Shown piece by piece: positions 1-64,000 of a stretch of DNA of 64,000 nt. The stretch comes from a virus. Made by a program: the position numbers and the translations under genes. The DNA lies in the IMG/VR virus record IMGVR_UViG_3300033141_002294, positions 4,482-68,481 of that record. One strand, written 5' to 3'. How positions within the stretch are numbered: position 1 is the first letter of the stretch; every line of letters starts with the position of its first letter. The notes under the pieces are model-generated. The model ran no database searches. It was not told the origin of the DNA and worked only from the letters and a program-made list of their open reading frames with translations.

Positions 1-990
1 CGCCCCGACCGCAGACAGGTCGCTGGTGATGCCCAGCGAGAGGACCGACCCGCTACTGGAGGCGGTGAGCCCCCGACAGGACAGGTCAGATGTAAGCGTA
101 GCACCGACGGCCGACAGGTCGGAAGTCACGCCAATGCTCAAGAACGAACCCGAACTGCTGACCGTAACACCCCGACTCACTTTGATGTCGCTCGTGACCG
201 ATAGCGACAGGGCAGAACCACTGCTGCTGAGGGTCAAGCCACGGGCGGAGATGTCCGAGGTTGCCGTCAGTCCGAGACAACTGACGTCAGACGTGACACC
301 GACGCTGAGAAACGATCCCGAACTGCTGGCGGTGAATCCCTGGCAGGTGATATCGCTCGAACTGGCGAGACTGTCCACCGTAGCATCGCTGGACAGGGTC
401 AGACTGCGCCCGGTAATGCCGCTTGTCACGCCCACCGACAGGAAACTCCCGCTACTCGACGCCGTAAATCCCTGGCAGGTAATGTCGCTGGAGGACGCCA
501 GGGAATCTACGGTTGCATCGCTGGACAGCGTCAGGGAACGTCCACTGATGCCGCTTGTTACGCCGACACTCAAAAATGAGCCACTACTCGATGCAGTGAA
601 TCCCTGGCAGGTGATGTCGCTACTCGACGCCACGCTGCCGACTGTGGCCTCACTCGAAAGAGTCAGGTTAATGCCGCTGATGCCACTACTGGAGGCGATG
701 GTCGCGCCGACTACCGCACTACTGGCGGTCAGGGTTTCGGCGGAGAAATCGCTCGTCAGTGTGAGCCCTCTGCCGGTAAACTCGCCGTCGGAGTCAATAG
801 ATGCCACGAGGGTTGTCGAACTGTCGTAGATGTTGACGCTCCGGGCACCGGCGGCGTCCCTCAGTTTGAGGTTGATGTCTCCGGTACTGCTGTCGGGGCG
901 GATGGTCACACCGCCGTCTTTACTGATTACCGTCTCGCCGAGGTCCGCACCCGGTGCATGGACCTGCCGACGGAACTTTTCAATACCCAT
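1..990 (-). CDS. Ser/Thr-rich repeat virion protein, probable head fibre (runs off the left window edge)
   Basis: Not in the ORF track. ATG at 990 with AGAGGTG RBS; frame open to position 1 (MGIEKFRRQVHAPG...). Has 11-aa repeat units such as SSDITCQGFTA/SSSGSFLSVGV and directly follows the major capsid gene. Confidence 0.75.
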   Translation of the reverse strand, partial: MGIEKFRRQVHAPGADLGETVISKDGGVTIRPDSSTGDINLKLRDAAGARSVNIYDSSTTLVASIDSDGEFTGRGLTLTSDFSAETLTASSAVVGATIASSSGISGINLTLSSEATVGSVASSSDITCQGFTASSSGSFLSVGVTSGISGRSLTLSSDATVDSLASSSDITCQGFTASSSGSFLSVGVTSGITGRSLTLSSDATVDSLASSSDITCQGFTASSSGSFLSVGVTSDVSCLGLTATSDISARGLTLSSSGSALSLSVTSDIKVSRGVTVSSSGSFLSIGVTSDLSAVGATLTSDLSCRGLTASSSGSVLSLGITSDLSAVGA

Positions 991-1098
991 ACGGGTCACC
1001 TCTGCGGGGTTGCTCGCTCCCCCAAGCGGCGGTTCCCCACAGGGTAGGGGCCTGCCTCCCGACAGGCCCCTACGTGGACATTGTTATTCGCTCTTGGC

Positions 1099-2100
1099 TC
1101 ACGCCACGATGCTGGTAAAGTACGCTCCGAGGTCCGCAGCCACGACCTTCATATCGTAGGCCATTCCGCCTTCAATACGGTCGGCCTCCAGCTTTTCCAT
1201 GCGGAATTTCTTCATCTTCACGCCCATGTTGTTCAGGCCGGTGTAGCCCGACCAAGTGAACGTATAGCCCGCACTCGGAGTGCGCAGGCCGGGGGCAGGG
1301 GCCGCATAGCACAGCAACGCGCTCTTGCCGTAGATGAACGACTTGGTATGGCTCGTCCGGCCTTCGGGTGTGGTGACCTTGATGCAACGAGGCACGAAGA
1401 TGCGGTCGACCTCGAACAGTCCGGCCAGAATCTCCGTGGTAACCACGCCGCGTTGGGTGTACTTGATGCGGTCGAGAATGTCTGGATGATGCTTCAGGCG
1501 GTCGAACACCTTCGGGCCGAGGACCAGTGTATTCGGCCATTTGCCCGTCTTCTCCATGATGCTGGTCGCCTGTTCCGACACATCCTCAATCGGCGTGGAG
1601 TCGACGTCATTCCACTGTACCACCTCGTCGGTGCTCGGGGCGGATGATACGCCGGTGATGTCGGTCGACCCAGTAGCGCCGGTCCAGACGCCGGTGGTCA
1701 TGTTGTCGGTGGCCCAGTCGATTTCGCGGGTCAGCAACAGGTTGCCCATAACGAACTCGGTGCCCTCGCGGTCCAATTGAATTACCGAGTCGGCATTGGC
1801 CCGCTCCTGGTCGGCGACGTCCTTGTGAAACGCGTACACGTCGCAGCGGTAGCTGTCAGTATTGAGCTTATACCCGCCACCTGCGGATTCTGTAGCCGGA
1901 GCGCGCTTTTGCGCTTCGGCCCGGAACCAGTAGTCCATGTCGTAGGTGTAGTAGATGTCACTCTGTTTCTGGACCGGGACTCGCGGGAATACCCGGTCCG
2001 CGATATACTCACTGGCGTCCTGCATGAATGCGATGCTGAGGTTGGTCAGCACTGCATTTTGATGCACGTCAGTTGCCGTTGGGTTCGGCAATGCATTCAC
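1099..2100 (-). CDS. major capsid protein
   Basis: 333 aa; LTNLSIAF..IADRVFPRVPVQKQSD N-terminus typical of HK97-fold MCPs; follows scaffold and decoration genes. Confidence 0.9.
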   Translation of the reverse strand: MNALPNPTATDVHQNAVLTNLSIAFMQDASEYIADRVFPRVPVQKQSDIYYTYDMDYWFRAEAQKRAPATESAGGGYKLNTDSYRCDVYAFHKDVADQERANADSVIQLDREGTEFVMGNLLLTREIDWATDNMTTGVWTGATGSTDITGVSSAPSTDEVVQWNDVDSTPIEDVSEQATSIMEKTGKWPNTLVLGPKVFDRLKHHPDILDRIKYTQRGVVTTEILAGLFEVDRIFVPRCIKVTTPEGRTSHTKSFIYGKSALLCYAAPAPGLRTPSAGYTFTWSGYTGLNNMGVKMKKFRMEKLEADRIEGGMAYDMKVVAADLGAYFTSIVA

Positions 2101-2171
2101 TCTCCCTTGAGTGCTGCTCGCCTACCCCTGGCGGCATTCCCCATATAGAGCCTGCAGAGTCGGTATCGGTA

Positions 2172-2552
2172 CTAGGTCGTGGCCGGTGTCTGGAGCAGCA
2201 TCGTCAGAATGTCGCCTGCCGAGCCGCTGGAGCCGGTGATGATCTGGCCCAACACGTAAGACCCGGCGGTCGAAGCCTGTCCACGCCCGACACTAGAGCA
2301 GGCCACTGATTCAGCCAGGCCGATACTCCCGTCGGTGTTGATCTTCGTGATGCTGCCCGGCAGGGCCACAGCGGCGTCATACCCGCTAGACGGGTTGTTC
2401 TGGAGTACACCAAGCACGCGGCCTCCAATGCCGGTTGACAGGTACACATAGCCGTCACTCGTCGCCGCAGAGACGAACCGATACTGGCCGGTGCTGCTAA
2501 GGTCCTCACCGGCGGTGAAGGGCCAAGTGCGGAGCAGTCCCTCTTGAGCCAT
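2172..2552 (-). CDS. capsid decoration/cement protein (DUF2190-like)
   Basis: 126 aa, FTAGEDL..QYRFV..LGVLQNNP pattern; immediately upstream of MCP. Confidence 0.75.
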   Translation of the reverse strand: MAQEGLLRTWPFTAGEDLSSTGQYRFVSAATSDGYVYLSTGIGGRVLGVLQNNPSSGYDAAVALPGSITKINTDGSIGLAESVACSSVGRGQASTAGSYVLGQIITGSSGSAGDILTMLLQTPATT

Positions 2553-3433
2553 TAACCAGCAGCCTCCCTTTCATATGCTTTGGCAACCTCCGGGTCGGTG
2601 GTCGCCATGCGAATTGCGTCACTGCGCTTCAAGTTCGAATCGGCCTTCATGAACTCATCGGCCTTCTTCTTGATGAGGTCCGAGACCGACGGAACCTCGT
2701 CGCTCGACTTGCCGATTTCCTGGAACAGCCCTGCGTCTACGGCCCGCGCCTGCTCGCCTGCCCACATCTCCCGCAGACTCTTGGCGAGTTCCGGATCGGC
2801 GTTTTCGGCCTTCTCCAGCATGGTAGCAAGCTCGTTCGTCGACTTGCCGAGCCGGTCGAACTTGACTACCTCCTGGCGCAAGTTGGCCCGCCGACGCTCC
2901 AACCTCTCGGCGTCCAGGTCCTCGCGGAGCTTCTTAATTAGCTCATCGCGCTTGGCAAGCTCGACTGTCAACTGGTCCTTGTCGTCCTTCTCTTCCTTGG
3001 CCTTCTCGACGTCGTCCTTGGGCTTGTCCTCGGCTGCCTTCTTCGCCTCAGCGATCTGCGCTTCAACGAGCTTGCGTTGCTCCTCGGGCAGGGTCTTCAG
3101 CACATCCTCGTAGCTCTTGACCTCCGTAGTCTCCTTGCCCTTCGGGTCCTCCGGCATGGGGTCTCCACGTCCTTTCTCGGTTGTCTGTTGCTGGTCGTCG
3201 GCCCCCACTTCCTTCATCAGATCGTCCAGACCCTTGCGTGTGGCCGTAATCCAACCGACCAGCCTGTCCTTCAAACTCACCGGTCCGCCTCCCTTCTCCA
3301 CAGGTTCCGGCTCCTCTCCTGCCTGCCGCCGCATCAGCATCACCTGTGCGCCGGGGCTGGAGCCTGCATCCACGCCGCTCACGAACTCCAAGCGCAAGTT
3401 TTTTAGCCTGTGCGGTTTCTTCGGCTCAGGCAT
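2552..3433 (-). CDS. scaffold-like prohead protein
   Basis: N-terminal RLKNLRLEFVSGVDAG motif followed by a highly charged coiled coil; lies between protease and cement genes. Confidence 0.7.
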   Translation of the reverse strand: MPEPKKPHRLKNLRLEFVSGVDAGSSPGAQVMLMRRQAGEEPEPVEKGGGPVSLKDRLVGWITATRKGLDDLMKEVGADDQQQTTEKGRGDPMPEDPKGKETTEVKSYEDVLKTLPEEQRKLVEAQIAEAKKAAEDKPKDDVEKAKEEKDDKDQLTVELAKRDELIKKLREDLDAERLERRRANLRQEVVKFDRLGKSTNELATMLEKAENADPELAKSLREMWAGEQARAVDAGLFQEIGKSSDEVPSVSDLIKKKADEFMKADSNLKRSDAIRMATTDPEVAKAYEREAAG

Positions 3434-4115
3434 CGTCTATCACCTCAATCTCCGCCGTCCCTCCAATCGAGAACATTGCGTACTCGCCGTCTTTGAACTT
3501 CTGCAACACCTCGTCACTGTGGGGTCTGAATCCCACCCACATACCGCGCCAGCCGTACGGTTTCGGCTGGCCGGGGAACATGGCCTCCAGCTTGCGGTCG
3601 TCAATGAAGGCACACTCAACAAGGTCCCCGGCTCGTTCCCAGTCGTGTTGCTGGTCCATGCCTCGGGCCTCGGCAACGAAATCATAGCAGGCACGTTCCA
3701 AGTCGATGTCCTCAATGATCGCGTTGTGACTGTCGAAGACCGGCTGGCGCCCGTCCTTGGTCACCTGCGCGTTGGTGTAGCCCCAGCCGAAGACGACGCC
3801 GAGTTCCTCATCGACATCCTCAACCTTGTAAATCTTCGCGTCGGCCTGCGTCACCGTCTCCTGCCATCTGCGCTTGACGGCGTCGGGATGTTCTGAGACC
3901 CATTTACGGGCCTGCTGCGCCGTAAACTTGTCCTTTGGAAAGATGAGCGACTGCAGTGTCATCGTGGTCTGGCCTTCCAGCCTGCCTACGACGCCTTTCA
4001 CGCCGCTGTCGCCCATACTGATGGTGCGGAACGACCCTTCCTGGAACTTCCCGGGATCTCTCACTCTGTAGCGATAGCTGCTGCTGGTTTCGTCCCAGCC
4101 GCCATCTTGGGGCAT
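3426..4115 (-). CDS. XkdF-like putative prohead protease
   Basis: ELGVVFGW, DSHNAII, LERACYDF, QQH and FKDGEYAMFSIGG motifs; head-module position. Confidence 0.75.
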   Translation of the reverse strand: MPQDGGWDETSSSYRYRVRDPGKFQEGSFRTISMGDSGVKGVVGRLEGQTTMTLQSLIFPKDKFTAQQARKWVSEHPDAVKRRWQETVTQADAKIYKVEDVDEELGVVFGWGYTNAQVTKDGRQPVFDSHNAIIEDIDLERACYDFVAEARGMDQQHDWERAGDLVECAFIDDRKLEAMFPGQPKPYGWRGMWVGFRPHSDEVLQKFKDGEYAMFSIGGTAEIEVIDDA

Positions 4116-4121
4116 TGGGGA

Positions 4122-5108
4122 TCACCTCCTGCGTTTCCTAAGTGCCTGCTTCACCTCACGGACAATCCGCTCCGTCCCACGCCCGTCGACCAGTTTCCGC
4201 AGGCCGCGGTGCATCCGCAGGCGGGTCCTGTAGGTCAATTGCTTTAGGGCACCGCGGAGCTTGTCCGGGTAGAACTCTCGCACCATACCGAGGTCGATAG
4301 CCAGTTCACGGCGCGCCAAATATTCGCTATTGGCCGCCTGATCATCGTTCGTGCGGACGATGATGGCTGGAACGCCCATCCGGGCAACCTCAAACAACAT
4401 CTGGCCGCCGCCAGTGATGGCAATATCGGCCAGCTTAAGGTGCGGGGCTAGCGTCGACACGCCCTGCAACACTGAGTAGTTACAGCCCAATAGCCGCAGT
4501 CTGTGTGGTTCACTATTGGCCCATTGCTTTATACATTTATCAATTGCCTCTCTTGACGACGAAGGCCCCACAACTACGGTAAGCCACAACCATGCTTGAT
4601 ACCCCGGCAAAGCTTCGAGAACACGCTTTGTAATCTCGGTGGTGTCCCCGCCGCCCATTACTACCAATAGGTGGAGGGGGCCTCTCTTTGGGATTCTGCG
4701 CTTTTCAGTTATGTATTCTGGCCTGTACTCCTCGCCGAGTATGGCGTATTTGCACCCTTCAAGCTTTCGGGTAATGCCATCCCATGTGCCAGACCATGGC
4801 CCTATGCGCCGTGCGTCGAACCTGGAATCGACAACAATGTCTGGAGGAACCGGGGCGGCGTAGTCTTCGGTCAGCACGATTACCAGATTGCCCGACTCTC
4901 TGTGCTGTTGGACCAGTCGTTCGGCCTCTTCGGTGCGCTTCCATACGGTGGCGCATCCTGCGATTCTTGCGTTGAAGCACGGTGCGTCTAGAATGGCTAT
5001 CCTTTCATTGCCCAACCCCGCGTTCTCCAGGGCTCCCTTCAGCCGCTCAACCCGCTTCACATGCCCCATGCCGATATTCGGGCCTGATTCGGTGTAGGTG
5101 GTGATCAT
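4122..5108 (-). CDS. PseG/SpsG-like GT-B fold UDP-sugar hydrolase
   Basis: Likely start MITTYTESGPNIGMGHVKR (GxGHxxR); LVVMGGGD, ADIAITGGGQMLFE, DDQ and VDGRGTERI motifs. Confidence 0.8.
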   Translation of the reverse strand: MITTYTESGPNIGMGHVKRVERLKGALENAGLGNERIAILDAPCFNARIAGCATVWKRTEEAERLVQQHRESGNLVIVLTEDYAAPVPPDIVVDSRFDARRIGPWSGTWDGITRKLEGCKYAILGEEYRPEYITEKRRIPKRGPLHLLVVMGGGDTTEITKRVLEALPGYQAWLWLTVVVGPSSSREAIDKCIKQWANSEPHRLRLLGCNYSVLQGVSTLAPHLKLADIAITGGGQMLFEVARMGVPAIIVRTNDDQAANSEYLARRELAIDLGMVREFYPDKLRGALKQLTYRTRLRMHRGLRKLVDGRGTERIVREVKQALRKRRR

Positions 5109-5356
5109 AGCAGGTCCTCGTAAACTATGGTGCAGAACATGAAAAGCCCGACGACAAAAGCGAAAAGCGCACCAGCCCCAGTCAGTATGTATTGGCTGTA
5201 GGGATAGGTATTTGCTATTACGTCGGCAGCCATCCACATCGCGAGTGCCCCGCCGCTTGCCAGTGCAGCCGCGCCGATAAATACCAGCAAGGCACGACCG
5301 ACAACCCTCACTCCTTCTCCTAATCCCCACCAAGCCCGGCTCAAGATGTCCTTCAT
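5105..5356 (-). CDS. small membrane protein
   Basis: 83 aa with two hydrophobic stretches; GAGGGG RBS. Confidence 0.55.
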   Translation of the reverse strand: MKDILSRAWWGLGEGVRVVGRALLVFIGAAALASGGALAMWMAADVIANTYPYSQYILTGAGALFAFVVGLFMFCTIVYEDLL

Positions 5357-5377
5357 CTTCGTACCCCCTCGATGATG

Positions 5378-5563
5378 TTACCCCGATTGACTATCGGTTG
5401 CTTTGAGCACTGCGCATGCAGCTAGGTATCCTCCCACGCATCCCAACGCCCAGCCCGGGTAGCCAAGTCCCAACCCTATACTCAACAACGCCCCGCCGGA
5501 ACCCATAAGCCCCACGAATAGCAGTACATCAAACAACGTCTCAGCCCACTCGGGAACTTCCAC
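5378..5563 (-). CDS. small membrane protein
   Basis: 61 aa, hydrophobic; GAGGGGG RBS. Confidence 0.5.
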   Translation of the reverse strand: MEVPEWAETLFDVLLFVGLMGSGGALLSIGLGLGYPGWALGCVGGYLAACAVLKATDSQSG

Positions 5564-5596
5564 GAAACTACCCCCTCACGAACAGAGCAGTGCAGC

Positions 5597-6646
5597 CTAA
5601 TCCCTTGGATTGATGCTAACGTCATCCAACATGACCGGCTCACCTTTCTGGCCCGGGAATATGACCTCGACTCTGTCGTGGTAGCGTAGGGCCTCGGCAG
5701 GGAGATGGAATCCGCTTGTAGCCGACGGAGTCGGGGCTGGCCGTACCGTTGTAATCAGGTCCTGCCATCGACCCACTTCGCGTTTTCTGACGTCTCTCGC
5801 CCAGTAACATGCCCTACGAATTTGGGGCTGCGCCTTGGTCACTGCCACCACTGCCTCTCGTGGCGGCCCGAAAGGTGCGGTTCCATCCTCAACGTCACGA
5901 ATCGCTTGCACCAGTGCCGCAAACTCATGCGGCTCCAGAGCATGGCCGTGGTCCGGGCCGTCCTGTTCGCGGCTCATGGTGATATGCTTTTCCACCATCC
6001 GCCCACCAAACGCCACCGAAGCCGCCGGCAAGCCTATGCTCGTCGTATGGTCGGAAATGCCAACATCGATACGCAGACCGGTGCGCCGAAACGCCTCCTG
6101 CTGGCGTTGCAGCATCGGCAGATGGTACATCACGGGCGTTGCCGGGTACACCGGCACACAGTGCAGAATGGTAATTTGCGGGTTGCTGCTGACAGACGAA
6201 ATCCAGTAAGCGGCTCGGGTTACGTCACGCCAGCTTGACGCTCCCTGTGACAACACAACGGGCCGTGATGGCCGCATTTCGGCCATGCGCTCAATCAACG
6301 CCCTGTACGTCAGGTCTCCCGAGGCGACCTTCCAGAACGGCACCCACAGCTCGTCCAGCAGTTCAACCGCCTCAAAGTCAAACGGCGTTGAGTTGAACGC
6401 TATGCCGCATTCTGCCGCGTAGTCGGCCAGTTCCTCGTGCCATTTCCTGGGCAACTGACACCGACGAATCAGGTCGTAGGCCCAATGCGTGGGGTGACAC
6501 AGCCCATCCTCCGTGTACGTCTGGAACTTGATACAGTCTACTCCGGCCTCGGCCGCCGCCTTGATGAGTTTCTTTGCCTCGTCCTTGTCGCCGTTGAAAT
6601 TCGCCCCTGCGTCGGCCACTGTCACGGTACGGGTCCAGTCGATCAT
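5597..6646 (-). CDS. NeuB/PseI/SpsE-family nonulosonic acid synthase
   Basis: ADAGANFNGD, IKFQTY, STPFD, KVASGD, LHCV..YP, GISDHT, EKHIT and GPDH motifs, with a degenerate C-terminal SAF-like tail. Confidence 0.9.
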   Translation of the reverse strand: MIDWTRTVTVADAGANFNGDKDEAKKLIKAAAEAGVDCIKFQTYTEDGLCHPTHWAYDLIRRCQLPRKWHEELADYAAECGIAFNSTPFDFEAVELLDELWVPFWKVASGDLTYRALIERMAEMRPSRPVVLSQGASSWRDVTRAAYWISSVSSNPQITILHCVPVYPATPVMYHLPMLQRQQEAFRRTGLRIDVGISDHTTSIGLPAASVAFGGRMVEKHITMSREQDGPDHGHALEPHEFAALVQAIRDVEDGTAPFGPPREAVVAVTKAQPQIRRACYWARDVRKREVGRWQDLITTVRPAPTPSATSGFHLPAEALRYHDRVEVIFPGQKGEPVMLDDVSINPRD

Positions 6647-6650
6647 GTTC

Positions 6651-7055
6651 TTACCCCTTTGCACTTGTTATGCCTATGGCCACCAAAATCACGGGCAGTA
6701 AGAGCGCCAGAATCGCCGACCCTATAGGCATCAACTTGCGCTCCAGTCGCCATAGGGCCGGTATAGAATCCGGCCCATGTTTCCACTCTCTGATCGCGCA
6801 TTTTTCCACCCACGCGCAACACCAGCCGCCGACAATTGGGATGCACGTCCCGACAATAAGGATGGTCAGAAACAAGACAAAGGCGATCAGCTGCCATCCC
6901 ATGCATAGCACATCCGGATGGGTTGCTACGCACAGCAGGCTGGCCACTCCTATAACGATCAGCACCAACCCGACGGCTTGGCGGCAGACAATCCACCATG
7001 TTTTGTCCATCAAGTCCCTCATCGCCCAATGCCATTCAGGTGTAGATGCGTACAT
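6651..7055 (-). CDS. membrane protein
   Basis: 134 aa with about three hydrophobic segments. Confidence 0.5.
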   Translation of the reverse strand: MYASTPEWHWAMRDLMDKTWWIVCRQAVGLVLIVIGVASLLCVATHPDVLCMGWQLIAFVLFLTILIVGTCIPIVGGWCCAWVEKCAIREWKHGPDSIPALWRLERKLMPIGSAILALLLPVILVAIGITSAKG

Positions 7056-7258
7056 GTGTTACCCCCTTGTCGCATGTCGGCCCCAGGCCAGGAATCGGCT
7101 CAATCACAGGAGCCACACCGCCCATACTGGCACATGCCATGCCGCAACCGCATACCACTTCAATACCAACACTGCGCCCCATGCGATGCCAATTATAAGC
7201 AGCGCTTTTCCGGCTTCCATGTTTTTACCCCCTTTGGTGTGGTTACCCCGCATCATGA

Positions 7259-7528
7259 TTACAGCCTCTCTCCTCGGCTATATCGCGTCCGCCGCTCCCG
7301 CATCGACAAAGGTTCTGTGGAATGATAGAGATACTCCAGATTTAGGGAGCGCTCTGGGTATCGTGCTCGGACAGCCGCACCAATCGGCAGGTCAAGGACG
7401 TCAAAGTGCCTGCCAAACCACATGCGCCAAATGCACAAATACAAAGTGCCGTCGGCGTCAATGTACCAAGACCAGTAGGCAAGAGGGAGCAACTGTTTGA
7501 TGTACCAGAGCAGGCTAGTCAGTTTCAT
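7259..7528 (-). CDS. hypothetical protein
   Basis: 89 aa with GGGAGGGG RBS. Confidence 0.5.
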   Translation of the reverse strand: MKLTSLLWYIKQLLPLAYWSWYIDADGTLYLCIWRMWFGRHFDVLDLPIGAAVRARYPERSLNLEYLYHSTEPLSMRERRTRYSRGERL

Positions 7529-7549
7529 GGCTACCCCTCCCCAAGTGTG

Positions 7550-8374
7550 TTACCCCAGTCTAGTGTCCTCCGTCTTAAGCCGAAACAGCATAGAACCGGT
7601 GCGTTGCTTCTGTCTGTCTTCCGCCGTCTCCATCTCCAGCCTCAGATATATTCGCCCGACGCCGGGCACCGTGAAGTATGCCCCTTGGTGTGGTAGAAAT
7701 GTTCTGGCCCGCAGTGTGTTCAGCAGATCGCGGGCTGTGTATTTCACGCCCAGGTCGATTTCATCAATTGCATCGAGATCAGACAGTCTGCGATGCGTTC
7801 CGGCTTCGGGGTCCTGCGGCGTCCGGGGAGCCGTGCCGTCCTTGATACTGGGCCACGTGCCTTGGAAGAGTTTTGCCCCTGCATCCAGCAGTTTGCTGTG
7901 CAGTGTCTCGCCTGTATCCCAGGGCTGCACGTCGACGCGCTCCTGCGCAATGATGTCCCCAGTATCAATGCCCTCATCCATCCAGTGCAACGTGACCCCC
8001 GCCGGTGTGCCGTCGATGATGGGCCAGACGTTGGGGCAGGCACCTCGATTGTAGGGGAGATAGCCGGTGTGGAGGTTGACGATGGGCAAACGGTCCAACA
8101 AATCCTTTGGCACTTTGTACCCAAAGCCAGCACTGATACCGATGTCGGGCTTGAGACCTAGGGCCTGTTTCCACCACGGCATGTCGCCCGGCTGTTCGCC
8201 AAACGGATCGCCACAGAAGACAGAGGCGTCCCAGTGGCAGCATCGAATATCCTTCTTGAGCCGCGCCGTCTCATCCGGGTGGACCACAAGGCCGACGACG
8301 TTCTCTCGCAGGTGCTGGAGGCTATAGGCTACGTCGGCTCCGAGTTGGCTATTCGCCAGCAGGAGGATGCGCAC
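7550..8374 (-). CDS. sugar N-formyltransferase (Fmt-like fold)
   Basis: VNLHTGYLPYNRGACPNVW, GVTLHWMDEGIDTGDII and C-terminal LRARTF.P..GAYF motifs; nucleotide-sugar gene context. Confidence 0.85.
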   Translation of the reverse strand: MRILLLANSQLGADVAYSLQHLRENVVGLVVHPDETARLKKDIRCCHWDASVFCGDPFGEQPGDMPWWKQALGLKPDIGISAGFGYKVPKDLLDRLPIVNLHTGYLPYNRGACPNVWPIIDGTPAGVTLHWMDEGIDTGDIIAQERVDVQPWDTGETLHSKLLDAGAKLFQGTWPSIKDGTAPRTPQDPEAGTHRRLSDLDAIDEIDLGVKYTARDLLNTLRARTFLPHQGAYFTVPGVGRIYLRLEMETAEDRQKQRTGSMLFRLKTEDTRLG

Positions 8375-8682
8375 GGATTCACCCCCGACATTTCACGTAG
8401 TTCCTGCGCACTCCGCCCCACGGTGTTTCTACAGGCCGCCGTGCACGTGCTGACTCCAGTTATCTCAAGCACGTCCTGCCACCGGCAATTGCAGATGGCG
8501 GTTTTCGGAATGTCGCCTACACGGTTGGGGCATTTCGGGATATCCGGCACCGAGCACCGATGCCCAGGCCGCACACATCGGCAGGTGACTGTCTCGGGGT
8601 CCCACATTCTACAAGTGGCCGTTTCCAGGGTGCCGTCGGGCCGCTTGTGGGCCGTCTTGGGACAGTTCTTCAGTTGCGACAT
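8329..8682 (-). CDS. Cys-rich hypothetical protein
   Basis: Many Cys residues; AGGAG RBS; overlaps both neighbours. Confidence 0.4.
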   Translation of the reverse strand: MSQLKNCPKTAHKRPDGTLETATCRMWDPETVTCRCVRPGHRCSVPDIPKCPNRVGDIPKTAICNCRWQDVLEITGVSTCTAACRNTVGRSAQELREMSGVNPCASSCWRIANSEPT

Positions 8683-9413
8683 TTTGCTACTCCTGTCTGA
8701 TTTGTGAGGCTCTCTTTTGCCCACCTGAGTACTGCCCCCGTATCCGGCTTAGGCCCGAGCTCGTCGAACACCTGCGTGAGCCAGTCGTAGTCGTTTTGGT
8801 CGTCGATGGATAGTTTGCAGGCGCGGCCGCTTCCGATGTAGGGTAGAATAGCTTCTGCTGAGACTCGCAGACTACGCACCTCGGACCACGGCACTGCCCG
8901 GTACCATCCCCACCGGGCCGGCAACCGGGATGTCACGTGCTCACGCTCGTCAGGGTACAGTCGGCCTGGGTTGATGCGCAGGAACTCCCACGCGTCCACT
9001 AGCTCGGCCCCGGCACCGTCTGTCATACAGCGCTTGGTCGCGTCGATGTAGGCAAACAGGCTGTCCTCCTCGGCTACGGTGACCATGCCTGCCAAAAGCT
9101 GCGGATCAACCAGCGGACAGTCTCCGGTAACCCTCAGGAACACGTCCGGTTGCTCCTGCTCCACCACAGCCCGAAACCGCCCGAAGACGTCATTCTCGTC
9201 GCCCTGCCACTTGTGCACTTTGCAACCCAGGGACTCAGCTAGCTCAATGATGGGCTTGTCCTCAGCAGGCGTGGTCACAACCACGTCAAGGACCGCCTGC
9301 TGTGTCCTCCTGATGACGTGCTCCAAAACAGGACGCCCGGCTAGGGGTAAGAGCACCTTGCCGGGCAGTCGAGAGGAGTCGAGGCGGGCCTGGATTATAG
9401 CGATGGTTTTCAT
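8670..9413 (-). CDS. SpsF-like cytidylyltransferase (CMP-nonulosonic acid synthetase)
   Basis: AIIQARLDSSRLPGKVL, GDENDVFGRF, RVTGDCPLVDP, REHVT and LSIDDQND motifs. Confidence 0.9.
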   Translation of the reverse strand: MKTIAIIQARLDSSRLPGKVLLPLAGRPVLEHVIRRTQQAVLDVVVTTPAEDKPIIELAESLGCKVHKWQGDENDVFGRFRAVVEQEQPDVFLRVTGDCPLVDPQLLAGMVTVAEEDSLFAYIDATKRCMTDGAGAELVDAWEFLRINPGRLYPDEREHVTSRLPARWGWYRAVPWSEVRSLRVSAEAILPYIGSGRACKLSIDDQNDYDWLTQVFDELGPKPDTGAVLRWAKESLTNQTGVAKCRN

Positions 9414-9715
9414 GGGCTATTGTCCACTCTAGCGTCATTGCCTTCGGGTAGCCTGATGTCGTTTGGGCGCGGACGGAGAGGGCGGTCTGTATCAAGCGGA
9501 GACGGCCAGTTGGTCCCATGGCGCAGAGTTGGTAGTACGTATATGTGGTATCTGTCTACGCAGTTCCAACTGCAGCAGTGGACAATCAGGTCGTTCTCAA
9601 ACTCTCCTTCCGGTGTGACGCAGACACGCACCAGCCCTATCCAGGACCCTGGTTCGGGTACGTCCAGACGGCGCGTTTTGCCGCAGATGTCGCAACGTAG
9701 TTGTGTTGTCAGCAT
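9410..9715 (-). CDS. Zn-binding hypothetical protein
   Basis: CDICG ... CCSWNC pattern. Confidence 0.5.
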   Translation of the reverse strand: MLTTQLRCDICGKTRRLDVPEPGSWIGLVRVCVTPEGEFENDLIVHCCSWNCVDRYHIYVLPTLRHGTNWPSPLDTDRPLRPRPNDIRLPEGNDARVDNSP

Positions 9716-9895
9716 GTCTCTACCCCCATTGTGGTTACTGACACCGTAGCGCTTCCTCGTCTTCCTCAGACACAAACTGCTGGCAGTAGCTCTTGAACGC
9801 AATCATGAACGCCTGCCAAGTCTCCTCGGCACTGAGTTGGTAATACTGCGTCCCTTCAGGCCGTTGGTGCAGGGTTGCTATGGTTTGTACCCCCT

Positions 9896-10765
9896 TTACT
9901 CCGGCACTACCAAACCCACTGAGCACCTGCACATCGGATGAGCCGTCGGCCCCGGCAATTGTATCCCTCTGACGTTATCCTGAAACATCCCACCTACGGG
10001 CTGTATCTGCCCGTCAAGCGCACGACAGATAGGGCAGACCCGGTCGTCCCTGGCGGCTATCCACTGCTGCATCGCATAGTTGGGAACCACGCCCTGCTCC
10101 TGTGCCTGCCTCCATGACTCCTGCGTTCCTTTCGCCTGGGCGTTGATGGTCTCTGTCCGTGCTATGCGCATCGCCCGTCGCCGGAGCATCTTGCGGCTGT
10201 AGGTGTCCGTCATGCGGTCGACCAGTTTGGCGGACCGATTGCCCTCAAGGGTAAGGCGTGTCCAGTAGTTGTGGACCGCTTTTGCCTCGCGCTCCGTCAG
10301 GCCGATGATTTCCCTGATGCGCTGGCCCATGCGGTAGGGAGGGTCACCACGGCGGAAGGCATCCTCGATGATACGCCTGATGCCCGCACGGGTGTTGTCG
10401 TACACCTCGGCGACCAGTTCCGCCCCGTGCTGCCGTATCCACTCCTCGGCGTAGGGGTTGCGCAGACCGAAGTTCAGGGTTATTCGCAGCTGCTCGGCCT
10501 CTTTGTAGGCAGAACGGAAGAATATCTCCCGCAAGATGCGGCCCCAACCGCGTTCTGCGGCCTCCCTGGACCGTTCCCACGCCATGGATTCAAGCACGAA
10601 GTGGGGGGCCCCGACCTGCACGGCCATAACGGCGGCCTCTTCGGAGACGGACTCCTTGAGCTTCGCCGTGCTGTCGTTGAACATCTGAACCCACCTGCCC
10701 AAATCTTTGTTGCTTGGGCGGGTGGGTTGCTTGCGACTCGGGGCCTTGATTACCAGTCGCTTCAT
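9896..10765 (-). CDS. head morphogenesis protein (Mu gpF / SPP1 gp7 family)
   Basis: RAMRIARTET, WIAARDDRVCPICRALDG and HPMCRC motifs; follows portal. Confidence 0.9.
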   Translation of the reverse strand: MKRLVIKAPSRKQPTRPSNKDLGRWVQMFNDSTAKLKESVSEEAAVMAVQVGAPHFVLESMAWERSREAAERGWGRILREIFFRSAYKEAEQLRITLNFGLRNPYAEEWIRQHGAELVAEVYDNTRAGIRRIIEDAFRRGDPPYRMGQRIREIIGLTEREAKAVHNYWTRLTLEGNRSAKLVDRMTDTYSRKMLRRRAMRIARTETINAQAKGTQESWRQAQEQGVVPNYAMQQWIAARDDRVCPICRALDGQIQPVGGMFQDNVRGIQLPGPTAHPMCRCSVGLVVPE

Positions 10766-12060
10766 AGCTCGTCCGCCTGCTCCTTGATTTGAGGCAGGCC
10801 CATGCGCTGGAGGACTGCATTCGTGATTTCCTCGTTCGGGAACAGCACCGCCCCGGCACCGCTCAGGGCAGTAATCATCTTGGCGATCTCCTCAAGCGGC
10901 ATCTGCTCCAGGTCACCGTGTGTAATCTCCGGCATGGTCTCGGGTTGCATGCCGTTATAGGCCAGGAGCTTGGGCACGGCGTGGCGGTTTATCTGTGCCG
11001 CGATGTGGTCGAGGTAGGCGTTTGTGGCGGTGGCGAACAGGTTGGTCTTTGAGGATGCCAGAGCAAACGAGCCGACCTTCTCCATGCCCAAGAATAGGAA
11101 CTCGGCCAGGGCGGTCATGGCGGTCCGCTGCTCATACCGAGTGATGATGGCGTTGGTGTCGAACTGTCTGGTGCCTCCGGTGGAGAGGAGGCGGAGCTTG
11201 AACCCGGTTTTGATGACGTTGCCGGCGGAATCGGAGATTTCCTCACATGGGACGACCAGACCCTCACGCTCATCGCGCTTGATTTCGGCCATCGCTGTCT
11301 TGAACGCCTCATACTGGGCTTTCTCATCGGTGTTGGCCGAAGGCAGTGTAATATGGGGCGGCACCTCCAGCACGGGCAACCCAGCCAGATCACGCTCTAC
11401 GCCGATAGCCTCAATCTCCTGGATCCGCTTCGTGAAATACCACGGCCTGAATGCATTGCGCAGAATAGACCGACCCTCAGGATTGCCCAGCATCTCCTTG
11501 GTGCGGAAAAGCAACAGCTTTTCTATTGGAATGAGCACTTCCGGCCCACCCGTCGGGTCCTGCTGGTACATGCCCTTCAGTTCGTTGTTGTCGTCAAACT
11601 CCCAGCCGGTGACCGTCTCGGGCGACCGTATCTCTAGCTTGCGCCAGCCGATACGCCCGTCAGTGTACCGGGAGTTTCGGGTCGGGTCCTTGGACTCACC
11701 GGCCCGCTGCTTGTAGCACAGTTCAAACGGCGCGAACCCAAACGGCAGCATCGACCCGAATATCTCTCCGATGAACGACGGCCAGGTATGGGACATATCG
11801 TCCATACACGAGGCGACGAACTCAGCCGCCTCCACACTGCCCTGGTCCGCATCCTCACCTGCGGAAACCTCCCACTCGACGCCTCGGCAGAGCATCTCCG
11901 TAACGAGGATGATAGCGCCAATGATGGGATCGTTGTCCCGCATCTCCTTGTAAACCCGGATGCCATTCGTACCCTTCAGTGTGTTGTGCATCTCCTGGTC
12001 TATGATTCTGCCATAGCGGGGCAGGCCGGTTCTGCCATATACTCTATACTGCTGGGCCAT
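10762..12060 (-). CDS. portal protein (Mu gp29/DUF935-like)
   Basis: GNPEGRSILR, EAIGVERDLAGLP and GSFALA motifs; follows terminase. Confidence 0.9.
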   Translation of the reverse strand: MAQQYRVYGRTGLPRYGRIIDQEMHNTLKGTNGIRVYKEMRDNDPIIGAIILVTEMLCRGVEWEVSAGEDADQGSVEAAEFVASCMDDMSHTWPSFIGEIFGSMLPFGFAPFELCYKQRAGESKDPTRNSRYTDGRIGWRKLEIRSPETVTGWEFDDNNELKGMYQQDPTGGPEVLIPIEKLLLFRTKEMLGNPEGRSILRNAFRPWYFTKRIQEIEAIGVERDLAGLPVLEVPPHITLPSANTDEKAQYEAFKTAMAEIKRDEREGLVVPCEEISDSAGNVIKTGFKLRLLSTGGTRQFDTNAIITRYEQRTAMTALAEFLFLGMEKVGSFALASSKTNLFATATNAYLDHIAAQINRHAVPKLLAYNGMQPETMPEITHGDLEQMPLEEIAKMITALSGAGAVLFPNEEITNAVLQRMGLPQIKEQADEL

Positions 12061-12064
12061 CTAA

Positions 12065-13510
12065 TCACACCTTCCAGGGAGAGCGGCGCTTGCCCCATTC
12101 ATCCGGTCGCCATTCAGTCTTGCGGGCTTTACTCTGCTCCAGCCTGAGCAGTGCCTGACTCATGGCATCGACCTGGTCGTCCGTTGCGGCGTTGGGAAAA
12201 GCGGTGGCCTCACTCAAAAAATCATTAATCCAGGCAGCCCGTCTGGGCAGATACACATTGCCCGACTGTACATAGGGAGCTACTGCAGCAGCCCGCGCCT
12301 CTTTTCCGCCCTGTGGCTGAACCGGGACTAGTCCGGCTATCTGTCGCCGCAGAGTAGCGATGACCGCCGGACCGTTTGCCTGGTCCTCAACGAGTTTGAG
12401 GCGGGCCTTCGGCCAGCGGTTGCTCATCGCAACTACCGACAGGATGGTGGCGGGAAAATTCATGCGCTGGCGCACCTGATCCAGTAGGTAGAAGTCGGCG
12501 TCCCTGCGGCCCCAGGCCTGACCTACCACGTAGGAGCCCTCCTGCGTGTTCTTGAATGCCATGTCCCAGGATTGAACGACCTCATCCAGGTCAACCGGGG
12601 CATCGTCGTACCATTGCCACCAGTCGCGGTGGAAGATATTGCCCTCGGGTGGGGCGGGACGTTGCTGGTACAGTGCAGACCATACATAGGGTCCAACCGC
12701 TTGCTTGATGCGCTCCAGTTGGTCTGTATCGAATCGCTCAGGCCACAAAGGCTCTCCGGGCTCGCGACCCAATTGGTCGTTATCCTCCGCCAGAGCAGGG
12801 AGGGTGATTCGCGTCCACCTGTCGCCGCCCGCCTTCTCTTCCTCGATGAGCCGTCCTGCGAGGTCGTCCTCATGCCAGCGGGTCATGATGAGGATAATGG
12901 CCCCGCCGGGCTCCAGGCGCGTGTATAGTGTGGACTGGTACCAGTCCCATTGTTTGTCCCGGATAACCTGTGATTGGGCCTCTTCTTGGTTCTTCAGCGG
13001 GTCGTCTATAATGGCGATGTCTGCTCCGCGGCCCGTGATGGGACCGCCTACGCCGACGGCTACCATGCCGCCGTCATGTCCCTTTAGGTCCCACCTGTCT
13101 GCCGCTGAGGAGTCATCCGCTACATCAACACCGAAGAGGAGGGGACCAGTTTGCTCCAGCAGGTCGCGGGCCTTGCGTCCAAAGCCTCGGGCGAGATCGG
13201 AGCCATAGGACGCCAGGATAATCCGGTTGTCGGGAAAGTTCCCCAACGCCCAGGCGGGGAAGTATTTACTTGTAAACTCGCTCTTGCCGTGCCGGGGAGG
13301 CATCTGGATCATCAATCGCAGGATGCGTTTGGCGGCTACGTCGGCGAGGGCGTCACTCAGGCGTAGCAGGTGTCTCGCAGGTATCCATCTGCGGTTGCTC
13401 GCCAGCCATGCGTACCCCGCCGGTAGCCCCAGCAAGGCGCTCGAATAGCTGATTGGCAGTAGCTCGGGCGTCTGGGTTGTTGATGATTTCCTGCCGGATG
13501 TCATACTCAT
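12065..13510 (-). CDS. terL: terminase large subunit
   Basis: MPPRHGKS (Walker A), ITGRGAD, IIDDP, LYQQRP, SWDMA and DDQVDA motifs. The true start may lie downstream of 13510. Confidence 0.95.
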   Translation of the reverse strand: MSMTSGRKSSTTQTPELLPISYSSALLGLPAGYAWLASNRRWIPARHLLRLSDALADVAAKRILRLMIQMPPRHGKSEFTSKYFPAWALGNFPDNRIILASYGSDLARGFGRKARDLLEQTGPLLFGVDVADDSSAADRWDLKGHDGGMVAVGVGGPITGRGADIAIIDDPLKNQEEAQSQVIRDKQWDWYQSTLYTRLEPGGAIILIMTRWHEDDLAGRLIEEEKAGGDRWTRITLPALAEDNDQLGREPGEPLWPERFDTDQLERIKQAVGPYVWSALYQQRPAPPEGNIFHRDWWQWYDDAPVDLDEVVQSWDMAFKNTQEGSYVVGQAWGRRDADFYLLDQVRQRMNFPATILSVVAMSNRWPKARLKLVEDQANGPAVIATLRRQIAGLVPVQPQGGKEARAAAVAPYVQSGNVYLPRRAAWINDFLSEATAFPNAATDDQVDAMSQALLRLEQSKARKTEWRPDEWGKRRSPWKV

Positions 13511-13976
13511 GCCGGGTTGTCACCTCGCCGGATTGCTGTTGATGCGCCGTGGGTTTGCCTGTGAGCAGTTGATGTTTCTCGACCGATTGAGCAAGGACGC
13601 CGACCACAGACCGAAGGAACAGGCCGCGAGGCTCCTTTTCCTTCGGCCCTTCCTCCATCAGTTGAGCGGCCACTTCGATAGCCTGAGAGCTAAGAGCAAG
13701 GAGGCGGGATGCAACGGCCTTGGCCTCGTCTGCCAGAGCGTTACTTGCTTTTTCAACGGCGCGGGTCACTACCTGTTCACTGACGGCCTTTAGTTTTTTA
13801 GAAGGCCGTTTGTTTGCTGTTTGTTTGTTTGTTTGTTCGCTCTGCTTGGCACACCAGCTGGCCACGGTGCCGAAGGGTATTCCCAACGCGTTTGCAGCTT
13901 CTCTAACGGACATTGTCTGACGCAGGGCAAGCGCTTTGACGCGGTCCTCTTCTGTGTACCGACGCCGCCCACCCAT
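13353..13976 (-). CDS. terS: terminase small subunit (N-terminal HTH)
   Basis: RYTEEDRVKAL..SVREAANALGIPFGTVASW HTH; GGAGTG RBS; directly upstream of terL. Confidence 0.75.
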   Translation of the reverse strand: MGGRRRYTEEDRVKALALRQTMSVREAANALGIPFGTVASWCAKQSEQTNKQTANKRPSKKLKAVSEQVVTRAVEKASNALADEAKAVASRLLALSSQAIEVAAQLMEEGPKEKEPRGLFLRSVVGVLAQSVEKHQLLTGKPTAHQQQSGEVTTRHEYDIRQEIINNPDARATANQLFERLAGATGGVRMAGEQPQMDTCETPATPE

Positions 13977-13993
13977 GTCTATCACTCCAAATG

Positions 13994-14020
13994 AAAAGAC
14001 CACACCTCTCGATGTGGCCT
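13994..14020 (-). terminator. intrinsic terminator between tRNA cluster and terS
   Basis: Minus strand GGCCACATC-GAGA-GGTGTGGTC followed by TTTTCATTT. Confidence 0.6.
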
Positions 14021-14035
14021 GGCTTTGAAATTTGA

Positions 14036-14121
14036 TGGGCCGGGCGGGGTTTGCACCCGCATCTCCGGGCTCCTCGCCCGGTGCTCTCAGAGTCGCCTCC
14101 ACTAAGTTGAGCTACCGGCCC
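14036..14121 (-). tRNA. atypical tRNA-like gene (anticodon position AGG, expanded D-loop)
   Basis: Acceptor GGGCCGG/CCGGCCC, D stem GCTC/GAGC, anticodon stem CCGGG/CCCGG with loop CGAGGAG, T arm GCGGG-TGCAAAC-CCCGC. Confidence 0.65.
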
Positions 14122-14130
14122 TTGTTACCA

Positions 14131-14295
14131 CTGATAGCAGTCACGGCCCCAAACCGACCCTTCGCGCCTGACCCCAACCGCTTGCGGGTTACCCCCGGCC
14201 GCCCACGCCCCTAGCCGGTCTCCCGGTCCCTCCCGGAAGTAGATTCCGGGGCTTCGGCGGCGTGGACGGCGTCATTCTCAACGCTGGGCCATCAG
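14131..14295 (-). ncRNA. putative multi-stem structured ncRNA
   Basis: Nested helices CTGATGGC/GCTATCAG, TGAC/GTCA and GCCGTCCACGCC/GGCGTGGGCGGC; hairpins CCGG-GAGA-CCGG and CCCGGAA..TTCCGGG; no credible ORF. Confidence 0.55.
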
Positions 14296-14414
14296 TAGCC
14301 GTACCACCAATCAACGAGTCGTTCACCAACCCAGCAGCCGGCGATGGCTACCAGGGGTAACACGACTATATAAAAGACAATGTTGATTATAGCCTTGAAG
14401 ACAATCTCGGCCAA
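14292..14414 (-). CDS. 40-aa single-TM peptide
   Basis: GGAGGGGG RBS, TTG start, (M)AEIVFKAIINIVFYIVVLPLVAIAGCWVGERLVDWWYGY; too short for the ORF track. Confidence 0.5.
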   Translation of the reverse strand: MAEIVFKAIINIVFYIVVLPLVAIAGCWVGERLVDWWYGY

Positions 14415-14430
14415 CTGTGCTACCCCCTCC

Positions 14431-14504
14431 TGGCTGGGGCGGCAGGACTCGAACCTACGCTAGCGGGTTCAAAACCCGCTGTCTTACCACTTGACTACGC
14501 CCCA
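14431..14504 (-). tRNA. tRNA-Gln(UUG)
   Basis: TGGGGCG acceptor stem, anticodon loop TTTTGAA, GGTTCGAGTCC T arm, encoded CCA. Confidence 0.92.
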
Positions 14505-14623
14505 AACAGCACCTGAAGAACAAATAGTGCGATGAATCCACATATGGCTACTATGATTATGCCAAAGCCAAAACCCAACCCCGCCATATCCATAGCCTCA
14601 TCGTACTCATCCCATTCCGACAT
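14495..14623 (-). CDS. 42-aa single-TM peptide whose stop codon lies inside the tRNA-Gln gene
   Basis: GAGAGG RBS; MSEWDEYDEAMDMAGLGFGFGIIIVAICGFIALFVLQVLFGA. Confidence 0.45.
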   Translation of the reverse strand: MSEWDEYDEAMDMAGLGFGFGIIIVAICGFIALFVLQVLFGA

Positions 14624-14654
14624 GATGCACCTCTCATTCGCAGAGACTACTCTC

Positions 14655-14705
14655 CCCTTACTATCATAGCATAAATGCCGTGAAACAGTTGTTCCATCTT
14701 ATATA
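14655..14705 (-). promoter_or_regulatory. putative late promoter
   Basis: Extended -10 TGCTATGAT without a consensus -35, in AT-rich DNA right after the putative late activator gene. Confidence 0.45.
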
Positions 14706-14713
14706 GTCTGCGC

Positions 14714-15181
14714 TTAATACCCGGCTGGCGTCAGCCCCAGTTCGGCAATGAATCGGCACAGAGCCCCCACTTCCTTGCGCCACAATGTGCTCTTTCCCGC
14801 CATGAGGGGTTTGACCTGTTCACCATTTATCTCCACCGCAAACATGTCTGCTGTTTCCACTATCGTATCCAGACTCAAACCTTCCGGCCCGTATCTCAAC
14901 CGGAGCAGCAGTTCCTGGTCCGGTTCCAGCCGTTTGACCGCTCTCTCCACATCAGCTACCCGCACCTGTAACGACACGTTGCGGCAGACCCTATTCGCCA
15001 TCGCCGACCCCCCGGCATTGTTTCCGAGGGGTAGCTGCATAATGTCCCCGCAGGCCGGGTAGCCATCCCATTCAGTCAACTGCATGACGGTGTAGTAGAG
15101 GCGCAACTTGCTACGGGCCTCGGCGTAGGTCATTTTACCCCAGTGGCGAGATATCGTACTACTAGCCACGCTGGTACCCAT
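14714..15181 (-). CDS. putative late-gene transcriptional activator (ArpU/RinA-like, sigma region 4 HTH)
   Basis: VERAVKRLEPDQELLLRLRY motif; last early gene before tRNAs and terminase. Confidence 0.6.
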   Translation of the reverse strand: MGTSVASSTISRHWGKMTYAEARSKLRLYYTVMQLTEWDGYPACGDIMQLPLGNNAGGSAMANRVCRNVSLQVRVADVERAVKRLEPDQELLLRLRYGPEGLSLDTIVETADMFAVEINGEQVKPLMAGKSTLWRKEVGALCRFIAELGLTPAGY

Positions 15182-15202
15182 GGTGTGCCTCCTTCTAGCC
15201 AG

Positions 15203-15658
15203 TCAGCAGACTGGTGGCAATTGTTCGGCCAATGCCTTTTCTGCTGTGCGCCTGCTCTTAGATGTGTACGCATATAATCCATTGACTAGACATTCACACT
15301 CCTGGGCGGTCAGGTGTGCTACTGGTATGCCCCTTCCGTTTGATGCACCTCGGCGTGCCCATTTATACAACCGCTCTAAGCTCTTAACTTGCAACACTAT
15401 CCGACCGTGTTTCACGATGCGCCCGGCTTGCCTGTAGCCAATGGTAGGCCCCGGTATACAGCTGCAGTAGTCAAATCCCTCGTATCTCTTGCTATAAAAG
15501 GTCGCTTTGGTGCCCTCGCCCAATACGATTGTGCAGTTCAGTATTGGCATTTCGGCAGAGAATGTCCCTTCTCGGCCTAGGATTGTGATAAGTACAGCAC
15601 CCACAACACCAAATCCTATAAGCATCGCAACTGGCGGCCACCAGCAGCTTCCTATCAT
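15203..15658 (-). CDS. hypothetical protein with N-terminal TM segment
   Basis: 151 aa ORF with RBS. Confidence 0.45.
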   Translation of the reverse strand: MIGSCWWPPVAMLIGFGVVGAVLITILGREGTFSAEMPILNCTIVLGEGTKATFYSKRYEGFDYCSCIPGPTIGYRQAGRIVKHGRIVLQVKSLERLYKWARRGASNGRGIPVAHLTAQECECLVNGLYAYTSKSRRTAEKALAEQLPPVC

Positions 15659-15690
15659 ACGTGTACACCCCTTTTCCTCCGCAAAACTAC

Positions 15691-15743
15691 AAAAAAACTA
15701 CAAACTGACCCAGGCCCCGGTGTCCCGATCCGGGGTGGGTCAG
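15691..15743 (-). terminator. intrinsic terminator closing the Cas/IbrAB operon
   Basis: CTGACCCA-CCCCGG..CCGGGG-CC-TGGGTCAG hairpin followed by TTTGTAGTTTTTTT. Confidence 0.7.
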
Positions 15744-15813
15744 CCAGATGGTGTTTCGCTCGCCTTGCTCGGGTGAGTCCTATTTCGACGTTTCCACTCG
15801 CCATTCCTGCCTG

Positions 15814-16902
15814 CTACAGGATTTTCGACCATTTCTCCACCATCTCGGGGCTCAACCCCCGGCTGACTACCGGCACGTTGTTCTCCCAGTCATTTAACAG
15901 TATCTGCCTGCACTGGTGCCGATGCACCGCTTCATTCTCCGCCTGCCCTGCAAAGCGCTTCCTAAATCGCTCCACCTTGTCCGTCGGCGTAGTGTCTAGC
16001 AGATAGTCGCGGTATTCCCTCCAGGTGCCGAAATGGGGGGGGAGCTCGTCGGCCGAGTACACCTGCCTGTCGTCTGCGTATAGCGCCGCACAGTGGATGC
16101 CCTGCAGCCTCCGTAGCAACCGCTCGTAGGTCTCCGGCTCGAACTCCTGGAGGTTGGCGAGGCAGTAGAATGCCTTCTCATGAATGAGGTTCGACACCCG
16201 CATATCACTGATGTTGTGGCCTATTTTGGCGAACATCTGGTCGTAGACGGGGTTGTACTCTAGGTTGTGGTCGGCGATATACTTCCAGATGTCGGGGAAG
16301 CACCAGTCGTAAATAGGGTAGAACCTCCAAGCCTGGGGGTTCTTAGTCTTCGTGCTCCACCATATGCCCTTGTAGCCCGGGTTCCTGGTAATTGCGCGAA
16401 ACCGGTTGAGGCTCTCTTTCGACCTGATACCCACTAGCATAGCGGTAGGCTCCTCAAACTGCGTCTCCAGCCAGTCGAAGAATTTGTAGAATCGCCTCGG
16501 GTAGTCCACATCGAGGGAGTGGATCGCGATGTCGCTCTTCTCCCGCATCCATTCCTCTCCCTCTCCCCAGGCGTAGAGGAAATACTCGCGGTGTGACGTC
16601 GCGTTAGTCATGTAGATCGGCACCTGATACCACATGGGAATGACCCGGGGATGGCGCATCATGCCGTCTATCAGGCGCACGGTTGCAGCATATTCGGCCT
16701 CCTGGTCGAGGAAAAACACTTTCACCTTTCTGTCACGCCGCTCTGCCTCCTCAATGGCCAGGTGAAACAAGACCGTGCTGTCTTTACCCGACGACACACT
16801 GACGACGATGTTGTCAAACTCGTCGAAGACCCTGGCAACCCGCTGCCTCGCGGCCTCCAGGACGTCTATGTCTTTGTACTCTACCAGTGCTGCCTTAGCC
16901 AT
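15814..16902 (-). CDS. IbrA/YbdN-like PAPS-reductase (PP-loop) family protein
   Basis: DVLEAARQRV, VSVSSGKDS PP-loop, GIRSKESLNR, YPIYDW..DIW and MRVS motifs. Confidence 0.9.
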   Translation of the reverse strand: MAKAALVEYKDIDVLEAARQRVARVFDEFDNIVVSVSSGKDSTVLFHLAIEEAERRDRKVKVFFLDQEAEYAATVRLIDGMMRHPRVIPMWYQVPIYMTNATSHREYFLYAWGEGEEWMREKSDIAIHSLDVDYPRRFYKFFDWLETQFEEPTAMLVGIRSKESLNRFRAITRNPGYKGIWWSTKTKNPQAWRFYPIYDWCFPDIWKYIADHNLEYNPVYDQMFAKIGHNISDMRVSNLIHEKAFYCLANLQEFEPETYERLLRRLQGIHCAALYADDRQVYSADELPPHFGTWREYRDYLLDTTPTDKVERFRKRFAGQAENEAVHRHQCRQILLNDWENNVPVVSRGLSPEMVEKWSKIL

Positions 16903-17674
16903 AGCGCAACCCCTCCGCAATGGCATTCGTCAGGTCCATCAGGCCCACCAGTTCGCTCACCAGATGCTCGTCGACCTTCAGGTCCGTGCGTACTACCTCA
17001 TGCTGCTCCCGGTCGAACAGTCTTGCTGGCGTGGGGACCCTGCGCTCAGGGCAGACATCTCTGGCATACCTCGCCAGCTTGGTGATTACCCCCCTGATGG
17101 TTGTCTCCGTCTCAAACAGGTATGTCTTCAGGTCCTCATACTCCAGCTTCTGCGCGGCCGTCGTCGGCACAACCCGGATCGTGGGTCTGCCGAAGTACTC
17201 TGCGTAGTCGCAAGTCACTGTGCCCTTCGCCCATCTCAGTATCTCCTCAGCCGAGAACGGGTTGAAGTCCGAAACATCCTCTTTCCACTGTTTCCAGCGG
17301 GTCTCTGCTATGTAGCTGTAGCTGTAGTCCAGGTACTGTGCGCCGACGAACCCGAAGTGGAACCACGTCCGCCAGGGTTCGCTGACGAACAGCGTCCGGT
17401 CTATCGACATCTTGCGGATGTCGCGCATACGATTGTAGACTATCTCCCATACGTGCTTCGTGCGGCTGGAGGGGGTTATGAGCCTGTTCAGCCCGACCAT
17501 CACGAGGTTGTCGAACCCCTTGATGCATCCCTGCGGGTCGTCCTCAAACCTCTCCCACTCGATTACCCGACTGCCCGGTATGTTTGGCGTAGGGTATGCC
17601 TTGTGCACCACGCAGACCGTTTTGCCGTCGAGTGGGGGGGAGAGGAACCCAATATCCTTACTCAGATAGATCAT
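16895..17674 (-). CDS. hypothetical protein, possibly a degenerate SNF2 N-terminal domain
   Basis: Coupled to both neighbours; EPWRTWFHFGFV..LDYSYSY and YEDLK..ITKL segments loosely recall SNF2_N, but Walker motifs are absent. Confidence 0.5.
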   Translation of the reverse strand: MIYLSKDIGFLSPPLDGKTVCVVHKAYPTPNIPGSRVIEWERFEDDPQGCIKGFDNLVMVGLNRLITPSSRTKHVWEIVYNRMRDIRKMSIDRTLFVSEPWRTWFHFGFVGAQYLDYSYSYIAETRWKQWKEDVSDFNPFSAEEILRWAKGTVTCDYAEYFGRPTIRVVPTTAAQKLEYEDLKTYLFETETTIRGVITKLARYARDVCPERRVPTPARLFDREQHEVVRTDLKVDEHLVSELVGLMDLTNAIAEGLRYG

Positions 17675-18279
17675 GGCGCGGCTCCCATGTACCGCGTGGC
17701 TACGTAGTAGACGCACTTGCGGTTGATGTCGGAGCAGATGAAACGCTTGCCGTGCTCCAATGCAGCGGCCGCGAGGTTGCCATAGCCGCAGTTAAAATCC
17801 AGGATCATGTCATGCCGCTGGCACACGTAGTGGACCACTATAGCCGGGGTCACCGCACCGAGAAGAGGGTGGAGGTTTGCGGCCAACGCATCTATCTCGG
17901 GCACATTGATAGCGGTGTTCCATACGCCCAATACGGCCGGATACCCACGGAGCTCGATGGGCCACGTTTCGGCAGGCTTCAGCGCTCTGACCATGTGCTT
18001 GCCTATCACCATGTACGTTGGGACCGCCAGGCGGACAATGACCCGCCGCATGGCCGCCAGGTAAGCCTTGTAGTCCCCGTCTTCAATACCTGCCCGGCTC
18101 CTGAACTTCCCGTACCCATCCCGCCAGGACGGTTCGGAGTAGATGGCATCCGCGTTCTCGAAATGGATATGGCCACCCCGGACAATATCATGCGCGAAAA
18201 CTACGCTGCCGCCAGCCTCGTAGCCCACCATCTCCGGCAACTCAAGCTCCGGCTTCAACGCCGAGTGGTAATCAGTCAT
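17671..18279 (-). CDS. atypical beta-class amino-methyltransferase
   Basis: AIYSEPSW in place of DPPY/W; SAM motif ILDFNCGYG; KRFICSDIN. Confidence 0.7.
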   Translation of the reverse strand: MTDYHSALKPELELPEMVGYEAGGSVVFAHDIVRGGHIHFENADAIYSEPSWRDGYGKFRSRAGIEDGDYKAYLAAMRRVIVRLAVPTYMVIGKHMVRALKPAETWPIELRGYPAVLGVWNTAINVPEIDALAANLHPLLGAVTPAIVVHYVCQRHDMILDFNCGYGNLAAAALEHGKRFICSDINRKCVYYVATRYMGAAP

Positions 18280-18913
18280 GGTTCCACGCCCCCCCCTGTT
18301 TGGCGACCCTGTCAATTGTTACCGCCAGCCGCCGTTTGTTCAGTTCCGTGCCGACAAACCGCTTCCCCATCGCAAACGCCGAACATGCCGTCAGCCCCCG
18401 CCCCATGCATGGATCGGCAACACAGGTCCAGTCCTCGACCTGCATAGCCAGCCCCGGTGTTGCCCCGTCGTCGTCGCCGGTGAAATCGTAGCTCTGCGGC
18501 TCGTCGCCGCCTCTCAATAGCACCATCGGATGTTTGCGGTAGTAGGTGATGGGCCACTCCTGGACTACAGGATACAGTTGCTGTAGGAGGTTGTGGTACA
18601 GGTGGACGTTCTGCCTGCCAATCTCCAAGTAGCATACTCGCGGGTTTGTATATGACAGATAGCTCAGCAGGACCTGGACCATCTCCTCGAATGTGTGGCG
18701 TTCTTCCAACCCTGCCTTGGTGTAGAATGAGTTGATGTTCCCCGTATTCCAGGGCGTATCAGTGTAGACCATGTCCGCTTCATGCATGTAGCCGGGCATG
18801 GAGTGGAAGATGTCCACTACTGCCAGCGTACTCCCGGTCTTCTGCTCCGTCCACACCTGCCCCGGCTCTATCGGGTAGCGTTCCCAACTGTCGCCATACG
18901 CCCAGCGGGTCAT
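18272..18913 (-). CDS. beta-class amino-methyltransferase
   Basis: ADMVYTDTPW (motif IV variant), VADPCMGRG, KRFVGTELN. Confidence 0.8.
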   Translation of the reverse strand: MTRWAYGDSWERYPIEPGQVWTEQKTGSTLAVVDIFHSMPGYMHEADMVYTDTPWNTGNINSFYTKAGLEERHTFEEMVQVLLSYLSYTNPRVCYLEIGRQNVHLYHNLLQQLYPVVQEWPITYYRKHPMVLLRGGDEPQSYDFTGDDDGATPGLAMQVEDWTCVADPCMGRGLTACSAFAMGKRFVGTELNKRRLAVTIDRVAKQGGAWNHD

Positions 18914-19413
18914 TCGATTTCACCCCACGCCGCACTGTATTCTGAACCGGCCAGGAGCTTCGCCGCCCCGCTCATCTGCTTCAGTCGTAGGAGCTCTTCC
19001 ACGCTCATGCCCAAGTGTTCGGCGATCCGCTCGTCCTCCCAACCCTTTTCGTAGAGCGACCGGACCAACTCCGACATCAGGTCCACCTGGTGTTTGCCCC
19101 GTGCCCGGTTGTGTCTGATGGTCGCGGCCATTCTCTGTTTGATGTCCTTGGCAATGACAACCACCGGGATTTCAGAACACTTGAAGTGGTTGACCAGCAG
19201 GGCGTAGCGATGGAACCCGTCAACCACAATGTACCTGCCCAGGTCCGGGTCATGGCAGACTACAATGGGTTGCGTGAGCCCGTCCTCTTCGATGCTCAGA
19301 CGAAGCAGTTCCATCTCCGGTGTCGCAACCTTGTTCGGGTTGTAGTCGTTCGCCTGGACCTTCTCGGCGGGAACCATCTGCACTTCGAGGCATGGGAATG
19401 TGATGTCAGGCAA
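18910..19413 (-). CDS. IbrB/YbdM-like ParB/Srx-domain protein
   Basis: ANDYNPNKVA, SIEEDGLTQPIV, IVVDGFHRY, ATIRHNRARGKH and a C-terminal HTH. Confidence 0.9.
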   Translation of the reverse strand: MPDITFPCLEVQMVPAEKVQANDYNPNKVATPEMELLRLSIEEDGLTQPIVVCHDPDLGRYIVVDGFHRYALLVNHFKCSEIPVVVIAKDIKQRMAATIRHNRARGKHQVDLMSELVRSLYEKGWEDERIAEHLGMSVEELLRLKQMSGAAKLLAGSEYSAAWGEIE

Positions 19414-20128
19414 AGTTCTTCACCTCCGGCACCCTGTTTGCCAACTGGCCATAGAGTTCCGGGTAGTACCGCTTCAGCCAGACGTACCTGCCGTACTCCC
19501 GGTTGGTCTCCCCGGCCCAGTAGCTCACTCGTAGTTCCTCCCGTGGGGCGATTGCCGTCTTATCATAGGCGGGGTGGTAGGGAATTCGGTGATGGTCGAT
19601 GTATACCCATACGTCCGCCTGCCTCCACCAGAGCATCGGCCACCCCTCCCACATCCCGTATTGCCTGGCCCAAAACAGGCTACCGTAGTGTGCCCCGCCC
19701 AGCCGCCTCCCCCGACTCTCTTCCGCCCGAATGCCGATTAGTCCTCCGTCATAGCCCTCGGCCACCAGTTGCCTCACCGGGTCATAGACTGTCGCCCTCA
19801 TCGTGCGCTCTTCAATGCGAGGGTCATCCAGGCCGTACTCGGCCAGCACGTCAAGAATGGGCCTGGTCCTGACCACTCGGAAGTTGATGTCCCACTCGGC
19901 CACCAGCCGCTGCATGTACTCCCATCCGTCCGGCAGGCAACTGTCGGCGTCGAGGTAGATGACCTCGATATCCGGCCTGATCTGGCGTGCAAACCACAAC
20001 ATCAATGTGCTGTCCTTCCCGCCCGACCATGCGAGGTATGGTCTCCGACACCGCGCCAGAAAGTCGCGGATCACCTGTTTTGTGGGTTCTCCCCGGACGC
20101 GCTCAATCCTCCTGGCTAGTGCGTCCAT
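19406..20128 (-). CDS. cysH: CysH-like PAPS-reductase family protein (type IV-B associated)
   Basis: AWSGGKDS PP-loop, GIRAEES..R, PMLWW..DVW.YI..IPYHPAYD; directly after csf3. Confidence 0.85.
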   Translation of the reverse strand: MDALARRIERVRGEPTKQVIRDFLARCRRPYLAWSGGKDSTLMLWFARQIRPDIEVIYLDADSCLPDGWEYMQRLVAEWDINFRVVRTRPILDVLAEYGLDDPRIEERTMRATVYDPVRQLVAEGYDGGLIGIRAEESRGRRLGGAHYGSLFWARQYGMWEGWPMLWWRQADVWVYIDHHRIPYHPAYDKTAIAPREELRVSYWAGETNREYGRYVWLKRYYPELYGQLANRVPEVKNFA

Positions 20129-20843
20129 GGAGTGCCTCCGCAGTCGGCAGGATGCATCGCGCCGCGTTCTCGGGATGCCAGTAGGGCGGCCTGATGCCCG
20201 CGATGTGTGGGCCGTCCGTCTGTGGGATGGCGCGCATCGGTTTGCCGGCGGAATCATGGCAAGACAGGTCCTCCGGCCAGGGTTCTACGCGCCATTCGGC
20301 AACCATCCCGTAGCCCATGCCGGTTTTCTTGCCTACCCCGATGATGGTATCCAGCAGGCTCCTGAGTTTGTCACCATTGCCCACGGCATACCATGTGAGT
20401 TCAGGCGTCACTAGGTACACTATCGGCATCCGGTACTCTTTGTAATACCCGCTGGAGGTTGGTACTCTGCCCCGGCGGCCGTCGAAGTCGACCCTCCTGG
20501 TAGCCTCGTCGACGTTGAATCGCTTATGCCAGTACGCTATGTGCTCTCCGTGCAACTCATACTGGGCGAATGAGCAGGCCCAGTACCATTCGCCGTCGGT
20601 CTCCCGGCGCTCCAGGGGCAGGGTGGGATGGAACAGGATGGCTCCCCCACACCGCCCCGCGGGGTTGTTGTAATACAGGTCCGGCCTGTGCCTGCGCATC
20701 CAGGCCGCGGCAATGATGCTGTCCAGGGGCAGGCGGCCATCGGTTGTGGCCACCTGCCCGGTCTCCAGGACTGCGGTAATCCTAAGCGGCTGCAATGCCC
20801 AGTACCTCGCGGATGGCGTCGGCATTCTTGTAGATGTATGCAT
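20103..20843 (-). CDS. csf3: type IV CRISPR Cas5-like protein Csf3
   Basis: PLRITAVL, LPLDSII, WYWACS, SGYYKEYRMP, WYAVG, Gly-rich loop GVGKKTGMGYG, MRAIP and GIRPPYWH. Confidence 0.88.
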   Translation of the reverse strand: MHTSTRMPTPSARYWALQPLRITAVLETGQVATTDGRLPLDSIIAAAWMRRHRPDLYYNNPAGRCGGAILFHPTLPLERRETDGEWYWACSFAQYELHGEHIAYWHKRFNVDEATRRVDFDGRRGRVPTSSGYYKEYRMPIVYLVTPELTWYAVGNGDKLRSLLDTIIGVGKKTGMGYGMVAEWRVEPWPEDLSCHDSAGKPMRAIPQTDGPHIAGIRPPYWHPENAARCILPTAEALHGRTSQED

Positions 20844-21705
20844 CGTAGTTGGTCAGAGCCGTTATCTTCGGCGGTTCCAGCGTAACCCAGCCCTCTCTTA
20901 AGGTGACCGATGCCTCCCTGCCTTCTCCGGTGCCCTCCGCCCAGTCCGCCTCCACAAGGCCGAATCCCAGACGGCTCATGCCCCCTATGTACGGTTGCCT
21001 GTTAAACTCGCGCAGACAGGACACAAACGCCCCGAGTTCCAACTGGGTCACGTCCACAAGGTCGATCCGCTGGTACAGCCTCGCGCCCGCACTCAGCACC
21101 TCAACGGTGTACCGCATCTGCTGGGGCCGGTCATCCTGCTGCGAGGGTTGTTCGCTCTGCACCTCGGCCAGATGCTCTCGCAGCAGTTCGCTCTTGGCGT
21201 CGTCGGTGCGCGTGAACGACCGTTCCTCCGTCCACTGGCCCCACGACGGGGCATTTGCATCCCTGTATCGTTCGGGCAATACTCTCTGCGCCTCGCGCAC
21301 CAGCGGCCACATGGCTCCAACCTTCATCTTGCCGCTCATAATCTGATTGCCGACACCACCGCCGAACAAGCTGAGCAGAGGCAGGGTCTCTCTGTACCGC
21401 CGGGCTTGGTCAACGTCGACTACATGTTTGCCGCCGATGGACCCGCCGGAAAACAGCAGGTAGAACATGTCTAAGGGCAGGCGGGGATTGCCCAGTCGCT
21501 CTAGGAGATACTTGGCTCCCAGGTCCCTCAACTGGCCACGGAATGCGTTACCCGAATAGCTGAAGCACTTCGCTGGACGGCCGTCTAGTCCGATAATCTC
21601 CGACTCCGACAGGTACGCCTCCGGGCCGGCAATCTCCCCGATATGGCTTAACGGTGACAACAGGGTAATGATTCCCTCCAGGCGGTAGTTCTGTGTCTTA
21701 TTCAT
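20782..21705 (-). CDS. csf2: type IV CRISPR Cas7-like backbone protein Csf2
   Basis: LSPLSHIG, SGNAFRGQLRD, LFSGGSI, PLLSLFGG, SFTRTDD, QQMRY.VE and Gly-rich loop IGGMSRLGFG. Confidence 0.92.
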   Translation of the reverse strand: MNKTQNYRLEGIITLLSPLSHIGEIAGPEAYLSESEIIGLDGRPAKCFSYSGNAFRGQLRDLGAKYLLERLGNPRLPLDMFYLLFSGGSIGGKHVVDVDQARRYRETLPLLSLFGGGVGNQIMSGKMKVGAMWPLVREAQRVLPERYRDANAPSWGQWTEERSFTRTDDAKSELLREHLAEVQSEQPSQQDDRPQQMRYTVEVLSAGARLYQRIDLVDVTQLELGAFVSCLREFNRQPYIGGMSRLGFGLVEADWAEGTGEGREASVTLREGWVTLEPPKITALTNYDAYIYKNADAIREVLGIAAA

Positions 21706-22174
21706 CCGATGCATCCTCCCCCTCTTTGTTGGCCAGTGGTTCTAGCGGTTTTTCGCGCTCCAGCCTGTCTCTCACCAGAGCAATCACGTAGCTGGTTTTG
21801 CCATACAGCGCTTTGGTGACGGCCTCGGCGTCTGCACGGTCGATGATGTTGACCCAGAACTCCCTGCGGTTCTCCTGCCCAGGGCCTACCAGTTCACCAG
21901 TTTCCGGGTTCTTGGCCAGCGTCACCGTCTCCAGTTCACCGGTGGTCATGAATCGCGGTTTGATATTCGAGCACTGGACCTTGGGCTTCAGCCGTTCAAT
22001 GAACTCCGGCAGATCGGCACTCCTCTTCGCGGCTGATTTGACCGCCCGCTCGATCCGGCCCCACATTTCGGGGTTAACCTTGAACCGCCTGGTATCCCTC
22101 GACCGATACACTCCGTACACCAGCAACGCACCAACCGCCGCCGCACCATCATTGGTCGCGAATCCATAAATCAT
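21698..22174 (-). CDS. type IV-B small subunit (Cas11-like)
   Basis: 158 aa helical protein directly upstream of csf2 with C-terminal VIALVRDRLERE; position matches the IV-B small subunit. Confidence 0.7.
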   Translation of the reverse strand: MIYGFATNDGAAAVGALLVYGVYRSRDTRRFKVNPEMWGRIERAVKSAAKRSADLPEFIERLKPKVQCSNIKPRFMTTGELETVTLAKNPETGELVGPGQENRREFWVNIIDRADAEAVTKALYGKTSYVIALVRDRLEREKPLEPLANKEGEDASDE

Positions 22175-22467
22175 CTGGCATACCCCCTCTTACACCGCTT
22201 GCCGTGCAACGCCGACTCTTCACCGAACACCGTTGGAATGCTGGGCCAGGCACCTTCACCCTCAACTACCGGGATGTAGACCGATCGACTTTCATACCAC
22301 CCCGCATATACCGGTCGCCCTTTGGTATCGACATCTACCGGAGTGCCCTGATCCTGCATCATGGCCTGTAGGGCTCTGATTGCCTCCGCCGCCGATACCT
22401 GAGCCACCCTCTCTTGAAACCTCTTGACAGCATGAGGCGTGACGAAATACGGCTGATCAAACTGCAT
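22171..22467 (-). CDS. small protein with HAxxRxxER motif (RelE/DUF4258-like BECR fold?)
   Basis: YFVTPHAVKRFQER; inserted between csf1 and cas11. Confidence 0.5.
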   Translation of the reverse strand: MQFDQPYFVTPHAVKRFQERVAQVSAAEAIRALQAMMQDQGTPVDVDTKGRPVYAGWYESRSVYIPVVEGEGAWPSIPTVFGEESALHGKRCKRGYAR

Positions 22468-23122
22468 TTGCCCGCGCCTCCAGTTTCCGGGCCAGCAGGA
22501 GCGCAAGGTCAAACCGACGCCGGGAGAGACGCAGTTCATCCAGCCGGGACGACAGAGCCTCGAATCGGTCTAGGCCCATACGCCTGATGCGCGCCGACTG
22601 ATACCGGCCCGTCCGAACCTCCATCTTGGAGAAGGTCGCCAGCGCCTGTTCAATCTGTTCCACGTCGACCCGTAACTGTTCCGGCCGAAACTGCGTCAGC
22701 GTCTCCTCGACAGCGATCCACGGCGCTTCGTTGCTGACGTTTACACGTGTTTTGAATACCAGATGTTTGTGCCCGCTTACGGCGATTGTCCCGACCCACG
22801 GTGGCTCGGGAGGGGACACCAGAATGTCGCGCCACTCTGTGCGCAATGGATGGCGCAACTCCGTCCGAGTGGCCAGCACAGAGCGGGTTCGAAATGGTTT
22901 ATGTTTGAGGCAGAACACGCAAGCCGCGCAGATAGACTGCCCTCCGCCACGGGCGAAATCCGGGTCGTTGAACGTATGGCTCACAACGTCTTTGACCAAA
23001 CGGCCCCAGCCGTGTGTCGGCCCCGCGCACAGCCAGCAATGGGCATCCGGCACCTCGGCGACGGAAATGTCATCATACCCGCTCACCATCGCCGCCTGAT
23101 AGACCAGTGCTGTGGGCATCAT
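22457..23122 (-). CDS. csf1: type IV CRISPR large subunit Csf1 (Cas8-like)
   Basis: CWLC..TFND..ICAAC Zn finger, PPEPPW and SGHKHL.FK..VN motifs. Confidence 0.85.
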   Translation of the reverse strand: MMPTALVYQAAMVSGYDDISVAEVPDAHCWLCAGPTHGWGRLVKDVVSHTFNDPDFARGGGQSICAACVFCLKHKPFRTRSVLATRTELRHPLRTEWRDILVSPPEPPWVGTIAVSGHKHLVFKTRVNVSNEAPWIAVEETLTQFRPEQLRVDVEQIEQALATFSKMEVRTGRYQSARIRRMGLDRFEALSSRLDELRLSRRRFDLALLLARKLEARANAV

Positions 23123-23337
23123 GGTGTTAGCCTCTTACTCCGTCCGTGTTCCCATATAGCGGTGATGCCTGTTACCAGCCAGCCAAGTCCTCCAGCTATG
23201 CCCAGCACATAATAACCTAGCGGGATTGAAACCCAAAGGTTTTCAGACAACGCTCCCAGTGACGCCCCAGTAATTAGGGACCCAGAAACAATGAGTATTA
23301 CTATGGGCCATGCCCGGCGATACTCATCAACAGTCAC
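23119..23337 (-). CDS. small membrane protein
   Basis: 72 aa with two hydrophobic helices. Confidence 0.5.
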   Translation of the reverse strand: MTVDEYRRAWPIVILIVSGSLITGASLGALSENLWVSIPLGYYVLGIAGGLGWLVTGITAIWEHGRSKRLTP

Positions 23338-23720
23338 GCCGCTCCCTCCTTGCTCTTTGCCTCGTCGCCAACTATCTCCAATCTTGCCCTGCCAACCACG
23401 TAGACCGCATCCGCAGACAGGTCCAGAACTCCGTATACCTGCCGCATTATCTGCTGGCTCTTGTCGTCATCCTGGAGCAGCAACACCTCGAACAGCTGGC
23501 GTCTCTGCGTCCAGGGCAGCACCCTTACCCACTGCTGTTTGCCTTCTGCGTCCGCCAGGATGTACAGTACGATGCCCCTAAGCCGGGCGTTCGGTACGTC
23601 CGGTATCTCCCATTTGACGATATCCAGCAGATTAATCGGCTCAGGCCGGGACATCGCCGGGTCCCATGCTTCGCCGAGGATGCGATAGGCGACGCTAGGA
23701 CTGAACTTTCGGCGGCCCAT
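23334..23720 (-). CDS. hypothetical protein
   Basis: Probable start MGRRKF, coupled to rusA. Confidence 0.45.
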   Translation of the reverse strand: MGRRKFSPSVAYRILGEAWDPAMSRPEPINLLDIVKWEIPDVPNARLRGIVLYILADAEGKQQWVRVLPWTQRRQLFEVLLLQDDDKSQQIMRQVYGVLDLSADAVYVVGRARLEIVGDEAKSKEGAA

Positions 23721-24121
23721 CAGCCCGCCCACTCCAGCGGTGTAGGTTCGAGTTCGATTTCCATGCGCTCCTGTTTCCGGTCTGCGCAGGCGTAGATTCT
23801 CGTACCCGGCCCCAACCCAATTATCTGGCGGTCGTTCTTCAGTAGTCCGGCGGTTTGGCAGGCATCGCACGCCGCCTTCAGGTAGTTATCCAGGTCGCCA
23901 TGCTGCCCGGCGAATCCGGTTTCGGTCCGTGCATGGAGGTAGATTCGCACCGTGATTGTAGCGTAGCCCTCTATGGGTTCAAGTGCCTGCTTCAGCCGCC
24001 ACGCCATTTCTTCCCTGTACGCAAGGTACCGCTGTGCCTGCCTCCGTACAAACTTGCCCCGCTGAGTCATTCGTACTGCCGGTACGGGTCTACCGGGGAT
24101 TACTATCGTTGTTTTCGCCAT
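23720..24121 (-). CDS. rusA: RusA-family Holliday junction resolvase
   Basis: IPGRPVP..R, GDLDNYLKA..DA and NDRQI motifs. Confidence 0.9.
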   Translation of the reverse strand: MAKTTIVIPGRPVPAVRMTQRGKFVRRQAQRYLAYREEMAWRLKQALEPIEGYATITVRIYLHARTETGFAGQHGDLDNYLKAACDACQTAGLLKNDRQIIGLGPGTRIYACADRKQERMEIELEPTPLEWAG

Positions 24122-24283
24122 CGGCATCCTCCCCCTTCATCCTCCTGATTGTAACCTCCACCTGCGGGGCCTCGTCCGGCCCGGCGTACTGCTTCCACAC
24201 AACCAGCGAGACGTCGTTGACCCAGTACAGGCCCTCCTGGATCCTCACGTCAATGTTCGTGCGCTCTCTCAAGTCCTTGTCCA

Positions 24284-25345
24284 TCATGTCACCCCCGCGA
24301 ATATCCGTTGTTGTTGCGTCTCCCGCTCTATCCGTCGCCGGGCCATCTGCACATACTCTGGATTAATCTCAATGCCAATACTATCGCGCCCGTACTGCTC
24401 GGCTACCAGCAAGGTTGTCCCCGCCCCACAGAAGGGGTCCAGGACAACGCACCTTCCCGAACCGTCGTTGTCGGGACAGATGCAGGTCGGTGCCCACTGG
24501 TTGGTCGGAGCGGTGGTCGGCCGCCAGTCGGTGCTGTCTGTCTTGGTCTTGGTATTGTGCGGCACATGGGCCGGTTCGCGCCCATTGCGGTGCCCAGTGC
24601 GCTCGACGACCCGTGCCCACGGCGCGCCGCAGATGGGACACGCACGGGGCGACGTCCCGGCGAGGATGCAACGGCGGGGCAGCTCGCGGGGAAATGTGGC
24701 GAAATGGGCCTCGGGGAATGGTTCGGTAGGGATAATCCAGACCGAACGGGCGTTGCGGCCAGCCGGGTGTAGGTGGTTGCTGCCCTCGTGGAGATTGCCT
24801 GAACCAACCCTGGGGACACCTACCGGGAGTCCCCGATACTTGGTCCGCCCTGTCTGGTGACCGCCCTGTGGCCAACGCACAGACGACTCCGGTTGGTGGG
24901 GTTCGCGAATAGCATCCGGGTCGTAGTAGTATTGCGGTTGCTGGCTGAGCAAGAAGATATACTCATGCGCTCCGCTGGGCCTGTCTTTTGTGCTCTCGGG
25001 TAAGGCGTTGTTTTTGTACCAGACGATGTCCCTGCGCCAATACCAGCCATCGTCCTGCAGGGCCAGGGCCACACGCGACGGGATGCCTACCAACCGTTTC
25101 CGCCGGTAGGTATCCCCGAGGTTGACCCACGCCGTACCATCCGGCCGCAGCACCCGCCGCACCTCCCGGAACACTTCAACCATGCGGGATACGTACTCCT
25201 GTGGCGTTTCCTCCAGCCCAATCTGTCCCGCCACTCCGTAGTCCCGTAGCCACCAGTAGGGCGGGGAGGTAACCACGCAATGGACCGATGCATCCTCCAG
25301 TTGGGCCAGTCCGTCCATGACGTCGGCGGTGATTATGCGGTACAT
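24284..25345 (-). CDS. N4-cytosine/N6-adenine DNA methyltransferase
   Basis: VTSPPY, HFATFP, VLDPFCGAGTT and GIEINPEY motifs. Confidence 0.92.
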   Translation of the reverse strand: MYRIITADVMDGLAQLEDASVHCVVTSPPYWWLRDYGVAGQIGLEETPQEYVSRMVEVFREVRRVLRPDGTAWVNLGDTYRRKRLVGIPSRVALALQDDGWYWRRDIVWYKNNALPESTKDRPSGAHEYIFLLSQQPQYYYDPDAIREPHQPESSVRWPQGGHQTGRTKYRGLPVGVPRVGSGNLHEGSNHLHPAGRNARSVWIIPTEPFPEAHFATFPRELPRRCILAGTSPRACPICGAPWARVVERTGHRNGREPAHVPHNTKTKTDSTDWRPTTAPTNQWAPTCICPDNDGSGRCVVLDPFCGAGTTLLVAEQYGRDSIGIEINPEYVQMARRRIERETQQQRIFAGVT

Positions 25346-25364
25346 GTGGCCACCTCCCTGCTAT

Positions 25365-26030
25365 TTACTCGCCGCCCTGCGTGGCTGGGGTGAATCCACG
25401 GCAGCAGTTGGGCTCGGGTCTTTGCGTGCCGTCGCAATCGGGGCACAGTGGACCTCCGTTGGGCGCTATTAATGGATGACCGCACCAATCGGGATATAAC
25501 GCCTCGCCCGCAGGACCATACTGACAATCAACGCAGGGGCAATCACGCTGCGTCCGTTTATATGCCTCCCAGGCTCCCAACAGTTCGCGCAGGGCCTCCT
25601 CTTTGGTGCCGCCGTCGGCCATCAACCCCGGATAGTCAGGCACCTCGGCTAGCCAGCCGCCACCCTCGTCGGCGGTAAGTTCGCGGGTATCGACGCGGGC
25701 GAAATCCACCACATAGACCTCCGCGTCAGGGTCCCAACTGCCGTTAATGTCAATCCATGTACAGGCAAATTCGTGCATGCTGCCGACACCCTCGCGCCAG
25801 ACATCCTCCTCTCCGATGTCCCCCAACCTCTCCCTGCGTACATCGGTAATCAGAATGTGGCAAACGGGCGGGGAGAAGAAACTCGTCCGTACCTGATGCA
25901 CCGTGTTTGCTTTGACTCTCTGGTAAGGCATACCCTTTTTCGGCCCGGTCCTCCGCCGCCAGTCCCGGCGGGTTTGTGTTTTCACGCCAGCGAGTATCTG
26001 TTGCGCTAGGTATTCTTTAAACAGTATCAT
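25365..26030 (-). CDS. ASCH domain fused to HicB-like and Cys-rich segments
   Basis: ILAGVKTQTRR..ERLGDI..EG (ASCH), then GGWLAEVPDYPGLMADGGTKEEAL (HicB N-terminal), then CxxC clusters. Confidence 0.7.
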   Translation of the reverse strand: MILFKEYLAQQILAGVKTQTRRDWRRRTGPKKGMPYQRVKANTVHQVRTSFFSPPVCHILITDVRRERLGDIGEEDVWREGVGSMHEFACTWIDINGSWDPDAEVYVVDFARVDTRELTADEGGGWLAEVPDYPGLMADGGTKEEALRELLGAWEAYKRTQRDCPCVDCQYGPAGEALYPDWCGHPLIAPNGGPLCPDCDGTQRPEPNCCRGFTPATQGGE

Positions 26031-26434
26031 GTGGCGTCACCCTGTTTCGCAGCCTCTGCCCGGATCGCCTGGACGCACCCATCCAGGTAGCCGGCGAGGC
26101 GGATGAGATTGGGCCAGTGAGGACGTATGGCGAAATCGATACAGGTGGTTGGTTCCCAGGCGTCACCAAGCACGCGGCTGAGACACGAACGCATGCGCTT
26201 GTGCATATACTCGACAAACACCAGGGCCTCACTGGGAGTGATGCGTTCCGCGCGCCGAATTCTGGGTTCGGGAATGGAAACATGTCCTGTTCGTTCTTGC
26301 CACTCCTCGTAGCAGCTATCCGAACAGAAGTCGCGCGCCATCCCATGGATGTAGTCACCGCGCCAGCCACGGGGCCGGATCCCCTGTGCCGTCTTTCCGC
26401 ACATGTCGCATGTGATGATTGTTTGTGTAGCCAT
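26027..26434 (-). CDS. Zn-binding hypothetical protein
   Basis: CDMCG ... FCSDSC pattern. Confidence 0.5.
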   Translation of the reverse strand: MATQTIITCDMCGKTAQGIRPRGWRGDYIHGMARDFCSDSCYEEWQERTGHVSIPEPRIRRAERITPSEALVFVEYMHKRMRSCLSRVLGDAWEPTTCIDFAIRPHWPNLIRLAGYLDGCVQAIRAEAAKQGDAT

Positions 26435-26820
26435 CAGAACGGCAGCTCCTCATCGTTTTCCGCATCCACAAACTCCGGGTCCGGCCCCGAATCCTCGGTT
26501 TGTTTCTGTTGCCGCTCACTACTGCCGAGGAATTGCACCCGATGGGCGATAACCTCGGTCGTCGTCCGCCTGTTGCCGTCGTCGGTCTCCCACGGTCGTA
26601 CCTGGATTCGCCCTTCGATGGCAACCATGCGGCCCTTGCTCATATGATTGGCAACGGCCTCTGCCGTCGCGCGCCAGCAGACACAGCGGATGAAGTCCGC
26701 CTCGTTCTTCGCAATCCGGTCTACCGCCAGCGTAAACGTCGTTACCGAGATGTTGTTGGTTGTCTTTCTCAGTTCCGGGTCCGCCGTCAGCCTGCCGATG
26801 AGTACCACGCTGTTAAGCAT
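26434..26820 (-). CDS. ssb: single-stranded DNA-binding protein
   Basis: LNSVVLIGRLTADPELR OB-fold and acidic ELPF tail. Confidence 0.95.
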   Translation of the reverse strand: MLNSVVLIGRLTADPELRKTTNNISVTTFTLAVDRIAKNEADFIRCVCWRATAEAVANHMSKGRMVAIEGRIQVRPWETDDGNRRTTTEVIAHRVQFLGSSERQQKQTEDSGPDPEFVDAENDEELPF

Positions 26821-27157
26821 GTTTGACCCTCCCGAATTCGGCGTTGTGTTTCGCCTGCCTCACTGCCGCCGGTGCGCCCTCGGGGTCCTGGAGAGAATGG
26901 AGAAGGGCTAGTGTGTTGAACAGCCCCTCCATGCTGCCAAACAGCCGCACCTCTCCAGCCGCCGGGCTGTATATCACGCCATACATCGCGTTCGCCAGGT
27001 CCAACGCCTGAAGGATGCGGCTGTAGCCCTCGGCCTGTGCGTCGACGTCCAGGTTCCACTGACCGGCTGCGGGAGCCGTCTCGTTGATCATCAAACAGGC
27101 GAGGTGTTGCAGGGCATCTCCTGTGCTGCTACCGGTATAGTGACGGTGTATGGTCAT
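26813..27157 (-). CDS. hypothetical protein
   Basis: GGAGG RBS; coupled ORF. Confidence 0.45.
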   Translation of the reverse strand: MTIHRHYTGSSTGDALQHLACLMINETAPAAGQWNLDVDAQAEGYSRILQALDLANAMYGVIYSPAAGEVRLFGSMEGLFNTLALLHSLQDPEGAPAAVRQAKHNAEFGRVKHA

Positions 27158-27573
27158 TTCGCCAGCACCTCCGGTGCTCTGTTTTTCAGGTACTCTGTCA
27201 GCCACTGCCGCGCCACCGACCATATCTGGTCGGACGGTGCTGGCTCTATGGGTACCCTAATCGCATACGCCGACGGGGCCAGCCACAGGCCCACCCCCGC
27301 ATCTATAAATGCCTCGCGCATCCTGGCGCTGACCAACCGCTCCGGCATGCACACAACAGAGTAGTCAACAGCCAGCAGATGGTCGGTAGCCTGCGCCAAT
27401 CCCCGTTTCCATGCATGCATTTTGAATTCTACTGCAACGTACCAGGGACCGCAGACCAATAGCATATCGATGCACCGAGACAGGCAGGGAACCTCCAGCA
27501 CACAGCGTACCCCCGCCGTGCGTAGGCGGCCGTAGATGGCGTTGGCGAAACAATGTTCGGGCCAGTGGATCAT
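27154..27573 (-). CDS. PD-(D/E)xK nuclease-like protein
   Basis: EVP..RCIDML..AVEFK..LAQA pattern. Confidence 0.6.
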   Translation of the reverse strand: MIHWPEHCFANAIYGRLRTAGVRCVLEVPCLSRCIDMLLVCGPWYVAVEFKMHAWKRGLAQATDHLLAVDYSVVCMPERLVSARMREAFIDAGVGLWLAPSAYAIRVPIEPAPSDQIWSVARQWLTEYLKNRAPEVLAK

Positions 27574-27790
27574 CGTCTAGTCCCCCTCAGGAACCCTTCG
27601 AACCATTCCTCGCGCCGCTGTATCGTCTCACCATTGGTGATGTCCACGGCGAGGATGTCCCTCGCCGGGTCGCTCCTCGGCGGCCGGGAGCCGAACGCCC
27701 AGCCGCCCAGCGCCAATTGAGTGTTCTGCCCCGGTGTGTACCGGCGGCGCTCTTGCGCATCGCCCTCCTCGGCCTTCTCCGCCCACATCC

Positions 27791-28645
27791 TCAGCCTGAT
27801 TTGCTGCGACACCAGCGCTCACTCCTCTTCGCGGCCGTCTCCTCACGGTAGCTGGATGCCGAGTTTCGTACCGTCAGACACTCGCCCATGAGCCTGTCGA
27901 CGGTGCGCTTGCTGATGCGCCACTCTAGCTCGTCCATGTCGGTGACATTTGAGGTGGCAATGATCGGGCGATTGCGGAGCAGCCGGGCGTTGACAATCGT
28001 GTATAGCCGTTCGCGCCGTTTGTCGGTAGGTTTGTCCGCCCCTAGGTCGTCCAGGATGAGCAGGTCGCAGTCGATCAGTGCAGCGTAGATGTCCGCCTCA
28101 TGCTCCCGCGAACCCAGCCGGTACGTTGCGTCCATACGGGTCCACAGGTCGGGGACCACCACCAGAACGGGCACGAAACCCCGCGCCCTAAGCGCGTGGT
28201 AAGCAGCGGCGACGAGGTGCGATTTCCCGTTGCCGGGCGGGCCAATCAACATCAGCCCCTCGCCCGTACTCATCTGCCTCGGCCAGCACGTTATGTACTC
28301 CCGCACTGCCCGTAATGCGTTCTCGGTGCCGGTTCGGGCCTCGAATGCATCCACGGTCATGTGCGTGTAGCGAGCCGGGAATTTCACCAACCCGAATTTC
28401 GCCTCAATCCTGCGCCGCCGCTCCTCCTCCGCCTGTCTCTGCCGCTCTTGTTCCTGCCTCTCAAACACACACGTACAGGTGCCCCGATAGGTGCGGGGCT
28501 CGCCGAATATCTCAGTCTCTATCGGGTTGACGGTCTGCCCGCAGTGTTCGCAAGTGTACGGTCTAGCCGATGATGAGGCGGTTGTACCGATTACCGCCGC
28601 CGTCTCGCTCCTCAGAATGTCGCCTACTCTCATCGGTTTTGACAC
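27791..28645 (-). CDS. DnaC/IstB-like helicase loader ATPase
   Basis: N-terminal Zn site, GPPGNGKS Walker A, LLILDDLG Walker B, TSN. Confidence 0.9.
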   Translation of the reverse strand: MSKPMRVGDILRSETAAVIGTTASSSARPYTCEHCGQTVNPIETEIFGEPRTYRGTCTCVFERQEQERQRQAEEERRRRIEAKFGLVKFPARYTHMTVDAFEARTGTENALRAVREYITCWPRQMSTGEGLMLIGPPGNGKSHLVAAAYHALRARGFVPVLVVVPDLWTRMDATYRLGSREHEADIYAALIDCDLLILDDLGADKPTDKRRERLYTIVNARLLRNRPIIATSNVTDMDELEWRISKRTVDRLMGECLTVRNSASSYREETAAKRSERWCRSKSG

Positions 28646-29504
28646 GGTTCCTCACCTCCTGTTCGCTTACATGGTTTCTGATGATGCCCCGTGTGTATCG
28701 TTCAGGTTTCTCCCTGTATGCCCGTAAGTGCCGGTTCACGCCGTACATCGCGGCATCCGATGGGAAACCCGACCAGTAGTCCATTTCGGTTGCGATGATG
28801 CGTGAGGAAATGGTCCCGGATCGTCGTCGTAATCGCTGGGCGTCCCAGTAGTCGGCTATTTGTTCTCGCTCCTGCTCCGAGTAGCGACTCCATGAGGTGT
28901 GACTCGCAGCAACCTGTGCAACGGCATCCCGGCTGCGGCAGGGGGGGGTAGTCTGGTCATCAGGTGGGTTAGGTGAGTCGTCGGACTCGGTTTGTAGCGA
29001 GTCCGACATTATATTAATATAGTCTCGTGTACGTGTACGTGTCTCGTGTACGGGTACGGGTACGGCAACATCTGCTGTCATTTGACAACATGTGCTGTCA
29101 TCTGCCGACGAATGACAACATGTACCGTCATTTGACGGCGAAGGATTTCCGTCATCGCTGTAAAGCACACCAGACGCGGGTTCCGGCCATTTCGATGTTG
29201 ATGATCTGCGGCGCTGATGCTTCTCCCAGCTGGTAATGTATAAATAAGGTTTCGAATCCACGATATACCTTGTAATGAGACCAGCCTTTTCCAGTTCACT
29301 CAACCAAGTCTCAATATCGGGCAGTGAGACTTTATCGACCATAGCAGTCATGCACTTGCCTCGCAGCGTTTTCATCCTGGCGTCGTATCGCCCGAAGTCG
29401 TCAGCCTGGACGACCAGTCGCCAAAACAGCCGCTCTGCCTCGGGCGAGATCGAGGCCAGTGTCTCAGACGTACAGATGCTCTCCTTTATACCCCTGTTCG
29501 GCAT
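28563..29504 (-). CDS. phage replication initiator
   Basis: MPNRGIKESICTS..ADDFGR wHTH N-terminus; internal iteron-like linker; upstream of the DnaC-like gene. Confidence 0.85.
   Translation of the reverse strand: MPNRGIKESICTSETLASISPEAERLFWRLVVQADDFGRYDARMKTLRGKCMTAMVDKVSLPDIETWLSELEKAGLITRYIVDSKPYLYITSWEKHQRRRSSTSKWPEPASGVLYSDDGNPSPSNDGTCCHSSADDSTCCQMTADVAVPVPVHETRTRTRDYINIMSDSLQTESDDSPNPPDDQTTPPCRSRDAVAQVAASHTSWSRYSEQEREQIADYWDAQRLRRRSGTISSRIIATEMDYWSGFPSDAAMYGVNRHLRAYREKPERYTRGIIRNHVSEQEVRNRVKTDESRRHSEERDGGGNRYNRLIIG
29005..29160. repeat. putative replication origin (iterons) inside initiator gene
   Basis: Repeated (c/t)gtcatttgac and tgacaacatgt units, gtacg(g/t) hexamer run and AT-rich attatattaatata. 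Confidence 0.65.
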
Positions 29505-29755
29505 TTACAACCCTCCCGAGCAAGGCGGGCCGGGGCCGGGACACGGGATGCACCCCGGCCCACCTGGCCTAACTCATGCGCTCAATGCCTCCTGTTTAGC
29601 CTGCCGGTACAAGCCGTCCAATCTGCGTCGCGCCGCTTCGAAGCACAGCAAGGCAGCATCCAGCGCCCCGGGATCGTTCGGATCGGCGAGGTCTACGGCA
29701 GACTGTGCATCGTGCATAGCCTGGATAGCAGCACGCCATTCTTGCATCCCGCCAA

Positions 29756-30448
29756 TCATACGCTCAGCCCCTCCTCTAACCACCACTTAGGCCGCCCGCA
29801 CGTCATGTCGCCTTCAGAACAGCTACCCCGCGCACAGGCGGGACCTGCGCTTTCGAACAACACCGGGGCCACCGATCGGGCCTTTTTCAACATGGACCAG
29901 GCCAGGTCGCGGATCTCCCATTGGGCGCGGCGGCAACAACGCACGGAAAAGAAATGCAGCAACTGGCGGGCATTCATCGTGAATACAATTGGGCTGAGCG
30001 CCGCACCCGGCAAGAGGTAGCGAGCATCCTCCCGTTCGATGCCCATGGCGATCAATTCGGTGTACACCCGGCGGGCCTGCTCCAGGAGCTCCCGACACTT
30101 GTCCCTGGCCCCAGGGTCGGCGACTATGCTCGGGGGGAGCCGCCATTCGGCCCTATCCATGCTCACATAGCGTTGGCTCTGGTGACTGTATGACGCTATG
30201 CGGTGGCGCACCAGTTGATGGGAGCAAACACGACTGACAGCCGCAGAGAAGGTGAATCCGACATGCTCCAGCGGCGACAGGTGGCGTTTGCGAATAAGTT
30301 TGCGAATGAGATCATGAGCTTCCTCCACCTGCAGCCCGGCCATCAACTCACTGACGCCCCGGCGAGAATAACAAACGCGAGCACTGGCCGCCACCGTTAG
30401 TTCAGGATCTGGTGAAAAAGCAACCAGGTTAGCCTCTATCGGTGACAT
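29756..30448 (-). CDS. thyX: FAD-dependent thymidylate synthase
   Basis: HLSPLEH, HQLVRHR..SYSHQSQRY, EDARYLLP and AQWEIR motifs. Confidence 0.95.
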   Translation of the reverse strand: MSPIEANLVAFSPDPELTVAASARVCYSRRGVSELMAGLQVEEAHDLIRKLIRKRHLSPLEHVGFTFSAAVSRVCSHQLVRHRIASYSHQSQRYVSMDRAEWRLPPSIVADPGARDKCRELLEQARRVYTELIAMGIEREDARYLLPGAALSPIVFTMNARQLLHFFSVRCCRRAQWEIRDLAWSMLKKARSVAPVLFESAGPACARGSCSEGDMTCGRPKWWLEEGLSV

Positions 30449-30755
30449 GTTTTTCACACCCCCCGTATTTGGGTCATTCATGGACCGCCGGTCGCCGGAC
30501 GAACCAGGCACACTCGCCAGCCGCTGCCCGTGCGCCATACTTCTAGATAGTCGAGATGCCCGATAACTGCCACTAGGCGGTCGTTACACATGTGTTCCCG
30601 AGTGTGCTTGTTGGCAATCGGCCTGAACAGGGACAATGGCATCTGAGCACAACCACGCCGGATAAACTCGGCGATGATCTGGTCCCGCAGGCGATCCAAA
30701 ACCACTACTGGCTGCCGGGTTAGTATGTCGATGATATGGGAGTAGTCGTTGTCCA

Positions 30756-31310
30756 TCATCTCATCACCTCCCCGCACTCGTTCCCCCACGCCGACCAACC
30801 GGATACCCGGCGGCGGGCAAACAACTCCAGCCTCGGACCGGGGCTGACCTCCTCCGCAATGGAGTAAATGGCATCCGGCTTGCGGCTATGCTCTAGCCGG
30901 GGCGCCCAGATGATGGTTGTACCCTGCGCCCGCGTACCATCCTGCCGCATCCGGTAGGGCGGTGTAGTATGGCGCGTCACGGCAAACAAACAATGCTCTG
31001 ACTTACCACGGAAATACTGGCCGAGTCCGGGGCCACCGGATTTGACCCAGGTGATAACTGTTACGTACCGGCACCCCCAGGCCCTGACGACCTCAAACGC
31101 CTGCTCTAGGTGGTTGTTCGTGGTCCACAAGTACAGGTGCCCTCCCCGCGGCGACCACAGGTCTTGCACGGGCAGCGCGGCGATTTCCTCAACGGGCATC
31201 AGCGGGTAGTGCTTGTCCGCTCCCCGCTTGCACTTGCCGCCTCCACGCTCGGGCCAGGGAGGGTCGGCCATGATGGTCCCCCACCTGTCGGTCGCGGGCC
31301 AGCCCATCAT
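30756..31310 (-). CDS. MT-A70 family adenine methyltransferase
   Basis: ADPPW, LYLWTTN, TWVK, EHCL, HSRKP and ELFAR motifs. Confidence 0.92.
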   Translation of the reverse strand: MMGWPATDRWGTIMADPPWPERGGGKCKRGADKHYPLMPVEEIAALPVQDLWSPRGGHLYLWTTNNHLEQAFEVVRAWGCRYVTVITWVKSGGPGLGQYFRGKSEHCLFAVTRHTTPPYRMRQDGTRAQGTTIIWAPRLEHSRKPDAIYSIAEEVSPGPRLELFARRRVSGWSAWGNECGEVMR

Positions 31311-31487
31311 CCCACCACCCCCGGCGTCTCGAAAACCTCGAACTCCCAAATGCTATCCCTGCAAAATGCTTCAGCAGCAGCCTCGGCCTCCTGCCGTGTT
31401 GCAAAGGTCTCCTCGGACTCTTCCTCCCCGCCCCCGAAGCATCCCTCGGGATCAAGGCCGCAACAATCAGGGCACCAGACGCGGTAT

Positions 31488-32654
31488 TTATAGGGCATTC
31501 CCTGCGGCCTCCTCTTGTCCGTGAGCCTCCGGCATCTGGTCCCACACCCGGCCGTCGAGTTCGCGGCCGTTGTGCTTCTTGCCCTGCTGGTACATGGTGC
31601 AGAAGGGCTGACCGAGAACTACTCTGCTACAGGGGGCCGCGAAGTCGCGCACCGGCCCCCACTCTCCCCACTGCTTGAAAAAGAACGGCACCCCTGCAGA
31701 CTGGCACTGCGCCCTGAGCGACCGCGCCCATTCGGGATGCATCGGTCGTGCGCCCGGGCCGGACTCGCCCCCGCAGACGACCCAGTTGAGGGCAGAAGTG
31801 CCCGGGGGCATCACAGTGGCAGACGGGGCCTGATACGACAGGCCAACCTCTGTGCAGTCGGGATCATGTTCCACCGGCCTCTCAGGAATTGCCCGATAGG
31901 TATGTCCGAAAGGGTATACGAAAGCGAACGTCGCAGCCGCTTCCTTGTCCGTTGTCAGGTAAACCTTGTCCGCCTTTTGCGGGCCGTTCGGGCAGAGTTT
32001 TTCGGCGTATTGCAGTAGGGTCGACTGACCGGTGACGCTGGGCGGCAGTAGTCTATCGCCACGCTCAAGTCCAGGAACGCCCCCATGGTAGTAACGGTGC
32101 AGGTAAGGGGTCAAGTCCACCGGCCCAAGCATCGGCTCCACGCTGACCCAATGCACCGCTGCCGGGATGTCCAACAGGATGGGGATACGCTTGTCCGCCT
32201 GCTCCTGGTTCTCGGCAGTCACACCTAGCCAGACGTTGGGGAGGTGGCCGTGTTTGCTGAGGAACCCGCAGCCCGGCGGGTCTGTGTGCCAATCGTAGAG
32301 TAGGTGACGGATGTTCTCCGGTCTCTTGGTGAGCAGGATGAAGGTATGCTGGTTGCAGCGTTGCATAACGTGGTAGATGCGGTCGACCCACTCCGCCTGG
32401 ATGTCATCATGGAACAGGTCGCCCATCGAACACACGAACACCCGCCTCGATTTCCGCCACTTCATCGGCTCCTCCAGCCTGTCCGGGTGGAACGTAACCC
32501 GGAAGGGGTCATCCGTCGGGTAGCCGTACCGACCACGCAACCGCTTGGCCGTCCTCGCGGCGTAGCAGTTCTGGCAACCCTCCGAAATCGGGGAACACCC
32601 GGTCACAGGATTCCACGATGCATCCGTCCACTCAATCTTGCTGTTGGCGCTCAT
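31488..32654 (-). CDS. DUF5131 (phage Gp37/Gp68) protein with inserted Arr-like ADP-ribosyltransferase domain
   Basis: IEWTDASWNPVTGC..GC.NCYA, SMGDLFH, LLTKRP, SVEPMLG and WVVCGGESG motifs; insert YYHGG...VYLT...EHDPD. Confidence 0.85.
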   Translation of the reverse strand: MSANSKIEWTDASWNPVTGCSPISEGCQNCYAARTAKRLRGRYGYPTDDPFRVTFHPDRLEEPMKWRKSRRVFVCSMGDLFHDDIQAEWVDRIYHVMQRCNQHTFILLTKRPENIRHLLYDWHTDPPGCGFLSKHGHLPNVWLGVTAENQEQADKRIPILLDIPAAVHWVSVEPMLGPVDLTPYLHRYYHGGVPGLERGDRLLPPSVTGQSTLLQYAEKLCPNGPQKADKVYLTTDKEAAATFAFVYPFGHTYRAIPERPVEHDPDCTEVGLSYQAPSATVMPPGTSALNWVVCGGESGPGARPMHPEWARSLRAQCQSAGVPFFFKQWGEWGPVRDFAAPCSRVVLGQPFCTMYQQGKKHNGRELDGRVWDQMPEAHGQEEAAGNAL

Positions 32655-32944
32655 CAGATATCTCCTTTATTTTGGCCAGCCGCCCTAGCCATGCTGACCA
32701 TGTCCTGCCCCACTCGTATGAGTGATTGTCCGATTCGGCCCTCATCGCCCCCACCGAAGAGGCAGTGTAGGCTGTAGGTAGCTGCGCACTTGGTACAGGC
32801 CAGACGCACTGCGCCATTAATAACCCTCACCCCGAGTAGCCCATTACAGACCGAGGGGGGTATCTCCCAGATCTCAGGGTGTTGTGCGCCCTCCCCATAC
32901 TCCCACTCGGCATGGACTGCGCTACACCGCAGGTGATCAGTCAC
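32654..32944 (-). CDS. small Zn-binding protein (paralog of 32941..33219)
   Basis: Shared MTD.LRC, C.G.L, L.CTKC and GRIGQ.L..G..MV motifs. Confidence 0.6.
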   Translation of the reverse strand: MTDHLRCSAVHAEWEYGEGAQHPEIWEIPPSVCNGLLGVRVINGAVRLACTKCAATYSLHCLFGGGDEGRIGQSLIRVGQDMVSMARAAGQNKGDI

Positions 32945-33219
32945 TCCGCATCACCCTCCTCGTCATCCGCCATGATAGCCTCGGCGGTGGCGTACCCATC
33001 GCCATATGCAGCCTCCCGCACCATCTCCACGCCCAGGTTGACGAGGGCTTGCCCAATGCGGCCACAGTGCGACAGGTCGCACAGGCCCATTAACTCGTAC
33101 TCCACGCCGCACTTGGTGCACCGGAGCGACAAGCTGCCGTCCTCGATATAGAGGGCAAGACGGCCGCCGCACTCGTGGTCCATGTACGGCTCGTGGTCAC
33201 ATCGCAGGCAGTCAGTCAT
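32941..33219 (-). CDS. small Zn-binding protein (paralog of 32654..32944)
   Basis: Same motifs as the paralog. Confidence 0.6.
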   Translation of the reverse strand: MTDCLRCDHEPYMDHECGGRLALYIEDGSLSLRCTKCGVEYELMGLCDLSHCGRIGQALVNLGVEMVREAAYGDGYATAEAIMADDEEGDAE

Positions 33220-33699
33220 CTCTTATCACCTTCCCCGGCCATCCGAGGTAGACCCGCTTGTGGCCGGTGTTGATGTGGATAATCCGCCTCCGGGGTACTC
33301 ACTCCGACCCCTCCCCCTCCAGCGCCGCAACGAACCGCTCAATGGCCTCCAGGACCTCGGCGCGCTGCCAGTCCTCAATCTCGTAGCACGAGACGTTTAC
33401 AGTGCCAACGTCATCTGTGCCACCGAAGGACAACACGCATGCATCGTCCAGATCGTCGAGCAGGTAGTCAACGGCCTCGGCCAGTTGCTCGTTACTCAAC
33501 CGCCCCAGCCTCTCACTCATCCCCGCCACTCTCCTCAACCCACACTATCAGCATGTTTCTGGCCTCTGGCGTAGGGGCTGCATAACTGTGGCCACACTCG
33601 CAGTAGGCGGCGATTGCGCCGCCCTTGAGTTGCCACAGCAGCACCTTACCACAGACGAGGCATCTATCATTGCGCAGGACCTGCTTGGTGTACAGCCCC

Positions 33700-34176
33700 T
33701 TACTCATCCCCACCACTCCCCTCCGGCGTGTATACCCATACGGACTTGGGATTGTATTCCTTGCCTCTCTGCCACCCGCCACCGGCCTTGCCGCCGCGCA
33801 CCGTGGCTGCCCTCTTCCATCCGTCAAACCTGTAGATGTCTCCGCTGTGGCGCGTACTGTCCGCATACGCCACCAGCGCCCTCACGGGCCAGTAGCGGGC
33901 CGACCATACACCGGGAGCAGTCACCCGCCACAGGCGCAGGGCGACACGGGTCAGGTCCCGGTGGTCCGGGTGGGCACACAGCCGGGCCAACTCAACGACC
34001 TCTTGCCGGTCGTACCCGGCACAGCGGGGGTTGGGGGTGCTGGCCGACACGGCGACAGCGACCGGATCGTCGCCGAGGTGGAGGCCGAATCCCTGCCGCC
34101 CGAAGGGCCGGTTGCAGCCCCCCAACCAGTGGCCCCACTGCTCCAGGCACTGGTCGGCCAGGGCGGGTTCAACCAT
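33700..34176 (-). CDS. Mom-like GNAT-fold DNA modification protein
   Basis: VVELARLC..LVAYADSTRHSGDIYRFDGW matches the Mom-family ELxRL / SYAD..H.G.IY...W pattern. Confidence 0.7.
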   Translation of the reverse strand: MVEPALADQCLEQWGHWLGGCNRPFGRQGFGLHLGDDPVAVAVSASTPNPRCAGYDRQEVVELARLCAHPDHRDLTRVALRLWRVTAPGVWSARYWPVRALVAYADSTRHSGDIYRFDGWKRAATVRGGKAGGGWQRGKEYNPKSVWVYTPEGSGGDE

Positions 34177-35380
34177 CCCTCACCGGACTAGGGCCTGATG
34201 ATTCCACGCCTGTTGCACCAGCATCCCCGGCACTCCCCTCCAACGCCCGCCTACCGGCGGGGGTGATGCGATAGCCGCGCGCAAATGACAACGGTTCCAC
34301 CAACCTCCTCCTGCGGAGTTGCCGCAGGGCGCACAGCATCGGGCCGCGTCCCGGCAATAGCCGGATGGAGCAGAGGGCAATCTTCGACGCGGCGCCGCCC
34401 TCACCGCCCAGAAACTCCAACACCTGCCGCTGGTTCGGCGTGAGGGTCATTGTCCCGCCTCCTCCGCGACGGCTTCCCCCAGCGCCGCCTCGCCTGCTGC
34501 GGAGAGGTAGTAACGGATTCCGTCGCTGCGACTGACGGACGACAGGTAGCCCTTTACCTCCAGGATGCGGAGGAGCCAAGCCTCGGTCCACGACAACGAC
34601 GCCCTGTATCCGCCAGACTTGTCAATGGCGGCCATGAGCCCCAATTCGGGCGCACGTGCGCGCCGCTCGCGGATGGCCGCCTCCCGCTCAGCGGCCTCGG
34701 CCAGCCGCTCCTGGGCGCCGATGAGGGCGCATCCGTCCTGAAATGCCATACAGGAGGGCAGACAACTCTGGCCAGACCACGGACACCGTTGCGTATGGAG
34801 CGCAATCCCTTCACTCACCGGTCTCCGCCTCCTCTCCCTGCCAGACACATTCCTCGCAGTTCCAATCCAGACACAGAGGGCATATCGCGGCATATGGAAG
34901 CTTGTACGTCTCTCCGCTGAGGGAGTTGTACTCCCACTGGTCTTGGGGCAATTCGCGCTGCGTACCCGGCACCTCGACCCCAAGGCAGTCGACAGCCTCG
35001 CGTGCGCCATTGTATTCTGACAGGACATCCCACTCTCGGAACGCGCTGTGAGGTATCATTCATACCCGCGCGGGATGCTCCCCGCAGTTCCCGCAATACC
35101 AACGGCCACTCATCCTCCAACCTCCTCTCCCCACTGGAGGACCCGGCCATCCTCCAGCATATCTGCCGTGCCGTCCAGGTCGCCGAGGCAGAAGTCTTCG
35201 CCCTGCTCCTGCATGGACCACAGCAGGCCCGGAGTCCGTCCCTTACCCGGCTCCCGGTGGAGGGCATAACACAGGTCCCCGTCGCCCGAGACCACGCAAT
35301 GGGCGGGTATCGGATCGCAGATGTCGTCGGGGCCTGCCACCTCTTCGCACCCCGGGCCACCGGGCACAACCCACACGCGT

Positions 35381-35779
35381 TCAGGCATCGCTCTTGGCCT
35401 CCTCCCTCTTAATCAGTAGCAACAACCGACACAGGGCGACGGCGAGGGTGGGGCCGGTGGCCTCCCTGCTTGTCCCGCGCAAGCCTGCGCGCCATCCAAC
35501 GACCGCGCCTCCACGTATGGCCTGCGACATAAACACTGGCCACTTAGTAGCCCACTCCACCTCGGACAGGATGGCGTCGACGGACTGGTGATAGTACGGG
35601 ACCTCTTTGGCCCCGTCAGCCTCCGAGTAGTAGTAGGCATCGCCCGCATACAGGTAGTCGCGCAGGGACATGATGTAGGCCGGTGCGGTCTCTGCGGTTA
35701 CCCACTCCACCGCGTATCCCAGCGCCTCCTGCACCGCAACGTCCAGTTCCCGGCCCTCCAGGGTCTGGGGGTCAGTCAT
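35381..35779 (-). CDS. phage ABA-sandwich-like protein
   Basis: [33 protein letters not shown] pattern. Confidence 0.6.
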
Positions 35780-36599
35780 TGTCGGCAACCTCCTCCGCCT
35801 GCTGGCGCAAGCGCATGTAGTCGGCCTCCTCGCGGGGCTCAAACACCGCAAACCTGCCGTCCACTGGCCCGACGGGCCAGTACCCCATCTGCCACACTTC
35901 CATGAGGGGCTCCCAGGGATTAGGGTGCGGAAGCCGGTCGGCCACGACGAGCCAGGCGGCACCCAGGGCGGCAGCCCGGGCGGCACCCCAGGCGGCAGCC
36001 CGGGCGGCCACGACGGGCCAGGCGACATCCCCGGCGACATCCCGGGCGGCATCCCAGGCGGCAGCCCGGGCGGCATCCCCGGCGGCATCCCAGGCGGCAT
36101 CCCCGGCGACAGCCCGGGATGAGACCCACTGTACAGGCACCGGCTGTGCGCCGTACGGCTCCAGCCGTCGCAGGTGCTCTGCGACCAGGGCCTCCACCCG
36201 CGCACGGTCGTGCGCCGGAGGCGCGAGCCAGGGATGCCCGGGCAGGGCCGCGATAAACTCCACCACCTGTTCCCCCTGCGGGCCGAACGCCTGGGCCAGC
36301 GGCAATTCCTCCTCGGCGCGGAGGCGGCGGACGCGCCATTTGTCGTCGCCCTCGATGATTATGTCCTCCAGGGCCGCCGACACCCGGAGCAACCGCAGCG
36401 GCCAGTGGTGGCCCCGGGACGCCAGGCCCGCCTGCTCCATGCGGGCGATGTGGAGGCCCGCCTTGCACAGTCCGGCCTCAGCGGGCGCGGGATTGGGGCA
36501 GGCCGCCTCCCGGCCTACCTCGTACTGCACCGTGCCGCTCCGGCAGTCGGTGTAGTCGTCCCGGACGATTTTGTACCCGGTGATGCGGTCGGTCATCAC
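35772..36599 (-). CDS. phage protein with Ala-rich AAWDAA repeat
   Basis: GYK..QYEVG..C..GLH..K.RVRRL N-terminal domain; 12-nt tandem repeat at about 35955-36118 encodes (AA(W/G/R)D)n. Confidence 0.7.
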
Positions 36600-36813
36600 T
36601 CCCCACCCCCATGCCGCCGCAGGAACTCAAGCATCTCATAGCCCCGCTCTGACGGGATGCAGCCCCTGCCCTCGCACCGCCAACACTGTGCTGCCACCGG
36701 CTCTGGGTTGCCGTCGCAGTCCGTGCCGGTCTCTGTTATGGTGCCTGTGCCTTCGCAGACGGGGCATGGAGCCTCCAGGCCGAGTTCCTGTTCGTATTCC
36801 ATGGTGCTGCCCA

Positions 36814-37188
36814 TCACTGTCCGCCCCCAAGCCCCGCCACTGAGGCCAAAATGTCCTTGACGGCGTAGTACTCGGGATTGACCAGCCGAGGCACGCCCCC
36901 GGCTGCGATTAGCAGCAGGCAGACAACGACGAGTGCGAGGAACAACCAGACGCCGAAGGTCTGATTTTCGATGTCCTCAAAGGCAGGCTTGGTGATACCC
37001 ACCAGCACCGCAATGACGACCAGAGCGGCAACGCCTGCCAGTGCTGTTTGCAGTAGGCCGACGATCCAATGGTGCCGGACCATGACCCCAAACAGATGGG
37101 TTGCCGTCGTGCCGAACTGAGCCGCCAGCACGTCCAGGACCTGACGCACCTGTTCGGCGAAATCGGAACTCAGATGTATGTCCATCAC
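36814..37188 (-). CDS. membrane protein
   Basis: Two TM segments and C-terminal LVNPEYYAV. Confidence 0.55.
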   Translation of the reverse strand: MMDIHLSSDFAEQVRQVLDVLAAQFGTTATHLFGVMVRHHWIVGLLQTALAGVAALVVIAVLVGITKPAFEDIENQTFGVWLFLALVVVCLLLIAAGGVPRLVNPEYYAVKDILASVAGLGGGQ

Positions 37189-38052
37189 TCATCCTCCTCC
37201 GCATCCAACGGCCTCTCGTGCCACTGGTAGCCACATCGAATACAGGTTCGCAACAGCGATTCGGGAAACAGGGGCTTGCCATGCGGCCACAGTGCGACAC
37301 TTGAGTGTCGCGTTCGTGCCACGCCCCCGCATTTCGGACAGGGACGGTTCTCGTCAAAGCGTTGCATACTCATCTCTCTCCCTTATTCAATCCGCTGATA
37401 CAGCAGACTGGCCAGCATCCCGAGGCGAACAACCTGGCGGGCCTGCAGCTTGTAGTTGTGGTCGCTGTCAAGCTCTTTGCGCAGAACTTGACTGGTCGCC
37501 TCAACCTCATCAAGCAGGTCGCAGGCCGTCTTTTCGCTCCGGCCCGGCCCTCCCGTGTTGACCCTGCGCAGCACCTTGCGGTGGAGTTCTTCCGCTTTTT
37601 GCTTCAGGTGGTCGGGACAAATGGCGCACTCGCCCCCAAACGGGCAGGTGTCGTAGCAGTCAATCCCCATTGGCCTCTCCCTCCCTCGGCTGGTGTTCCT
37701 CACACCCGGCATTGTAGCTGTCCAGCACCCAGTAATTATCCCAGTAGCATAACGGATAACCGCCCCAAACGCCGTAGTACTCACAGGTCTCGCAGGTGCG
37801 GTCCATTCCGCGAACCTCCTCTCATTAAGCGTGGCGGCGGGCCAGGGGCTGTCGGGGTGATGCACCCGCCGCCACGCTGCGTCAGGAACCTACGCTGCCC
37901 GAATGTGCGCCATCACACACTCGGCGCAGTTACGACTGCACTCGTCGCTGCATGCGCCCATGTCGATTTCCGCACAGGGAGGTTCATGCGCCTCATAGAG
38001 CATAATTTCCATGAGGCGGGCCAGCCGTTCATAGCTGACCTCGATTGTCCCT

Positions 38053-38475
38053 CTATCCTGCTGCTGCATTGTTGTTGTCCTCCTCTCCGAAATCTCCGAA
38101 CATATCCCTGCCCCAAGGGGCGGGTTGTACCGACTGCCAGTCGTCCGAGGTATCCAGCCGGGCGACCATCGCTAGATAGCGGCGGCTGTCATGAGCCCTG
38201 GCATGACAGCGGTTGCCGCAGAAATTGCCGCACATGGCAATCAGGTTAGCGGCCGTATCCTTACCGCCCTCGGACCGTAACCTGATGTGATGGGCATCGA
38301 GACTGGTGATGGTGCCGTAGGCCCCGCACCAGCGGCAGCGGTAGCCGTCCCTTGCCAGTACCTGCATTCTGATTGCTTTCGGGACGCCGTTATGTTTGCG
38401 CCGGAGCCCCGTGCGTGATTGCAGGTGGGTGTAGCTCTTCAGTGATGTCCGTCTCCGTAGACTCGACCACGCCAC
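38053..38475 (-). CDS. HNH endonuclease
   Basis: RDGYRCRWCG..DAHHI..GG....NL...C....CH motif. Confidence 0.85.
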   Translation of the reverse strand: MAWSSLRRRTSLKSYTHLQSRTGLRRKHNGVPKAIRMQVLARDGYRCRWCGAYGTITSLDAHHIRLRSEGGKDTAANLIAMCGNFCGNRCHARAHDSRRYLAMVARLDTSDDWQSVQPAPWGRDMFGDFGEEDNNNAAAG

Positions 38476-40704
38476 CTAGACCACCTCCACGCGGGAGCCT
38501 TCGCTCGTTTTGCTCACTATCAACTGACGCGGGAACTGGTCCTGCAACTCGCTCAGGTGTGTAATGCAGAGGACCAGCCCGAAGTCGGAAGCGATGGAAA
38601 ACAGTGCCTCCATCAGTCGCTGCCTGCCTACCGGATCGAGTGCGCCGAACCCCTCGTCGATGACCAGGAGACGCAGTTCGGCGCCGGCGCGGTGGGTCAG
38701 GAACTTGCTGAGAGCAACACGGAGGGCAAGATCACACATGAGGCGTTCGGCACCGGAGTAGGTCTGGTAGGGTCTCTCGTGCCCCTCGTCGGCAATGTAG
38801 ATGCGCAAAGCCTCGGAGACCGTACCCGATTTGGTCTCTACCTGCGTCTCCAACCGGAGTGACAGACGCCCGGCAGTCATACGGTCGAGGAGTTCGTTCG
38901 CCAGGGCCTCCACCTGTGGAACGGCGCACTCTATGATGAGCGCAGGCACCCCGCCGCGCTGGCCGAACGCCTCCACCAGCAGGCGGTAGGTCTGTAGCTG
39001 GTCCTCCAACCCGGCGATGGTCAGCCGTAGGATCTTGGCCTGCGCCTCCGCCTCAGCGCACTCTTCCAGTTGGCGGGACAGACGCCCGATGTCCTCTGCC
39101 TTCTGCTGTGCCTGGGTTACCCACAACCGCAGCGCTATCCGTGCCCGTTCAAACTTCTCGGCGATTGGAGACATCGCGGCCAACTTCACTCTTGCGTCGT
39201 CGATCCGGGTCCGGATGTCGGTGGCCTGTTGAGATACGGCGCGATGTCTATCGGCCAGCTTCTCGCGCTCACCCACCAACCGCGAATGTTCGCTCCGTGC
39301 TACCTCCAGGCGTGGGGCAAGGAATGCGAGTTCTTTCACGCTAGCTAGCTTGTCCCTGACGGCCTTGTGGACCGCCGGACCGTAGCTAGCTCGGTCGCGC
39401 TCCTCTTGGAGGCCCTTGAGCCGCCCATATGCCTCTGTGTCCAGTTCCGCCGCCCCACTCGCCGCAAGCGCTGCCTGTTCTTGCTGCAACCGCTCTAGCT
39501 CCGGCTCATCGCCCAGCAGTTGGCTCTCTGCGCTGTGGGCCTGCGCCAGCAGCGGGCACTTCTCGCGGTGGATGGGTTCGCAGGGCACCTCAGACAGTAC
39601 CGCAAGCACCCTCTTCTCGTGGTCGATCCGGCTTTCCAGACCAGCTATGGCGGCGGCCAATCGCTGCTCCTCCCGTGCCCTGGTCTCTCGCGCAAGCTGC
39701 TCACGAACGGCAATCTGCCGAGTCAGGCGGGCAATCTCCCAGTCTATCTCCGACAGCCGCGCGGCCTCGACGTCCATCTCCTCAAGCTCCTGGATCAGCC
39801 GCTCCGACTCGGAGACGGCGCGTTCGATGTCCTGCTGGCGATTGAGCAGGTCCGTGTATCTGTCGAGGTCAGCGCGAACGCGCTTCCCCTCTGCGGCAAT
39901 CTGCTCAAGCTCATCGTTCTTCGCCTTCAGGTCGGTGCGCAGTTGGGTCAGCGCCTGTTCCAGATCGGGCTTCGCCCTGAGCTTGGCATCGAGGGCGTTG
40001 ATCCGTCCCTGGAGGTTATCGATTTCCTCATCCGCCTCGTCCTTGGCCTGCCGTACCTCCGCCAGCCTGACTCGCAGTTCGTCGGCACGCCCAGCCATAA
40101 CCAGCAGCGGCTCCAGTTTGTTCTCCGCGACGTCCCTTTCTTTGGCCAACCGCCCGGCCTCAGACTTCGCCTCAGCCTGCAGCCGCCCATAGATGTCGAG
40201 CCCCAGGATACGGCCGAACACCGCTTTCCGTTCGGCGTTGGTCATGTCGGCGGTCAGGTTGTCGCTCTTGCCCTGGAGCACCAGGGCTGAGGCGGTAAAT
40301 GTGCGGTAGTCCATGCGGAGGATGCGCTCTATCTCCGCCTGCGTCTCGCGGATGGCTTTGCCGCCGAGTGGCACCCAGCCCTGTGGGCCGGAAACGTAGA
40401 ATTCAAGCTGAGTTTTACCTGCCCCCTTGAGGGAGCGGGTCCGCACGACGCGGTAGGTATCTCTCCCGAGGACGAACTCCACATCCGCCCGGCACTCCTC
40501 CGCTCCTTGACGAACGTAGTTGTCGAGTTCCTTCTGCCCGCCCTTGGAGCCCTCACCGAACAGGGCGTAGGTGAGGATGTCCAGTAGAGTGCTCTTGCCG
40601 GAACCGTTCGGCCCCACCAAAGCCACCATTTGCAGGTCGCGCAGATCGACATCGCCGATCTGATAGCTGCCGAAATCGCGCACCGACAGTTTAGTCGGCT
40701 GCAT
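38476..40704 (-). CDS. sbcC: SbcC/Rad50-like SMC ATPase
   Basis: GPNGSGKST, long coiled coil, YSGAE signature, IDEGFGALD and ITH. Confidence 0.92.
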   Translation of the reverse strand: MQPTKLSVRDFGSYQIGDVDLRDLQMVALVGPNGSGKSTLLDILTYALFGEGSKGGQKELDNYVRQGAEECRADVEFVLGRDTYRVVRTRSLKGAGKTQLEFYVSGPQGWVPLGGKAIRETQAEIERILRMDYRTFTASALVLQGKSDNLTADMTNAERKAVFGRILGLDIYGRLQAEAKSEAGRLAKERDVAENKLEPLLVMAGRADELRVRLAEVRQAKDEADEEIDNLQGRINALDAKLRAKPDLEQALTQLRTDLKAKNDELEQIAAEGKRVRADLDRYTDLLNRQQDIERAVSESERLIQELEEMDVEAARLSEIDWEIARLTRQIAVREQLARETRAREEQRLAAAIAGLESRIDHEKRVLAVLSEVPCEPIHREKCPLLAQAHSAESQLLGDEPELERLQQEQAALAASGAAELDTEAYGRLKGLQEERDRASYGPAVHKAVRDKLASVKELAFLAPRLEVARSEHSRLVGEREKLADRHRAVSQQATDIRTRIDDARVKLAAMSPIAEKFERARIALRLWVTQAQQKAEDIGRLSRQLEECAEAEAQAKILRLTIAGLEDQLQTYRLLVEAFGQRGGVPALIIECAVPQVEALANELLDRMTAGRLSLRLETQVETKSGTVSEALRIYIADEGHERPYQTYSGAERLMCDLALRVALSKFLTHRAGAELRLLVIDEGFGALDPVGRQRLMEALFSIASDFGLVLCITHLSELQDQFPRQLIVSKTSEGSRVEVV

Positions 40705-41812
40705 CGATACCCACCCCCTCCAGCAATGTGTGGGCCGCTGCTGTCACGGCTTTCCGCCGCGCATCCGGTAGGTCGCGCAGGCTGAGCCACTGCTCCAGGG
40801 CCTCCATCGGCCCGGTGGACTCAGTGACCTCCGCCCGCGCCCGAACCTCGCGCACAATCTCGGGCTGAATGGTGGCGACATGGTCTGCGCCGAACTGTTG
40901 CAATGCCGCCACAATCTCGGCCTCGTCGATGGGCTGCTCCGGGTTCAGCTTGTATCGGACCCGGACAATGGCGTCGCGGACCAACGGCATATCCGCAGGT
41001 CCATTCCAGTCGATCGTGACCAGCCGCTTAGCGGGCAGGTCGCACCACTCCACCGTCTTGGCGTCCAAGTCGACGATGTAGCATCCCCGCTCGTCGTGCT
41101 CCTCGCTCCAGTCGATGCGCTGCATGGCACCGCTGTAGAGGACGGGGGGCCAGTCGCTGAGCTTCTGGGGCTTGTGGATGTGCCCGAACAGCACCGCATC
41201 CCAGCCCATGGCGACGAGTTCGCCGACGGGAAGGGTCGGCTCGGATCCCATGCCGAGGACCTGTCCGCTGGAGCATTGAGCGCCGGAGATGGTCCAGTGG
41301 CCGATGAGGATAGACGGTATGTCCGGCTTGCGCTGTGCCGCCAGACCACGGGCGATGGCCAACAGGGCCGACGGGACATCAGGCACCTCATCAGAGATGA
41401 GGGTCTGAGGCTTCACCGCCGGAAGGACGGCGACCTGACACTCGGCAATCGTCGTCAGGCCCGGCCGGGAGTGACCCCATTCAGGGTTAATCTCGGCGAG
41501 AACCGCTGTGGGTCCTGGTCTGCCCGGCCCGGCGAGGTCGTGGTTTCCCGCACATCCCACGCACGGGATGCCCTCCGCCTCGAAACGCTTGAGAAGACGC
41601 ACGACCGACTGCAATTGCAGGGAGCCCGGACGTGCGTCGATGAAGAAATCACCGGGGAACATGGCGAGGTCAACGCGGTGTTCCCGCGCCTTTTGGAGGA
41701 GAGCGGATGCAAGAGTCTCCCATTCCTCGTATCGGCTCGACACACCCTCGCGCACCCGCTCATAGGTGCTGTAGTAACAATGCAGGTCGGGAGCCAGGAG
41801 GATGCGCATCAC
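40691..41812 (-). CDS. sbcD: SbcD/Mre11-like metallophosphoesterase nuclease
   Basis: DLH, GDFF, GNHD and GHIH motifs; adjacent to sbcC. Confidence 0.92.
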   Translation of the reverse strand: MMRILLAPDLHCYYSTYERVREGVSSRYEEWETLASALLQKAREHRVDLAMFPGDFFIDARPGSLQLQSVVRLLKRFEAEGIPCVGCAGNHDLAGPGRPGPTAVLAEINPEWGHSRPGLTTIAECQVAVLPAVKPQTLISDEVPDVPSALLAIARGLAAQRKPDIPSILIGHWTISGAQCSSGQVLGMGSEPTLPVGELVAMGWDAVLFGHIHKPQKLSDWPPVLYSGAMQRIDWSEEHDERGCYIVDLDAKTVEWCDLPAKRLVTIDWNGPADMPLVRDAIVRVRYKLNPEQPIDEAEIVAALQQFGADHVATIQPEIVREVRARAEVTESTGPMEALEQWLSLRDLPDARRKAVTAAAHTLLEGVGIDAAD

Positions 41813-42672
41813 TGCTCACCCCCCGACTCCAGCTCGGCCTCGGCTTTCTTCGCGCATTCGAGACACAGACAGCGCCCGTACTTATTATGTGTGCGGTCGC
41901 AGACCTGCTCTAGGGTGTAGGCACCGACAGGCTTAATCTCAGCGCCGCAGTCGAAGCACTCAGGCGGGCCGGTGAAATCGGGGTCGCCACTGTCGGTTAC
42001 CGGCGATCGTTCCTCCTGCCCGACCGCCGACTCGACATCGATGACCTGCACCTCCTGTTCAGGCGGGGAGTACAGGCGGTTGACTGCGCCAAGAGCAGCC
42101 GCAATTACCATCTGTTTGACCTGCGGGTCGGTCAGGTCTGGCGCAAACGAAATGCGCCGGATACGGAACGGTCGCCGGAGTTCTTGCGGCGTGTACGCCG
42201 CCTTCATGCCCAACAGCGAGCGGATGACACGGTTCTGAGCGCACGACTCGGCGATTGTGTCCATGTGCGCCCGCCTCTGGCGGACCGCGCGCTCAATGCT
42301 TTTTTCGGTGTGCTTGGGCTTGCCATCCTTGTCGACCTGCGCCTTCAGTCGCTCGGCGTAGGCATTTAGATCAACGGTGTAGCTGGCGCTGAACCCGCGC
42401 CACTGACCGTCGCCACCCTGAATGTAACCGACCGCCGAGGCGGTTACCCTGTCGTTGTTCGGCCGCTCAAACCGAGTCGGCGAGAATTGTATCCCCGCCG
42501 CCATCGCCAGCTTGGCATTGGCAACGCGGCTCAGGCAGAGTTTCCCGCCCTCGGTCTTGTATACCTCGTCTGCATTGTTCGGATTAATGCGTACTTCCGT
42601 CGCCGTCTCCTGATGCAGTGCGCTGATGTTCTGAACCAGCGCCGTAGGCATCAGGTCTATGCACTCAGTCAT
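41809..42672 (-). CDS. putative recombination (single-strand annealing-like) protein with C-terminal Zn finger
   Basis: AESCAQNRVIRSLLG motif and CFDC..CLEC; precedes sbcDC. Confidence 0.5.
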   Translation of the reverse strand: MTECIDLMPTALVQNISALHQETATEVRINPNNADEVYKTEGGKLCLSRVANAKLAMAAGIQFSPTRFERPNNDRVTASAVGYIQGGDGQWRGFSASYTVDLNAYAERLKAQVDKDGKPKHTEKSIERAVRQRRAHMDTIAESCAQNRVIRSLLGMKAAYTPQELRRPFRIRRISFAPDLTDPQVKQMVIAAALGAVNRLYSPPEQEVQVIDVESAVGQEERSPVTDSGDPDFTGPPECFDCGAEIKPVGAYTLEQVCDRTHNKYGRCLCLECAKKAEAELESGGEQ

Positions 42673-43236
42673 GAATCTCACTCCCTTGACGTGTGCCGTC
42701 TCGATGGAGTATAATGAGACGACAACAACATATTTCAAGCCCCCGGCCCCCGGCGACGCCTGTTATTGGCTACCGGGGGCCGCCCCTTTGCGAAGGGTCC
42801 TCAGCCGCTCTTCTCACCCCCTACGCACAGGCGAACCTTGATGTGTCCATCCGGCTCGACTCGTGCCGGACCCGCGAGCGCTCCCCGATGTAACTGCCCC
42901 TCGGAATCCAGCAGATACGTACCCCGGTTGCTGGTGATTACCCCTGCCACCAGCACTTCATCACGCTCGGCCAGGGCCTCACGCAATGACTCTAGGCGGG
43001 ACCGAAAGACGCTCTTGAGTCCGGCTATCCGCACCCGTTTCCACCTCCCTGAGAGCGATAGTCGCTGTATGTGCCAGGGCGGCTAGCTGGTTCCTGGTTA
43101 GTTCGATTTCCAACTCTGTATCAACATGACAGTAGGTGCATTCCTCAACGGCGAGAATGCACTTACCGCCCTGCCAATAGATCATTACCCGCGCCTGGGG
43201 CGTGACCGATAGTCTCGCTTTCATCCCCATCCCCTC

Positions 43237-43662
43237 CTAATACAACCCCCTCAGCGCCTCGGCCAGTCGCCGTCCCTTGTCACCGTCGCCGATGACTACG
43301 ACAACTGGACCTGTGCGCTGGGGTTGATTGGATTGTTCGTCCTCCATCCGGGCCAAACGGATCAGTTCCACGCTCGCCTGTGCCCGCGCCATATCGGGGT
43401 TGCGAGACACACGATACGCTTCGTCGTACAGCCTCCGGTAGACCGGAGCACCTCCGACGATTTGGTATGCCTCCAGCACTCGGGGTGAAAACAGCCGCCG
43501 ATCCGGCGTCGGGGCCAAAAAGGGCAACTGCCCTGCCTGACAGCGTTTGTGGACTGAGGATGCCGTAATGCCGAACATCCGCCCCACCTCAGCGGCTGTC
43601 AGCAAACCTTGTCCGGGTCGTGCATCCCCTGGTCGATCATCTTGTCGAAGTGCCTCTCCCAT
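43237..43662 (-). CDS. excisionase-like HTH protein
   Basis: LLTAAEVGRMFGIT..G.LP...P..RRLF; start uncertain. Confidence 0.6.
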   Translation of the reverse strand: MGEALRQDDRPGDARPGQGLLTAAEVGRMFGITASSVHKRCQAGQLPFLAPTPDRRLFSPRVLEAYQIVGGAPVYRRLYDEAYRVSRNPDMARAQASVELIRLARMEDEQSNQPQRTGPVVVVIGDGDKGRRLAEALRGLY

Positions 43663-44168
43663 CCGAGTTTGACCCCCTCTTCGAGTCCGTACTCACGGGC
43701 CATATGCACGAGGCAGTTGATGGCGGTGTAGACATCCCACACCTGTTCCATCAACTGTGAAACCTCCTCCATATCCAGCTCGCCCTTGTATATCTCATGG
43801 CAGAGTTTTGTGAGGACCGCCTGCACCTGCTCTGCCGATTCCTCCGCCTCCTCCACATAGCACGACCCGACCATCGCTGGGTGTCCATCGATCTGATTAG
43901 GCACCCAGCCGGTCGGGTACGGAGGGGGAGAGTCTTGGGGCGAGAGAACAAAATCGTGCTCGCTGCCGTCTTGCCCACTCATCCGAATGATAAGGGGCGA
44001 TTGCAAGGCACAGGCTATATCCATGAGTACGTTGAGTGACGGCGGTTTATGCCCGTTGGCTACTGCCCATATATGCTGTGACGACACTCCCGCCTTCCGG
44101 GCCAGCGCCCGCTGGGTAAGTTTGAGACGGGCCAGTGCGTCGGGGATGCCGACAATTTGTATATCCAT
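43599..44168 (-). CDS. Cro-like XRE HTH regulator
   Basis: LTQRALARKAGVSSQHIWAVANGHKPPSL; divergent from the repressor gene. Confidence 0.8.
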   Translation of the reverse strand: MDIQIVGIPDALARLKLTQRALARKAGVSSQHIWAVANGHKPPSLNVLMDIACALQSPLIIRMSGQDGSEHDFVLSPQDSPPPYPTGWVPNQIDGHPAMVGSCYVEEAEESAEQVQAVLTKLCHEIYKGELDMEEVSQLMEQVWDVYTAINCLVHMAREYGLEEGVKLGWERHFDKMIDQGMHDPDKVC

Positions 44169-44184
44169 TTTTCCCCCTCCCTGT

Positions 44185-44360
44185 GTACATCATACAACAT
44201 GGTGTTATATAAGTGCAAGGCAAGGCGGGGGTATTATGAGTCCATACGGGAGAGATGCGCCGACTTGTTATGCTATAATGCAACCAAACGGTGTATTAGC
44301 CCGATATTTAACGCCATACCGTCGTATTGACCAATACAACAAGCCGGTGTATGGTTGGCG
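44185..44360. promoter_or_regulatory. lysis/lysogeny switch with divergent promoters and operators
   Basis: Plus-strand extended -10 TGCTATAAT (44271-44279); minus-strand TTGCAC-18-TATGAT; two 19-bp boxes ATGCAACCAAACGGTGTAT (44278) and ATACAACAAGCCGGTGTAT (44334). Confidence 0.65.
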
Positions 44361-44426
44361 TAGGGGATTATGTGTAGAGGCTGCTGCTGCCTAGACACAT
44401 AGGGGGTGTAGGCAACGAGTACCGAG

Positions 44427-44834
44427 TTGCGCGAGATAGGACGACGGCTGGAGCAGATGCGCAAAGACAAGGGCCTCAGCCGACGTGAGGTCGCAGAGCA
44501 TTTGGGCACTACGATTCAGAGCATTTACAACTGGGAGCGCCATCGCGGCGGGAGAATGCCGCCCTATGAGGCTCTATTCGCGATGGTAGAACTGTACCAA
44601 CGGCACATCGGCGAGGTCTTTGGGATACCCGATCCCAAGCGGGTGTATCTGCGGGATATCACTCATCAGTTGCCCGATGACTTGGCTGAGTGGGTCTGTC
44701 AGGAGGGCAGTGAAGAGTTCCTGCTAATGGCCCGAGAGATAGATGAAAACAACATCGATCCCGACTTCATTCGCGGCATAATCAATATCATGCGGGCACA
44801 GAAACGTCATCAAAACGAGGAAGGGGACACATGA
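44427..44834 (+). CDS. CI-like repressor (XRE HTH)
   Basis: GLSRREVAEHLGTTIQSIYNWE; first gene of the integrase-oriented operon. Confidence 0.85.
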   Translation: MREIGRRLEQMRKDKGLSRREVAEHLGTTIQSIYNWERHRGGRMPPYEALFAMVELYQRHIGEVFGIPDPKRVYLRDITHQLPDDLAEWVCQEGSEEFLLMAREIDENNIDPDFIRGIINIMRAQKRHQNEEGDT

Positions 44835-45215
44835 ATGCCCATCGACAGAATACATCAGCCGCACATTCAGACACGTGCCGAACATGCATTTGAAGAAGTG
44901 GCGCTCCATAGCGGCACAACGACAGATTTAGGCACGGGATCGGCCGTCAATCTGTCCGGCTACGTATGTGCCTGGCTGGTCGTCGGTGTCTCTGATATTG
45001 CCTCCAACTCACGATTGACGCTTGAAATGCAATACCTCGCTGGCAGTAAGTGGGTTCGTATGCCCGATACTAAGGTTGAATACTCCGCAGCCACGACATC
45101 TCCACAGGCTATAGCAATAGACCTCCCACCGTCGGCGCAGGCCCGCATAGCATGGACGCTATCAGGTGACGCGCCCTCCGCGACGTGGTCAGCATCACTG
45201 CATCTGTCATCATAG
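44835..45215 (+). CDS. beta-rich protein paralogous to tail-module protein 52490..52885
   Basis: Aligns by eye with 52490..52885; abuts the repressor stop codon. Confidence 0.7.
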   Translation: MPIDRIHQPHIQTRAEHAFEEVALHSGTTTDLGTGSAVNLSGYVCAWLVVGVSDIASNSRLTLEMQYLAGSKWVRMPDTKVEYSAATTSPQAIAIDLPPSAQARIAWTLSGDAPSATWSASLHLSS

Positions 45216-45453
45216 GGCTGCAAACGAGGTGGGAATTATGGCAGCCCAGACAGCAATCCAAGAGCCTCCTGTCGTTTTAAAGATTGTACCGACAACCCAC
45301 GTTATCGTCTATTGTGCGATATCCAGCAACATCGCGCTCATCGGTCGGCCGTCAGAGTGACCGAGGAGTGATCAACCGTTTGCGTAGTCGGGTCGATCCG
45401 GGACCGGCTGCAACTGTCTCTGGGCGCTATGACAATAATGGGGGGTTGGTATA

Positions 45454-45882
45454 ATGTGGCGGTTAGGCATCATCGGACTCGTTGCCGTCCTGCTGGCCGG
45501 TTGCAGTGCAGCGACGCCGGAGGGCATAATCGGCAGGTCGACAAACGGTGGGTCCGGTGCAACCAGCATCACGATGTCTGAGGGCACGTTGACGATCCAC
45601 TATAATTTCATGCCGGTTCGGGCGACAACCGACTCCGAACTCCGCAAGGAGATAGGCCGGAAGTGGGCCGATAAGATCAAGCGGCTGTTTGACACCAGTC
45701 CCAGTCTGCGTACGGTGGTAGTCTGGGTGACGCTACCCTACGACGATGTATATGGAAAGCGTACCTGGAAACAGTACCTCAGATGGTCCATCAGTCGCAG
45801 CAAATATGAGCATATACAATGGGACCATTTCACCGACGACGACCTGCTGAGGATCGTAGACACCATCAAACCGCTGCAGTAA
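45454..45882 (+). CDS. lipoprotein, candidate superinfection-exclusion factor
   Basis: Signal peptide with LAGC lipobox; lysogeny-module position. Confidence 0.7.
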   Translation: MWRLGIIGLVAVLLAGCSAATPEGIIGRSTNGGSGATSITMSEGTLTIHYNFMPVRATTDSELRKEIGRKWADKIKRLFDTSPSLRTVVVWVTLPYDDVYGKRTWKQYLRWSISRSKYEHIQWDHFTDDDLLRIVDTIKPLQ

Positions 45883-45987
45883 GGGGGTATGGGGATGAGG
45901 GGTTTGCAGGCCGCAGGCTGGATGCTCGCGGGGATTTTGCTGGCGCTGGTGCTGATAGCAGTCTACCGTCTGGCGGCGGGCTAGACA

Positions 45988-47130
45988 ATGGGGTCTATCC
46001 GCAAGCGGGGTAAGGGCACCTGGACAATCATCTACAGCCTCGGTCGGGACCCGCAGACGGGCAAATACCGGCAGAAATGGGAGACAATCAGGGGCACGAA
46101 GGCACAAGCAAAGGCCGTCCTGGCAGAGCGTGAGGCTGCTGTTGCCAGGGGTCAGATGCAAGACACATCGCGGATGACCGTCGGGCAGTTTCTGACGCGA
46201 TGGTATGACTCGCATGTAACCCGAATCCGGCCCGCAACCGCCACAAGCTATGAGATACAAATTCGTTGCCACATCACTCCCGCTATCGGCAGCATTCTCC
46301 TGTCCAAGCTCACACCCTTGGACCTCCAGGAGCTCTACGCCGCCAAACTACAGGGTGGCCGCAGCGACGGCAAGCCGGGCGGCCTATCTCCGCAGTCGGT
46401 GAGATATATCCACGCCGTGATTCGCGAGGCGTTGTCCGATGCCGTGCGGTGGGGGATGGTCAGCCGCAATGTGGCCGACCTGATCGACCCACCTCGGCCC
46501 GATAAACAACGTCCGACTGCCTGGACAGTCGAGCAGGCAACCGTGTTCCTCCAGGCAACCCGCAACGATGCAGTTTACCCACTCTACCTGCTGGCCCTGA
46601 TGACCGGGATGCGGCGCGGCGAACTGCTGGCTCTAGAGTGGCAGGATATCGATTGGGAGCGGAGGACCGTGAGCGTCCAGCGTAGCGTGCAAAGGGTCGG
46701 CCGTCGGTTGATTGTCGGTGTGCCGAAAACCGAGCATAGCGTAAGGCAGGTCGCCCTACCCGACTCCTGTATCCAGGCCCTGCGGCATCATCGTACCCAT
46801 CAGTTGCAGATACGGCTAATAATGGGCGGGCGCTACCTCGACTGCCATCTGGTGTTCCCCGGTCCGGGGGGTGAGCATATGGAGCCCAGGGCGCTGACAC
46901 GACGCTATGAACGTGCAATCAAGCGCCTGCCGGTCCCGTACATCCCCTTTCATGGACTCCGCCACACCCACGCTACAACCCTGCTCAAACAGGGCATTCA
47001 CCCCAAGGTGGTAGCGGAGAGACTGGGGCATTCGCAGATTCGGACCACGATGGACACTTACAGCCATGTACTGCCCGGTATGCAGGAGGAGGCAGCCCGC
47101 GCAGTGGAGAGGGTGTTGGGCGAGTTTTAG
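45988..47130 (+). CDS. int: tyrosine integrase
   Basis: Arm-binding N-terminus, TGMRRGE, HGLRHTHAT, RLGH and YSHV motifs. Confidence 0.97.
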   Translation: MGSIRKRGKGTWTIIYSLGRDPQTGKYRQKWETIRGTKAQAKAVLAEREAAVARGQMQDTSRMTVGQFLTRWYDSHVTRIRPATATSYEIQIRCHITPAIGSILLSKLTPLDLQELYAAKLQGGRSDGKPGGLSPQSVRYIHAVIREALSDAVRWGMVSRNVADLIDPPRPDKQRPTAWTVEQATVFLQATRNDAVYPLYLLALMTGMRRGELLALEWQDIDWERRTVSVQRSVQRVGRRLIVGVPKTEHSVRQVALPDSCIQALRHHRTHQLQIRLIMGGRYLDCHLVFPGPGGEHMEPRALTRRYERAIKRLPVPYIPFHGLRHTHATTLLKQGIHPKVVAERLGHSQIRTTMDTYSHVLPGMQEEAARAVERVLGEF

Positions 47131-47422
47131 CAAATTCTTAGCAGGTTGCCTCGGCCCGTCCCCAGTCCGATGGAATTCGTCCCGAGCCATCGGACGCCGA
47201 AACCCCCGCAGTGCGGGGGTTTCCGGTTTTAACCTCCGTGGTCGGGCCGGCCGGACTCGAACCGGCGGCCTCTTGAACCCCATTTATGCGTCATGTCGCG
47301 CGCCCTGTGGCGGCCCGGCGCACGAATGCAGTTCCCACGGGGGTTTCGAGCGTCCTTCCCGGTTTGATTCGGGTCCACAGACGCCCATCGGCGCGGCAGG
47401 AGTTTTAGCAAATTATTAGCAG
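47122..47422. mobile_element. attP: tRNA-Pro(GGG) 3'-half core (47239-47284, minus) flanked by 23-bp arm repeats
   Basis: Minus strand AATGGGGTTCAAGAGGCCGCCGGTTCGAGTCCGGCCGGCCCGACCA; GAGTTTTAGCAAATT(C/A)TTAGCAG at 47122 and 47400; hairpin at about 47196-47228. Confidence 0.88.
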
Positions 47423-47479
47423 TCTGTCACGCTGTCCAGACGTAGCCCGTCTCGATATCTAAGTTCGCGGTCTAGGCAT

Positions 47480-47743
47480 CTACTCCATCGTGCCGTGCAA
47501 TGTCAGCGCCCAACCTGTACCCCTGCATTCGGGGCAATCCTCTGTTACATGCCCGTTGCAGGTAGCGCAGTCAACGAGTAGGGGGTCAGGTTGGTGATTA
47601 CCGCTGTATGCAACAACGGCATGAATGATTTGGTTCCTGCACATACGCATGACCGTCGGCCCGTCCGCTGACATGTGAGGAGCATCCTGGCCCCATTGGC
47701 GGATAAGTGTCCTGAGCCGTGATTCGAGGGTTGTCTTATTCAT
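47480..47743 (-). CDS. hypothetical protein with CxxCxG Zn motif
   Basis: CATCNG..CPECRGTG. Confidence 0.5.
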   Translation of the reverse strand: MNKTTLESRLRTLIRQWGQDAPHMSADGPTVMRMCRNQIIHAVVAYSGNHQPDPLLVDCATCNGHVTEDCPECRGTGWALTLHGTME

Positions 47744-47906
47744 CCCCCTCGCCCTCCTCCAGATACTTCGCAACCGGCGGATACGCCCGGATCGCCTCCA
47801 CCGCCAGGGCCGACATGCTCGACCCCGGTCCAGCCTCGAACGCAGCGCGACGCAGGGCCTCGCGCATGGCAGGGGATACGTAGACGTTGAGTTGGATGGT
47901 TTTCAT
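47736..47906 (-). CDS. ribbon-helix-helix DNA-binding protein (56 aa)
   Basis: Not in the ORF track; GGAGAGGGG RBS; MKTIQLNVYVSPAMREALRRAAF..SMSALAVEAIRAY. Confidence 0.65.
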   Translation of the reverse strand: MKTIQLNVYVSPAMREALRRAAFEAGPGSSMSALAVEAIRAYPPVAKYLEEGEGDE

Positions 47907-47919
47907 GTTGCCCCTCTCC

Positions 47920-48159
47920 TTATTTGATATGGCCGCCGGGATTGCGGATCAACCACAGCATATCGGTTGCGGACCACTTGCGGCGGGCCTCCGCCACCGA
48001 CTCGGCCTCGATGCTGTAGATGCGGCGGGCCGAGTAGCCGCCCTGTGCGCGGCAACCCCGGTTGTGGTCGGCACAACACCGTTCGGCCGCCTCATGAGAC
48101 TCATGCATCACGTCGCAGCCCTGGGGCGACTGCTCCCAACAGGTGTAATAACGCGCCAT
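47920..48159 (-). CDS. hypothetical protein
   Basis: GAGGAGGGG RBS; Cys/His-containing. Confidence 0.5.
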   Translation of the reverse strand: MARYYTCWEQSPQGCDVMHESHEAAERCCADHNRGCRAQGGYSARRIYSIEAESVAEARRKWSATDMLWLIRNPGGHIK

Positions 48160-48237
48160 CAGTATTCCCCTCCTCATCTGTATTTGCGGTCCCCCGCGAC
48201 CGGGGCCAGGCCCCGGTTTCGGCCCCTCCTGGCCTCG

Positions 48238-49152
48238 TCAGGCGGGGTTGGCGGCCTCTACCCCCATCAGTCGCCGGAATTCTTCCAGCGGCCTGAAGCC
48301 GCCTCCCGGCAGCCAGACCTGCGTATCAGGCCCATAGGCCGCCAGCCGCCGCCGTGCCTGGCGCACATACGCCAGGTCATCGTAGCGGGCTTGGCCCCGG
48401 CGGGCAATGGCTGCGGTCCACGCCGCCAGGGCCTCATCCCAGGCCCTGATTTTGGCGGCCCGCTCCTGCTGGGCCGCAGCATCCGTTCTGCTGGCGGCCT
48501 CCAGGCAGGTAGCACACAGATACCACTGCCCAACCTGGGGGCCGGAGTCGGCTCCTGTGACTTCATACTCGCCGCAGCAGGCACACCAGTTGTACCGGGA
48601 CCTGCGCCGCAGGACGTCGTGCTCGTAGGCTACCGCCCGCACGGCGTCCAACTTGCTATCGTCCACCGGCAGGCGGGGCCCGCCGTCACACCCCCTAATC
48701 ACAATGACCCCATCCACCACCCACCCCACAGGCAGGCGAGTGATGGTGACCGGGCCGAGCTCGCTCACGGTCCGTAGCACTTCCCCATCGAGGTTTTGGG
48801 CCTCGGCCGGGACCGTGCAGCTAAGTGTGCCCCCAACCGGCAACGCCCGCAGGCGCTGCTCCCAGGCGGCTACCGCCGTCTTGAGCGGATGCGGAGGAGC
48901 CTCCTCCACGACGGCGTCGGCCAACCAGTCCCGCAGTTCTGCGGCGGCGGTGCAGGCCGCCCTTTCGTCGGCCTCTATGCCGCCGATCATCCCACAGGAG
49001 ATCGGCAACTCATCCCACTCCCGGAGGGCATCCCAGAGTTCGGCGCCCTCCTGCCAGGTGAGGTACCCCCGGCGGTACTGTTTCCGGGCCCACTGCAGGG
49101 CCCGCTGCAGGTCGCGGTCGATGATGCGGATTCGGGCTGCTCCGGTTATCAT
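48238..49152 (-). CDS. hypothetical protein sharing its C-terminal domain with 49733..50212
   Basis: 304 aa; CxCC..CxxC, then AQQERAAKIRAWDEALAAWTAAI..LAYVRQARRRL. Confidence 0.65.
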   Translation of the reverse strand: MITGAARIRIIDRDLQRALQWARKQYRRGYLTWQEGAELWDALREWDELPISCGMIGGIEADERAACTAAAELRDWLADAVVEEAPPHPLKTAVAAWEQRLRALPVGGTLSCTVPAEAQNLDGEVLRTVSELGPVTITRLPVGWVVDGVIVIRGCDGGPRLPVDDSKLDAVRAVAYEHDVLRRRSRYNWCACCGEYEVTGADSGPQVGQWYLCATCLEAASRTDAAAQQERAAKIRAWDEALAAWTAAIARRGQARYDDLAYVRQARRRLAAYGPDTQVWLPGGGFRPLEEFRRLMGVEAANPA

Positions 49153-49682
49153 TTCGGTCCCTCCTCGTCCGCTTTCCGCAGATTATGCCGCTCGATATAC
49201 TCTTCCAGTTTCTCCCGGGACATGTACACATCGTACTGGTAACCGTCGCCATAGCCCTCCTGGAGGGTGTACAGCGTATCGGTTGTACCGTCGTTGCGCT
49301 CCACTACAACCCGCCTGATGAGCGGCAGGGTGGCGTAGCGGAGCCCCAGTTCATCACAGATCTCACGTTGCTTCACAATTTTTTTGATGGTAGTGAGCGT
49401 CTGGAGTCCGCCCTCGACCCAGCTGCCATCAGCACCCCAGACAGAAGATATGAGCCGGACCGCATCGGGCGACAAGCTGCCGCCCTTCGGCAATTCTTGG
49501 CTGAGGTGGACGCCTGTCGTAAAACGCCCGTCGGACCAGTAGGCCCAACTCCCCGTCACATGGACCGGCTCCACGCCGTCGGTGTAATCGACTTTCTCAG
49601 GCGGCGTGTGGTCTATGCCACACAACCGCTCGACCTCATCCTCGCAGGCGGTGACGTACCGGTTCGTTATCCAGCGTTTCAT
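49149..49682 (-). CDS. hypothetical protein
   Basis: 177 aa with AGGAGGAGGG RBS. Confidence 0.6.
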   Translation of the reverse strand: MKRWITNRYVTACEDEVERLCGIDHTPPEKVDYTDGVEPVHVTGSWAYWSDGRFTTGVHLSQELPKGGSLSPDAVRLISSVWGADGSWVEGGLQTLTTIKKIVKQREICDELGLRYATLPLIRRVVVERNDGTTDTLYTLQEGYGDGYQYDVYMSREKLEEYIERHNLRKADEEGPK

Positions 49683-49732
49683 TCATATTCCCTCCTCCTG
49701 TTTTGTGGTAGTAGCGCATGATGTTGCCTCCC

Positions 49733-50212
49733 CTACCCAATCTCCAGCAGCCGCCGTATCTCCTCCAATCCAACCATCTGCCCCGCAGGGAGCTGGACCT
49801 GGGTGTCGGGTCCCTCCTCCTCCAGCCGCCGCCGCGCCTGGCGCACATACGCCAGGGAGGTGGTCCGCTGGCTGGGGGTAAGCTCCTGGCCCTCAATGGC
49901 CGCCGTCCATGCCGCCAGGGTCTCATCCCAAGCCGCGATCTTCTCGGCTCGCTCCTGCTGTGCCGGGGAATCCTCGCCCAGCCCCAGGGCCGCGACCAGA
50001 CTCTCGATGCCGCCGAGGGTCCGCAGGGCGTGGCACCATTGGTCGGCGGTGCCCTTCGTCCGCACCTCTTGCCAGGTGCCGTCCGCCTGGCGGTCCAGGT
50101 AGCCGAGGCCCCGCCAGGGCTGCCGCCGCGTGCCGTGTTCGATCTCGATATAAATGCGACACCTGCCGTGTTTCTGCCAGGGGTTCGCCCGGTAGCCATT
50201 CCTCTGAGCCAT
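49733..50212 (-). CDS. hypothetical protein, first gene of moron-like operon
   Basis: GAGGAGGGG RBS just after a consensus promoter. Confidence 0.65.
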   Translation of the reverse strand: MAQRNGYRANPWQKHGRCRIYIEIEHGTRRQPWRGLGYLDRQADGTWQEVRTKGTADQWCHALRTLGGIESLVAALGLGEDSPAQQERAEKIAAWDETLAAWTAAIEGQELTPSQRTTSLAYVRQARRRLEEEGPDTQVQLPAGQMVGLEEIRRLLEIG

Positions 50213-50232
50213 TCCATCCCCTCCTCATCTAC

Positions 50233-50261
50233 ATAATAGCATAGTGGCATACGCCTGTCAA
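50233..50261 (-). promoter_or_regulatory. near-consensus sigmaA promoter
   Basis: TTGACA-17 bp-TATTAT with TG extension; imperfect palindrome GGCGTATGCC in the spacer. Confidence 0.85.
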
Positions 50262-50282
50262 GGGGTTTCCGCGAAAAAGATG

Positions 50283-50320
50283 AAAAAAAATTTGGCCCCA
50301 CCCCGAAAGGGGCAGGGCCG
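50283..50320 (-). terminator. late-operon terminator after holin
   Basis: GGCCCTGCCCC-TTTC-GGGGTGGGGCC followed by a T8 tract. Confidence 0.8.
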
Positions 50321-50334
50321 GAGGGGGCGAATGC

Positions 50335-50583
50335 TCAGCCACTAATGGTGTGTTTCCCGGCGCTCCAGAGTCCCGCCGCGCTCAGGCCGACGGCCAGGCC
50401 GACAATCAGCGCCCTGAACCACTCAGCATCGGCCAGGTAGGCGTGACTCAGAGACAGCACCACACCAAACCCGACGGCCAGCAACCCGGCGAACCGGGAG
50501 GGAAACCCGAAACCCTTGACCATCTGCACGATTGCAACGATGATGGCGACGGCACCGACTCCGCTGATGAGCTCAAAGTCCAT
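50335..50583 (-). CDS. holin
   Basis: 82 aa with 2-3 TM segments and GLAVGLSAAGLWS motif; follows endolysin. Confidence 0.8.
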   Translation of the reverse strand: MDFELISGVGAVAIIVAIVQMVKGFGFPSRFAGLLAVGFGVVLSLSHAYLADAEWFRALIVGLAVGLSAAGLWSAGKHTISG

Positions 50584-51313
50584 CAACCGCTCCTCCCTTC
50601 ATACCCGACAACAGCGCTAGGCAGTTGTGGGCGGACTCTTGGATATCTCTCAACTCACTCTTAACCGCTCCGATGTCCGGTCCCGGCTCCGTGCAGTCGA
50701 GCAACCGATACTGGCGCATGATCGCCAGGACCTTGTCCACATAGGTAATATCCGTTGCGTACCTGCCGCGCCAGACCCAGTAGACATAGGCCACAGGACA
50801 GGTGGGCCACTCGCGGGCGGTCGTGTATCTGCTAGCATCGACAATCAGGGCGGCATAATCGCGTAGGCTGTCGGCAGTAGACTCGTAGGCGCGAAACTTG
50901 GCCTGCACCCGGACCCTCTTGCCATCTCTATACTCCCACGTCTGGCGCTCCACGTATTCGCCATCGCCTGTCCACTTGATGCCGAACAGGTTGTTGCCCG
51001 GTGCAGACTCGCCGAAATTACTCTCTAGACACGCCTGGGCCAGGACGGCAGCGGCAGGCAGGCCATGTGCCCGCTCGATATGCTCCACATGAGGGCGTAG
51101 AGCCGCAATGAACAAAATCCGCTTGAGCGTGCCCAATGTCTCCGGTCCGGCAATACCGTCAATCTGCAGGGCATAGTACCGCTGAAACGCCGTGACGGCC
51201 TGCGCCGTCATCTGGTCGTAGTTGCCATCGGGCGTCCCGTCCAACCAGCCCAGATATGTGAGTTCTCGTTGCAGTCGGTCGACCTCCAGGCCCGAATCAC
51301 CTAGCCGCAGCAT
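50573..51313 (-). CDS. endolysin: PG-binding domain plus GH73 glucosaminidase
   Basis: LRLGDSG..AVTAFQ..DGIAGPET, then AQACLES, NNLFGIK and YATD. Confidence 0.92.
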   Translation of the reverse strand: MLRLGDSGLEVDRLQRELTYLGWLDGTPDGNYDQMTAQAVTAFQRYYALQIDGIAGPETLGTLKRILFIAALRPHVEHIERAHGLPAAAVLAQACLESNFGESAPGNNLFGIKWTGDGEYVERQTWEYRDGKRVRVQAKFRAYESTADSLRDYAALIVDASRYTTAREWPTCPVAYVYWVWRGRYATDITYVDKVLAIMRQYRLLDCTEPGPDIGAVKSELRDIQESAHNCLALLSGMKGGAVDGL

Positions 51314-51611
51314 CGCGGTAGTCTCCTCTCAGATGCCGTGTATGTTCAAGGATTTCACGGGTCATGGCGTTCTGGTCAGACAGGGCGGCGTTCATGCTGT
51401 TCAGGGTCTCCCGGAGTTCGCGCCTATCCTCGGATTCCTGTTGCTTGCAGGTGCGGAGATACGTAACCAACTCGGTCATCGTTTCGCCAAGCCCCTTCAT
51501 CGTACTCATCACCTGCAGGGTCGAGGGCAGAAATGCCTTGAGCACGTACACTAGTACTCCTAGAGCGGCTATGCCCAAACCTGCGTCCGCCAACTGCATG
51601 AACCAATCCAC
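51297..51611 (-). CDS. membrane-anchored coiled-coil lysis-cassette protein
   Basis: N-terminal TM segment followed by a coiled coil. Confidence 0.55.
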   Translation of the reverse strand: MDWFMQLADAGLGIAALGVLVYVLKAFLPSTLQVMSTMKGLGETMTELVTYLRTCKQQESEDRRELRETLNSMNAALSDQNAMTREILEHTRHLRGDYRDAAAR

Positions 51612-51629
51612 GTCCCGGCCACCTCCCAG

Positions 51630-52493
51630 TCAGTCAATCACAATCGCGGTGGGCACAGGGCGTTCCCGGCCGTCGCTGGGATGATTGATTACGTGCCCTT
51701 GCCAGACCAGCGTTGACGATCCACCCCCGTCGAGAGACATTGCATTGTTGCACCAGCCTGCTTGTCCGTGCAGGTCTGGTGTATTGAGCGCCATTCCCGT
51801 CACGTCACGCAACTGCGTCAGAGTTAGTCCCGCACTACCGTGCCGCCGACCGTCGGCGACGACGAACCACAGCATGGCGTCCGACCACCCGATGGCCGAC
51901 CGAGGCTGACGCCTCCGCAAATTCCAGCAGGTGCGCCCGATGTCCGCTTTCCCGTCGACAATCAACCGCGTATAGCTGGCGACGCAGTTCTCCACGCCGG
52001 ATTTCGCCAACAGACTGGCCCGTCCAGGGTGGCGCAGTATCCGTAGGTTGTCCACGTCGAGGATCGCCCACTCTCCGGCCCGGTTGTCTGCCAAATCATT
52101 GACGACAGTTCCTTCATATATAGTAGCGCCTATGGGAAGGCCGGAGCGCAGGTCGAAGAACCCGCCGTTGATGGCCGCTATGTGGCCCCGTGCGTGTCTG
52201 CTGACTGGCTGAGGACGACCTAGCACCATCCGCTGAGTGTAGCGCTTGCGGTCAAATCCAAGAGCATACACAGTGTTGTTGCAGATGCGCCACTCTCTTG
52301 CTACCACGCCTGTTGCCTCATACAGAGACGCACAGGTTTTCGGCCCCACAATCCCATCTACCGATAACCCCGCCTGCTGCTGGAACGCTACCACCGCCCG
52401 CCCCGTTTTTGGCCCATAGATGCCGTCAATCGGACCGGGGTCGTGCCCTGCGGCCCGGAGCCACAGTTGCAGCAGCTTGTCCCCGGCGCTCAT
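51630..52493 (-). CDS. PG-binding domain plus phosphodiester glycosidase (NAGPA-like)
   Basis: GPIDGIYGPKT..VDGIVGPKT; AAINGGFF, PRSAIG, DGR and LDGGGSS motifs. Confidence 0.88.
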   Translation of the reverse strand: MSAGDKLLQLWLRAAGHDPGPIDGIYGPKTGRAVVAFQQQAGLSVDGIVGPKTCASLYEATGVVAREWRICNNTVYALGFDRKRYTQRMVLGRPQPVSRHARGHIAAINGGFFDLRSGLPIGATIYEGTVVNDLADNRAGEWAILDVDNLRILRHPGRASLLAKSGVENCVASYTRLIVDGKADIGRTCWNLRRRQPRSAIGWSDAMLWFVVADGRRHGSAGLTLTQLRDVTGMALNTPDLHGQAGWCNNAMSLDGGGSSTLVWQGHVINHPSDGRERPVPTAIVID

Positions 52494-52885
52494 GATTTTA
52501 CTTGCAGGTTCGCGCTGAACGTAACCGACGGCTGATCGCCGCCTATAGTCCAGACAAGACGGACCTTCTGGCAAATCAACTCCGGCGTCACGTAAACCGT
52601 CTGGCCGATTTCGGTAATCTGCGCGATGGTGAGTCCGGGCACGGCGAACCACTTGCCCGACAGTCCGTTGTAACCCTGCAGTTCCAGGTCCATCGTCGGG
52701 GCCGCGCCGGACATGTCGGTCACATCGACCACCAGCCAGCCGTGCAGATAGCCGCCGATGTCGAAGGCGGAAGTTTCTCCATCCTGTGTGACAGTCCCGG
52801 AATCGTGGAGTACATTGTCATTCGGAGACCTGGCAAGGAGCACCTGACAGTCACTGATAGTCTTCAAGTTCGTGGTCAACTCCAA
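52490..52885 (-). CDS. small beta-rich virion (tail-tip) protein
   Basis: Last gene of the tail module; alternating beta-strand pattern. Confidence 0.55.
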   Translation of the reverse strand: MELTTNLKTISDCQVLLARSPNDNVLHDSGTVTQDGETSAFDIGGYLHGWLVVDVTDMSGAAPTMDLELQGYNGLSGKWFAVPGLTIAQITEIGQTVYVTPELICQKVRLVWTIGGDQPSVTFSANLQVKS

Positions 52886-52893
52886 TCACTCCC

Positions 52894-53136
52894 TCACGTA
52901 GTCAGCTTGGTCGTCACAATCGCACTATTGAGATCGAGCCCGCTGATAGCAACGGTGTCGCCTACGTTGAGGGTGAGGTCTACGTTGTATGGCAGCCAGC
53001 GGGTTACGGTGCTTGTAGCGGTACGCTTGATTTTGCACTCATGGTCCGTGCTGTTCACCTGACTCACAATCCAGTAGCGGGGCAGGGGCCGGGTCCCTGC
53101 GAGGACGATGTCGTCTATTTCCCGCGCAATACTCAT
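52894..53136 (-). CDS. small tail spike/OB-fold-like protein
   Basis: LTLNVGDTVAI motif; follows the Tal-like gene. Confidence 0.5.
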   Translation of the reverse strand: MSIAREIDDIVLAGTRPLPRYWIVSQVNSTDHECKIKRTATSTVTRWLPYNVDLTLNVGDTVAISGLDLNSAIVTTKLTT

Positions 53137-55496
53137 AGCTCACTCAACTCCGCCGTCACATCATATTTACTGCTCTCGGCATCATCGACCAGCGTCAGCC
53201 GTTCAACTGCGTATACGATCCCAGTGTCATCGTCCGGGTCCAGGCGCACCAAAATGCAGTCACCGGGTTCAACGTTCGATGCTGGAGACGGGCCGTCGGC
53301 AATATGCGTCAGTCTCGCCCGCGCCGTTTGTCTGCTGGCGCGTCGCAGCTGTTCCAACGCGAACAGGTCCAGCTTGTTCTGCGTGTTCGCCAGTGCGGCG
53401 TAGAGGATGGGGCTGGCACGGTCGCCGAGGTTCACCGTCGAGGTTTTTGACCATGCACTGTCGTTGGTCTTCGTCGTCTGCAGTGGATTAGTGGGACTGC
53501 CGTTGTCCGCCAGGATGATGTTGTGGATGTCCGCGTCGCTGTAAATCTGATGGGCCTCGAACGCCGAATCGAACTCCGGCATATCGTCCACCCAGGGTTC
53601 GGTGTCCGCGAAGCGGGCGGTCAAAAACCCAAAGCGGTCGTAGAACAACTCCCAGCCGAGGTCTCTACACAACTGGTACAGGCTTTCCCACTTAGTTGTG
53701 CCCCTACTCCAGGTGACTGCGGGGACCAACTGCTGAGTTGGCTGTATTGCCATGCGGGTTTCTCCGGCGTTGTTCGCGATTGTCTGTAGCAGGTCGAACA
53801 GCCGCCCCGTGGCGGTGCCTACCGTGGGATACTTGACTTCGACGAAGCGGACGGCGGGAGGCGGGCCGTACCAGCCCAAGAAGGTGATGCGGACATAGCG
53901 CTGGGTCGTGTATGAACTCGGAACCGCCAGCAACGCTTCTAATCGCGTCCCACAATCGAACCGGCCCACGTGAAACCACATGCTATGATCGGCTCTGTAG
54001 TAGCTCACTTCAACCTTATACCGCGTCAACGGATCACCGTCGGCCAGGCCAAGTCGGCACGACACCTGGCTCATGTTGACCGATGAGCCGCAGTCCAGTT
54101 CCAGGTACGGTGTAAGCTCGTCCGGGTCGGGCCTCCAGGGGGTTTCGTTATCCACCAGGGCGTCACTTGCGCTGTAGGTCGTGTCGGTCACAATGGCGAT
54201 GCTGGCCGTAATCGGGCCGCTGCTTTTGGTGATTTCTACCTTGATGTAGCGGGCGTTGCCCGTCGTTCCCGCTGTGTACGTGCTGCCGTCGGTCGAGAGG
54301 TAGATGGTCTCCGTCCCGTTGGTCGTGACCGCGATGGACTGTAAGTCCTCGGTAGCCTGGAGGTCAATGATTGTCGTGGACGTCAACAGTGTCAGGCCGC
54401 CCGCCGAGTAGTCTACAGAATAGTCGCCATCTAGGATGTCCCCAGATTCACTGTCGGGTTCCACCTCGGACTGAATTCCTCCGACTGTAGCCTCCAGCGC
54501 GGTCGAGCCGACACGTGCCTGTGATGTGATGTCGTCCCCAGCGGCCATGATCGTGGAGCCGGTAGCCGACGATGCTAACTGGCTGCCCTCGCTGGCGGAT
54601 GTGTCCTCATAGGTGGTTTCATCCTGCCACCGGGCCAACACAAGCCCTTTGCTGCGGTCGCGGCAATAGACAACACACTCCTCCAGGCCCGGCGGACCGG
54701 AGAGTTCGATTTCATCAATGTAGCCCTCGAACACCTGACCGATCTTGGCTTCTTTGTCCAGGCGGACGTAGTCGACGTCGGCGACGCCGTCGCCGTATGC
54801 ATAGTTTACCGCGACCAGGGGCCGGATGTAGTATGTGCCGGGATAGGCAAAAGCGGGGTCATAAATATTCATATGTCGCAGTCCGGCCGGTGTACCAGTT
54901 CCGCGCAGGTATCCGGTGTAAGTCGTCCACGAACCATCCGCGGTCTGCGTCTGCCCGGAGGCTGCGATATAGTGCTGGCTACCCAGATCTCGAAATATCC
55001 GCAGGTTAATGCCTCCGGCCGTGTAGCAATTCACGCCGCAGTATATGCCCTTGCCGCCGCTGGCGGGGTCCGACACCTGTGCAACCCGTGTTGTGAGACG
55101 GTAAAGCGCCGTGGGGTCAAATGTGATGTCAGTCGGGTATGTAAACCATTTATACCCGGTGAACCTTGCCTTCTTCCAGTAACTGCAGTCCGTGTCGTCC
55201 TCGTAGGTGACCGTTCCCGAGCCACCGGACACCGTCCACGAATCCAGATCATCATTGTTCATCTCCGCCGCGACTACCGACTCCCATCCCTGGTATCCGT
55301 CTCCCTGCCCACTGTCGTAGATGCGCACCAGGCGACCCAGGGTTTTGAGGTCCTGGAGATAGGTTTTGGGACACCGAAATGTGGCGGTACGCCGCACAGA
55401 CCGATTCCTGTCGGCGTCAATCTCGATACGATGGCAGTCAATAGTCTTGATGAGGGTCGTACCCGCTGAGTCGTAGAGCTTACAGACGAGACTCAT
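53133..55496 (-). CDS. tail hub (Tal-like) protein with inserted carbohydrate-binding-like domains
   Basis: RSVRRTATF, VFEGYID, CRDRSK and WELFYDRFG hub segments interrupted by beta-sandwich inserts. Confidence 0.7.
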   Translation of the reverse strand: MSLVCKLYDSAGTTLIKTIDCHRIEIDADRNRSVRRTATFRCPKTYLQDLKTLGRLVRIYDSGQGDGYQGWESVVAAEMNNDDLDSWTVSGGSGTVTYEDDTDCSYWKKARFTGYKWFTYPTDITFDPTALYRLTTRVAQVSDPASGGKGIYCGVNCYTAGGINLRIFRDLGSQHYIAASGQTQTADGSWTTYTGYLRGTGTPAGLRHMNIYDPAFAYPGTYYIRPLVAVNYAYGDGVADVDYVRLDKEAKIGQVFEGYIDEIELSGPPGLEECVVYCRDRSKGLVLARWQDETTYEDTSASEGSQLASSATGSTIMAAGDDITSQARVGSTALEATVGGIQSEVEPDSESGDILDGDYSVDYSAGGLTLLTSTTIIDLQATEDLQSIAVTTNGTETIYLSTDGSTYTAGTTGNARYIKVEITKSSGPITASIAIVTDTTYSASDALVDNETPWRPDPDELTPYLELDCGSSVNMSQVSCRLGLADGDPLTRYKVEVSYYRADHSMWFHVGRFDCGTRLEALLAVPSSYTTQRYVRITFLGWYGPPPAVRFVEVKYPTVGTATGRLFDLLQTIANNAGETRMAIQPTQQLVPAVTWSRGTTKWESLYQLCRDLGWELFYDRFGFLTARFADTEPWVDDMPEFDSAFEAHQIYSDADIHNIILADNGSPTNPLQTTKTNDSAWSKTSTVNLGDRASPILYAALANTQNKLDLFALEQLRRASRQTARARLTHIADGPSPASNVEPGDCILVRLDPDDDTGIVYAVERLTLVDDAESSKYDVTAELSEL

Positions 55497-57622
55497 TCGG
55501 TAGACACCTCCGTTAAGGACAGCATCACACCGCCGTGTAGGCCGGAGCCGGTCATGTAGATTTCTTCCTCGGCGATGGAGGTCACCTTACCTCGGAGAAC
55601 ATTGCCCCGGTCGTCCCGGTAGGTGGCCGCCGCCGAGGTTGAGAACAGGTCGTAGACGTCGTCGCGTCCGGTGCTGTTGCTGAACCTGATGTCCAAGTCA
55701 ACCTCCTGCGGTGCCCATCCCCTGTCCTGCACCTGATAGTGTCCGTCGAGGTCCAACCGCTTGCTCGACCGACGGCCCCGCGTGAATCGGGGAGGACGAC
55801 GCAGGTAGATTTGACTGTCGCCGATCCAGGAGCCCATGAACGTCACGGAGCCGGAAACGCCTGTCGACAGCGAGGACTCGGTCTCGTCGCTGGCGATAGC
55901 CGAAACGGCGTAAGTGTAGGTTGTGCCACTTGCCGCCGTCTCGTCGTCGTGGGAAGTGGTATCGAGGATGGACAGGTTGATCGCCTCATAGGCACTGGTG
56001 CCCGCCGAGGCCAGTCTGCGGTAGAGGTTGTAGCCAGACAGTATCTCCGCACTGCTGCTGGTCCAAGACAGTTGCACCTCAGCGGCAGACGATGCGCCGG
56101 TAGCCGCCAGTCCGCTAGGAGCAGTAATGCCAAATTGCATCCAAGTGGGGGTGGCATACTCGGACCATGTCAGGCCGGACTCGTAGCACCTGACGCGGGC
56201 ACGATAGAGGGTGTCGTAGCCGAGTCCGTCCCCGGTGACCATGGCATCATTTGCGCCGGTGGACGTCACCTCGCCCGAGTCGTAGATGACAGTGCCCTCT
56301 TCGTCCAGGACCTGCGTCTGATACTTGGATTGTGTGCCACCGTAGGTCCAGGTGAGGGTGGGCGTGACGTCGTTGTTGGCCGTGCTCGGGGCAACCTGGG
56401 AGCCGGAAGGGTAGGTCATGACGGGGGTAGGGAGGGTGTAGGTGAACTCCAGCTTGGGACGCTGGGAGGTCGTGCCGTAGTCGCCGGAGCGGAAATCTAC
56501 AACTGCGTTGGTTCCTGTGCTATTGGGATAGAGATAGAAACCATAGTGTGTGTAGGTGGCGTCGGCCCAGTGTTGCAGAAGAGAGGTTACATCCCAAGCG
56601 TGGAAGCCAAGATCGCTATCCGTTGTAAATGTAATCGTATCATAGACCGTGGAGCCCTTGTTGTTGGCCATGGTATTCCACGTCGCGGAGGACGACGCCC
56701 ACGAAGTTGAGCAGCGATAGAGTTGTGCTGGCAACGCAATAGTCGACGTGTTGGCGATGTTGTATGCATTAAGCGACAATGTTCCGGTTGTAACGGTAAT
56801 TGGTTTTCCCACATACGTGTCAAAGCCCGTGGTCTCCACTAGTACGTGTTTTTCAAATTTATCGCGACACCTCAGCTGAAGGTAGGTTTCTGTGCCGTAA
56901 TTATCCGCAGGGTCATCTTTGTGGATAAACGTATCCTTCCCCGGCCCCGGTTGGAGCGTTACGCTCGGGTCGACGGTCGCGGGCCATGCCCGATCCGGTG
57001 CGCTCAGCCAGTCGACATTGACGGTGAGAGTAATCGTATGCCCGCGCAGGGACACACTTACACTGCCTTCATTGCCCTCAGCATCGACAACGGTAGGGGC
57101 GGGAATGCGGGCGATTACGGCATCATCGGCGGTAAGGAGAATGACCTGTCCCTCCTGGCGGGCCTTAACGCCCACGGAGTGCATGGCGAAGGCATATTCT
57201 GTTGGGGCGTCGGCTCCATGCAGGACAATGTCTTCTTTGACACCCTCGGGACGAACGGACAGCCGCAGGTCGGCAGACTGCCACAGACCGGGGTAGGTTA
57301 TACTACCGCCATCAAGCTTTGGCTTGCACTGCTGGACTGCCTGTGGGGTAAACGATACGTGGCGGCCCGGACCAACACCAATACGCCAGTTGCCGCGACG
57401 GCCGAACCGCGACCAGTGTTGGCCCTTGCAGCGATATTCATACCCGGTCTGGGCCGCCCGGTCGTCCTTGCCAATGATGCCCCTGTACTGCTCCAGTTGG
57501 CCCGTGTCGCGGTCGTGGTAGTGCATCCCCTGTTGGACGACTACGCGACGCCTACCATCACCGATGTCATACGTCTTGCTATGCAGGGTGCGGAGTTCGG
57601 GCAACTCACGCATCGTTGTCAC
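55493..57622 (-). CDS. distal tail protein with DNRLRE-like and FN3 domains
   Basis: Follows the tape measure gene; PGKDTFI..NYG..ATWN..WDVT..RPKL, FN3 (APSGL..LSW..GYNLYR..YAVSA) and a short Dit-like C-terminus. Confidence 0.7.
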   Translation of the reverse strand: MTTMRELPELRTLHSKTYDIGDGRRRVVVQQGMHYHDRDTGQLEQYRGIIGKDDRAAQTGYEYRCKGQHWSRFGRRGNWRIGVGPGRHVSFTPQAVQQCKPKLDGGSITYPGLWQSADLRLSVRPEGVKEDIVLHGADAPTEYAFAMHSVGVKARQEGQVILLTADDAVIARIPAPTVVDAEGNEGSVSVSLRGHTITLTVNVDWLSAPDRAWPATVDPSVTLQPGPGKDTFIHKDDPADNYGTETYLQLRCRDKFEKHVLVETTGFDTYVGKPITVTTGTLSLNAYNIANTSTIALPAQLYRCSTSWASSSATWNTMANNKGSTVYDTITFTTDSDLGFHAWDVTSLLQHWADATYTHYGFYLYPNSTGTNAVVDFRSGDYGTTSQRPKLEFTYTLPTPVMTYPSGSQVAPSTANNDVTPTLTWTYGGTQSKYQTQVLDEEGTVIYDSGEVTSTGANDAMVTGDGLGYDTLYRARVRCYESGLTWSEYATPTWMQFGITAPSGLAATGASSAAEVQLSWTSSSAEILSGYNLYRRLASAGTSAYEAINLSILDTTSHDDETAASGTTYTYAVSAIASDETESSLSTGVSGSVTFMGSWIGDSQIYLRRPPRFTRGRRSSKRLDLDGHYQVQDRGWAPQEVDLDIRFSNSTGRDDVYDLFSTSAAATYRDDRGNVLRGKVTSIAEEEIYMTGSGLHGGVMLSLTEVSTE

Positions 57623-59998
57623 CTACCTTGTGATGTCATACCGCCGGGACCGGCGCAGGGCGGTCATGATCCGGTCCTCGACCGCTCTTCCTATGCGCTC
57701 CAGGTCCATGTCATTGCTGACCTGCGGATTGTTGATGTTGACCGTCACGTTGGTCGTGCCGCCCATGTCCCCGAGTTTGGCAAGAGGGACTACGAGTTCC
57801 GGTCCGGCTTCTCCGACCATCGCGGGGGTAGGGGAGGTAACCAGCCCGCCGTTGGCCAGACCGGGAGGGGCCACGCCGTAGCGGCGCTCGAACCACGCCC
57901 GTTGCCACTCGGGGGTTGCGGCGTGGTAGTCTCTTTGTACTTGTTGCCACGCGGCGGTCAATTGTTCGCGGCTGAGCATTGATCCGGCCCATTCGCGGGC
58001 CATGCCCATCCCGATGGGCAACCCACCCTGCATGGCGGCCAGCGCCCGCTGTAGGGCTCCGACGTAGCGGCTTTCAGCCGTCTCGGCGGTCTTCTCCATC
58101 TGTTCCTGCTGGGCCAGCAGGGCCTCGGTCGTCGCCCGGATTTCGGCCCCCAATTCGGCCTCCTGCAACTGAGTGTTCAGGAGTTCGAGATTCAGTTCTT
58201 GGGCTTCCATGCTGGTTGCCCCGGTCATGGCTATCTGCTGATCAAGGGCCGATTGCAGGACGGCGATTTTATCCCGCACTCCCTCAGCGACGGTGCCCAG
58301 GAGCTCGTTCCTGCGGGTTAGAATGTCGGTCTCATCGGCTACGCCGCGCATGGTGGCAAGCTCCGTCTGCATCGTCAGCGTCAGTGCCTGGAGACGGCTA
58401 TCGGCCAGCATGACTGCCTGCTCCATTGCGGTCAGGCCGTCGGTCGCTCCTCCAGTACCGCCTGCCGCATCGGCCACCGCCTGAATCTGCCGTGCCTGGG
58501 CCTTTGTTGTTTCCACAAACCGTCTCATGGCCCGGTCTTCCTCAAACATCCCAGCCGCAGATTCCGTAACTGGCAGAGCCGCTTCGCGGGCCGCCCTTTG
58601 CTGAATCGCCGCCAGGTCAGGGATGCCTCCAGGTGCAAACATGCTAGGGGCGATTGTCTCCACCGCGCCGGTCTCCTGCATCCTCTTGGCGAGGGATACG
58701 CCAGCACCGATTGATGCACCAGCTAGGCCGATGGGGCCGAGCATGCCCATTTTGGCGTACATGCCCGCGAGTGCCCTGGCTACAATCGGTGCGTTCGTGA
58801 TGATATTGCCCATCAGGATAAGGACCGGGCCTATTGCGGCCGCCAATAGACCGAAACCGATTATCGCCTTCTGGATGTCTGGGTCCAACTCTGCAAATGC
58901 CTTGGCATTGTCACGGATACCCTCTGCGAGGTCGACGACATAGGGCAGAAGAGTCTCACCGATTTCGATTGACGTCGCCGCTAGCTGCGCTTTCAATTCG
59001 GCGAACGTTTGGGCAGCCGTGCTCTGGACGGCCTCGAATCCCTCATCGGTCATGCCCAGACTGTTGTTGATGGACTCCGAAATCTGTACAAACGTCTCGC
59101 CCTGACTGGCTGCCGTACCTAGCACACCGGCGAGGGCACGGACATTAGGAATTACCTGCGCCAACATCTCCTCATTACCGGCAAATGCTCCGACCAGGTC
59201 GACCAGGGCTTGAGCTAGACCGCGCTCCTGGATGGACGCCCGCAGGTCATCTATGGTCATGCCGACCGTGGCCAATGCCTCACGTGACATTTTCGTGGGT
59301 TTGAGGACTAGACTCAATGTGCCGCGCAGAGCAGTAACGGCCTCCTCCGCCGAGACGCCGATGCGGGTGAATGTAGCAACAAACGCGCCCAACTGCTCAA
59401 ATGAGACGCCCGCCTGTGCCGCTATGCCCATCACACGACCGAGGCTGCCTGCAAGATCGGCGGCTTCCAGGTTACCCTCTCGAACCGTTGCGACCAGAAT
59501 GTCCGTTGCTCTAGCGGCAGACAGATTGGCGGGACCATATGCCTGCATCGCGCCGGTAACGGCCCTGGCTATCACTCGTGTTTCACCCAGGCCGATTGCT
59601 GATGCCTTCGCGGCAGCTTCAACGATTTTCAGCGACTCAGCCCCACGCACACCGGCAGAAGTGACTACAAACAGCGCTTCAGACAGTTCCTGTGGCGTTT
59701 TGCCGAGAGCAGGACCCATCGCCTTGATGCTATCCCGCCATTTATCCACCTGTTCGGCCGCTATGCCGACGAGGGTGTGGACCTTCATCATACTGGCTTC
59801 GAAATCCGTCGCCATTTTGATGCTCGCCCCGGCTATGAGGGCGATAGGGGCAGTGATATACGTGCTCATGGTCCGGCCCGTGGCTTTCATCTGCGATCCC
59901 AGCTTGCCGAGGTTTCTCCCGGCCCTGTCCATCGCCATGCTGAAATCTTTCGTGTCAGCAGTGATTTTGTACCCGAGTACGCCCAACAGAGTTGCCAT
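57623..59998 (-). CDS. tail tape measure protein (TP901 family)
   Basis: 791 aa, Ala/Gly-rich helical; C-terminal LANGGLVTSPT.AMVGEAGPELVVPL. Confidence 0.93.
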   Translation of the reverse strand: MATLLGVLGYKITADTKDFSMAMDRAGRNLGKLGSQMKATGRTMSTYITAPIALIAGASIKMATDFEASMMKVHTLVGIAAEQVDKWRDSIKAMGPALGKTPQELSEALFVVTSAGVRGAESLKIVEAAAKASAIGLGETRVIARAVTGAMQAYGPANLSAARATDILVATVREGNLEAADLAGSLGRVMGIAAQAGVSFEQLGAFVATFTRIGVSAEEAVTALRGTLSLVLKPTKMSREALATVGMTIDDLRASIQERGLAQALVDLVGAFAGNEEMLAQVIPNVRALAGVLGTAASQGETFVQISESINNSLGMTDEGFEAVQSTAAQTFAELKAQLAATSIEIGETLLPYVVDLAEGIRDNAKAFAELDPDIQKAIIGFGLLAAAIGPVLILMGNIITNAPIVARALAGMYAKMGMLGPIGLAGASIGAGVSLAKRMQETGAVETIAPSMFAPGGIPDLAAIQQRAAREAALPVTESAAGMFEEDRAMRRFVETTKAQARQIQAVADAAGGTGGATDGLTAMEQAVMLADSRLQALTLTMQTELATMRGVADETDILTRRNELLGTVAEGVRDKIAVLQSALDQQIAMTGATSMEAQELNLELLNTQLQEAELGAEIRATTEALLAQQEQMEKTAETAESRYVGALQRALAAMQGGLPIGMGMAREWAGSMLSREQLTAAWQQVQRDYHAATPEWQRAWFERRYGVAPPGLANGGLVTSPTPAMVGEAGPELVVPLAKLGDMGGTTNVTVNINNPQVSNDMDLERIGRAVEDRIMTALRRSRRYDITR

Positions 59999-60082
59999 GT
60001 CAGCACCTCCCTACATAGAGGCCGCACGGCAGCAGGGATGCGAGGAGGGGGTGCCCACAACCCTGCCACCGGCGACCACAAT

Positions 60083-60271
60083 TTAGCTTTTCGCCTTGCG
60101 CTTGGCCTCTTCGAGTGCCCTTTCCTCGGCCTCATGCTTCAGCCTGTAGTACGCCATCCATTCAGACAGTTCATGGCTGCTGATGCGGTCGAGGAGTTCC
60201 GCAACAGTCATACCGAGGTCGGCGGCTAGTCGGAAGTAGAACTGTCGGTCTGGGCGTCCTCGGAGTTTCCC
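60083..60271 (-). CDS. tail assembly chaperone gpT segment (-1 frameshift extension)
   Basis: -1 frame after GGGAAAC (60265-60271) reads LRGRPDRQFYFRLAADLGMTVAELLDRISSHELSEWMAYY... Confidence 0.8.
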   Translation of the reverse strand, partial: GKLRGRPDRQFYFRLAADLGMTVAELLDRISSHELSEWMAYYRLKHEAEERALEEAKRKAKS

Positions 60272-60627
60272 ACCAGTTCCTCGATGTCCTCACCGCTCAG
60301 GCCGTTGAGTTTCTGCGCGACGTTAAACAGCCGCTGGATCGCCGCGCATGACTTCTTGCCCAACGCGTCGATGTCGCCCTTGCTGAACATCGGCTTGCCA
60401 TCGTTGTCGACGATGCACCGAACCAGGAGTCGGGCGCGCAGGTTTTCGAAGTTCAGCTTCGTATTCCGGCCCCGGACCTGGAAGTTCTCGGCCTCGAACG
60501 CGTCCCGCTCCGTGCCAGTCATCCCACGCACCCGGACCTTGCCGCCCCATTCGGGGACGTCGACCTCGACGGTTTCAATGTCCTTGGCGCGAAGTATCTC
60601 GTCCCGAGAGAGAAACTTGCCCGTCAT
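60226..60627 (-). CDS. tail assembly chaperone gpG
   Basis: VDVPEWGGKVRVRGMTGTERDAFE..GN pattern; upstream of the tape measure gene. Confidence 0.88.
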   Translation of the reverse strand: MTGKFLSRDEILRAKDIETVEVDVPEWGGKVRVRGMTGTERDAFEAENFQVRGRNTKLNFENLRARLLVRCIVDNDGKPMFSKGDIDALGKKSCAAIQRLFNVAQKLNGLSGEDIEELVGNSEDAQTDSSTSD

Positions 60628-60647
60628 CTGTACCCCGTCCTTTCTGT

Positions 60648-61274
60648 CTAGCCGAACGTGATTGCCCTGTCGTCCGCGTCCAGGGTCCCAGACCACGATA
60701 CCGCTCCTTCCACCAACCCGTCGACGGCCGCCGACACATCATCGGTATTCAGGACCGCCCAGGCACGGGCGAAGTAGGTGTCCGTGCTCGCATGGAACAT
60801 CTCAATGACGCAGGGCTGCTGACTCGTGCTGGTGAGGATGTCGACGAACGTATTGTCTGAATACCACTCGCTGAGTGAACCGGACACGTCCTTCAAGCCC
60901 TGAATGCGGGTCCGCCAACTGTCGCCGAATACACTGTCGTCGAGGTTGTTTGCCGACACGGAGATGGTCCACGCATGGGCATTCGCCGCCGACGATAGGG
61001 GTACATAATCTCCTGAAAGCGTGACCGCTCCACGAGACGTTGCCGCCACTGCAAACGACACCGATCCGGCGAGTCTGTCCAGTGTGTAGGTCTCGGTGCT
61101 GGTGGACCCGTCCACATAGACAATCATCGTTGCCGTACTGCCCCAGGGCTCTTTGTTGATGTCTGTCGATGATACGTAGTAGACCTGGTAGTCGGTGCTC
61201 GCGCATGCCTCGGTGACGAACGCCACCGGCGCGCCGGAGACTTTTACCAACGCATGGTTGCCTGCATATGCCAC
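60648..61274 (-). CDS. second tail tube-like protein with internal insertion
   Basis: DDSVFGDSWRTRIQGLKDVSGS resembles 61312..61707. Confidence 0.7.
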   Translation of the reverse strand: MAYAGNHALVKVSGAPVAFVTEACASTDYQVYYVSSTDINKEPWGSTATMIVYVDGSTSTETYTLDRLAGSVSFAVAATSRGAVTLSGDYVPLSSAANAHAWTISVSANNLDDSVFGDSWRTRIQGLKDVSGSLSEWYSDNTFVDILTSTSQQPCVIEMFHASTDTYFARAWAVLNTDDVSAAVDGLVEGAVSWSGTLDADDRAITFG

Positions 61275-61311
61275 AGGGCTTCACCTCCCATTGATGTACT
61301 GCCCAGAGACA

Positions 61312-61707
61312 TCAGGTGGAAGCCCCGAACGTGGAGGCACCGACGAGTTCCGCGCTAAACGTTACTGCGCCATCGACCGAAGCTCCGATGTCGAACGAGT
61401 TCACGCGCACCAACTGCTTGAACCCCGTGGACCCGTCGGGCAAAACGGTGATGTAGAGGTCGGTGTTGTTGATGAGAGAGTCCTTGATCTTTACCTGCCC
61501 ATTGGTGTCGTCCGGGTCCCAGAATCCGCCCACCGAATACGTCACATCGCCAATGCCGTAGATGCGCTGCCGCCAGTCGTCGCCGAAATGCGTTACGTCG
61601 ATCGGACCACCGGAATTCGACATCGTAAACGAGTTGAGCTCGTCCACCGCCGTCAGTGTGCCACCGGTCGAAATCTTGATCACCACGTCCTTGCCGTCCA
61701 GAGACAT
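61312..61707 (-). CDS. major tail tube protein
   Basis: IDVTHFGDDWRQRIYGIGD..GGFWDPDD..GQ; follows the tail terminator. Confidence 0.82.
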   Translation of the reverse strand: MSLDGKDVVIKISTGGTLTAVDELNSFTMSNSGGPIDVTHFGDDWRQRIYGIGDVTYSVGGFWDPDDTNGQVKIKDSLINNTDLYITVLPDGSTGFKQLVRVNSFDIGASVDGAVTFSAELVGASTFGAST

Positions 61708-61830
61708 GTAGCCGTCACTCCCTGTCTGTTCTCACCTCCCCTGGTGGCAACCCCGATACAAGGATGCGCCCCGGCAGGCGGTGGGGTAAAGCCGCTTTTC
61801 GCCGCGTCCGGCTATCCAGGGCGCAAGGGT

Positions 61831-62241
61831 TTACGTTGTCTGGTACATGCAGCGGAAATTTAGCGCCCAGTGATAGTGACCGTTTTCATCCTGCTCAATC
61901 CAGATGGGGCCGCTCTGTTCGGCCCGCACGTCCATGTAGGCTGGGCTGCCGATGCTGGCACTCTGCAGGGTGTCGTATACACTCTGACAGAGGCTGTAGC
62001 CGGTGCTGAACCCGGTGCTGCGTACTCGCACCTGCACGGTGGGCCATCTGATTTCCGTCGCCGTGCCGAAAATGCGGGAAGCGGGCCCCCCGCCGGTGCC
62101 CTGGACGAAACAGGCGGTAGTCTCAATGCCCTGTGCAGTGGAGGGTGGGCGCAACGGACCGATAAACAGGTCTGAACCAAGGGTAGCGACGCCCTGCGTG
62201 GATAGATAGGTAGCGATATCCTCCGGGGGTTTGTGGCTCAC
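61831..62241 (-). CDS. tail terminator / neck protein
   Basis: PTVQVRVR and DENGHYHWALNF motifs; neck-module position. Confidence 0.75.
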   Translation of the reverse strand: MSHKPPEDIATYLSTQGVATLGSDLFIGPLRPPSTAQGIETTACFVQGTGGGPASRIFGTATEIRWPTVQVRVRSTGFSTGYSLCQSVYDTLQSASIGSPAYMDVRAEQSGPIWIEQDENGHYHWALNFRCMYQTT

Positions 62242-62696
62242 GTAGACCCGCCCTCCTCAGTGGGAGACTGCGGCACGTCACCCTGCAACTGCTGCCCGTA
62301 ATCCTGCATGTCCTGGTAGCGCTCGACATGTTCTCGCAGGTTGTCGGCCCAGCCGGGCGCATCCTCTTTGACCGGCTGCTCCAAGTACTTGGCCTGTCCG
62401 CCCGATGGGTGGTTCAGCGATAGGTCCTCATGCTGCTTGATGGCGTAGTCACTGGCGGGACCACCATAGCCCATCTCCAGCGAGATGAGACCGGCGATGA
62501 CGCGGGGCAAAGTTACGTATCCCGAACCGCGCAGAGTGCCGAGGTCGACGGGCACAAAATCCCGCTTGCTCCGGGTCATGGTCTTCGACGCTTCGATGTA
62601 AAGCCCGCTGGCTATGGCCCGTTTCTCATGCTCAATCTGCTTGCGGGTCCGCTCCTGTGCCTCTGTCACCCCGGTGATCCTAACGTGCTCTGACAT
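62238..62696 (-). CDS. HK97 gp10-like neck protein
   Basis: VPVDLGTLRGS, YAIKQHE and GQAKYLEQP motifs. Confidence 0.85.
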   Translation of the reverse strand: MSEHVRITGVTEAQERTRKQIEHEKRAIASGLYIEASKTMTRSKRDFVPVDLGTLRGSGYVTLPRVIAGLISLEMGYGGPASDYAIKQHEDLSLNHPSGGQAKYLEQPVKEDAPGWADNLREHVERYQDMQDYGQQLQGDVPQSPTEEGGST

Positions 62697-63024
62697 TGCC
62701 GCTCAACCATGTTTTGTGGTAATCGGTGTTGCCGTTCTCATCAACCCGCTCTGCTACGTGGGCAACGACACGCCCCTGCTCAGATGTGCTGTCTCCCGGC
62801 AGCCAGACACGGTCGTTGATGCCAATAGCCGAGGCGGTGATGAGCTTGTGACTGCTCATTAGTTCTTGGCCCGCTGCATCATGCAGTTTGGTTTGCTCTC
62901 CCACAATCCGGGCGGCCATCGTGGTTGCAACGGCATAGCTCATTTCGCCATAGTTGTTGATGGCAGTGGTCGGCGTTGCCACTTTGATTGTCTGGCCCAG
63001 CTGATCCTGTAGTTGTGCGTCCAT
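62680..63024 (-). CDS. head closure protein
   Basis: NNYGE..DAAGQE..NDRVWLP pattern; neck-module position. Confidence 0.7.
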   Translation of the reverse strand: MDAQLQDQLGQTIKVATPTTAINNYGEMSYAVATTMAARIVGEQTKLHDAAGQELMSSHKLITASAIGINDRVWLPGDSTSEQGRVVAHVAERVDENGNTDYHKTWLSGNVRAR

Positions 63025-63034
63025 GTGCACCACC

Positions 63035-63457
63035 CTATGTGCTGCTTGAACTCTGCGGATAATCGTCCATGGCGCGTTTGAAAAAGGGCTGAACATAATC
63101 GGTGTCCTGCGCTCTGGTGTCTTTTGTGGCCTCTGAGCGCCCGCCGACGAACAGCCGTGCACCGTAGCCTGCTTGCCTGCGCAGGATTTCCGCCCGCTTG
63201 GTGTAGGCCGCCGTTCGCTGACTGGCCTTGACCGCCAGTCCCTCATTTTCGGTATCCGCTTGCCGGGAATAGGTGGCCGCAATTGAATCACAGCACCACG
63301 CGGCTGCCAGGGAGTGATTGCTGGAGTAGTTGGTCAGGACCGCGTTAATCTCCTCATCCGTCAGCAGGGCGGTGTCTGTCGAGGTGTCGCCAATCAGAAA
63401 GCGGACCGTCGACAGTCCGCTTGAACCAACCGTTGTGCTGTTGTAGGTTGCGGTCAC
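63035..63457 (-). CDS. head-tail adaptor protein
   Basis: VRFLIGDT..LLTDEEI motif. Confidence 0.8.
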   Translation of the reverse strand: MTATYNSTTVGSSGLSTVRFLIGDTSTDTALLTDEEINAVLTNYSSNHSLAAAWCCDSIAATYSRQADTENEGLAVKASQRTAAYTKRAEILRRQAGYGARLFVGGRSEATKDTRAQDTDYVQPFFKRAMDDYPQSSSST

Positions 63458-63470
63458 CGCCCATCACTCC

Positions 63471-63806
63471 CTAAGCGCTGTATCGCTGTGTCTTGCCGTG
63501 AATCCAGACGTGGCCCTTGGTTCCTGCCGCTGTGGACTCGCCCAGCGTGACGGTGATTTTTCGGCCCGGCTGGACGGGAACACCTGCGGGGAACTCGATG
63601 CTGAATGTATCGTCGATGTAGTTGGTCCAAAGCGTCCCCGAACTGGTGGCCACCGTCAGAGTCTTCGGCGTCCCGGCTGCGGAGTACCCGCCGCTGATGC
63701 CGAAAATGATGTGCTGGCTGGCCGTGCTGGCGGCCTTCGTAACGCTCGGGGCGGTGCTCGATGCCGTAGAGCCCTCCAGCCAACCGAAAATGGCGTTAAT
63801 CCCCAT
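63471..63806 (-). CDS. Ser/Thr-rich small virion protein
   Basis: GGAGG RBS, start MGINAIF; beta-rich. Confidence 0.55.
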   Translation of the reverse strand: MGINAIFGWLEGSTASSTAPSVTKAASTASQHIIFGISGGYSAAGTPKTLTVATSSGTLWTNYIDDTFSIEFPAGVPVQPGRKITVTLGESTAAGTKGHVWIHGKTQRYSA

Positions 63807-63999
63807 CGCCTCTGCCTCCTTTATGCTTACGGCTGTGCGCTCCAAGGGCCTGTGGCGTTCTGAACACCTCGCCGCAGACGTCGCAGACATACTCGTCGGG
63901 CGCTTCCTCGATCCACTCCAGATTCAGCAGTTGCTTGATGCGATTCGGGCTGGTGATGGCCGATGACTGTAGCCTGTCGCCCGGCTCGTAGGTCGTACC
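63796..63999 (-). CDS. partial small protein with a C2H2 zinc finger (start lies beyond the right edge)
   Basis: Not in the ORF track; ...EYVCDVCGEVFRTPQALGAHSRKHKGGRGDGD*. Confidence 0.65.
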   Translation of the reverse strand, partial: GTTYEPGDRLQSSAITSPNRIKQLLNLEWIEEAPDEYVCDVCGEVFRTPQALGAHSRKHKGGRGDGD

Positions 64000-64000
64000 G

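Follow-up and report, generated by a model that had tools for sequence, protein, structure and literature searches.

The window analyzed here comprises 64,000 nucleotides (positions 4,482 to 68,481) of the IMG/VR virus record IMGVR_UViG_3300033141_002294, which is 68.5 kb long and carries terminal repeats, despite which its CheckV completeness is 79%. The window leaves out 4.5 kb of the record, namely the 4,481 bases that precede its start, and record position 5480 corresponds to window position 999. The head and sugar genes are listed below in window coordinates, unless record coordinates are indicated.

12065-13510, minus strand: large terminase (TerL), from profile matches
10762-12060, minus strand: Mu-type portal, from profile matches
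9896-10765, minus strand: Mu-F-like head morphogenesis protein, from profile matches
9410-9802, minus strand: p130, with CxxC and CC...C motifs, between the Mu-F-like and cytidylyltransferase genes
8670-9413, minus strand: SpsF-type cytidylyltransferase, 247 aa (PF02348 CTP_transf_3, E 2e-22, residues 4-116)
8329-8724, minus strand: p131, Cys-rich, between the cytidylyltransferase and formyltransferase genes
7550-8374, minus strand: sugar N-formyltransferase, 274 aa (PF00551, 63 bits; PF18216 N_formyltrans_C, 46 bits)
7259-7528, minus strand: p89, with the ribosome-binding site GGGGAGGGG upstream
7104-7277, minus strand: p57, hydrophobic, one TM-like segment (hydropathy, ribosome-binding site)
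6651-7055, minus strand: p134, hydrophobic, 3-4 TM-like segments (hydropathy, ribosome-binding site)
5597-6664, minus strand: NeuB-family nonulosonate synthase, 355 aa (PF03102, E 4e-61)
5378-5563, minus strand: p61, hydrophobic
5105-5356, minus strand: p83, hydrophobic, with two TM-like segments and a stop that overlaps the start of the PseG-like gene
4122-5108 (ORF 4122-5333), minus strand: PseG-like GT-B protein, 328 aa (TIGR03590, PF04101, ESM Atlas)
3426-4115, minus strand: prohead protease, XkdF-type, from profile matches
2552-3433, minus strand: 293-aa protein of the head core
2172-2552, minus strand: scaffold, from profile matches
1099-2100, minus strand: major capsid protein, from profile matches
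record 3756-5480 (N-terminal 333 codons at window 1-999), minus strand: Ser/Thr-rich repeat protein, 574 aa
record 2749-3756, minus strand: PseB (TIGR03589, 416.6 bits, cut-off 407.75)
record 1598-2776, minus strand: PseC (TIGR03588, 373.9 bits, best family, below the equivalog cut-off)
record 1036-1605, minus strand: T189, paralog of T296
record 149-1039, minus strand: T296, GT42-like fold in its predicted structure

The head core (1099-4115, minus strand) sits between two blocks of sugar genes, which share the late-operon strand with TerL, the portal, the scaffold, and the major capsid protein. This arrangement agrees with the first-pass annotation, which had assigned the pathway to the late head operon and located the cytidylyltransferase, formyltransferase, synthase, and PseG-like genes between the Mu-F-like head gene and the prohead protease. 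Its statement that PseB, PseC, and a transferase were missing holds for the window but not for the record, in which all three are encoded within the omitted 4,481 bases: PseB and PseC are located 1-3 kb beyond the window start, and the glycosyltransferases that it had suggested seeking in the gap between the window ends are represented there by the two paralogs T296 and T189, predicted from a structural model to be GT42-like. Several cassette genes overlap or abut, and only one promoter-like site was detected in 14.6 kb (4.4 expected), upstream of the operon, with none inside the cassette. When compared with a relative, all enzyme genes exhibited an excess of substitutions at the third codon position.

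PseB scored above its NCBIfam equivalog cut-off, and PseC, the PseG-like protein, the synthase, and the cytidylyltransferase scored below theirs. The cytidylyltransferase, for which 6oew ('cytidylyltransferase', E 5e-14, residues 1-161) was the top match among solved structures, reached only 27.7 bits against the PseF model (TIGR03584, cut-off 205.7) and is SpsF/KdsB-like; its substitutions relative to L091, a collinear relative, were distributed 25/17/58 over the three codon positions. On these matches, we propose that it may be the CMP-nonulosonate synthetase of the PseF step. The synthase, 92.6% identical in L091, matched NeuB (TIGR03569, 219 bits) and PseI (TIGR03586, 202 bits), both under the cut-offs, with SpsE (1vli, E 2e-32) and a pseudaminic acid synthase (8h2c, E 1e-28) as solved relatives, and is the candidate for the PseI step; matches to it occur in only 3 of 50,697 GenBank phage records. 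The PseG-like protein, a putative UDP-sugar hydrolase, matched PseG in its C-terminal half only (TIGR03590, E 1e-18, 67.5 bits, cut-off 153.55) and PF04101 (E 1e-4), and the ESM Atlas related it to clusters that bear the name of the PseG reaction (features score 0.97; TM 0.82 over 293 residues). Its start was assigned to the Met at 5108 because of codon-position GC and a ribosome-binding site, the 75-codon N-terminal extension of the longer ORF having non-coding codon-position GC. For the formyltransferase, the best NCBIfam match was a dTDP-4-amino-4,6-dideoxyglucose formyltransferase (117 bits, cut-off 238), and its solved relatives include Rv3404c (96 bits) and PseJ (6ci2 and 6ci4; 92.9 bits, E 1.6e-25); the ESM Atlas also holds bacterial clusters joining Formyl_trans_N with a PseG-like part. 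Since a six-frame search of the entire record (E ≤ 1) detected no PseH, GNAT, or hexapeptide acetyltransferase, the formyltransferase would take the place of PseH, acting on the 4-amino group of UDP-4-amino-4,6-dideoxy-AltNAc. The profile and structure-relative matches thus lend support to the pseudaminic-type pathway with N-formylation at the PseH step that had been suggested previously.

Seven small ORFs, unlisted in the first-pass annotation, are interleaved with these enzymes. Those encoding p130 (84% identical in L091; substitutions by codon position 11/5/24), p131 (82.5% amino-acid identity to L091 and its fellow relative L090, above the 66-68% of its neighbors; 11/8/26), and p89 (97.8% identical in L090/L091) produced no match in family searches, as did p61, absent from L091, and p83, 90% identical there. 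We propose an accessory role for p57 and p134, which are absent from the otherwise collinear L091 and have no homolog in the other loci compared. A plus-strand ORF over the same region (6670-7500, 276 aa) was rejected, the codon-position GC fitting the p57/p134 frames instead.

T296 and T189 share 42% identity over 158 aa, and T296 itself matched no Pfam, PHROG, or PDB sequence. Its AF2 model (pLDDT 82) was more informative: all nine Foldseek matches at E ≤ 0.001, and all of the best 14 matches listed, were Cst-I, Cst-II, or Pasteurella sialyltransferase, and a structural scan of the whole PDB ranked Cst-I first (2p56, Z 11.7, rmsd 3.5, 163 residues aligned). A profile of the T296 family, which comprises about 5,500 cluster representatives and has no Pfam model, retrieved CstII as its top seven of 12 hits among PDB sequences, at marginal E-values (0.013-0.14), and 10 of 44 members weakly matched Pfam CST-I. 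The model presents T296 and T189 as similar to the Cst-I/Cst-II sialyltransferases of Campylobacter jejuni (GT42, PF06002; 2p56, 1ro7), the predicted likeness extending over the N-terminal 180 residues of T296, and the N-terminal glycine-rich strand and 'YGvDm' region of the family aligning with CstII. CMP-nonulosonate donors are used by the Campylobacter enzymes and would be used by T296, whereas T296 retains only about 15% identity to them, bears an additional long helical hairpin (residues 194-295), and would presumably act on protein rather than on lipo-oligosaccharide.

The gene of the 574-aa protein lies directly downstream of the capsid gene and is followed by those of PseB, PseC, T189, and T296. 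The protein contains 23.5% Ser and 12.0% Thr (35% Ser+Thr), its gene has a tandem period of 132 nt, and its C-terminal ~110 aa are common to short Ser/Thr-rich proteins encoded after the capsid gene in three other loci (L031, L035, and L072). In a low-confidence model, the fold weakly resembles tailspike-anchor domains and a capsid spike, and we propose that the protein may be a glycan acceptor forming a head fibre or spike. The same context recurs across phages: among 12 long IMG/VR loci, 11, spanning four capsid families, have a T296-family member one to three genes past the capsid gene, and Ser+Thr makes up 20% or more of the upstream neighbor of the family in 46 of 55 loci, a level reached by 184 of 756 other ORFs. 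NeuB was found in 17 of 66 whole records with the family, a count that is uncorrected for relatedness and drawn mostly from fragments.

Taken together, we consider O-glycosylation of the phage's own head fibre or capsid, in the course of assembly, to be the probable function of these genes. On UDP-GlcNAc, PseB would act as an inverting 4,6-dehydratase, followed by the aminotransferase PseC, the N-formyltransferase in the position of the acetyltransferase PseH, the PseG-like UDP-sugar hydrolase, the NeuB/PseI-type synthase, and the cytidylyltransferase, which would yield a CMP-activated pseudaminic-acid-type sugar, likely CMP-5-acetamido-7-formamido-pseudaminic acid (CMP-Pse5Ac7Fo). Because the phage has its own PseB and PseC, the route would run from UDP-GlcNAc and a host intermediate would be unneeded; given their profile scores, the earlier suggestion that a host UDP-4-amino sugar is diverted is not supported. 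Encoded in two blocks of the head-assembly operon, the enzymes would probably be produced late in infection, at the same time as the head proteins, and T296 and T189 would move the sugar onto hydroxyl groups of virion proteins, most likely those of the 574-aa repeat protein, to the presumable benefit of the phage. The use on the virion that had been favored before is the best supported.

The order of reactions would be that of the bacterial route to CMP-pseudaminic acid (PseB, C, H, G, I, F), five of whose six steps have homologs here; unlike the bacterial genes, those of the phage lie inside a head operon, are split into two blocks, lack PseH, and include an SpsF-like cytidylyltransferase below the PseF equivalog cut-off. 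In PseJ (6ci2, 6ci4, 6ci5, 6edk), a formyltransferase likewise takes the N-acylation step, the match covering residues 71-201, although the phage enzyme has an additional C-terminal dimerization domain (PF18216) and matches Rv3404c-type dTDP-sugar formyltransferases with a marginally higher score. According to PMC11040635, the route to Pse5Ac7Fo is completed by PseJ, and Pse5Ac7Fo is as good a substrate as Pse5Ac7Ac for a PseF. A further parallel is flagellin O-glycosylation with pseudaminic acid (Maf/FlmG-type), whose acceptor would resemble the proposed one in being Ser/Thr-rich, surface-exposed, polymer-forming, and modified in the cytoplasm; in contrast to Maf (5mu5, Z 10.5, rmsd 17), T296 belongs to a separate family with a predicted fold nearer GT42.

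Mycobacteriophages reportedly glycosylate their virions with ordinary glycosyltransferases and host sugar nucleotides, whereas the present phage would bring a whole nonulosonate pathway and another transferase family. Enzymes encoded in their structural region are described as glycosylating capsid and tail-tube subunits (Freeman et al. 2023, cited in PMC12619734), a precedent for virion glycosylation by the phage itself; our literature searches returned no paper on nonulosonate self-glycosylation of phage heads. Of named proteins, SpsE is nearest to the synthase, SpsF to the cytidylyltransferase, and SpsG to the PseG-like protein; all three belong to the Bacillus subtilis sps system, which places legionaminic acid on the spore crust (PMC7439481), so that in B. 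subtilis and the phage alike a nonulosonate would coat a proteinaceous shell.

Because the SpsE/F/G-type enzymes of B. subtilis belong to a UDP-linked pathway to legionaminic acid, as reported in PMC7439481, the stereochemistry of the product depends entirely on the PseB call. It is rather unlikely, though worth weighing, that the same system makes a different stereoisomer (legionaminic-type or other) or N-acyl pattern, or modifies the major capsid or tail proteins. The slightly higher score of the synthase on NeuB than on PseI, the SpsF/KdsB-like cytidylyltransferase, and the dTDP-4-amino-4,6-dideoxyglucose substrate of the best-scoring relatives of the formyltransferase would suit such a product, and two transferase paralogs could mean two acceptors or two linkages. 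Against it, the LegB model gave the dehydratase only 58 bits, the best model for the aminotransferase is PseC, and the PseG-like protein resembles altropyranose hydrolase clusters in the ESM Atlas. The phage dehydratase is PseB-type, in contrast to that of sps, which is PglF-like and could not be replaced by pseB (PMC7439481).

Remodeling of the host surface has to be considered because the phage is temperate, as indicated by a tyrosine integrase (45988-47130) and CI/Cro-like HTH regulators (43599-44168 and 44427-44834). In such lysogenic conversion, which we regard as unlikely, the sugar would be destined for flagellin, pilin, S-layer, LPS, or capsule and the transferases would act on host acceptors, with exclusion of superinfecting phages or a new serotype as possible outcomes. 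Bacteria do carry pseudaminic acid as a surface sugar (PMC11040635), and the four small cassette ORFs predicted to encode membrane proteins would suit action at the host envelope, but three of them are missing from the collinear relative that retains all the enzymes. Conversion is also disfavored by the location of the genes, which share the strand of the late structural operon that contains them and lack a separate promoter-like site, and by the company of capsid genes and Ser/Thr-rich neighbors that the transferase family keeps in many phages, and flippase, polymerase, and lipid-carrier transferase domains were not found in the record. Furthermore, a scan with the T296-family pattern gave only 7 occurrences across some 186,000 species genomes, compared with 463 in IMG/VR.

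Glycosylation of the virion presupposes that T296 is a glycosyltransferase, and its fold is also common to the MptE-type kinase (HPPK MptE, 8sd5, Z 10.5), thiamine pyrophosphokinase, and SteA, with 7 of 44 family members weakly matching Pfam MptE-like. Several DNA-modification genes of the phage would likewise fit a family of MptE-like kinases or structural head proteins, with the sugar serving DNA or small-molecule modification or another use; we know of no attachment of nonulosonic acids to DNA, and the top Foldseek ranks and top profile hits are all sialyltransferases, which renders this reading highly improbable. The co-occurrence with NeuB points the same way, this gene being present in all five family-bearing records of at least 90% completeness, in 12 of 14 of at least 50%, and in 5 of 52 below 50% (counts uncorrected for relatedness).

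The four genes that the first-pass annotation had placed between the Mu-F gene and the prohead protease, encoding a cytidylyltransferase, a formyltransferase, a NeuB-family synthase and a PseG-like protein, were found to be real and located as described. The window covers bases 4482-68481 of an IMG/VR virus record of 68,481 bases. This record ends in 114-base direct terminal repeats (CheckV completeness 79%), and nearly all of its late genes occupy the minus strand; beyond the terminal repeat the order continues with connector and tail genes, which lie at the window's far end. In locus L002, the stretch of the same record that includes the 4,481 bases preceding the window, the region past the capsid gene holds a 574-aa protein, PseB, PseC and two unannotated proteins.

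Genes of the head module, in window coordinates or, where prefixed, in L002 coordinates
12065-13510, minus strand, large terminase
10762-12060, minus strand, Mu-type portal
9896-10765, minus strand, Mu-F head protein
9410-9802, minus strand, small ORF p130
8670-9413, minus strand, cytidylyltransferase
8329-8724, minus strand, small ORF p131
7550-8374, minus strand, N-formyltransferase
7528 down to 6651, minus strand, small ORFs p89, p57 and p134
5597-6664, minus strand, NeuB-family synthase
between the synthase and the PseG-like gene, minus strand, small ORFs p61 and p83
4122-5108, minus strand, PseG-like gene
3426-4115, minus strand, XkdF-type prohead protease
between the prohead protease and the capsid gene, minus strand, 293-aa protein, then scaffold
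1099-2100, minus strand, major capsid protein
L002:3756-5480, downstream of the capsid gene, 574-aa protein
L002:2749-3756, outside the window, PseB (TIGR03589)
L002:1598-2776, outside the window, PseC (TIGR03588)
L002:1036-1605, minus strand, beyond PseC and outside the window, 189-aa protein (T189)
L002:149-1039, minus strand, beyond PseC and outside the window, 296-aa protein (T296)

Codon-position GC led us to reject a 276-aa plus-strand ORF (6670-7500) as a shadow of the minus-strand genes, and three small minus-strand genes occupy the apparent gap of 0.9 kb that separates the formyltransferase from the synthase. By the same measure, the first 75 codons of a 403-aa PseG ORF are non-coding (0.57/0.61/0.47, against approximately 0.6/0.45/0.7 in real genes); the PseG-like gene starts at a Met with a ribosome-binding site at 5108. 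The capsid protein shares 45-51% identity with siphovirus capsids from Arthrobacter, Pseudomonas, Roseobacter and Rhizobium phages. The capsid protein had no relative in a scan of the genome collection, and no GenBank phage matched the cassette by blastn. T296 and T189, three of the sugar enzymes (cytidylyltransferase, synthase and PseG-like protein) and the small ORFs are without a PHROGs family. The best PHROG for the prohead protease (3426-4115), phrog_1530, is labelled 'DNA methyltransferase'; this label is probably misleading, since Pfam and two other PHROGs identify a head maturation protease.

The diversion of a host UDP-4-amino sugar, as supposed in the first-pass annotation, is unnecessary: PseB and PseC were found just outside the window on the same record, and the phage therefore owns the first two steps of the pathway. 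PseB scored 416.6 bits with TIGR03589, above the cut-off of 407.75, and 58 bits with the LegB model, while the top model for PseC was TIGR03588, at 373.9 bits under a cut-off of 423.5 (Pfam DegT, E 9e-96). The PseG-like protein reached 67.5 bits with TIGR03590 (cut-off 153.55) in a match confined to its C-terminal half; it resembled PseG-named clusters of the ESM Atlas with a TM of 0.82, and phmmer against the PDB recovered only weak GT-B matches, with no solved PseG among them. The synthase matched Pfam NeuB (207 bits) and stayed below the cut-offs of TIGR03586 PseI (201.8 bits, cut-off 340) and TIGR03569 NeuB (219.3 bits, cut-off 399.65). The cytidylyltransferase is not a PseF equivalog (TIGR03584, 27.7 bits versus a cut-off of 205.7); it falls within the wider CTP_transf_3 family (80.5 bits) and is SpsF/KdsB-like, not PseF-like. 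PMC7439481 describes SpsE, SpsF and SpsG of B. subtilis as acting in a UDP-linked legionaminic pathway with a PglF-like dehydratase, in which pseB restored legionaminic acid production not at all or only partially. Because four of the six pathway enzymes fall below the NCBIfam equivalog cut-offs, the cytidylyltransferase is of the SpsF/KdsB type and the Sps precedent is legionaminic, the assignment to pseudaminic acid depends mainly on the PseB score. A six-frame search of the whole record for PseH, GNAT and hexapeptide acetyltransferases (TIGR03585, PF00583, PF00132; E <= 1) gave no match, which leaves the formyltransferase as the sole N-acylating enzyme. Together, these genes of the head module appear to give the phage every step towards an N-formyl pseudaminic-type sugar, and the expected product of the pathway would be CMP-5-acetamido-7-formamido-pseudaminic acid (CMP-Pse5Ac7Fo).

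The formyltransferase contains both sugar N-formyltransferase domains (PF00551, 63 bits), and its matches among solved structures include Rv3404c (96 bits) and PseJ (92.9 bits), a formyltransferase of the Pse pathway. Its segment 'vnlhtg...idtgdiiaq' aligns with 'vnvhpg...ldhgpiiaq' of Rv3404c, which we take to represent the Asn-x-His and Asp motifs of Formyl_trans_N with their presumed roles. From the pathway context, the predicted substrate is UDP-4-amino-4,6-dideoxy-AltNAc; by pathway logic, the formylated 4-amine of the hexose becomes N7 of the nonulosonate. In PMC11040635, PseJ is reported to fill the last gap in the map of Pse5Ac7Fo biosynthesis, and a PseF to convert Pse5Ac7Fo as efficiently as Pse5Ac7Ac. 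The ESM Atlas also holds bacterial clusters in which a PseG-like part is fused to Formyl_trans_N, GNAT acetyltransferase or CTP_transf_3 domains, natural fusions that link these functions.

A search for transferases in the stretch omitted from the window, as the first-pass annotation had suggested, brought to light two GT42-like candidates, T296 and T189, which are paralogs with 42% identity over 158 aa. Neither matched Pfam, PHROGs, NCBIfam or PDB sequences, phmmer of T296 against the PDB gave nothing, and the Pfam CST-I model (PF06002) failed to match either protein even at E <= 10. A word-index search returned 354 relatives (E <= 0.001), with a Pfam domain in none among the 120 matches listed, and a profile search detected 5,493 of 1.84 billion cluster representatives at E <= 0.001 (2,269 at E <= 1e-30). 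The AF2 model of T296 (pLDDT 82, pTM 0.71) comprises an alpha/beta domain (8-185) and a long helical hairpin (194-295). Foldseek searches of the PDB gave nine matches at E <= 0.001; these, and indeed all of the best 14, were Campylobacter Cst-I/Cst-II or Pasteurella sialyltransferase (top E 2.2e-4). A VIA structural scan of 48,161 chains likewise ranked Cst-I (2p56) first (Z 11.7, rmsd 3.5, 163 residues); an MptE-type kinase reached Z 10.5, as did the Maf glycosyltransferase 5mu5, with a poor rmsd of 17, and many coiled-coil entries matched the hairpin only. When the family profile was compared with PDB sequences, the top seven of 12 matches were CstII (E 0.013-0.14), with alignment at the 'YGVDM' segment and at the glycine-rich strand of the N-terminus. 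Weak matches were also found within the family to Pfam CST-I, in 10 of 44 members (best E 4e-4), and to MptE-like (PF01973), in seven of 44 (best E 0.024). The two structural comparisons assign the T296 model a GT42 fold.

A pattern scan located the T296 family at 463 places in IMG/VR, 80 of which were fetched as loci; a comparable scan of approximately 186,000 species genomes with a nine-sequence query gave seven loci, all in MAGs. According to a Pfam scan of 135 proteins, the family gene lies one to three genes past the capsid gene in 11 of 12 long loci, beside capsids of the HK97-type, capsid E, P22-like and gpT-like families; the exception is the phage locus L074, in which the gene comes after the portal as part of a Pse cassette. 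Seven of the 12 long loci have NeuB, a CTP_transf_3 cytidylyltransferase or both nearby. HMMs built from these genes detected NeuB in 12 of the 80 fetched loci, the cytidylyltransferase in 13 and either one in 17. Over whole records, NeuB was present in 17 of 66 (14 of the 80 were left out, including two near-identical relatives): five of five at CheckV completeness of at least 90%, 12 of 14 at 50% or more, and five of 52 below 50%. As a background, the synthase was matched by tblastn in only three of 50,697 GenBank phage records. The formyltransferase was found in two close relatives only; tblastn against the 80 loci was negative for it, the PseG-like protein and the seven small ORFs, weak cytidylyltransferase matches aside. 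In the 65.5-kb complete relative L074, a whole cassette (L074:8452-20546) lies between the portal and Mu-F genes and encodes a transferase, a cytidylyltransferase, a hexapeptide acyltransferase, NeuB, a PIG-L deacetylase, a GNAT protein, PseB and PseC; its insertion point and its N-acyl chemistry are both unlike those of the present phage. Extra sugar-tailoring genes also occur near NeuB in other phages that carry the T296 family, namely a transketolase-like protein, FkbM methyltransferases and short-chain dehydrogenases (L040:2356-3438; FkbM-type methyltransferases in L019, L040 and L076).

A Ser+Thr content of 20% or more was found for the ORF directly upstream of the T296-family gene in 46 of 55 loci (median 24%) and for 184 of the 756 ORFs elsewhere (median 14%), a difference with a Mann-Whitney p of 3e-14, uncorrected for relatedness and based on crude ORF calls after two near-identical relatives had been dropped. 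In the present phage, the 574-aa neighbor of the capsid gene is made of repeats, with 23.5% Ser and 12.0% Thr, and its C-terminal ~110 residues are common to short Ser/Thr-rich proteins of three other phage loci (L031, L035 and L072). The AF2 model of this C-terminal domain is of low confidence (pLDDT 61) and has matches no better than E 2e-3, to tailspike TSP4 anchor domains, T4 gp9, the capsid spike of Pa223 and many uncharacterised viral proteins; with the Atlas included, the domain is likened to virus-only proteins, to tail-fibre or tailspike anchors and to a capsid spike. We take these fold matches as leads only. We infer that the 574-aa protein is a head fibre, and it is the likely glycan acceptor.

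The close relative L091, an IMG/VR record, shares its gene order with this phage, as does L090, and the sugar cassette was compared between window 4122-9413 and L091:6921-11792.

Amino acid identity to L091
scaffold, 100%
capsid, 99%
p89, 98%
protease, 97%
portal, 95%
Mu-F, 94%
synthase, 93%
p83, 90%
p130, 84%
p131, 82%
formyltransferase, 68%
cytidylyltransferase, 66%
PseG-like protein, 47%

In all the enzymes, p130 and p131, substitutions relative to L091 cluster at third codon positions, indicating genes under purifying selection. The small, hydrophobic ORFs p57 (7104-7277), p134 (6651-7055) and p61 (5378-5563) each have a ribosome-binding site and are missing from the collinear L091, which argues that they are accessory. 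The cytidylyltransferase, formyltransferase and PseG-like proteins diverge by 32-53% between phages with 99% identical capsids, and this unevenness suggests exchange, fast evolution or diversification of the three sugar genes.

As read from the gene content and the structural models, the head module combines what appears to be an N-formyl pseudaminic-type pathway with two GT42-like transferase candidates and a Ser/Thr-rich protein. Self-glycosylation of the virion is in our judgment the best explanation of this combination, and a reasonably probable one. Its main rival, in which the sugar would serve to convert the host surface, we regard as unlikely. A tyrosine integrase and CI/Cro-like regulators indicate that the phage is temperate:

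43599-44168, minus strand, HTH regulator
44427-44834, plus strand, divergent HTH regulator
45988-47130, plus strand, tyrosine integrase

A single sigma-70-like site (14414-14386, upstream of the packaging genes) was found in 14.6 kb, versus 4.4 expected by chance, terminator-like sites were no more frequent than in shuffles, and several genes of the cassette overlap or abut, a pattern that fits co-transcription of the sugar genes with the head genes. We found no report, in open-access papers or bioRxiv, of a phage-encoded nonulosonate pathway used on virions; virion glycosylation is documented so far for a few actinobacteriophages, in which it alters antibody recognition (as cited in PMC12619734).

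Beyond self-glycosylation in this one phage, we tentatively propose, as a possibility that falls somewhat short of probable, a dedicated 'capsid sialylation' system in many tailed-phage lineages. It would consist of an unannotated, phage-specific family of GT42-like transferases (~5,500 cluster representatives), a nonulosonate pathway carried by the phage itself, and acceptors in the form of Ser/Thr-rich fibre or decoration proteins of the head. The present phage would be its N7-formyl-pseudaminic variant, in which there are two transferases and the acceptor is greatly enlarged, and the divergence of three sugar enzymes beside nearly identical capsids would then reflect diversifying selection on the glycan, as for O-antigens. 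If so, a phage able to produce a sialic-acid-like sugar by itself and to place it on the head would represent a new class of virion modification, with possible effects on particle stability, adhesion to mucus or surfaces, evasion of grazing, antibodies and bacterial receptors, and pharmacokinetics in phage therapy. A function would also be assigned to a large unannotated protein family, and compact, self-contained gene sets would become available for CMP-Pse5Ac7Fo production and protein pseudaminylation.

Elsewhere in the window, tRNA-Ala(AGC) and tRNA-Gln(TTG) genes lie upstream of the packaging genes (14036-14121 and 14431-14504). A set of nucleic-acid-related genes (15814-16926, 24284-25345, 29756-30538, 30756-31349, 31488-32654), encoding a PAPS-reductase/DUF3440 protein, an N6/N4 DNA methylase, ThyX, an MT-A70 methylase and DUF5131, may serve DNA modification. 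An ADP-ribosyltransferase exoenzyme domain (PF03496, E 3e-12) is encoded beside a Mu-F gene at L056:1269-1979, in an unrelated phage locus. Lastly, two adjacent peptidoglycan-binding lysis enzymes (50573-51313 and 51630-52652) carry a glucosaminidase domain on one and a NAGPA phosphodiester-glycosidase domain on the other.

Follow-up and report, generated by a model that had tools for sequence, protein, structure and literature searches.

A compact three-way-junction RNA retained upstream of the terminase operon in two related phages, with a possible role as an antitermination leader

In phage lambda, the PR'-tR' unit, on which Q operates, has a short leader with a terminator at its end, right in front of the late genes, whose expression needs read-through; Q acts via a DNA site at the promoter and not via a folded RNA. 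The lambda nut sites work by making RNA polymerase resistant to terminators, as do put, EAR and canT. Riboswitches and T-box leaders control their terminators in another manner, which needs an alternative pairing that overlaps the terminator itself. To our knowledge, RNA antiterminators are known from only a few elements, namely put, EAR, canT and conAn2. The put RNAs of HK022 (putL and putR) are protein-independent, cis-acting processive antiterminators that bind the beta' zinc-binding domain. They are described as RNAs of ~70 nt whose two stem-loops form a V with a triplex and which work irrespective of distance, on terminators as far as 10 kb off (PMC9378689). The RNAs canT of Tn916, EAR of B. 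subtilis and conAn2 of pLS20 are presented as cis-acting antiterminators of Gram-positive elements and operons; the active canT fragments measure 341-452 nt, with their structure unresolved, and conAn2 requires the protein ConAn1 (PMC11658703).

The 73-nt core RNA that we describe here is like put in being a predicted structured RNA of similar length (~70 nt for put) in a phage leader upstream of a terminator, a likeness of position only, and unlike it in shape, put being by its description a V of two stem-loops (PMC9378689), whereas a 14-bp stem closes the three-way junction predicted for the core. Moreover, put lies just downstream of the early promoters of a lambdoid coliphage, and the core precedes a late operon in an uncultured phage whose TerL relatives are mostly Firmicute. 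With canT, conAn2 and EAR the likeness is one of proposed role, in which a structured RNA carries polymerase past an insulating terminator and thereby permits the expression of a long operon (PMC11658703); unlike a member of the EAR family, the core has no Rfam match to EAR. The lambda PR'-tR' unit shares with our locus a leader and a terminator ahead of the late genes and differs from it in that no Q-like protein was identified here. Riboswitch and T-box leaders also place a structured leader before an intrinsic terminator, but the core lies 88-177 nt away from its terminator and an insertion of ~100 nt is tolerated between the two. The core differs from put, EAR and canT in topology, size or setting, and its likeness to antiterminators is one of position and anatomy.

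The window, by which we mean the whole stretch of 64,000 nt that was analysed, comprises bases 4482-68481 of a 68,481-bp IMG/VR virus record for which terminal repeats are on record. Firmicute metagenome bins are the main source of the nearest relatives of its TerL (63-65% identity). The phage is of a poorly studied lineage that probably infects Firmicutes. Other phage genes include an integrase, an SbcCD-like pair, several DNA methylases and two PAPS-reductase-like genes. The Rfam model of int-alpA RNA matches at 61751-61822 on the minus strand (48.7 bits against a gathering score of 35.8), and a tandem repeat of ~80% GC, which has a period of 12 nt and is organised in super-units of 66 nt, occupies 35927-36118, where listed ORFs overlap it.

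Near the finding the minus strand carries all genes. Along that strand, a 155-aa orphan ORF with a sigma-70 region-4-like segment (15181..14714) is followed by an ORF for a 42-aa membrane peptide (14623..14495), a canonical tRNA-Gln(UUG) (14504..14434; 68.9 bits), which the related phage contig described below also has, and ORF2, which encodes a 40-aa single-helix membrane peptide (14414..14292; TTG start, stop codon 14294-14292). The final codons and stop of the 42-aa peptide ORF overlap the initial 10 nt of tRNA-Gln (14495-14504), an arrangement that is retained in the relative together with the peptide itself. Next come the reported element of 165 nt (14295..14131) and an aberrant tRNA-like gene (14121..14036), called by ARAGORN and scoring 47.1 bits with the Rfam tRNA model in the sensitive scan only. 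A terminator-like hairpin, detected in the terminator scan (14020..13997), precedes terS (13356..13976, ATG at 13976), which encodes a 207-aa protein of helix-turn-helix type and heads the packaging and structural operon with terL (13510..12065; PF03237 and PF17289) and the portal gene (12060..10762). The tRNA-like gene has perfect stems and non-canonical loops, with a 22-nt D-loop that contains a GCGA hairpin, an anticodon loop CGAGGAG without U33 and a T-loop UGCAAAC, and it is probably not a decoding tRNA. The placement of the element in a tRNA cluster, as it had been characterised, is loose: tRNA-Gln is separated from the element by 139 nt that include a small ORF, and the downstream tRNA-like gene is aberrant and missing in the relative.

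A preliminary description made from the sequence had presented the 165 nt as one highly structured RNA, and its sequence and coordinates were as given there. Both the 12-bp stem GCCGUCCACGCC/GGCGUGGGCGGC and the GAGA tetraloop that it named were recovered in the minimum-energy fold. A second GNRA loop, GCAA, was not, as no tetraloop is found there in the predicted fold. Of the two alternative closing stems that had been drawn, AUGGCCC/GGGCCGU is unused in both the minimum-energy and the centroid fold, and CUGAUGGC/GCUAUCAG is present in the minimum-energy fold but is not conserved in the relative, where its 5' strand is replaced and its 3' strand takes another partner. Nor did the 165 nt as a whole stand out as highly structured: the minimum free energy (MFE) was -84 kcal/mol against -73.5 +/- 4.5 kcal/mol for shuffled sequences (z -2.36, with 5 of 200 shuffles equal), and the opposite strand gave a z of -1.71. 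Among 3192 native 165-nt windows, with energy regressed on GC, those overlapping the finding are no more than ~1.2-1.4 sd below the regression, and a stretch of 67-70% GC is not unusual here because the genome mean is 60% GC.

The ends of the element contribute little to its structure or to its conservation. Its 3' 59 nt are unstructured (z -0.32; 71/200 shuffles fold equally well). The variable 3' part (14131..14197) holds a small, partly conserved hairpin (14197-14185) and a conserved tail, (A/G)UCAGUG(G/A)UAACA; in the relative this part is largely different in sequence and carries a 9-nt insertion, which makes a partner for the conserved tail on the other side of the core. The 5' end (14282..14295) consists of the ORF2 stop codon and the window-specific 5' strand of the closing stem, and is unconserved. 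Conservation is confined to 14284..14196, and the boundaries first proposed for the element do not correspond to it; the real conserved unit is of ~89 nt, made of an 11-nt flank and the junction, and not of 165 nt.

The structural signal resides in the 73-nt core (14270..14198, minus strand), which emerged when the element was split and its parts were compared with shuffles, and which is predicted to form a three-way junction. Stem A has 12 bp, a 1-nt bulge and 2 bp (14270-14256 with 14211-14198), hairpin B has 7 bp and the loop UCUAC (14250-14232), and hairpin C has 6 bp with a bulged A and the loop GAGA (14229-14213); hairpins B and C stand 2 nt apart within the junction. The MFE of -47.3 kcal/mol compares with -33.2 +/- 3.2 kcal/mol for shuffles (z -4.44), none of the 200 being as good. 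Among 15,982 native 73-nt windows the core sits 3.2 sd below the regression, and 51 windows, some of them intragenic, are more extreme. Folds at least as strong as the core, with z of -4.85 to -5.08, were seen at 1001-1073, 43701-43773 and 24413-24485 (minus strand), at least two of which are inside ORFs of the ORF list. Because windows inside genes of this phage reach z ~-5, fold stability alone proves little, and on that basis the predicted core is a candidate and not a proven RNA.

The opposite strand of the core gave a z of -3.6. In both phages the sense strand gives the more stable fold, at -47.3 against -42.8 kcal/mol in the window and -42.0 against -38.1 kcal/mol in the relative, in keeping with G.U pairs that exist on the gene strand only and turn into A.C mismatches on its complement; their position differs between the two phages. 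The core is preceded by the flank UUGAGAAUGAC (14271..14281, minus strand), 11 nt predicted to be mostly single-stranded and unchanged at 11/11 positions in the relative, where the stretch upstream of this flank is replaced. A kissing interaction of the hairpin B loop with that of hairpin C was considered and rejected, being not conserved in the relative. The covariance model of the core found no second copy in the window.

The sole relative found is a 34,463-bp IMG/VR contig (L202/L205/L210), reached through the 155-aa protein, which is 97% identical. The window from 17692 to 14416 is 92.7% identical to this contig, and beyond that only two islands are retained, at 14284-14196 (87.8%) and 14020-13972 (93.9%). 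Between and around the islands, the relative has another 42-aa membrane peptide in place of ORF2, with an ATG start and the same ribosome-binding site, as well as an additional 63-aa ORF near the islands. It is without the tRNA-like gene (plus 15 further nt), which by this comparison is an insertion in the window. The portal, past the replaced terS and terL, is again 97% identical. The exchange of terS/terL is complete (window 12097-13972 against L210 7556-9344) between phages that are 92-97% identical on both flanks, and its borders fall at the terS start codon and close to the terL stop.

Folded alone, the relative's 74-nt copy of the core adopts the same three-way junction (MFE -42.0 kcal/mol, z -4.72, 0/200 shuffles as good). 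All 27 pairs form in both sequences (54/54 cells), and when partners are slid by 1-3 columns the paired fraction drops to 31.5-51.9%; this evidence of pair conservation comes from two rows, for the junction as for the terminator below, and the shuffle control then says nothing. The nine core substitutions are unevenly placed, with 2 in the 54 paired columns and 7 in the 19 unpaired ones (Fisher p 0.0008). Both of those in paired columns switch between C-G and U.G, and the unpaired ones affect the bulge, two junction positions, the bulged A and three of the four tetraloop positions (GAGA to ACAA). The relative's core also has one inserted A, which is a bulge in stem A, and this 1-nt indel argues against a reading frame across the conserved block. 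Hairpin B is uninformative on pairing because it is identical in both sequences, the loop UCUAC included, and in this alignment of two sequences no two-sided covariation was found in the junction. Judged from the two sequences, the junction fold is conserved, strand-specific and subject to structure-sparing substitutions. The fold, the strand and the indel together support for the core the original claim of a structured non-coding RNA, and one that is strand-specific; the collection of homologues that had been proposed as a check yielded one relative with the same fold, without two-sided covariation in the junction.

The second island contains the terminator. Its hairpin (14020..13997, minus strand) has 10 bp and a GAGA loop and is followed by UUUCAUUU (13996-13989), directly after which comes the terS ribosome-binding site GGAG (13988-13985). 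A terminator before terS had been noted previously, and it is borne out by the terminator scan, by z values of -3.2 in the window and -5.45 in the relative, and by its place in an island that is 94% conserved. Between the two phages the terminator stem shows one compensatory change from A-U to G-C and one from G.U to A-U, with 20/20 cells paired. As the U-run is broken up, a merely leaky terminator is also conceivable. From the terminator stem to the terS ATG there are 20 nt, which hold the U-run and the ribosome-binding site; no promoter fits after the terminator, so that transcripts reaching terS and its operon have to run first through the core and next through the terminator. ORF2 overlaps with a promoter-like TTGGCC-17-TATAAT (14414-14386), which is not conserved in the relative, and no conserved promoter for the leader was mapped.

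The distance from core to terminator is 177 nt in the window and 88 nt in the relative, the ~100-nt tRNA-like insertion being accommodated between them, and no conserved complement to either strand of the terminator was seen in the folds of both phages. This free spacing, together with the lack of an alternative pairing, fits a processive mechanism and not a competing-hairpin switch.

We hypothesise that the junction is a cis-acting leader RNA that aids transcription past the terminator abutting the terS ribosome-binding site, a reading suggested by this anatomy and to which we give a probability of roughly one in three (about 0.35). One leader transcript would span the region 14284..13972, and the nascent junction would render RNA polymerase resistant to the downstream terminator, presumed to be functional, with expression of the late genes as the outcome. 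The activity on polymerase is one that we infer from the arrangement of these parts; among the roles first listed for the element, late-operon antitermination is the one favoured by the anatomy, as a deduced and not a demonstrated role, and for the anti-defence decoy that was also listed the analysis gave no argument in either direction. Release by processing of the flanking tRNAs, which had also been suggested, is at odds with the relative, which keeps the core and is without the downstream tRNA-like gene. If antitermination is correct, the junction would be a switch made of RNA that governs the late operon, with its packaging and structural genes, in a phage of a poorly studied lineage, and a compact module of 73 nt for which two natural variants already mark positions that tolerate change.

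The junction could act alone or with a factor, and the obvious candidate for the latter would be the 155-aa sigma-region-4-like protein encoded just upstream. This protein gave a weak sigma-70 region-4 match (E 0.12). HMMER retrieved four proteins at E up to 0.001, itself included, among them a 127-aa homologue, its only small one; there was no match in 401 genomes (0/401), and a word-based search matched only the protein itself. Aligned with the 127-aa homologue, it displays what we read as a region-4-like pattern. Its AlphaFold model, with a mean pLDDT of 40.9, is too poor to test the likeness to region 4. Going by its sequence, the 155-aa protein is a possible candidate for a late-gene regulator and might be a partner of the junction RNA.

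Several other explanations have to be weighed against an antitermination leader. The structural conservation of the junction accords equally with a processing or stability element, such as an RNase III or RNase E site or a protective structure, or with a small stable RNA excised from the transcript that carries the tRNA, in either case with no effect on the terminator. The element lies beside tRNA-Gln and, in this phage, beside the tRNA-like gene, and the tRNA cluster of phage T4 also encodes two stable RNAs of unknown role. We nevertheless consider a role of this kind unlikely, as the tRNA-like gene that would set the 3' end is missing in the relative and the core is flanked by no promoter or terminator of its own; it would also leave unexplained that the core and the terminator are the sole conserved islands. 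These islands might have no function at all, being leftover linkers at the borders of exchanged cassettes, with a fold that is nothing other than a GC-rich palindrome of a kind also present elsewhere in this genome. In line with this, both islands flank the replaced ORF2, the tRNA-like insertion and the terS/terL cassette, intragenic windows reach z ~-5 and 51/15,982 native windows beat the core, and the core has no two-sided covariation. What makes us doubtful of such leftovers is that the substitutions avoid paired columns (p 0.0008), with stem changes only between C-G and U.G, and that the terminator has a true compensatory pair.

A site acting at the level of DNA, for instance one for packaging (pac) by TerS or an operator bound by the 155-aa regulator, would fit the nested palindromes and CCGG repeats, the position upstream of terS and the z of -3.6 on the opposite strand. 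It holds five CCGG sites in a span of 60 nt, a count that ties the window maximum; as a special DNA signal this cluster was rejected, another window locus having an equal count. Since the core is kept beside an unrelated terS/terL cassette in the relative, a TerS recognition site is unlikely, and G.U pairs, whose position differs in each phage, would be A.C mismatches in DNA, so that we regard a DNA site as very unlikely overall. The 73-nt length, a 12-bp helix reminiscent of stacked acceptor and T stems, and the adjoining tRNA genes could further suggest a strongly derived tRNA relic or mimic, and hairpin B, which is fully conserved, allows a drawing in which 5 bp support the 7-nt loop AUCUACU, giving U33 and a CUA anticodon. 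Yet ARAGORN and the Rfam tRNA model (E up to 10) were empty on the 165 nt, a D arm and a T loop are both lacking, and the strands do not follow a cloverleaf topology; such a relic seems to us highly improbable. Even less probable is that the array-less type IV-B Csf complex of this phage uses the RNA as its ligand or scaffold. The ligand role had been listed in the preliminary description, and it has a basis in Csf1, Csf2, Csf3 and a CysH-like protein being encoded 5-9 kb upstream with no array found in the window. This idea is disfavoured because the relative has ~2.3 kb of unrelated DNA in place of window 23071-19433, exactly the Csf cassette, with flanks that are 86-96% kept, and still retains the core with structure-sparing changes. 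Moreover, the Cas7 backbone holds a single-stranded guide, which counts against a fully paired junction as its ligand. Faintest of all is the chance that the junction is the long-sought natural RNA partner of an array-less type IV-B complex, the phage supplying Csf1-Cas11-Csf2-Csf3-CysH together with a dedicated RNA to be loaded, possibly in addition to a Csf-independent leader role.

The Csf genes themselves form a phage-borne, type IV-B-like CRISPR-Cas cassette at 19406-23122 on the minus strand, and no array was found in the window. It comprises csf1 (23122..22457; E 3e-16), followed by two small ORFs, one of them in the Cas11 position, then csf2 (21714..20782; E 1e-20), csf3 (20843..20103; E 4e-20) and the gene for the CysH-like PAPS reductase (20257..19406), all four assignments being below the curated cut-off. 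Searches for Csf2 and Csf3 in the relative's 34 kb returned no match, in a contig that covers only about half a genome, and the Csf3 search counts for little as it also matched no control genome.

We also compared the element with described kinds of RNA. For both strands of 14131-14295 Rfam 15 was without a match, whether the gathering score was applied or E values up to 10 were allowed, and the relative's copy had none either; the element had likewise not been recognised earlier as SRP, 6S, tmRNA or a ribozyme core. In the 165 nt no tRNA or tmRNA was called by ARAGORN (default, relaxed, or with introns allowed), and the Rfam tRNA model found none at E up to 10. A phi29-type pRNA was rejected, as there is no Rfam match and the UCU/AGA loop complementarity is lost in the relative (loop ACAA), and so was a crRNA or type IV Csf guide, there being no array in the window and the relative keeping the RNA without the Csf cassette. 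For an HDV-like ribozyme, a crude descriptor scan of 14460-13950 gave 39 raw candidates, and none of those printed (P2 of at least 5 bp) joins a sound P1 to P1.1; those within the core would all break the 12-bp stem. In the case of a hammerhead, the CUGAUG motif is within a helix and there is no Rfam match. A competing-hairpin attenuator is at variance with a core 88-177 nt from the terminator, with a variable spacer that takes a ~100-nt insertion and with the lack of such a pairing in either fold, and read-through of the ORF2 stop codon or a SECIS element with frames that differ between the phages and a 1-nt indel in the core. The element belongs to no described RNA family testable here.

Searches for further homologues covered phage genomes, IMG/VR and metagenome collections. 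With blastn in its 'distant' setting against 50,697 phage records the core was unmatched and a 751-nt query matched tRNA-Gln only, and a 3751-nt query against the same 50,697 records matched tRNA-Gln and gave one weak coding match. Neither nhmmer nor blastn-short found a homologue of the element among 160 TerL-related loci. The TerS query, whose first codon was an in-frame GTG placed 9 nt ahead of the ATG (the protein on record has 207 aa), matched nothing in IMG/VR and only itself among 5.8 billion proteins. A covariance model of the core gave only 3 matches, at E 3-9, among 168 loci and none in two sets of genomes (0/5 and 0/95); among 20 PAPS-reductase loci the relative alone matched.

The IMG/VR and metagenome collections were searched for the element by exact patterns only. 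In IMG/VR, one pattern gave 0 loci and another 8, of which only one (L165) has a tRNA, an ordinary one; two further patterns gave 3 loci (2 by chance and the relative) and 5 loci (4 unrelated iteron-like ones and the relative). An exact-pattern scan of the metagenomes gave 0 loci with a pattern whose end is one base off the relative's sequence and which is hence blind to such kin. The 32 loci of a second metagenome scan (L170-L201) were rejected as off-target, with group II introns in 6 of the 7 checked with Rfam. Within the tRNA-like gene, 21 nt that span its T arm and acceptor strand are identical to a hairpin of group II intron domain 1, which we take to be convergence of a stable T-loop-like hairpin. 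Furthermore, in a distantly related prophage region whose TerL is 56% identical (L089), a 79-nt tRNA-like sequence (2807-2885), called by ARAGORN and not by the Rfam tRNA model and with the T-loop UGCGAAU, lies between a terminator-like hairpin and terS.

Follow-up and report, generated by a model that had tools for sequence, protein, structure and literature searches.

A type IV-B CRISPR-Cas operon without an array, linked to a conserved IbrA/IbrB cassette in a temperate tailed phage

What does a type IV-B CRISPR-Cas effector operon do when it has no CRISPR array, and why should a phage carry it joined to a conserved accessory cassette? We observed such a locus in a window of 64,000 nucleotides (positions 4,482 to 68,481 of the virus record IMGVR_UViG_3300033141_002294). 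The complete genome is 68,481 bp long with a 114-bp exact direct terminal repeat, and the element is a temperate tailed phage. The joining of the two gene blocks gives a testable lead on the role of type IV-B.

The operon and its borders

The ORF listing of the window contained eleven abutting co-directional ORFs on the minus strand at 15814-23122, as had been described in a preliminary description of this DNA. Their order (5' to 3') is csf1, a His/Arg-motif protein, a cas11-position protein, csf2, csf3, a cysH-like gene, ParB/IbrB, MT1, MT2, a 259-aa protein and IbrA. For four of the genes (the small protein, cysH-like, the 259-aa protein and IbrA) the true starts are probably the shorter ones given in Table 1, since homologues and overlaps of 4-8 nt point there.

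Table 1. Positions of the operon features in the window
Feature	Position	Strand	Evidence
csf1 (type IV large subunit, Cas8-like)	22457..23122	-	TIGR03114 3e-16; PADLOC Csf1_0_IV 4.5e-30
Small 98-aa protein, PHAxxRFxER and WPxVPT motifs	22171..22467 (ORF extendable to 22539)	-	Family alignment, AF2
cas11-position small subunit candidate, 158 aa	21698..22174	-	Position between csf1 and csf2
csf2 (Cas7 backbone)	20782..21714	-	TIGR03115 1.1e-20; PADLOC Csf2_0_IV 1.1e-64
csf3 (Cas5)	20103..20843	-	TIGR03116 3.8e-20; PADLOC Csf3_0_IV 6.5e-50
cysH-like PP-loop protein	19406..20128 (ORF extendable to 20257)	-	PAPS_reduct 1.9e-13
IbrB-like ParB/Srx protein	18910..19413	-	ParB_N 4.4e-9; phrog_2159 5.6e-63
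MT1, short beta-class (permuted) amino-methyltransferase-like protein	18272..18913	-	N6_N4_Mtase 4.8e-5
MT2, paralogue of MT1	17671..18315	-	BLASTP versus MT1; weak MTase matches
259-aa SNF2-like protein (predicted), without ATPase motifs	16895..17674 (ORF extendable to 17716)	-	AF2 and fold search
IbrA-like PP-loop protein, PAPS_reduct and DUF3440	15814..16902 (ORF extendable to 16926)	-	PF01507 6.7e-21; PF11922 6.7e-11
Intrinsic-terminator-like hairpin and U-rich tract	~15683..15745	-	Closes gene array; sequence and RNA fold

The closing terminator claimed earlier was confirmed as a hairpin with a 16-pair stem (dG -42.6 and z -2.75 in the RNA fold) and a U-rich tract, though a consensus scan had missed it and found no minus-strand terminator. 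At the other end, the csf1 start is overlapped by a 72-aa ORF, and no promoter-like site was found upstream of csf1. The genes abut, are co-directional and end in a terminator, but the co-directional array runs on upstream of csf1, which leaves the operon without a clear 5' border. A second N6_N4 methyltransferase, which is full-length, lies 1.2 kb upstream, while the cassette directly precedes tRNA, terminase and portal genes. The long co-directional array sits where phage genomes commonly hold methyltransferases. Because of this, and of the second N6_N4 gene nearby, adjacency by itself is weak evidence.

No spaced-repeat array was present in the whole 68,481-bp genome, and Cas1 (PF01867), Cas2 (PF09827), Cas6 (PF10040), Cas6e (PF08798) and the DinG-type Helicase_C_2 (PF13307) had no match in it. 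The lack of an array, cas1/2, cas6 and DinG that had been noted before therefore extends to the part of the genome outside the window. Neither the operon nor its flanks contained an RNA gene, a mini-array or a match to an Rfam family.

Proteins encoded by the operon

The earlier csf1, csf2, csf3, cysH-like, ParB/IbrB and IbrA assignments were borne out by TIGR, PADLOC, Pfam and PHROG matches. The genes make up a type IV-B effector operon that lacks an array and carries a conserved accessory cassette. Its gene set and order are like those of type IV-B (Csf1-Cas11-Csf2-Csf3 and CysH-like; Mycobacterium sp. JS623, PDB 7jhy), with the same cysH-like neighbour and a mobile element as carrier; an array, cas6, dinG and an adaptation module are likewise absent. 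The best solved match of the Csf2 family profile was the type IV-B Csf2 (7jhy_e, 9.4e-24), with the type IV-C Cas7c nearly equal (2.5e-23). In contrast to JS623, a five-gene IbrB/MTase/SNF2-like/IbrA cassette and the small His/Arg-motif protein lie inside the operon here, and the Cas11 is without sequence confirmation. The words 'ParB' and 'methyltransferase' were absent from the main text of the two type IV surveys searched for both.

The 158-aa protein had been called cas11-like. In 29 loci a member of its family occupies the slot that separates csf1 from csf2, and it is only for this position that we keep the label; at the sequence level it had no significant family match, its sole PDB match, at E 0.24, being Cas11c from a type IV-C structure. 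The small 98-aa protein does have the His/Arg motif noted earlier, and H12, F17, W74 and T79 are invariant among 15 aligned family members. It had no Pfam match, and its AF2 model (pLDDT 80.7) gave fold matches that were all weak (CdiA-CT, Z 6.0; colicin D tRNase, Z 5.9; then ParE/RelE). From the model, a BECR/RelE-like RNase fold is possible. Of 111 Csf loci, 20 had a BECR-like small protein, and none of these 20 had either Cas6-like family.

The cysH-like family profile matched the PAPS reductase 6vpu (1.6e-27), and tRNA thiolases (TtuA) are among the further PP-loop enzymes that it matched in the PDB. Among its 41 sequences SxGKDS is invariant, while no cysteine is; the eight IbrA sequences also have no invariant cysteine. 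In PADLOC, weak matches linked IbrA to DndC (1.2e-9) and the CysH-like protein to BrxP (1.3e-8). The operon shares the PAPS-reductase-fold PP-loop proteins and their pairing with ParB/Srx with the Dnd, Ssp and BREX type 4 phosphorothioation systems (DndC, SspD, BrxP; DndB is ParB-like). Unlike these systems, however, neither PP-loop family here has an invariant cysteine, and a family search of the operon proteins revealed no cysteine desulfurase. Since both are lacking, sulfur insertion by these proteins is unlikely, and the argument in PMC8175902 agrees with this.

The IbrB-like protein has conserved NDYNPN, DGxHR and NRxxGxHQV motifs (8 sequences). The literature that we searched held nothing on the chemistry of IbrA or IbrB. 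There are precedents for ParB-like proteins in DNA modification: a dioxygenase that modifies DNA is activated on double-stranded DNA by ParB homologues of phages (PMC13229309), and a ParB-like ATPase, DpdB, is cited for the Dpd system of DNA modification (PMC12839542).

The two methyltransferases of the preliminary description stood in part. Both have the C-terminal SAM-binding motif of N6_N4_Mtase, and only that, but their scores (4.8e-5 for MT1, 9e-4 for MT2) fail the Pfam cut-off. MT2 is 22% identical to MT1 over 183 aa (BLASTP, E 3e-7). At the motif IV position MT1 reads DTPW, where its homologues in two other loci (L015 and L121) read DPPW; MT2 has motif I, and EPSW at motif IV. Departing from DPPW as they do, both proteins of the window may be inactive.

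The 259-aa protein had no match in Pfam, NCBIfam or PADLOC, and in a set of 1.84 billion proteins its homologues amount to 84 cluster representatives. Its AF2 model (pLDDT 97.3) matched CSB (VIA Z 12.6, 243 residues aligned) and SWR1 (Z 12.0), with a Foldseek E of 4.3e-5. The protein is thus predicted to be an SNF2-like fold without ATPase motifs, newly recognised here.

SNF2 helicase or Csf as alternative partners of the cassette

We observed that the 259-aa protein, IbrA, IbrB and often a methyltransferase form a travelling cassette, which is new here. The 259-aa homologue adjoins IbrA in all seven viral loci found with it, and ParB was detected in each. Of the 26 metagenome loci retrieved with this protein, 21 had a detected IbrA and 20 a detected ParB; where one was missed, the contig was short or cut. 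MT1 homologues lie within the cassette in L015, L120, L121, L127 and many SNF2-type loci.

The IbrA/IbrB pairs of Streptococcus phage CHPC1230 and Flavobacterium phage FCV-1 have the same domain make-up (PAPS_reduct and DUF3440 with a ParB-like protein), and the Flavobacterium phage IbrA is 45% identical to that of the window. Here, however, two MTase-like genes and the SNF2-like gene split the pair, and cas genes are joined to it; in FCV-1 an SNF2-domain protein adjoins the pair instead. The SNF2 helicase-MT1-SNF2-like-IbrA-IbrB cassettes of uncultured viruses (L117-L122, L134-L150) share the SNF2-like/IbrA/IbrB core, with IbrA 47-52% identical and the MT1 family often common to both. In these, an SNF2 helicase that looks active (ZorD/DpdE-like in PADLOC) is present, ParB stands last and cas genes are absent, whereas the subfamily of the window has ParB at the front, lacks the helicase and is joined by a type IV-B operon.

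Seventeen cassette loci had an SNF2 helicase and no Csf. Seven lineages, including this phage, had the cassette in or beside a type IV-B operon, all without SNF2, and no locus had both partners beside the cassette. The alternation rests on these 17 and 7 loci, many on short contigs, and one 20-kb locus (L151) had neither partner. In Pfam, three of the four helicases scanned had SNF2-rel_dom and Helicase_C, the Flavobacterium phage copy having SNF2-rel_dom only. SNF2-rel_dom was absent from the phage's own complete genome and from the L053, L015 and L016 records, and present in those of L117 and L122. Neither the SNF2-like fold nor this alternation had been noticed in the preliminary description.

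The seven Csf-linked lineages are the window, L015/L016, L053 (=L116), L127, L130, L131 and L133, with Csf families confirmed by HMM for L127, L130 and L133. They show five gene orders: csf..csf3-cysH / ParB-(MT)-SNF2-like-IbrA (window, L131, L133); csf3 / 309-aa protein-IbrA-ParB-MT1 / cysH (L015/L016); csf3 / MT1-ParB-SNF2-like-IbrA / cysH (L127); csf2 / ParB-SNF2-like-IbrA / cysH-csf3 (L053); and SNF2-like-IbrA / csf1.. (L130). Three of these place the cassette between core cas genes and cysH.

On an IbrA tree of 27 rows, six of the seven Csf-linked rows formed a clade (support 92/88), and the SNF2-linked rows, with five rows without visible context, formed the other (100/99); none of 500 shuffles equalled this clustering of labels. 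One old fusion, inherited and rearranged, could lie behind the linkage on this tree. A Csf2 tree of 67 rows sampled three of the linked lineages; these do not group together on it, and branches with good support require a minimum of three changes. For the same pairs, IbrA is 57-65% identical, and Csf2 identity goes down to 22-27%.

The preliminary description had let its case depend on whether the two blocks occur independently across genomes. At the family level they do: the cassette was absent from 107 of 110 other Csf2 loci (the three with it being of two lineages), 17 cassette loci lacked Csf, and of 50,697 phage records 223 had IbrA, often near terminase or portal genes, and one had Csf2. 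The cassette is a minority accessory module of type IV-B and, being in only three of these loci, leaves the function of type IV-B in general unexplained. At the subfamily level, however, one cassette subfamily was Csf-linked in every locus with visible context.

How the Csf operon and the cassette may work together

As a distinct cassette subfamily is Csf-linked wherever context is visible, across seven lineages and five orders, we consider that the link is quite probably functional. For the same reason, it is reasonable to suppose, as the preliminary description did, that the Csf ribonucleoprotein may scaffold or target a machine that modifies nucleic acid. The Csf complex may stand in place of the SNF2 motor of such a machine. 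The best explanation as a whole, which we hold with about even confidence, is that the Csf block and the cassette cooperate as a nucleic-acid modification machine, with Csf replacing the motor. From the gene identities, folds, absence of an array and linkage pattern that we observed, we infer its activity, substrate, contacts and direction of benefit as follows. The two blocks would work together, with the cassette as a polymer-level modification machine, most likely on DNA. Adenylation of a target group would fall to the PP-loop enzymes and methyl marking to the methyltransferases, with the ParB-like protein serving as activator or loader. An RNA-loaded Csf filament would do the job of the SNF2 motor by engaging or opening the substrate, and the outcome would benefit the phage or prophage in conflicts with the host or rival elements.

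Two unrelated mobile modules might instead share an accessory region upstream of the packaging genes, juxtaposed once in an ancestor and then shuffled, without cooperating. The modules are mostly apart in the counts above (107 of 110 Csf2 loci, 17 cassette loci), IbrA in the 223 phage records is often by terminase or portal genes, the region of the window is a single long co-directional array with another methyltransferase, and the IbrA tree is compatible with a single origin of linkage. We nevertheless consider this unlikely. The linkage persists at 22-27% Csf2 identity and through five gene orders, three of them with the cassette between core cas genes and cysH, and no Csf-linked record has the SNF2 helicase of the sister cassettes. 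Linkage kept at such divergence counts against neutral hitch-hiking, which is expected to break up. A switch of gene expression is distinctly unlikely: here IbrA/IbrB would co-activate prophage genes and the Csf ribonucleoprotein would block or redirect transcription, like nuclease-free type IV-A, to time late genes. The position of the cassette just before tRNA, terminase and portal genes would suit this, SNF2 proteins can act on RNA polymerase, and in the databases phage records bear the label 'co-activator of prophage gene expression IbrA/IbrB'. However, 'co-activator' is an annotation name only, and adenylating PP-loop enzymes with SAM-dependent methyltransferase folds suggest covalent chemistry over pure DNA binding.

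It is very doubtful that the substrate is RNA, held by the Csf filament or cut by the RNase-like protein and modified by the PP-loop enzymes and methyltransferases, in the manner of tRNA-modifying PP-loop enzymes. The solved type IV-B complex does bind RNAs of about 55-60 nt and mixed sequence, according to the portion consulted of PMC7937560. The TtuA matches of the CysH-like family point the same way, as does the BECR-like protein, which 20 of the 111 Csf loci have, always without a Cas6-like family. But the ParB/Srx protein, the sister SNF2 helicase and the beta-class N6/N4-type motifs are typical of DNA-directed systems, and the RNase assignment is weak (Z 6 or less). Hardly any probability falls to the Csf complex being an anti-CRISPR sponge for host crRNAs, the alternative offered in the preliminary description, here with the cassette as an unrelated anti-restriction device. 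The sponge idea has been raised for type IV-B (in the portions consulted of PMC7937560 and PMC7038947), and the absence of an array and adaptation genes would fit it, but in the same portion of PMC7038947 its own authors call it unlikely. Nor does it account for the near-invariant cysH, the conserved cassette linkage and the alternation of SNF2 and Csf.

The type IV-B operon

We observed that eleven minus-strand ORFs, abutting or overlapping, run from 23122 down to 15814, as the preliminary description had stated (csf1, a small-protein gene, a gene in the cas11 position, csf2, csf3, a cysH-like gene, IbrB, the methyltransferase-like MT1 and MT2, a 259-aa protein and IbrA). HMM searches assigned families to eight of the eleven. 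Csf1 (TIGR03114, 3e-16), Csf2 (TIGR03115, 1.1e-20) and Csf3 (TIGR03116, 3.8e-20) all passed, with E-values below the curated NCBIfam cut-offs, and the PADLOC type IV models matched them at 4.5e-30, 1.1e-64 and 6.5e-50, respectively. The gene directly after csf3 matched PAPS_reduct (1.9e-13), giving the locus the adjacent cysH-like gene of type IV-B, and it clustered with cysH-like genes from 55 other Csf loci. The gene described as cas11-like does occupy the expected position, its 158-aa family keeping the slot between csf1 and csf2 in 29 loci, but a significant family match was lacking, the lone sequence link being to Cas11c (E 0.24, not significant). In what PMC7937560 reports, a Csf2/Cas11 filament on RNA is established for the 7jhy complex only.

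The terminator said to close the operon was present as a hairpin of 16 pairs with a U-rich tail after IbrA, and was missed by a consensus scanner. On the 5' side, the csf1 start is overlapped by a 72-aa ORF, which may share a transcription unit with csf1, and the co-directional gene array extends further upstream. Repeat scans of the whole genome gave zero CRISPR-like spaced repeats, bearing out the reported lack of an array; the possible array in the 4.5 kb outside the window is therefore absent as well. Across the complete genome there was also no match to Cas6 (PF10040), Cas6e (PF08798), Cas1 (PF01867), Cas2 (PF09827) or DinG-type proteins (PF13307), and none to SNF2-rel_dom or Helicase_C.

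The small protein is the 98-aa product encoded between csf1 and the cas11-position gene. A word-indexed search yielded one relative, and its homologues were collected from Csf loci. The family has an invariant His within PHAxxRFxER, a nearly invariant Arg and a WPxVPT motif. Its predicted model (pLDDT 80.7) weakly resembled BECR/RelE-fold RNases (CdiA-CT, Z 6.0; colicin D, Z 5.9; Foldseek E at least 0.05), and a PDB sequence-profile search with the protein gave nothing significant. Among 111 Csf loci, 20 had the small protein, 17 a Cas6-like family (PF10040, 2.4e-12) and 10 a Cas6e-like family (PF08798, 6.9e-10), and not one held two of the three. This mutual exclusion fits an RNA-processing role for the small protein; it may also merely reflect clade structure. 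A 369-aa ORF in the comparison locus L053, considered as a fusion of CysH and the small protein, was rejected, since it is mostly a wrong-frame read and its last ~85 residues alone are small-protein-like.

A Cas6-family gene (PF10040 or PF08798) lay inside the operon in 27 of the 111 type IV-B-like loci. The Cas6-like loci include L005, L011, L025-L029, L031, L034, L036, L046, L086 and L092-L094, among others; the Cas6e-like loci are L028, L032, L033, L037, L041-L044, L047 and L097. Many viral type IV-B-like loci thus carry Cas6-like genes or the small RNase-like gene, and RNA processing by such loci may be more frequent than in the textbook picture; for type IV-B, PMC7038947 gives no more than 12 instances of Cas6. 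In the viral contig L031, whose type IV-B-like operon is accompanied by a Cas6-like gene, a mini-array of four 29-nt repeats with 61-nt spacing lies ~1.5 kb downstream (L031:15556-15774). On a Peptococcaceae genome contig, about nine ~31-nt units with 55-71-nt spacing lie 10 kb downstream of the type IV-B operon (L081:20410-20911) and may be a host CRISPR array.

Proteins of the operon and cassette

The closest solved relatives of the CysH-like family were PAPS reductases (1.6e-27), and its PP-loop SxGKDS was invariant in an alignment of 41 sequences. A true PAPS reductase (CysH) is defined in PMC8175902 by a conserved C-terminal catalytic cysteine. The CysH-like family differs from it in this respect, with zero invariant or nearly invariant Cys among the 41 sequences. 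An invariant PP-loop with no cysteine conservation marks the protein, on sequence grounds, as an ATP-pyrophosphatase-type enzyme and not a reductase of the sulfate pathway, and the same argument for the type IV-B CysH appears in PMC8175902.

The downstream cassette comprises IbrB, MT1, MT2, the 259-aa protein and IbrA. A PAPS_reduct+DUF3440 protein and a ParB_N protein are encoded in one cluster by genes 2 kb apart within it, as expected of an IbrA/IbrB pair. IbrB retained the ParB/Srx motifs, and the IbrA family retained the PP-loop (8 sequences), with zero invariant Cys among the eight. The conserved cysteines of DndC have an Fe-S role. They include a cysteine dyad (PMC12839542). IbrA differs from a DndC-type phosphorothioation enzyme in missing these conserved cysteines, which argues against phosphorothioation; the similarity of the operon's PP-loop proteins to DndC and BrxP in PADLOC was weak. 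A nucleotide search of a phage collection returned short ParB and IbrA matches only.

Beta-class N6/N4 amino-methyltransferases are recognized by a SAM motif I and a (D/N/S)PP(Y/F/W) motif IV. MT1 and MT2 are paralogues (22% identity, E 3e-7), and their match to N6_N4 methyltransferases was restricted to the C-terminal SAM motif and fell below the cut-off. At the motif IV position, the MT1 homologues of two comparison loci (L015 and L121) have DPPW, while MT1 and MT2 of the window have DTPW and EPSW.

The gene product listed as unknown in the preliminary description is a protein of 259 aa, with its start placed at 17674 from homologues; in a set of 1.84 billion proteins the family is represented by just 84 clusters. 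Its predicted model (pLDDT 97.3) aligned with CSB over 243 of 259 residues (Z 12.6, rmsd 4.9) and with SWR1 (Z 12.0); Chd1, INO80 and ZorD were also among the matches. Foldseek gave 4.3e-5 to SNF2-family cores, and the 22 top structural matches were all SNF2-family or related entries. The protein is thus predicted to have the two-lobe SNF2 fold, at about half the length of the SNF2 region to which it was aligned. SNF2 ATPases are characterized by Walker A and DExx motifs. The 259-aa protein had zero Pfam SNF2, helicase or P-loop match, and the invariant columns among 50 homologues were R, S, Y, F and L only, with no acidic residue. A PDB sequence-profile search gave nothing significant, and the protein atlas returned no feature match; the atlas model of the protein, of poor quality (pLDDT 0.41), had a weak resemblance to SNF2 clusters. 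The 309-aa protein in the same slot of L015 matched the family profile at E 1.5e-4 (probability 51%). Judged by the predicted structure, the product is an SNF2-like protein without the ATPase motifs, and a fold is thereby assigned to a previously uncharacterized protein family.

Csf-linked and SNF2-linked cassettes

We found 733 Csf2 relatives in a large protein collection. Scanning viral contigs for close relatives with a single Csf2 sequence gave nothing, while an alignment query succeeded, and the viral set was built by this alignment-based scan. Among the 110 Csf2 loci compared (71 viral and 39 genome), the csf1-cas11-csf2-csf3-cysH core was widespread. A true IbrA, ParB, MT1 or SNF2-like protein was present in three only: L053, and the pair L015 and L016, which belong to one virus type. 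The sole cultured phage with Csf2, Skermania phage SPI1, has the cas genes and cysH and is without the cassette. Scans with the SNF2-like protein gave seven viral loci, including one from the contig of L053, as well as 26 loci from metagenomes, and the protein was flanked by IbrA and ParB wherever the contig extends to them. ORF calls in GC-rich loci were curated by hand, many contigs are short, and the linkage evidence is wholly comparative. Each block was mostly found without the other; the two are separable, so the single fused machine proposed earlier does not hold for type IV-B in general.

The cassettes took two forms. In 17 loci the order was SNF2-(MT1)-SNF2-like-IbrA-ParB, and cas genes were absent. 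Of four cassette-adjacent helicases scanned, three had SNF2-rel_dom and Helicase_C, and the copy from Flavobacterium phage FCV-1, where an SNF2-domain protein adjoins ParB and IbrA, had SNF2-rel_dom only. The helicase of L122, a locus of this form, was ZorD/DpdE-like in PADLOC. Cultured Flavobacterium phages bearing this form offer a natural comparison system. In the Csf form (the window, L015/L016, L053, L127, L130, L131 and L133), ParB usually leads, the SNF2 helicase is absent and type IV genes lie alongside; HMM searches confirmed Csf1, Csf2 or Csf3 in L127, L130 and L133. The SNF2 domain was absent from the L053, L015 and L016 records and present in those of L117 and L122. No locus held both Csf and an SNF2 helicase, and ten had neither partner (nine short or cut contigs and the 20-kb locus L151).

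Directly after the SNF2-type cassette of L122 lies a 930-aa ORF (L122:12165-14957) that has an intein with a LAGLIDADG domain; its similarity to DnaB_C is weak and falls below the cut-off (E 6e-4). L121 encodes a third PAPS_reduct protein (L121:14771-15769, 9.2e-20) some 2.5 kb downstream from its SNF2-type cassette, and SNF2-type cassettes may therefore likewise have a second PP-loop enzyme. In the Csf-linked locus L130, a Cas6 match (TIGR01877, 1.4e-11) falls in an ORF that is probably two merged genes (L130:3581-4801).

Csf-linked cassettes were placed in five different arrangements: after cysH (the window, L131 and L133), between csf3 and cysH with differing internal orders (L015/L016 and L127), between csf2 and cysH (L053), and before csf1 (L130). 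A 13-row IbrA tree was too small to decide, and a 27-row tree was used. One clade united six of the seven Csf-linked rows (support 92/88), with L015 on a long branch, and the SNF2-linked rows formed a separate clade with five rows of no known context (100/99). This clustering of labels was equalled by none of 500 shuffles. A 67-row Csf2 tree put L053, L015/L016 and the window in three separate places, and its well-supported branches require at least three changes. For the same locus pairs, IbrA was 57-65% identical as against 22-27% for Csf2. The cassette has either stayed with type IV-B loci through a long divergence or passed between type IV-B loci that differ greatly from one another, and each of these courses speaks for selection on the pairing.

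Proposed role and genome setting

Taken from sequence comparison, these results indicate that a defined cassette subfamily is conserved as an accessory to type IV-B operons, minus the SNF2 helicase found in sister cassettes. On the simplest reading, one SNF2-like/IbrA/IbrB core would take either the Csf/CysH unit or the SNF2 helicase as its partner. This locus and six related lineages tie Csf/CysH to a ParB/Srx protein, a second PP-loop enzyme, methyltransferases and an SNF2-like protein, a partner set that otherwise travels with an SNF2 helicase, and this gives a concrete, testable proposal for the complex. Type IV-B systems are described in print as array-less and cysH-associated, on plasmids, prophages and some phages, with a function given as unknown, and authors see the CysH-like protein as key to that function. 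The words 'ParB' and 'methyltransferase' are absent from the main text of PMC7038947 and PMC8175902, and a figure legend of bioRxiv 10.1101/270033 names 'N6-MTase' with the genes shown around type IV-B loci. Among the papers searched, in their main texts, none connects type IV-B with IbrAB or with SNF2-like genes, and none ascribes a chemistry to IbrAB.

The Csf block and the cassette probably cooperate in function. The gene content suggests that the cassette core acts on DNA, because it has a ParB/Srx protein, amino-methyltransferase motifs and weak similarity to DndC and BrxP, and because sister cassettes have an SNF2 partner. Phage ParB-like proteins that activate DNA-modifying enzymes (PMC13229309) and DpdB, a ParB-like factor in DNA modification (PMC12839542), are precedents. 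DNA as the substrate, as against RNA or a purely regulatory device, has about an even chance. That the Csf filament takes the place of the motor seems rather unlikely. More doubtful again is the full proposal, in which Csf complexes would be substrate-engaging modules for epigenetic writers. In it, the RNA-loaded Csf filament of this subfamily would open or mark DNA in place of the SNF2 motor, and a base modification would then be installed by the two PP-loop adenylating enzymes, both cysteine-free, along with a ParB-like activator and small amino-methyltransferases. If true, type IV-B would gain its first assigned function and would stand as a natural example of RNA-directed DNA modification.

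The virus is a temperate tailed phage. The 68,481-bp record, of which the window covers bases 4482-68481, has an exact direct terminal repeat of 114 bp, and the phage encodes an integrase, an SbcC-like ATPase, ThyX, a DnaC/IstB-like loader, RusA and a full-length N6_N4 methyltransferase, with a terminase, a Mu-like portal and a tape-measure protein downstream of the locus. Its G+C is 60%, whereas Csf2 relatives derive mostly from Bacillota genomes. Of the further features in the table below, the tRNA-Ala call may be false, and the repeat at 35927-36118 is probably a Gly/Pro-rich coding repeat.

Further features of the window
Feature	Position	Strand	Location	Remarks
Second full-length N6_N4 DNA methyltransferase	24284-25345		1.2 kb upstream of csf1, after RusA	2.7e-47; extra C-terminal class I methyltransferase motif
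72-aa ORF	23119-23337		End overlaps csf1 start codon	Hydrophobic, membrane-protein-like by eye
tRNA-Gln	14431-14504		Between cassette and terminase genes	Rfam agrees
tRNA-Ala	14036-14121		Between cassette and terminase genes	ARAGORN alone; overlaps HTH-protein ORF
int-alpA sRNA	61751-61822	minus		Rfam 48.7 bits, above gathering score
Tandem repeat, 132 bp	383-621			1.8 copies, 76% matches
Degenerate 12/24/36/66-bp tandem repeat	35927-36118			GGC- and CCC-rich
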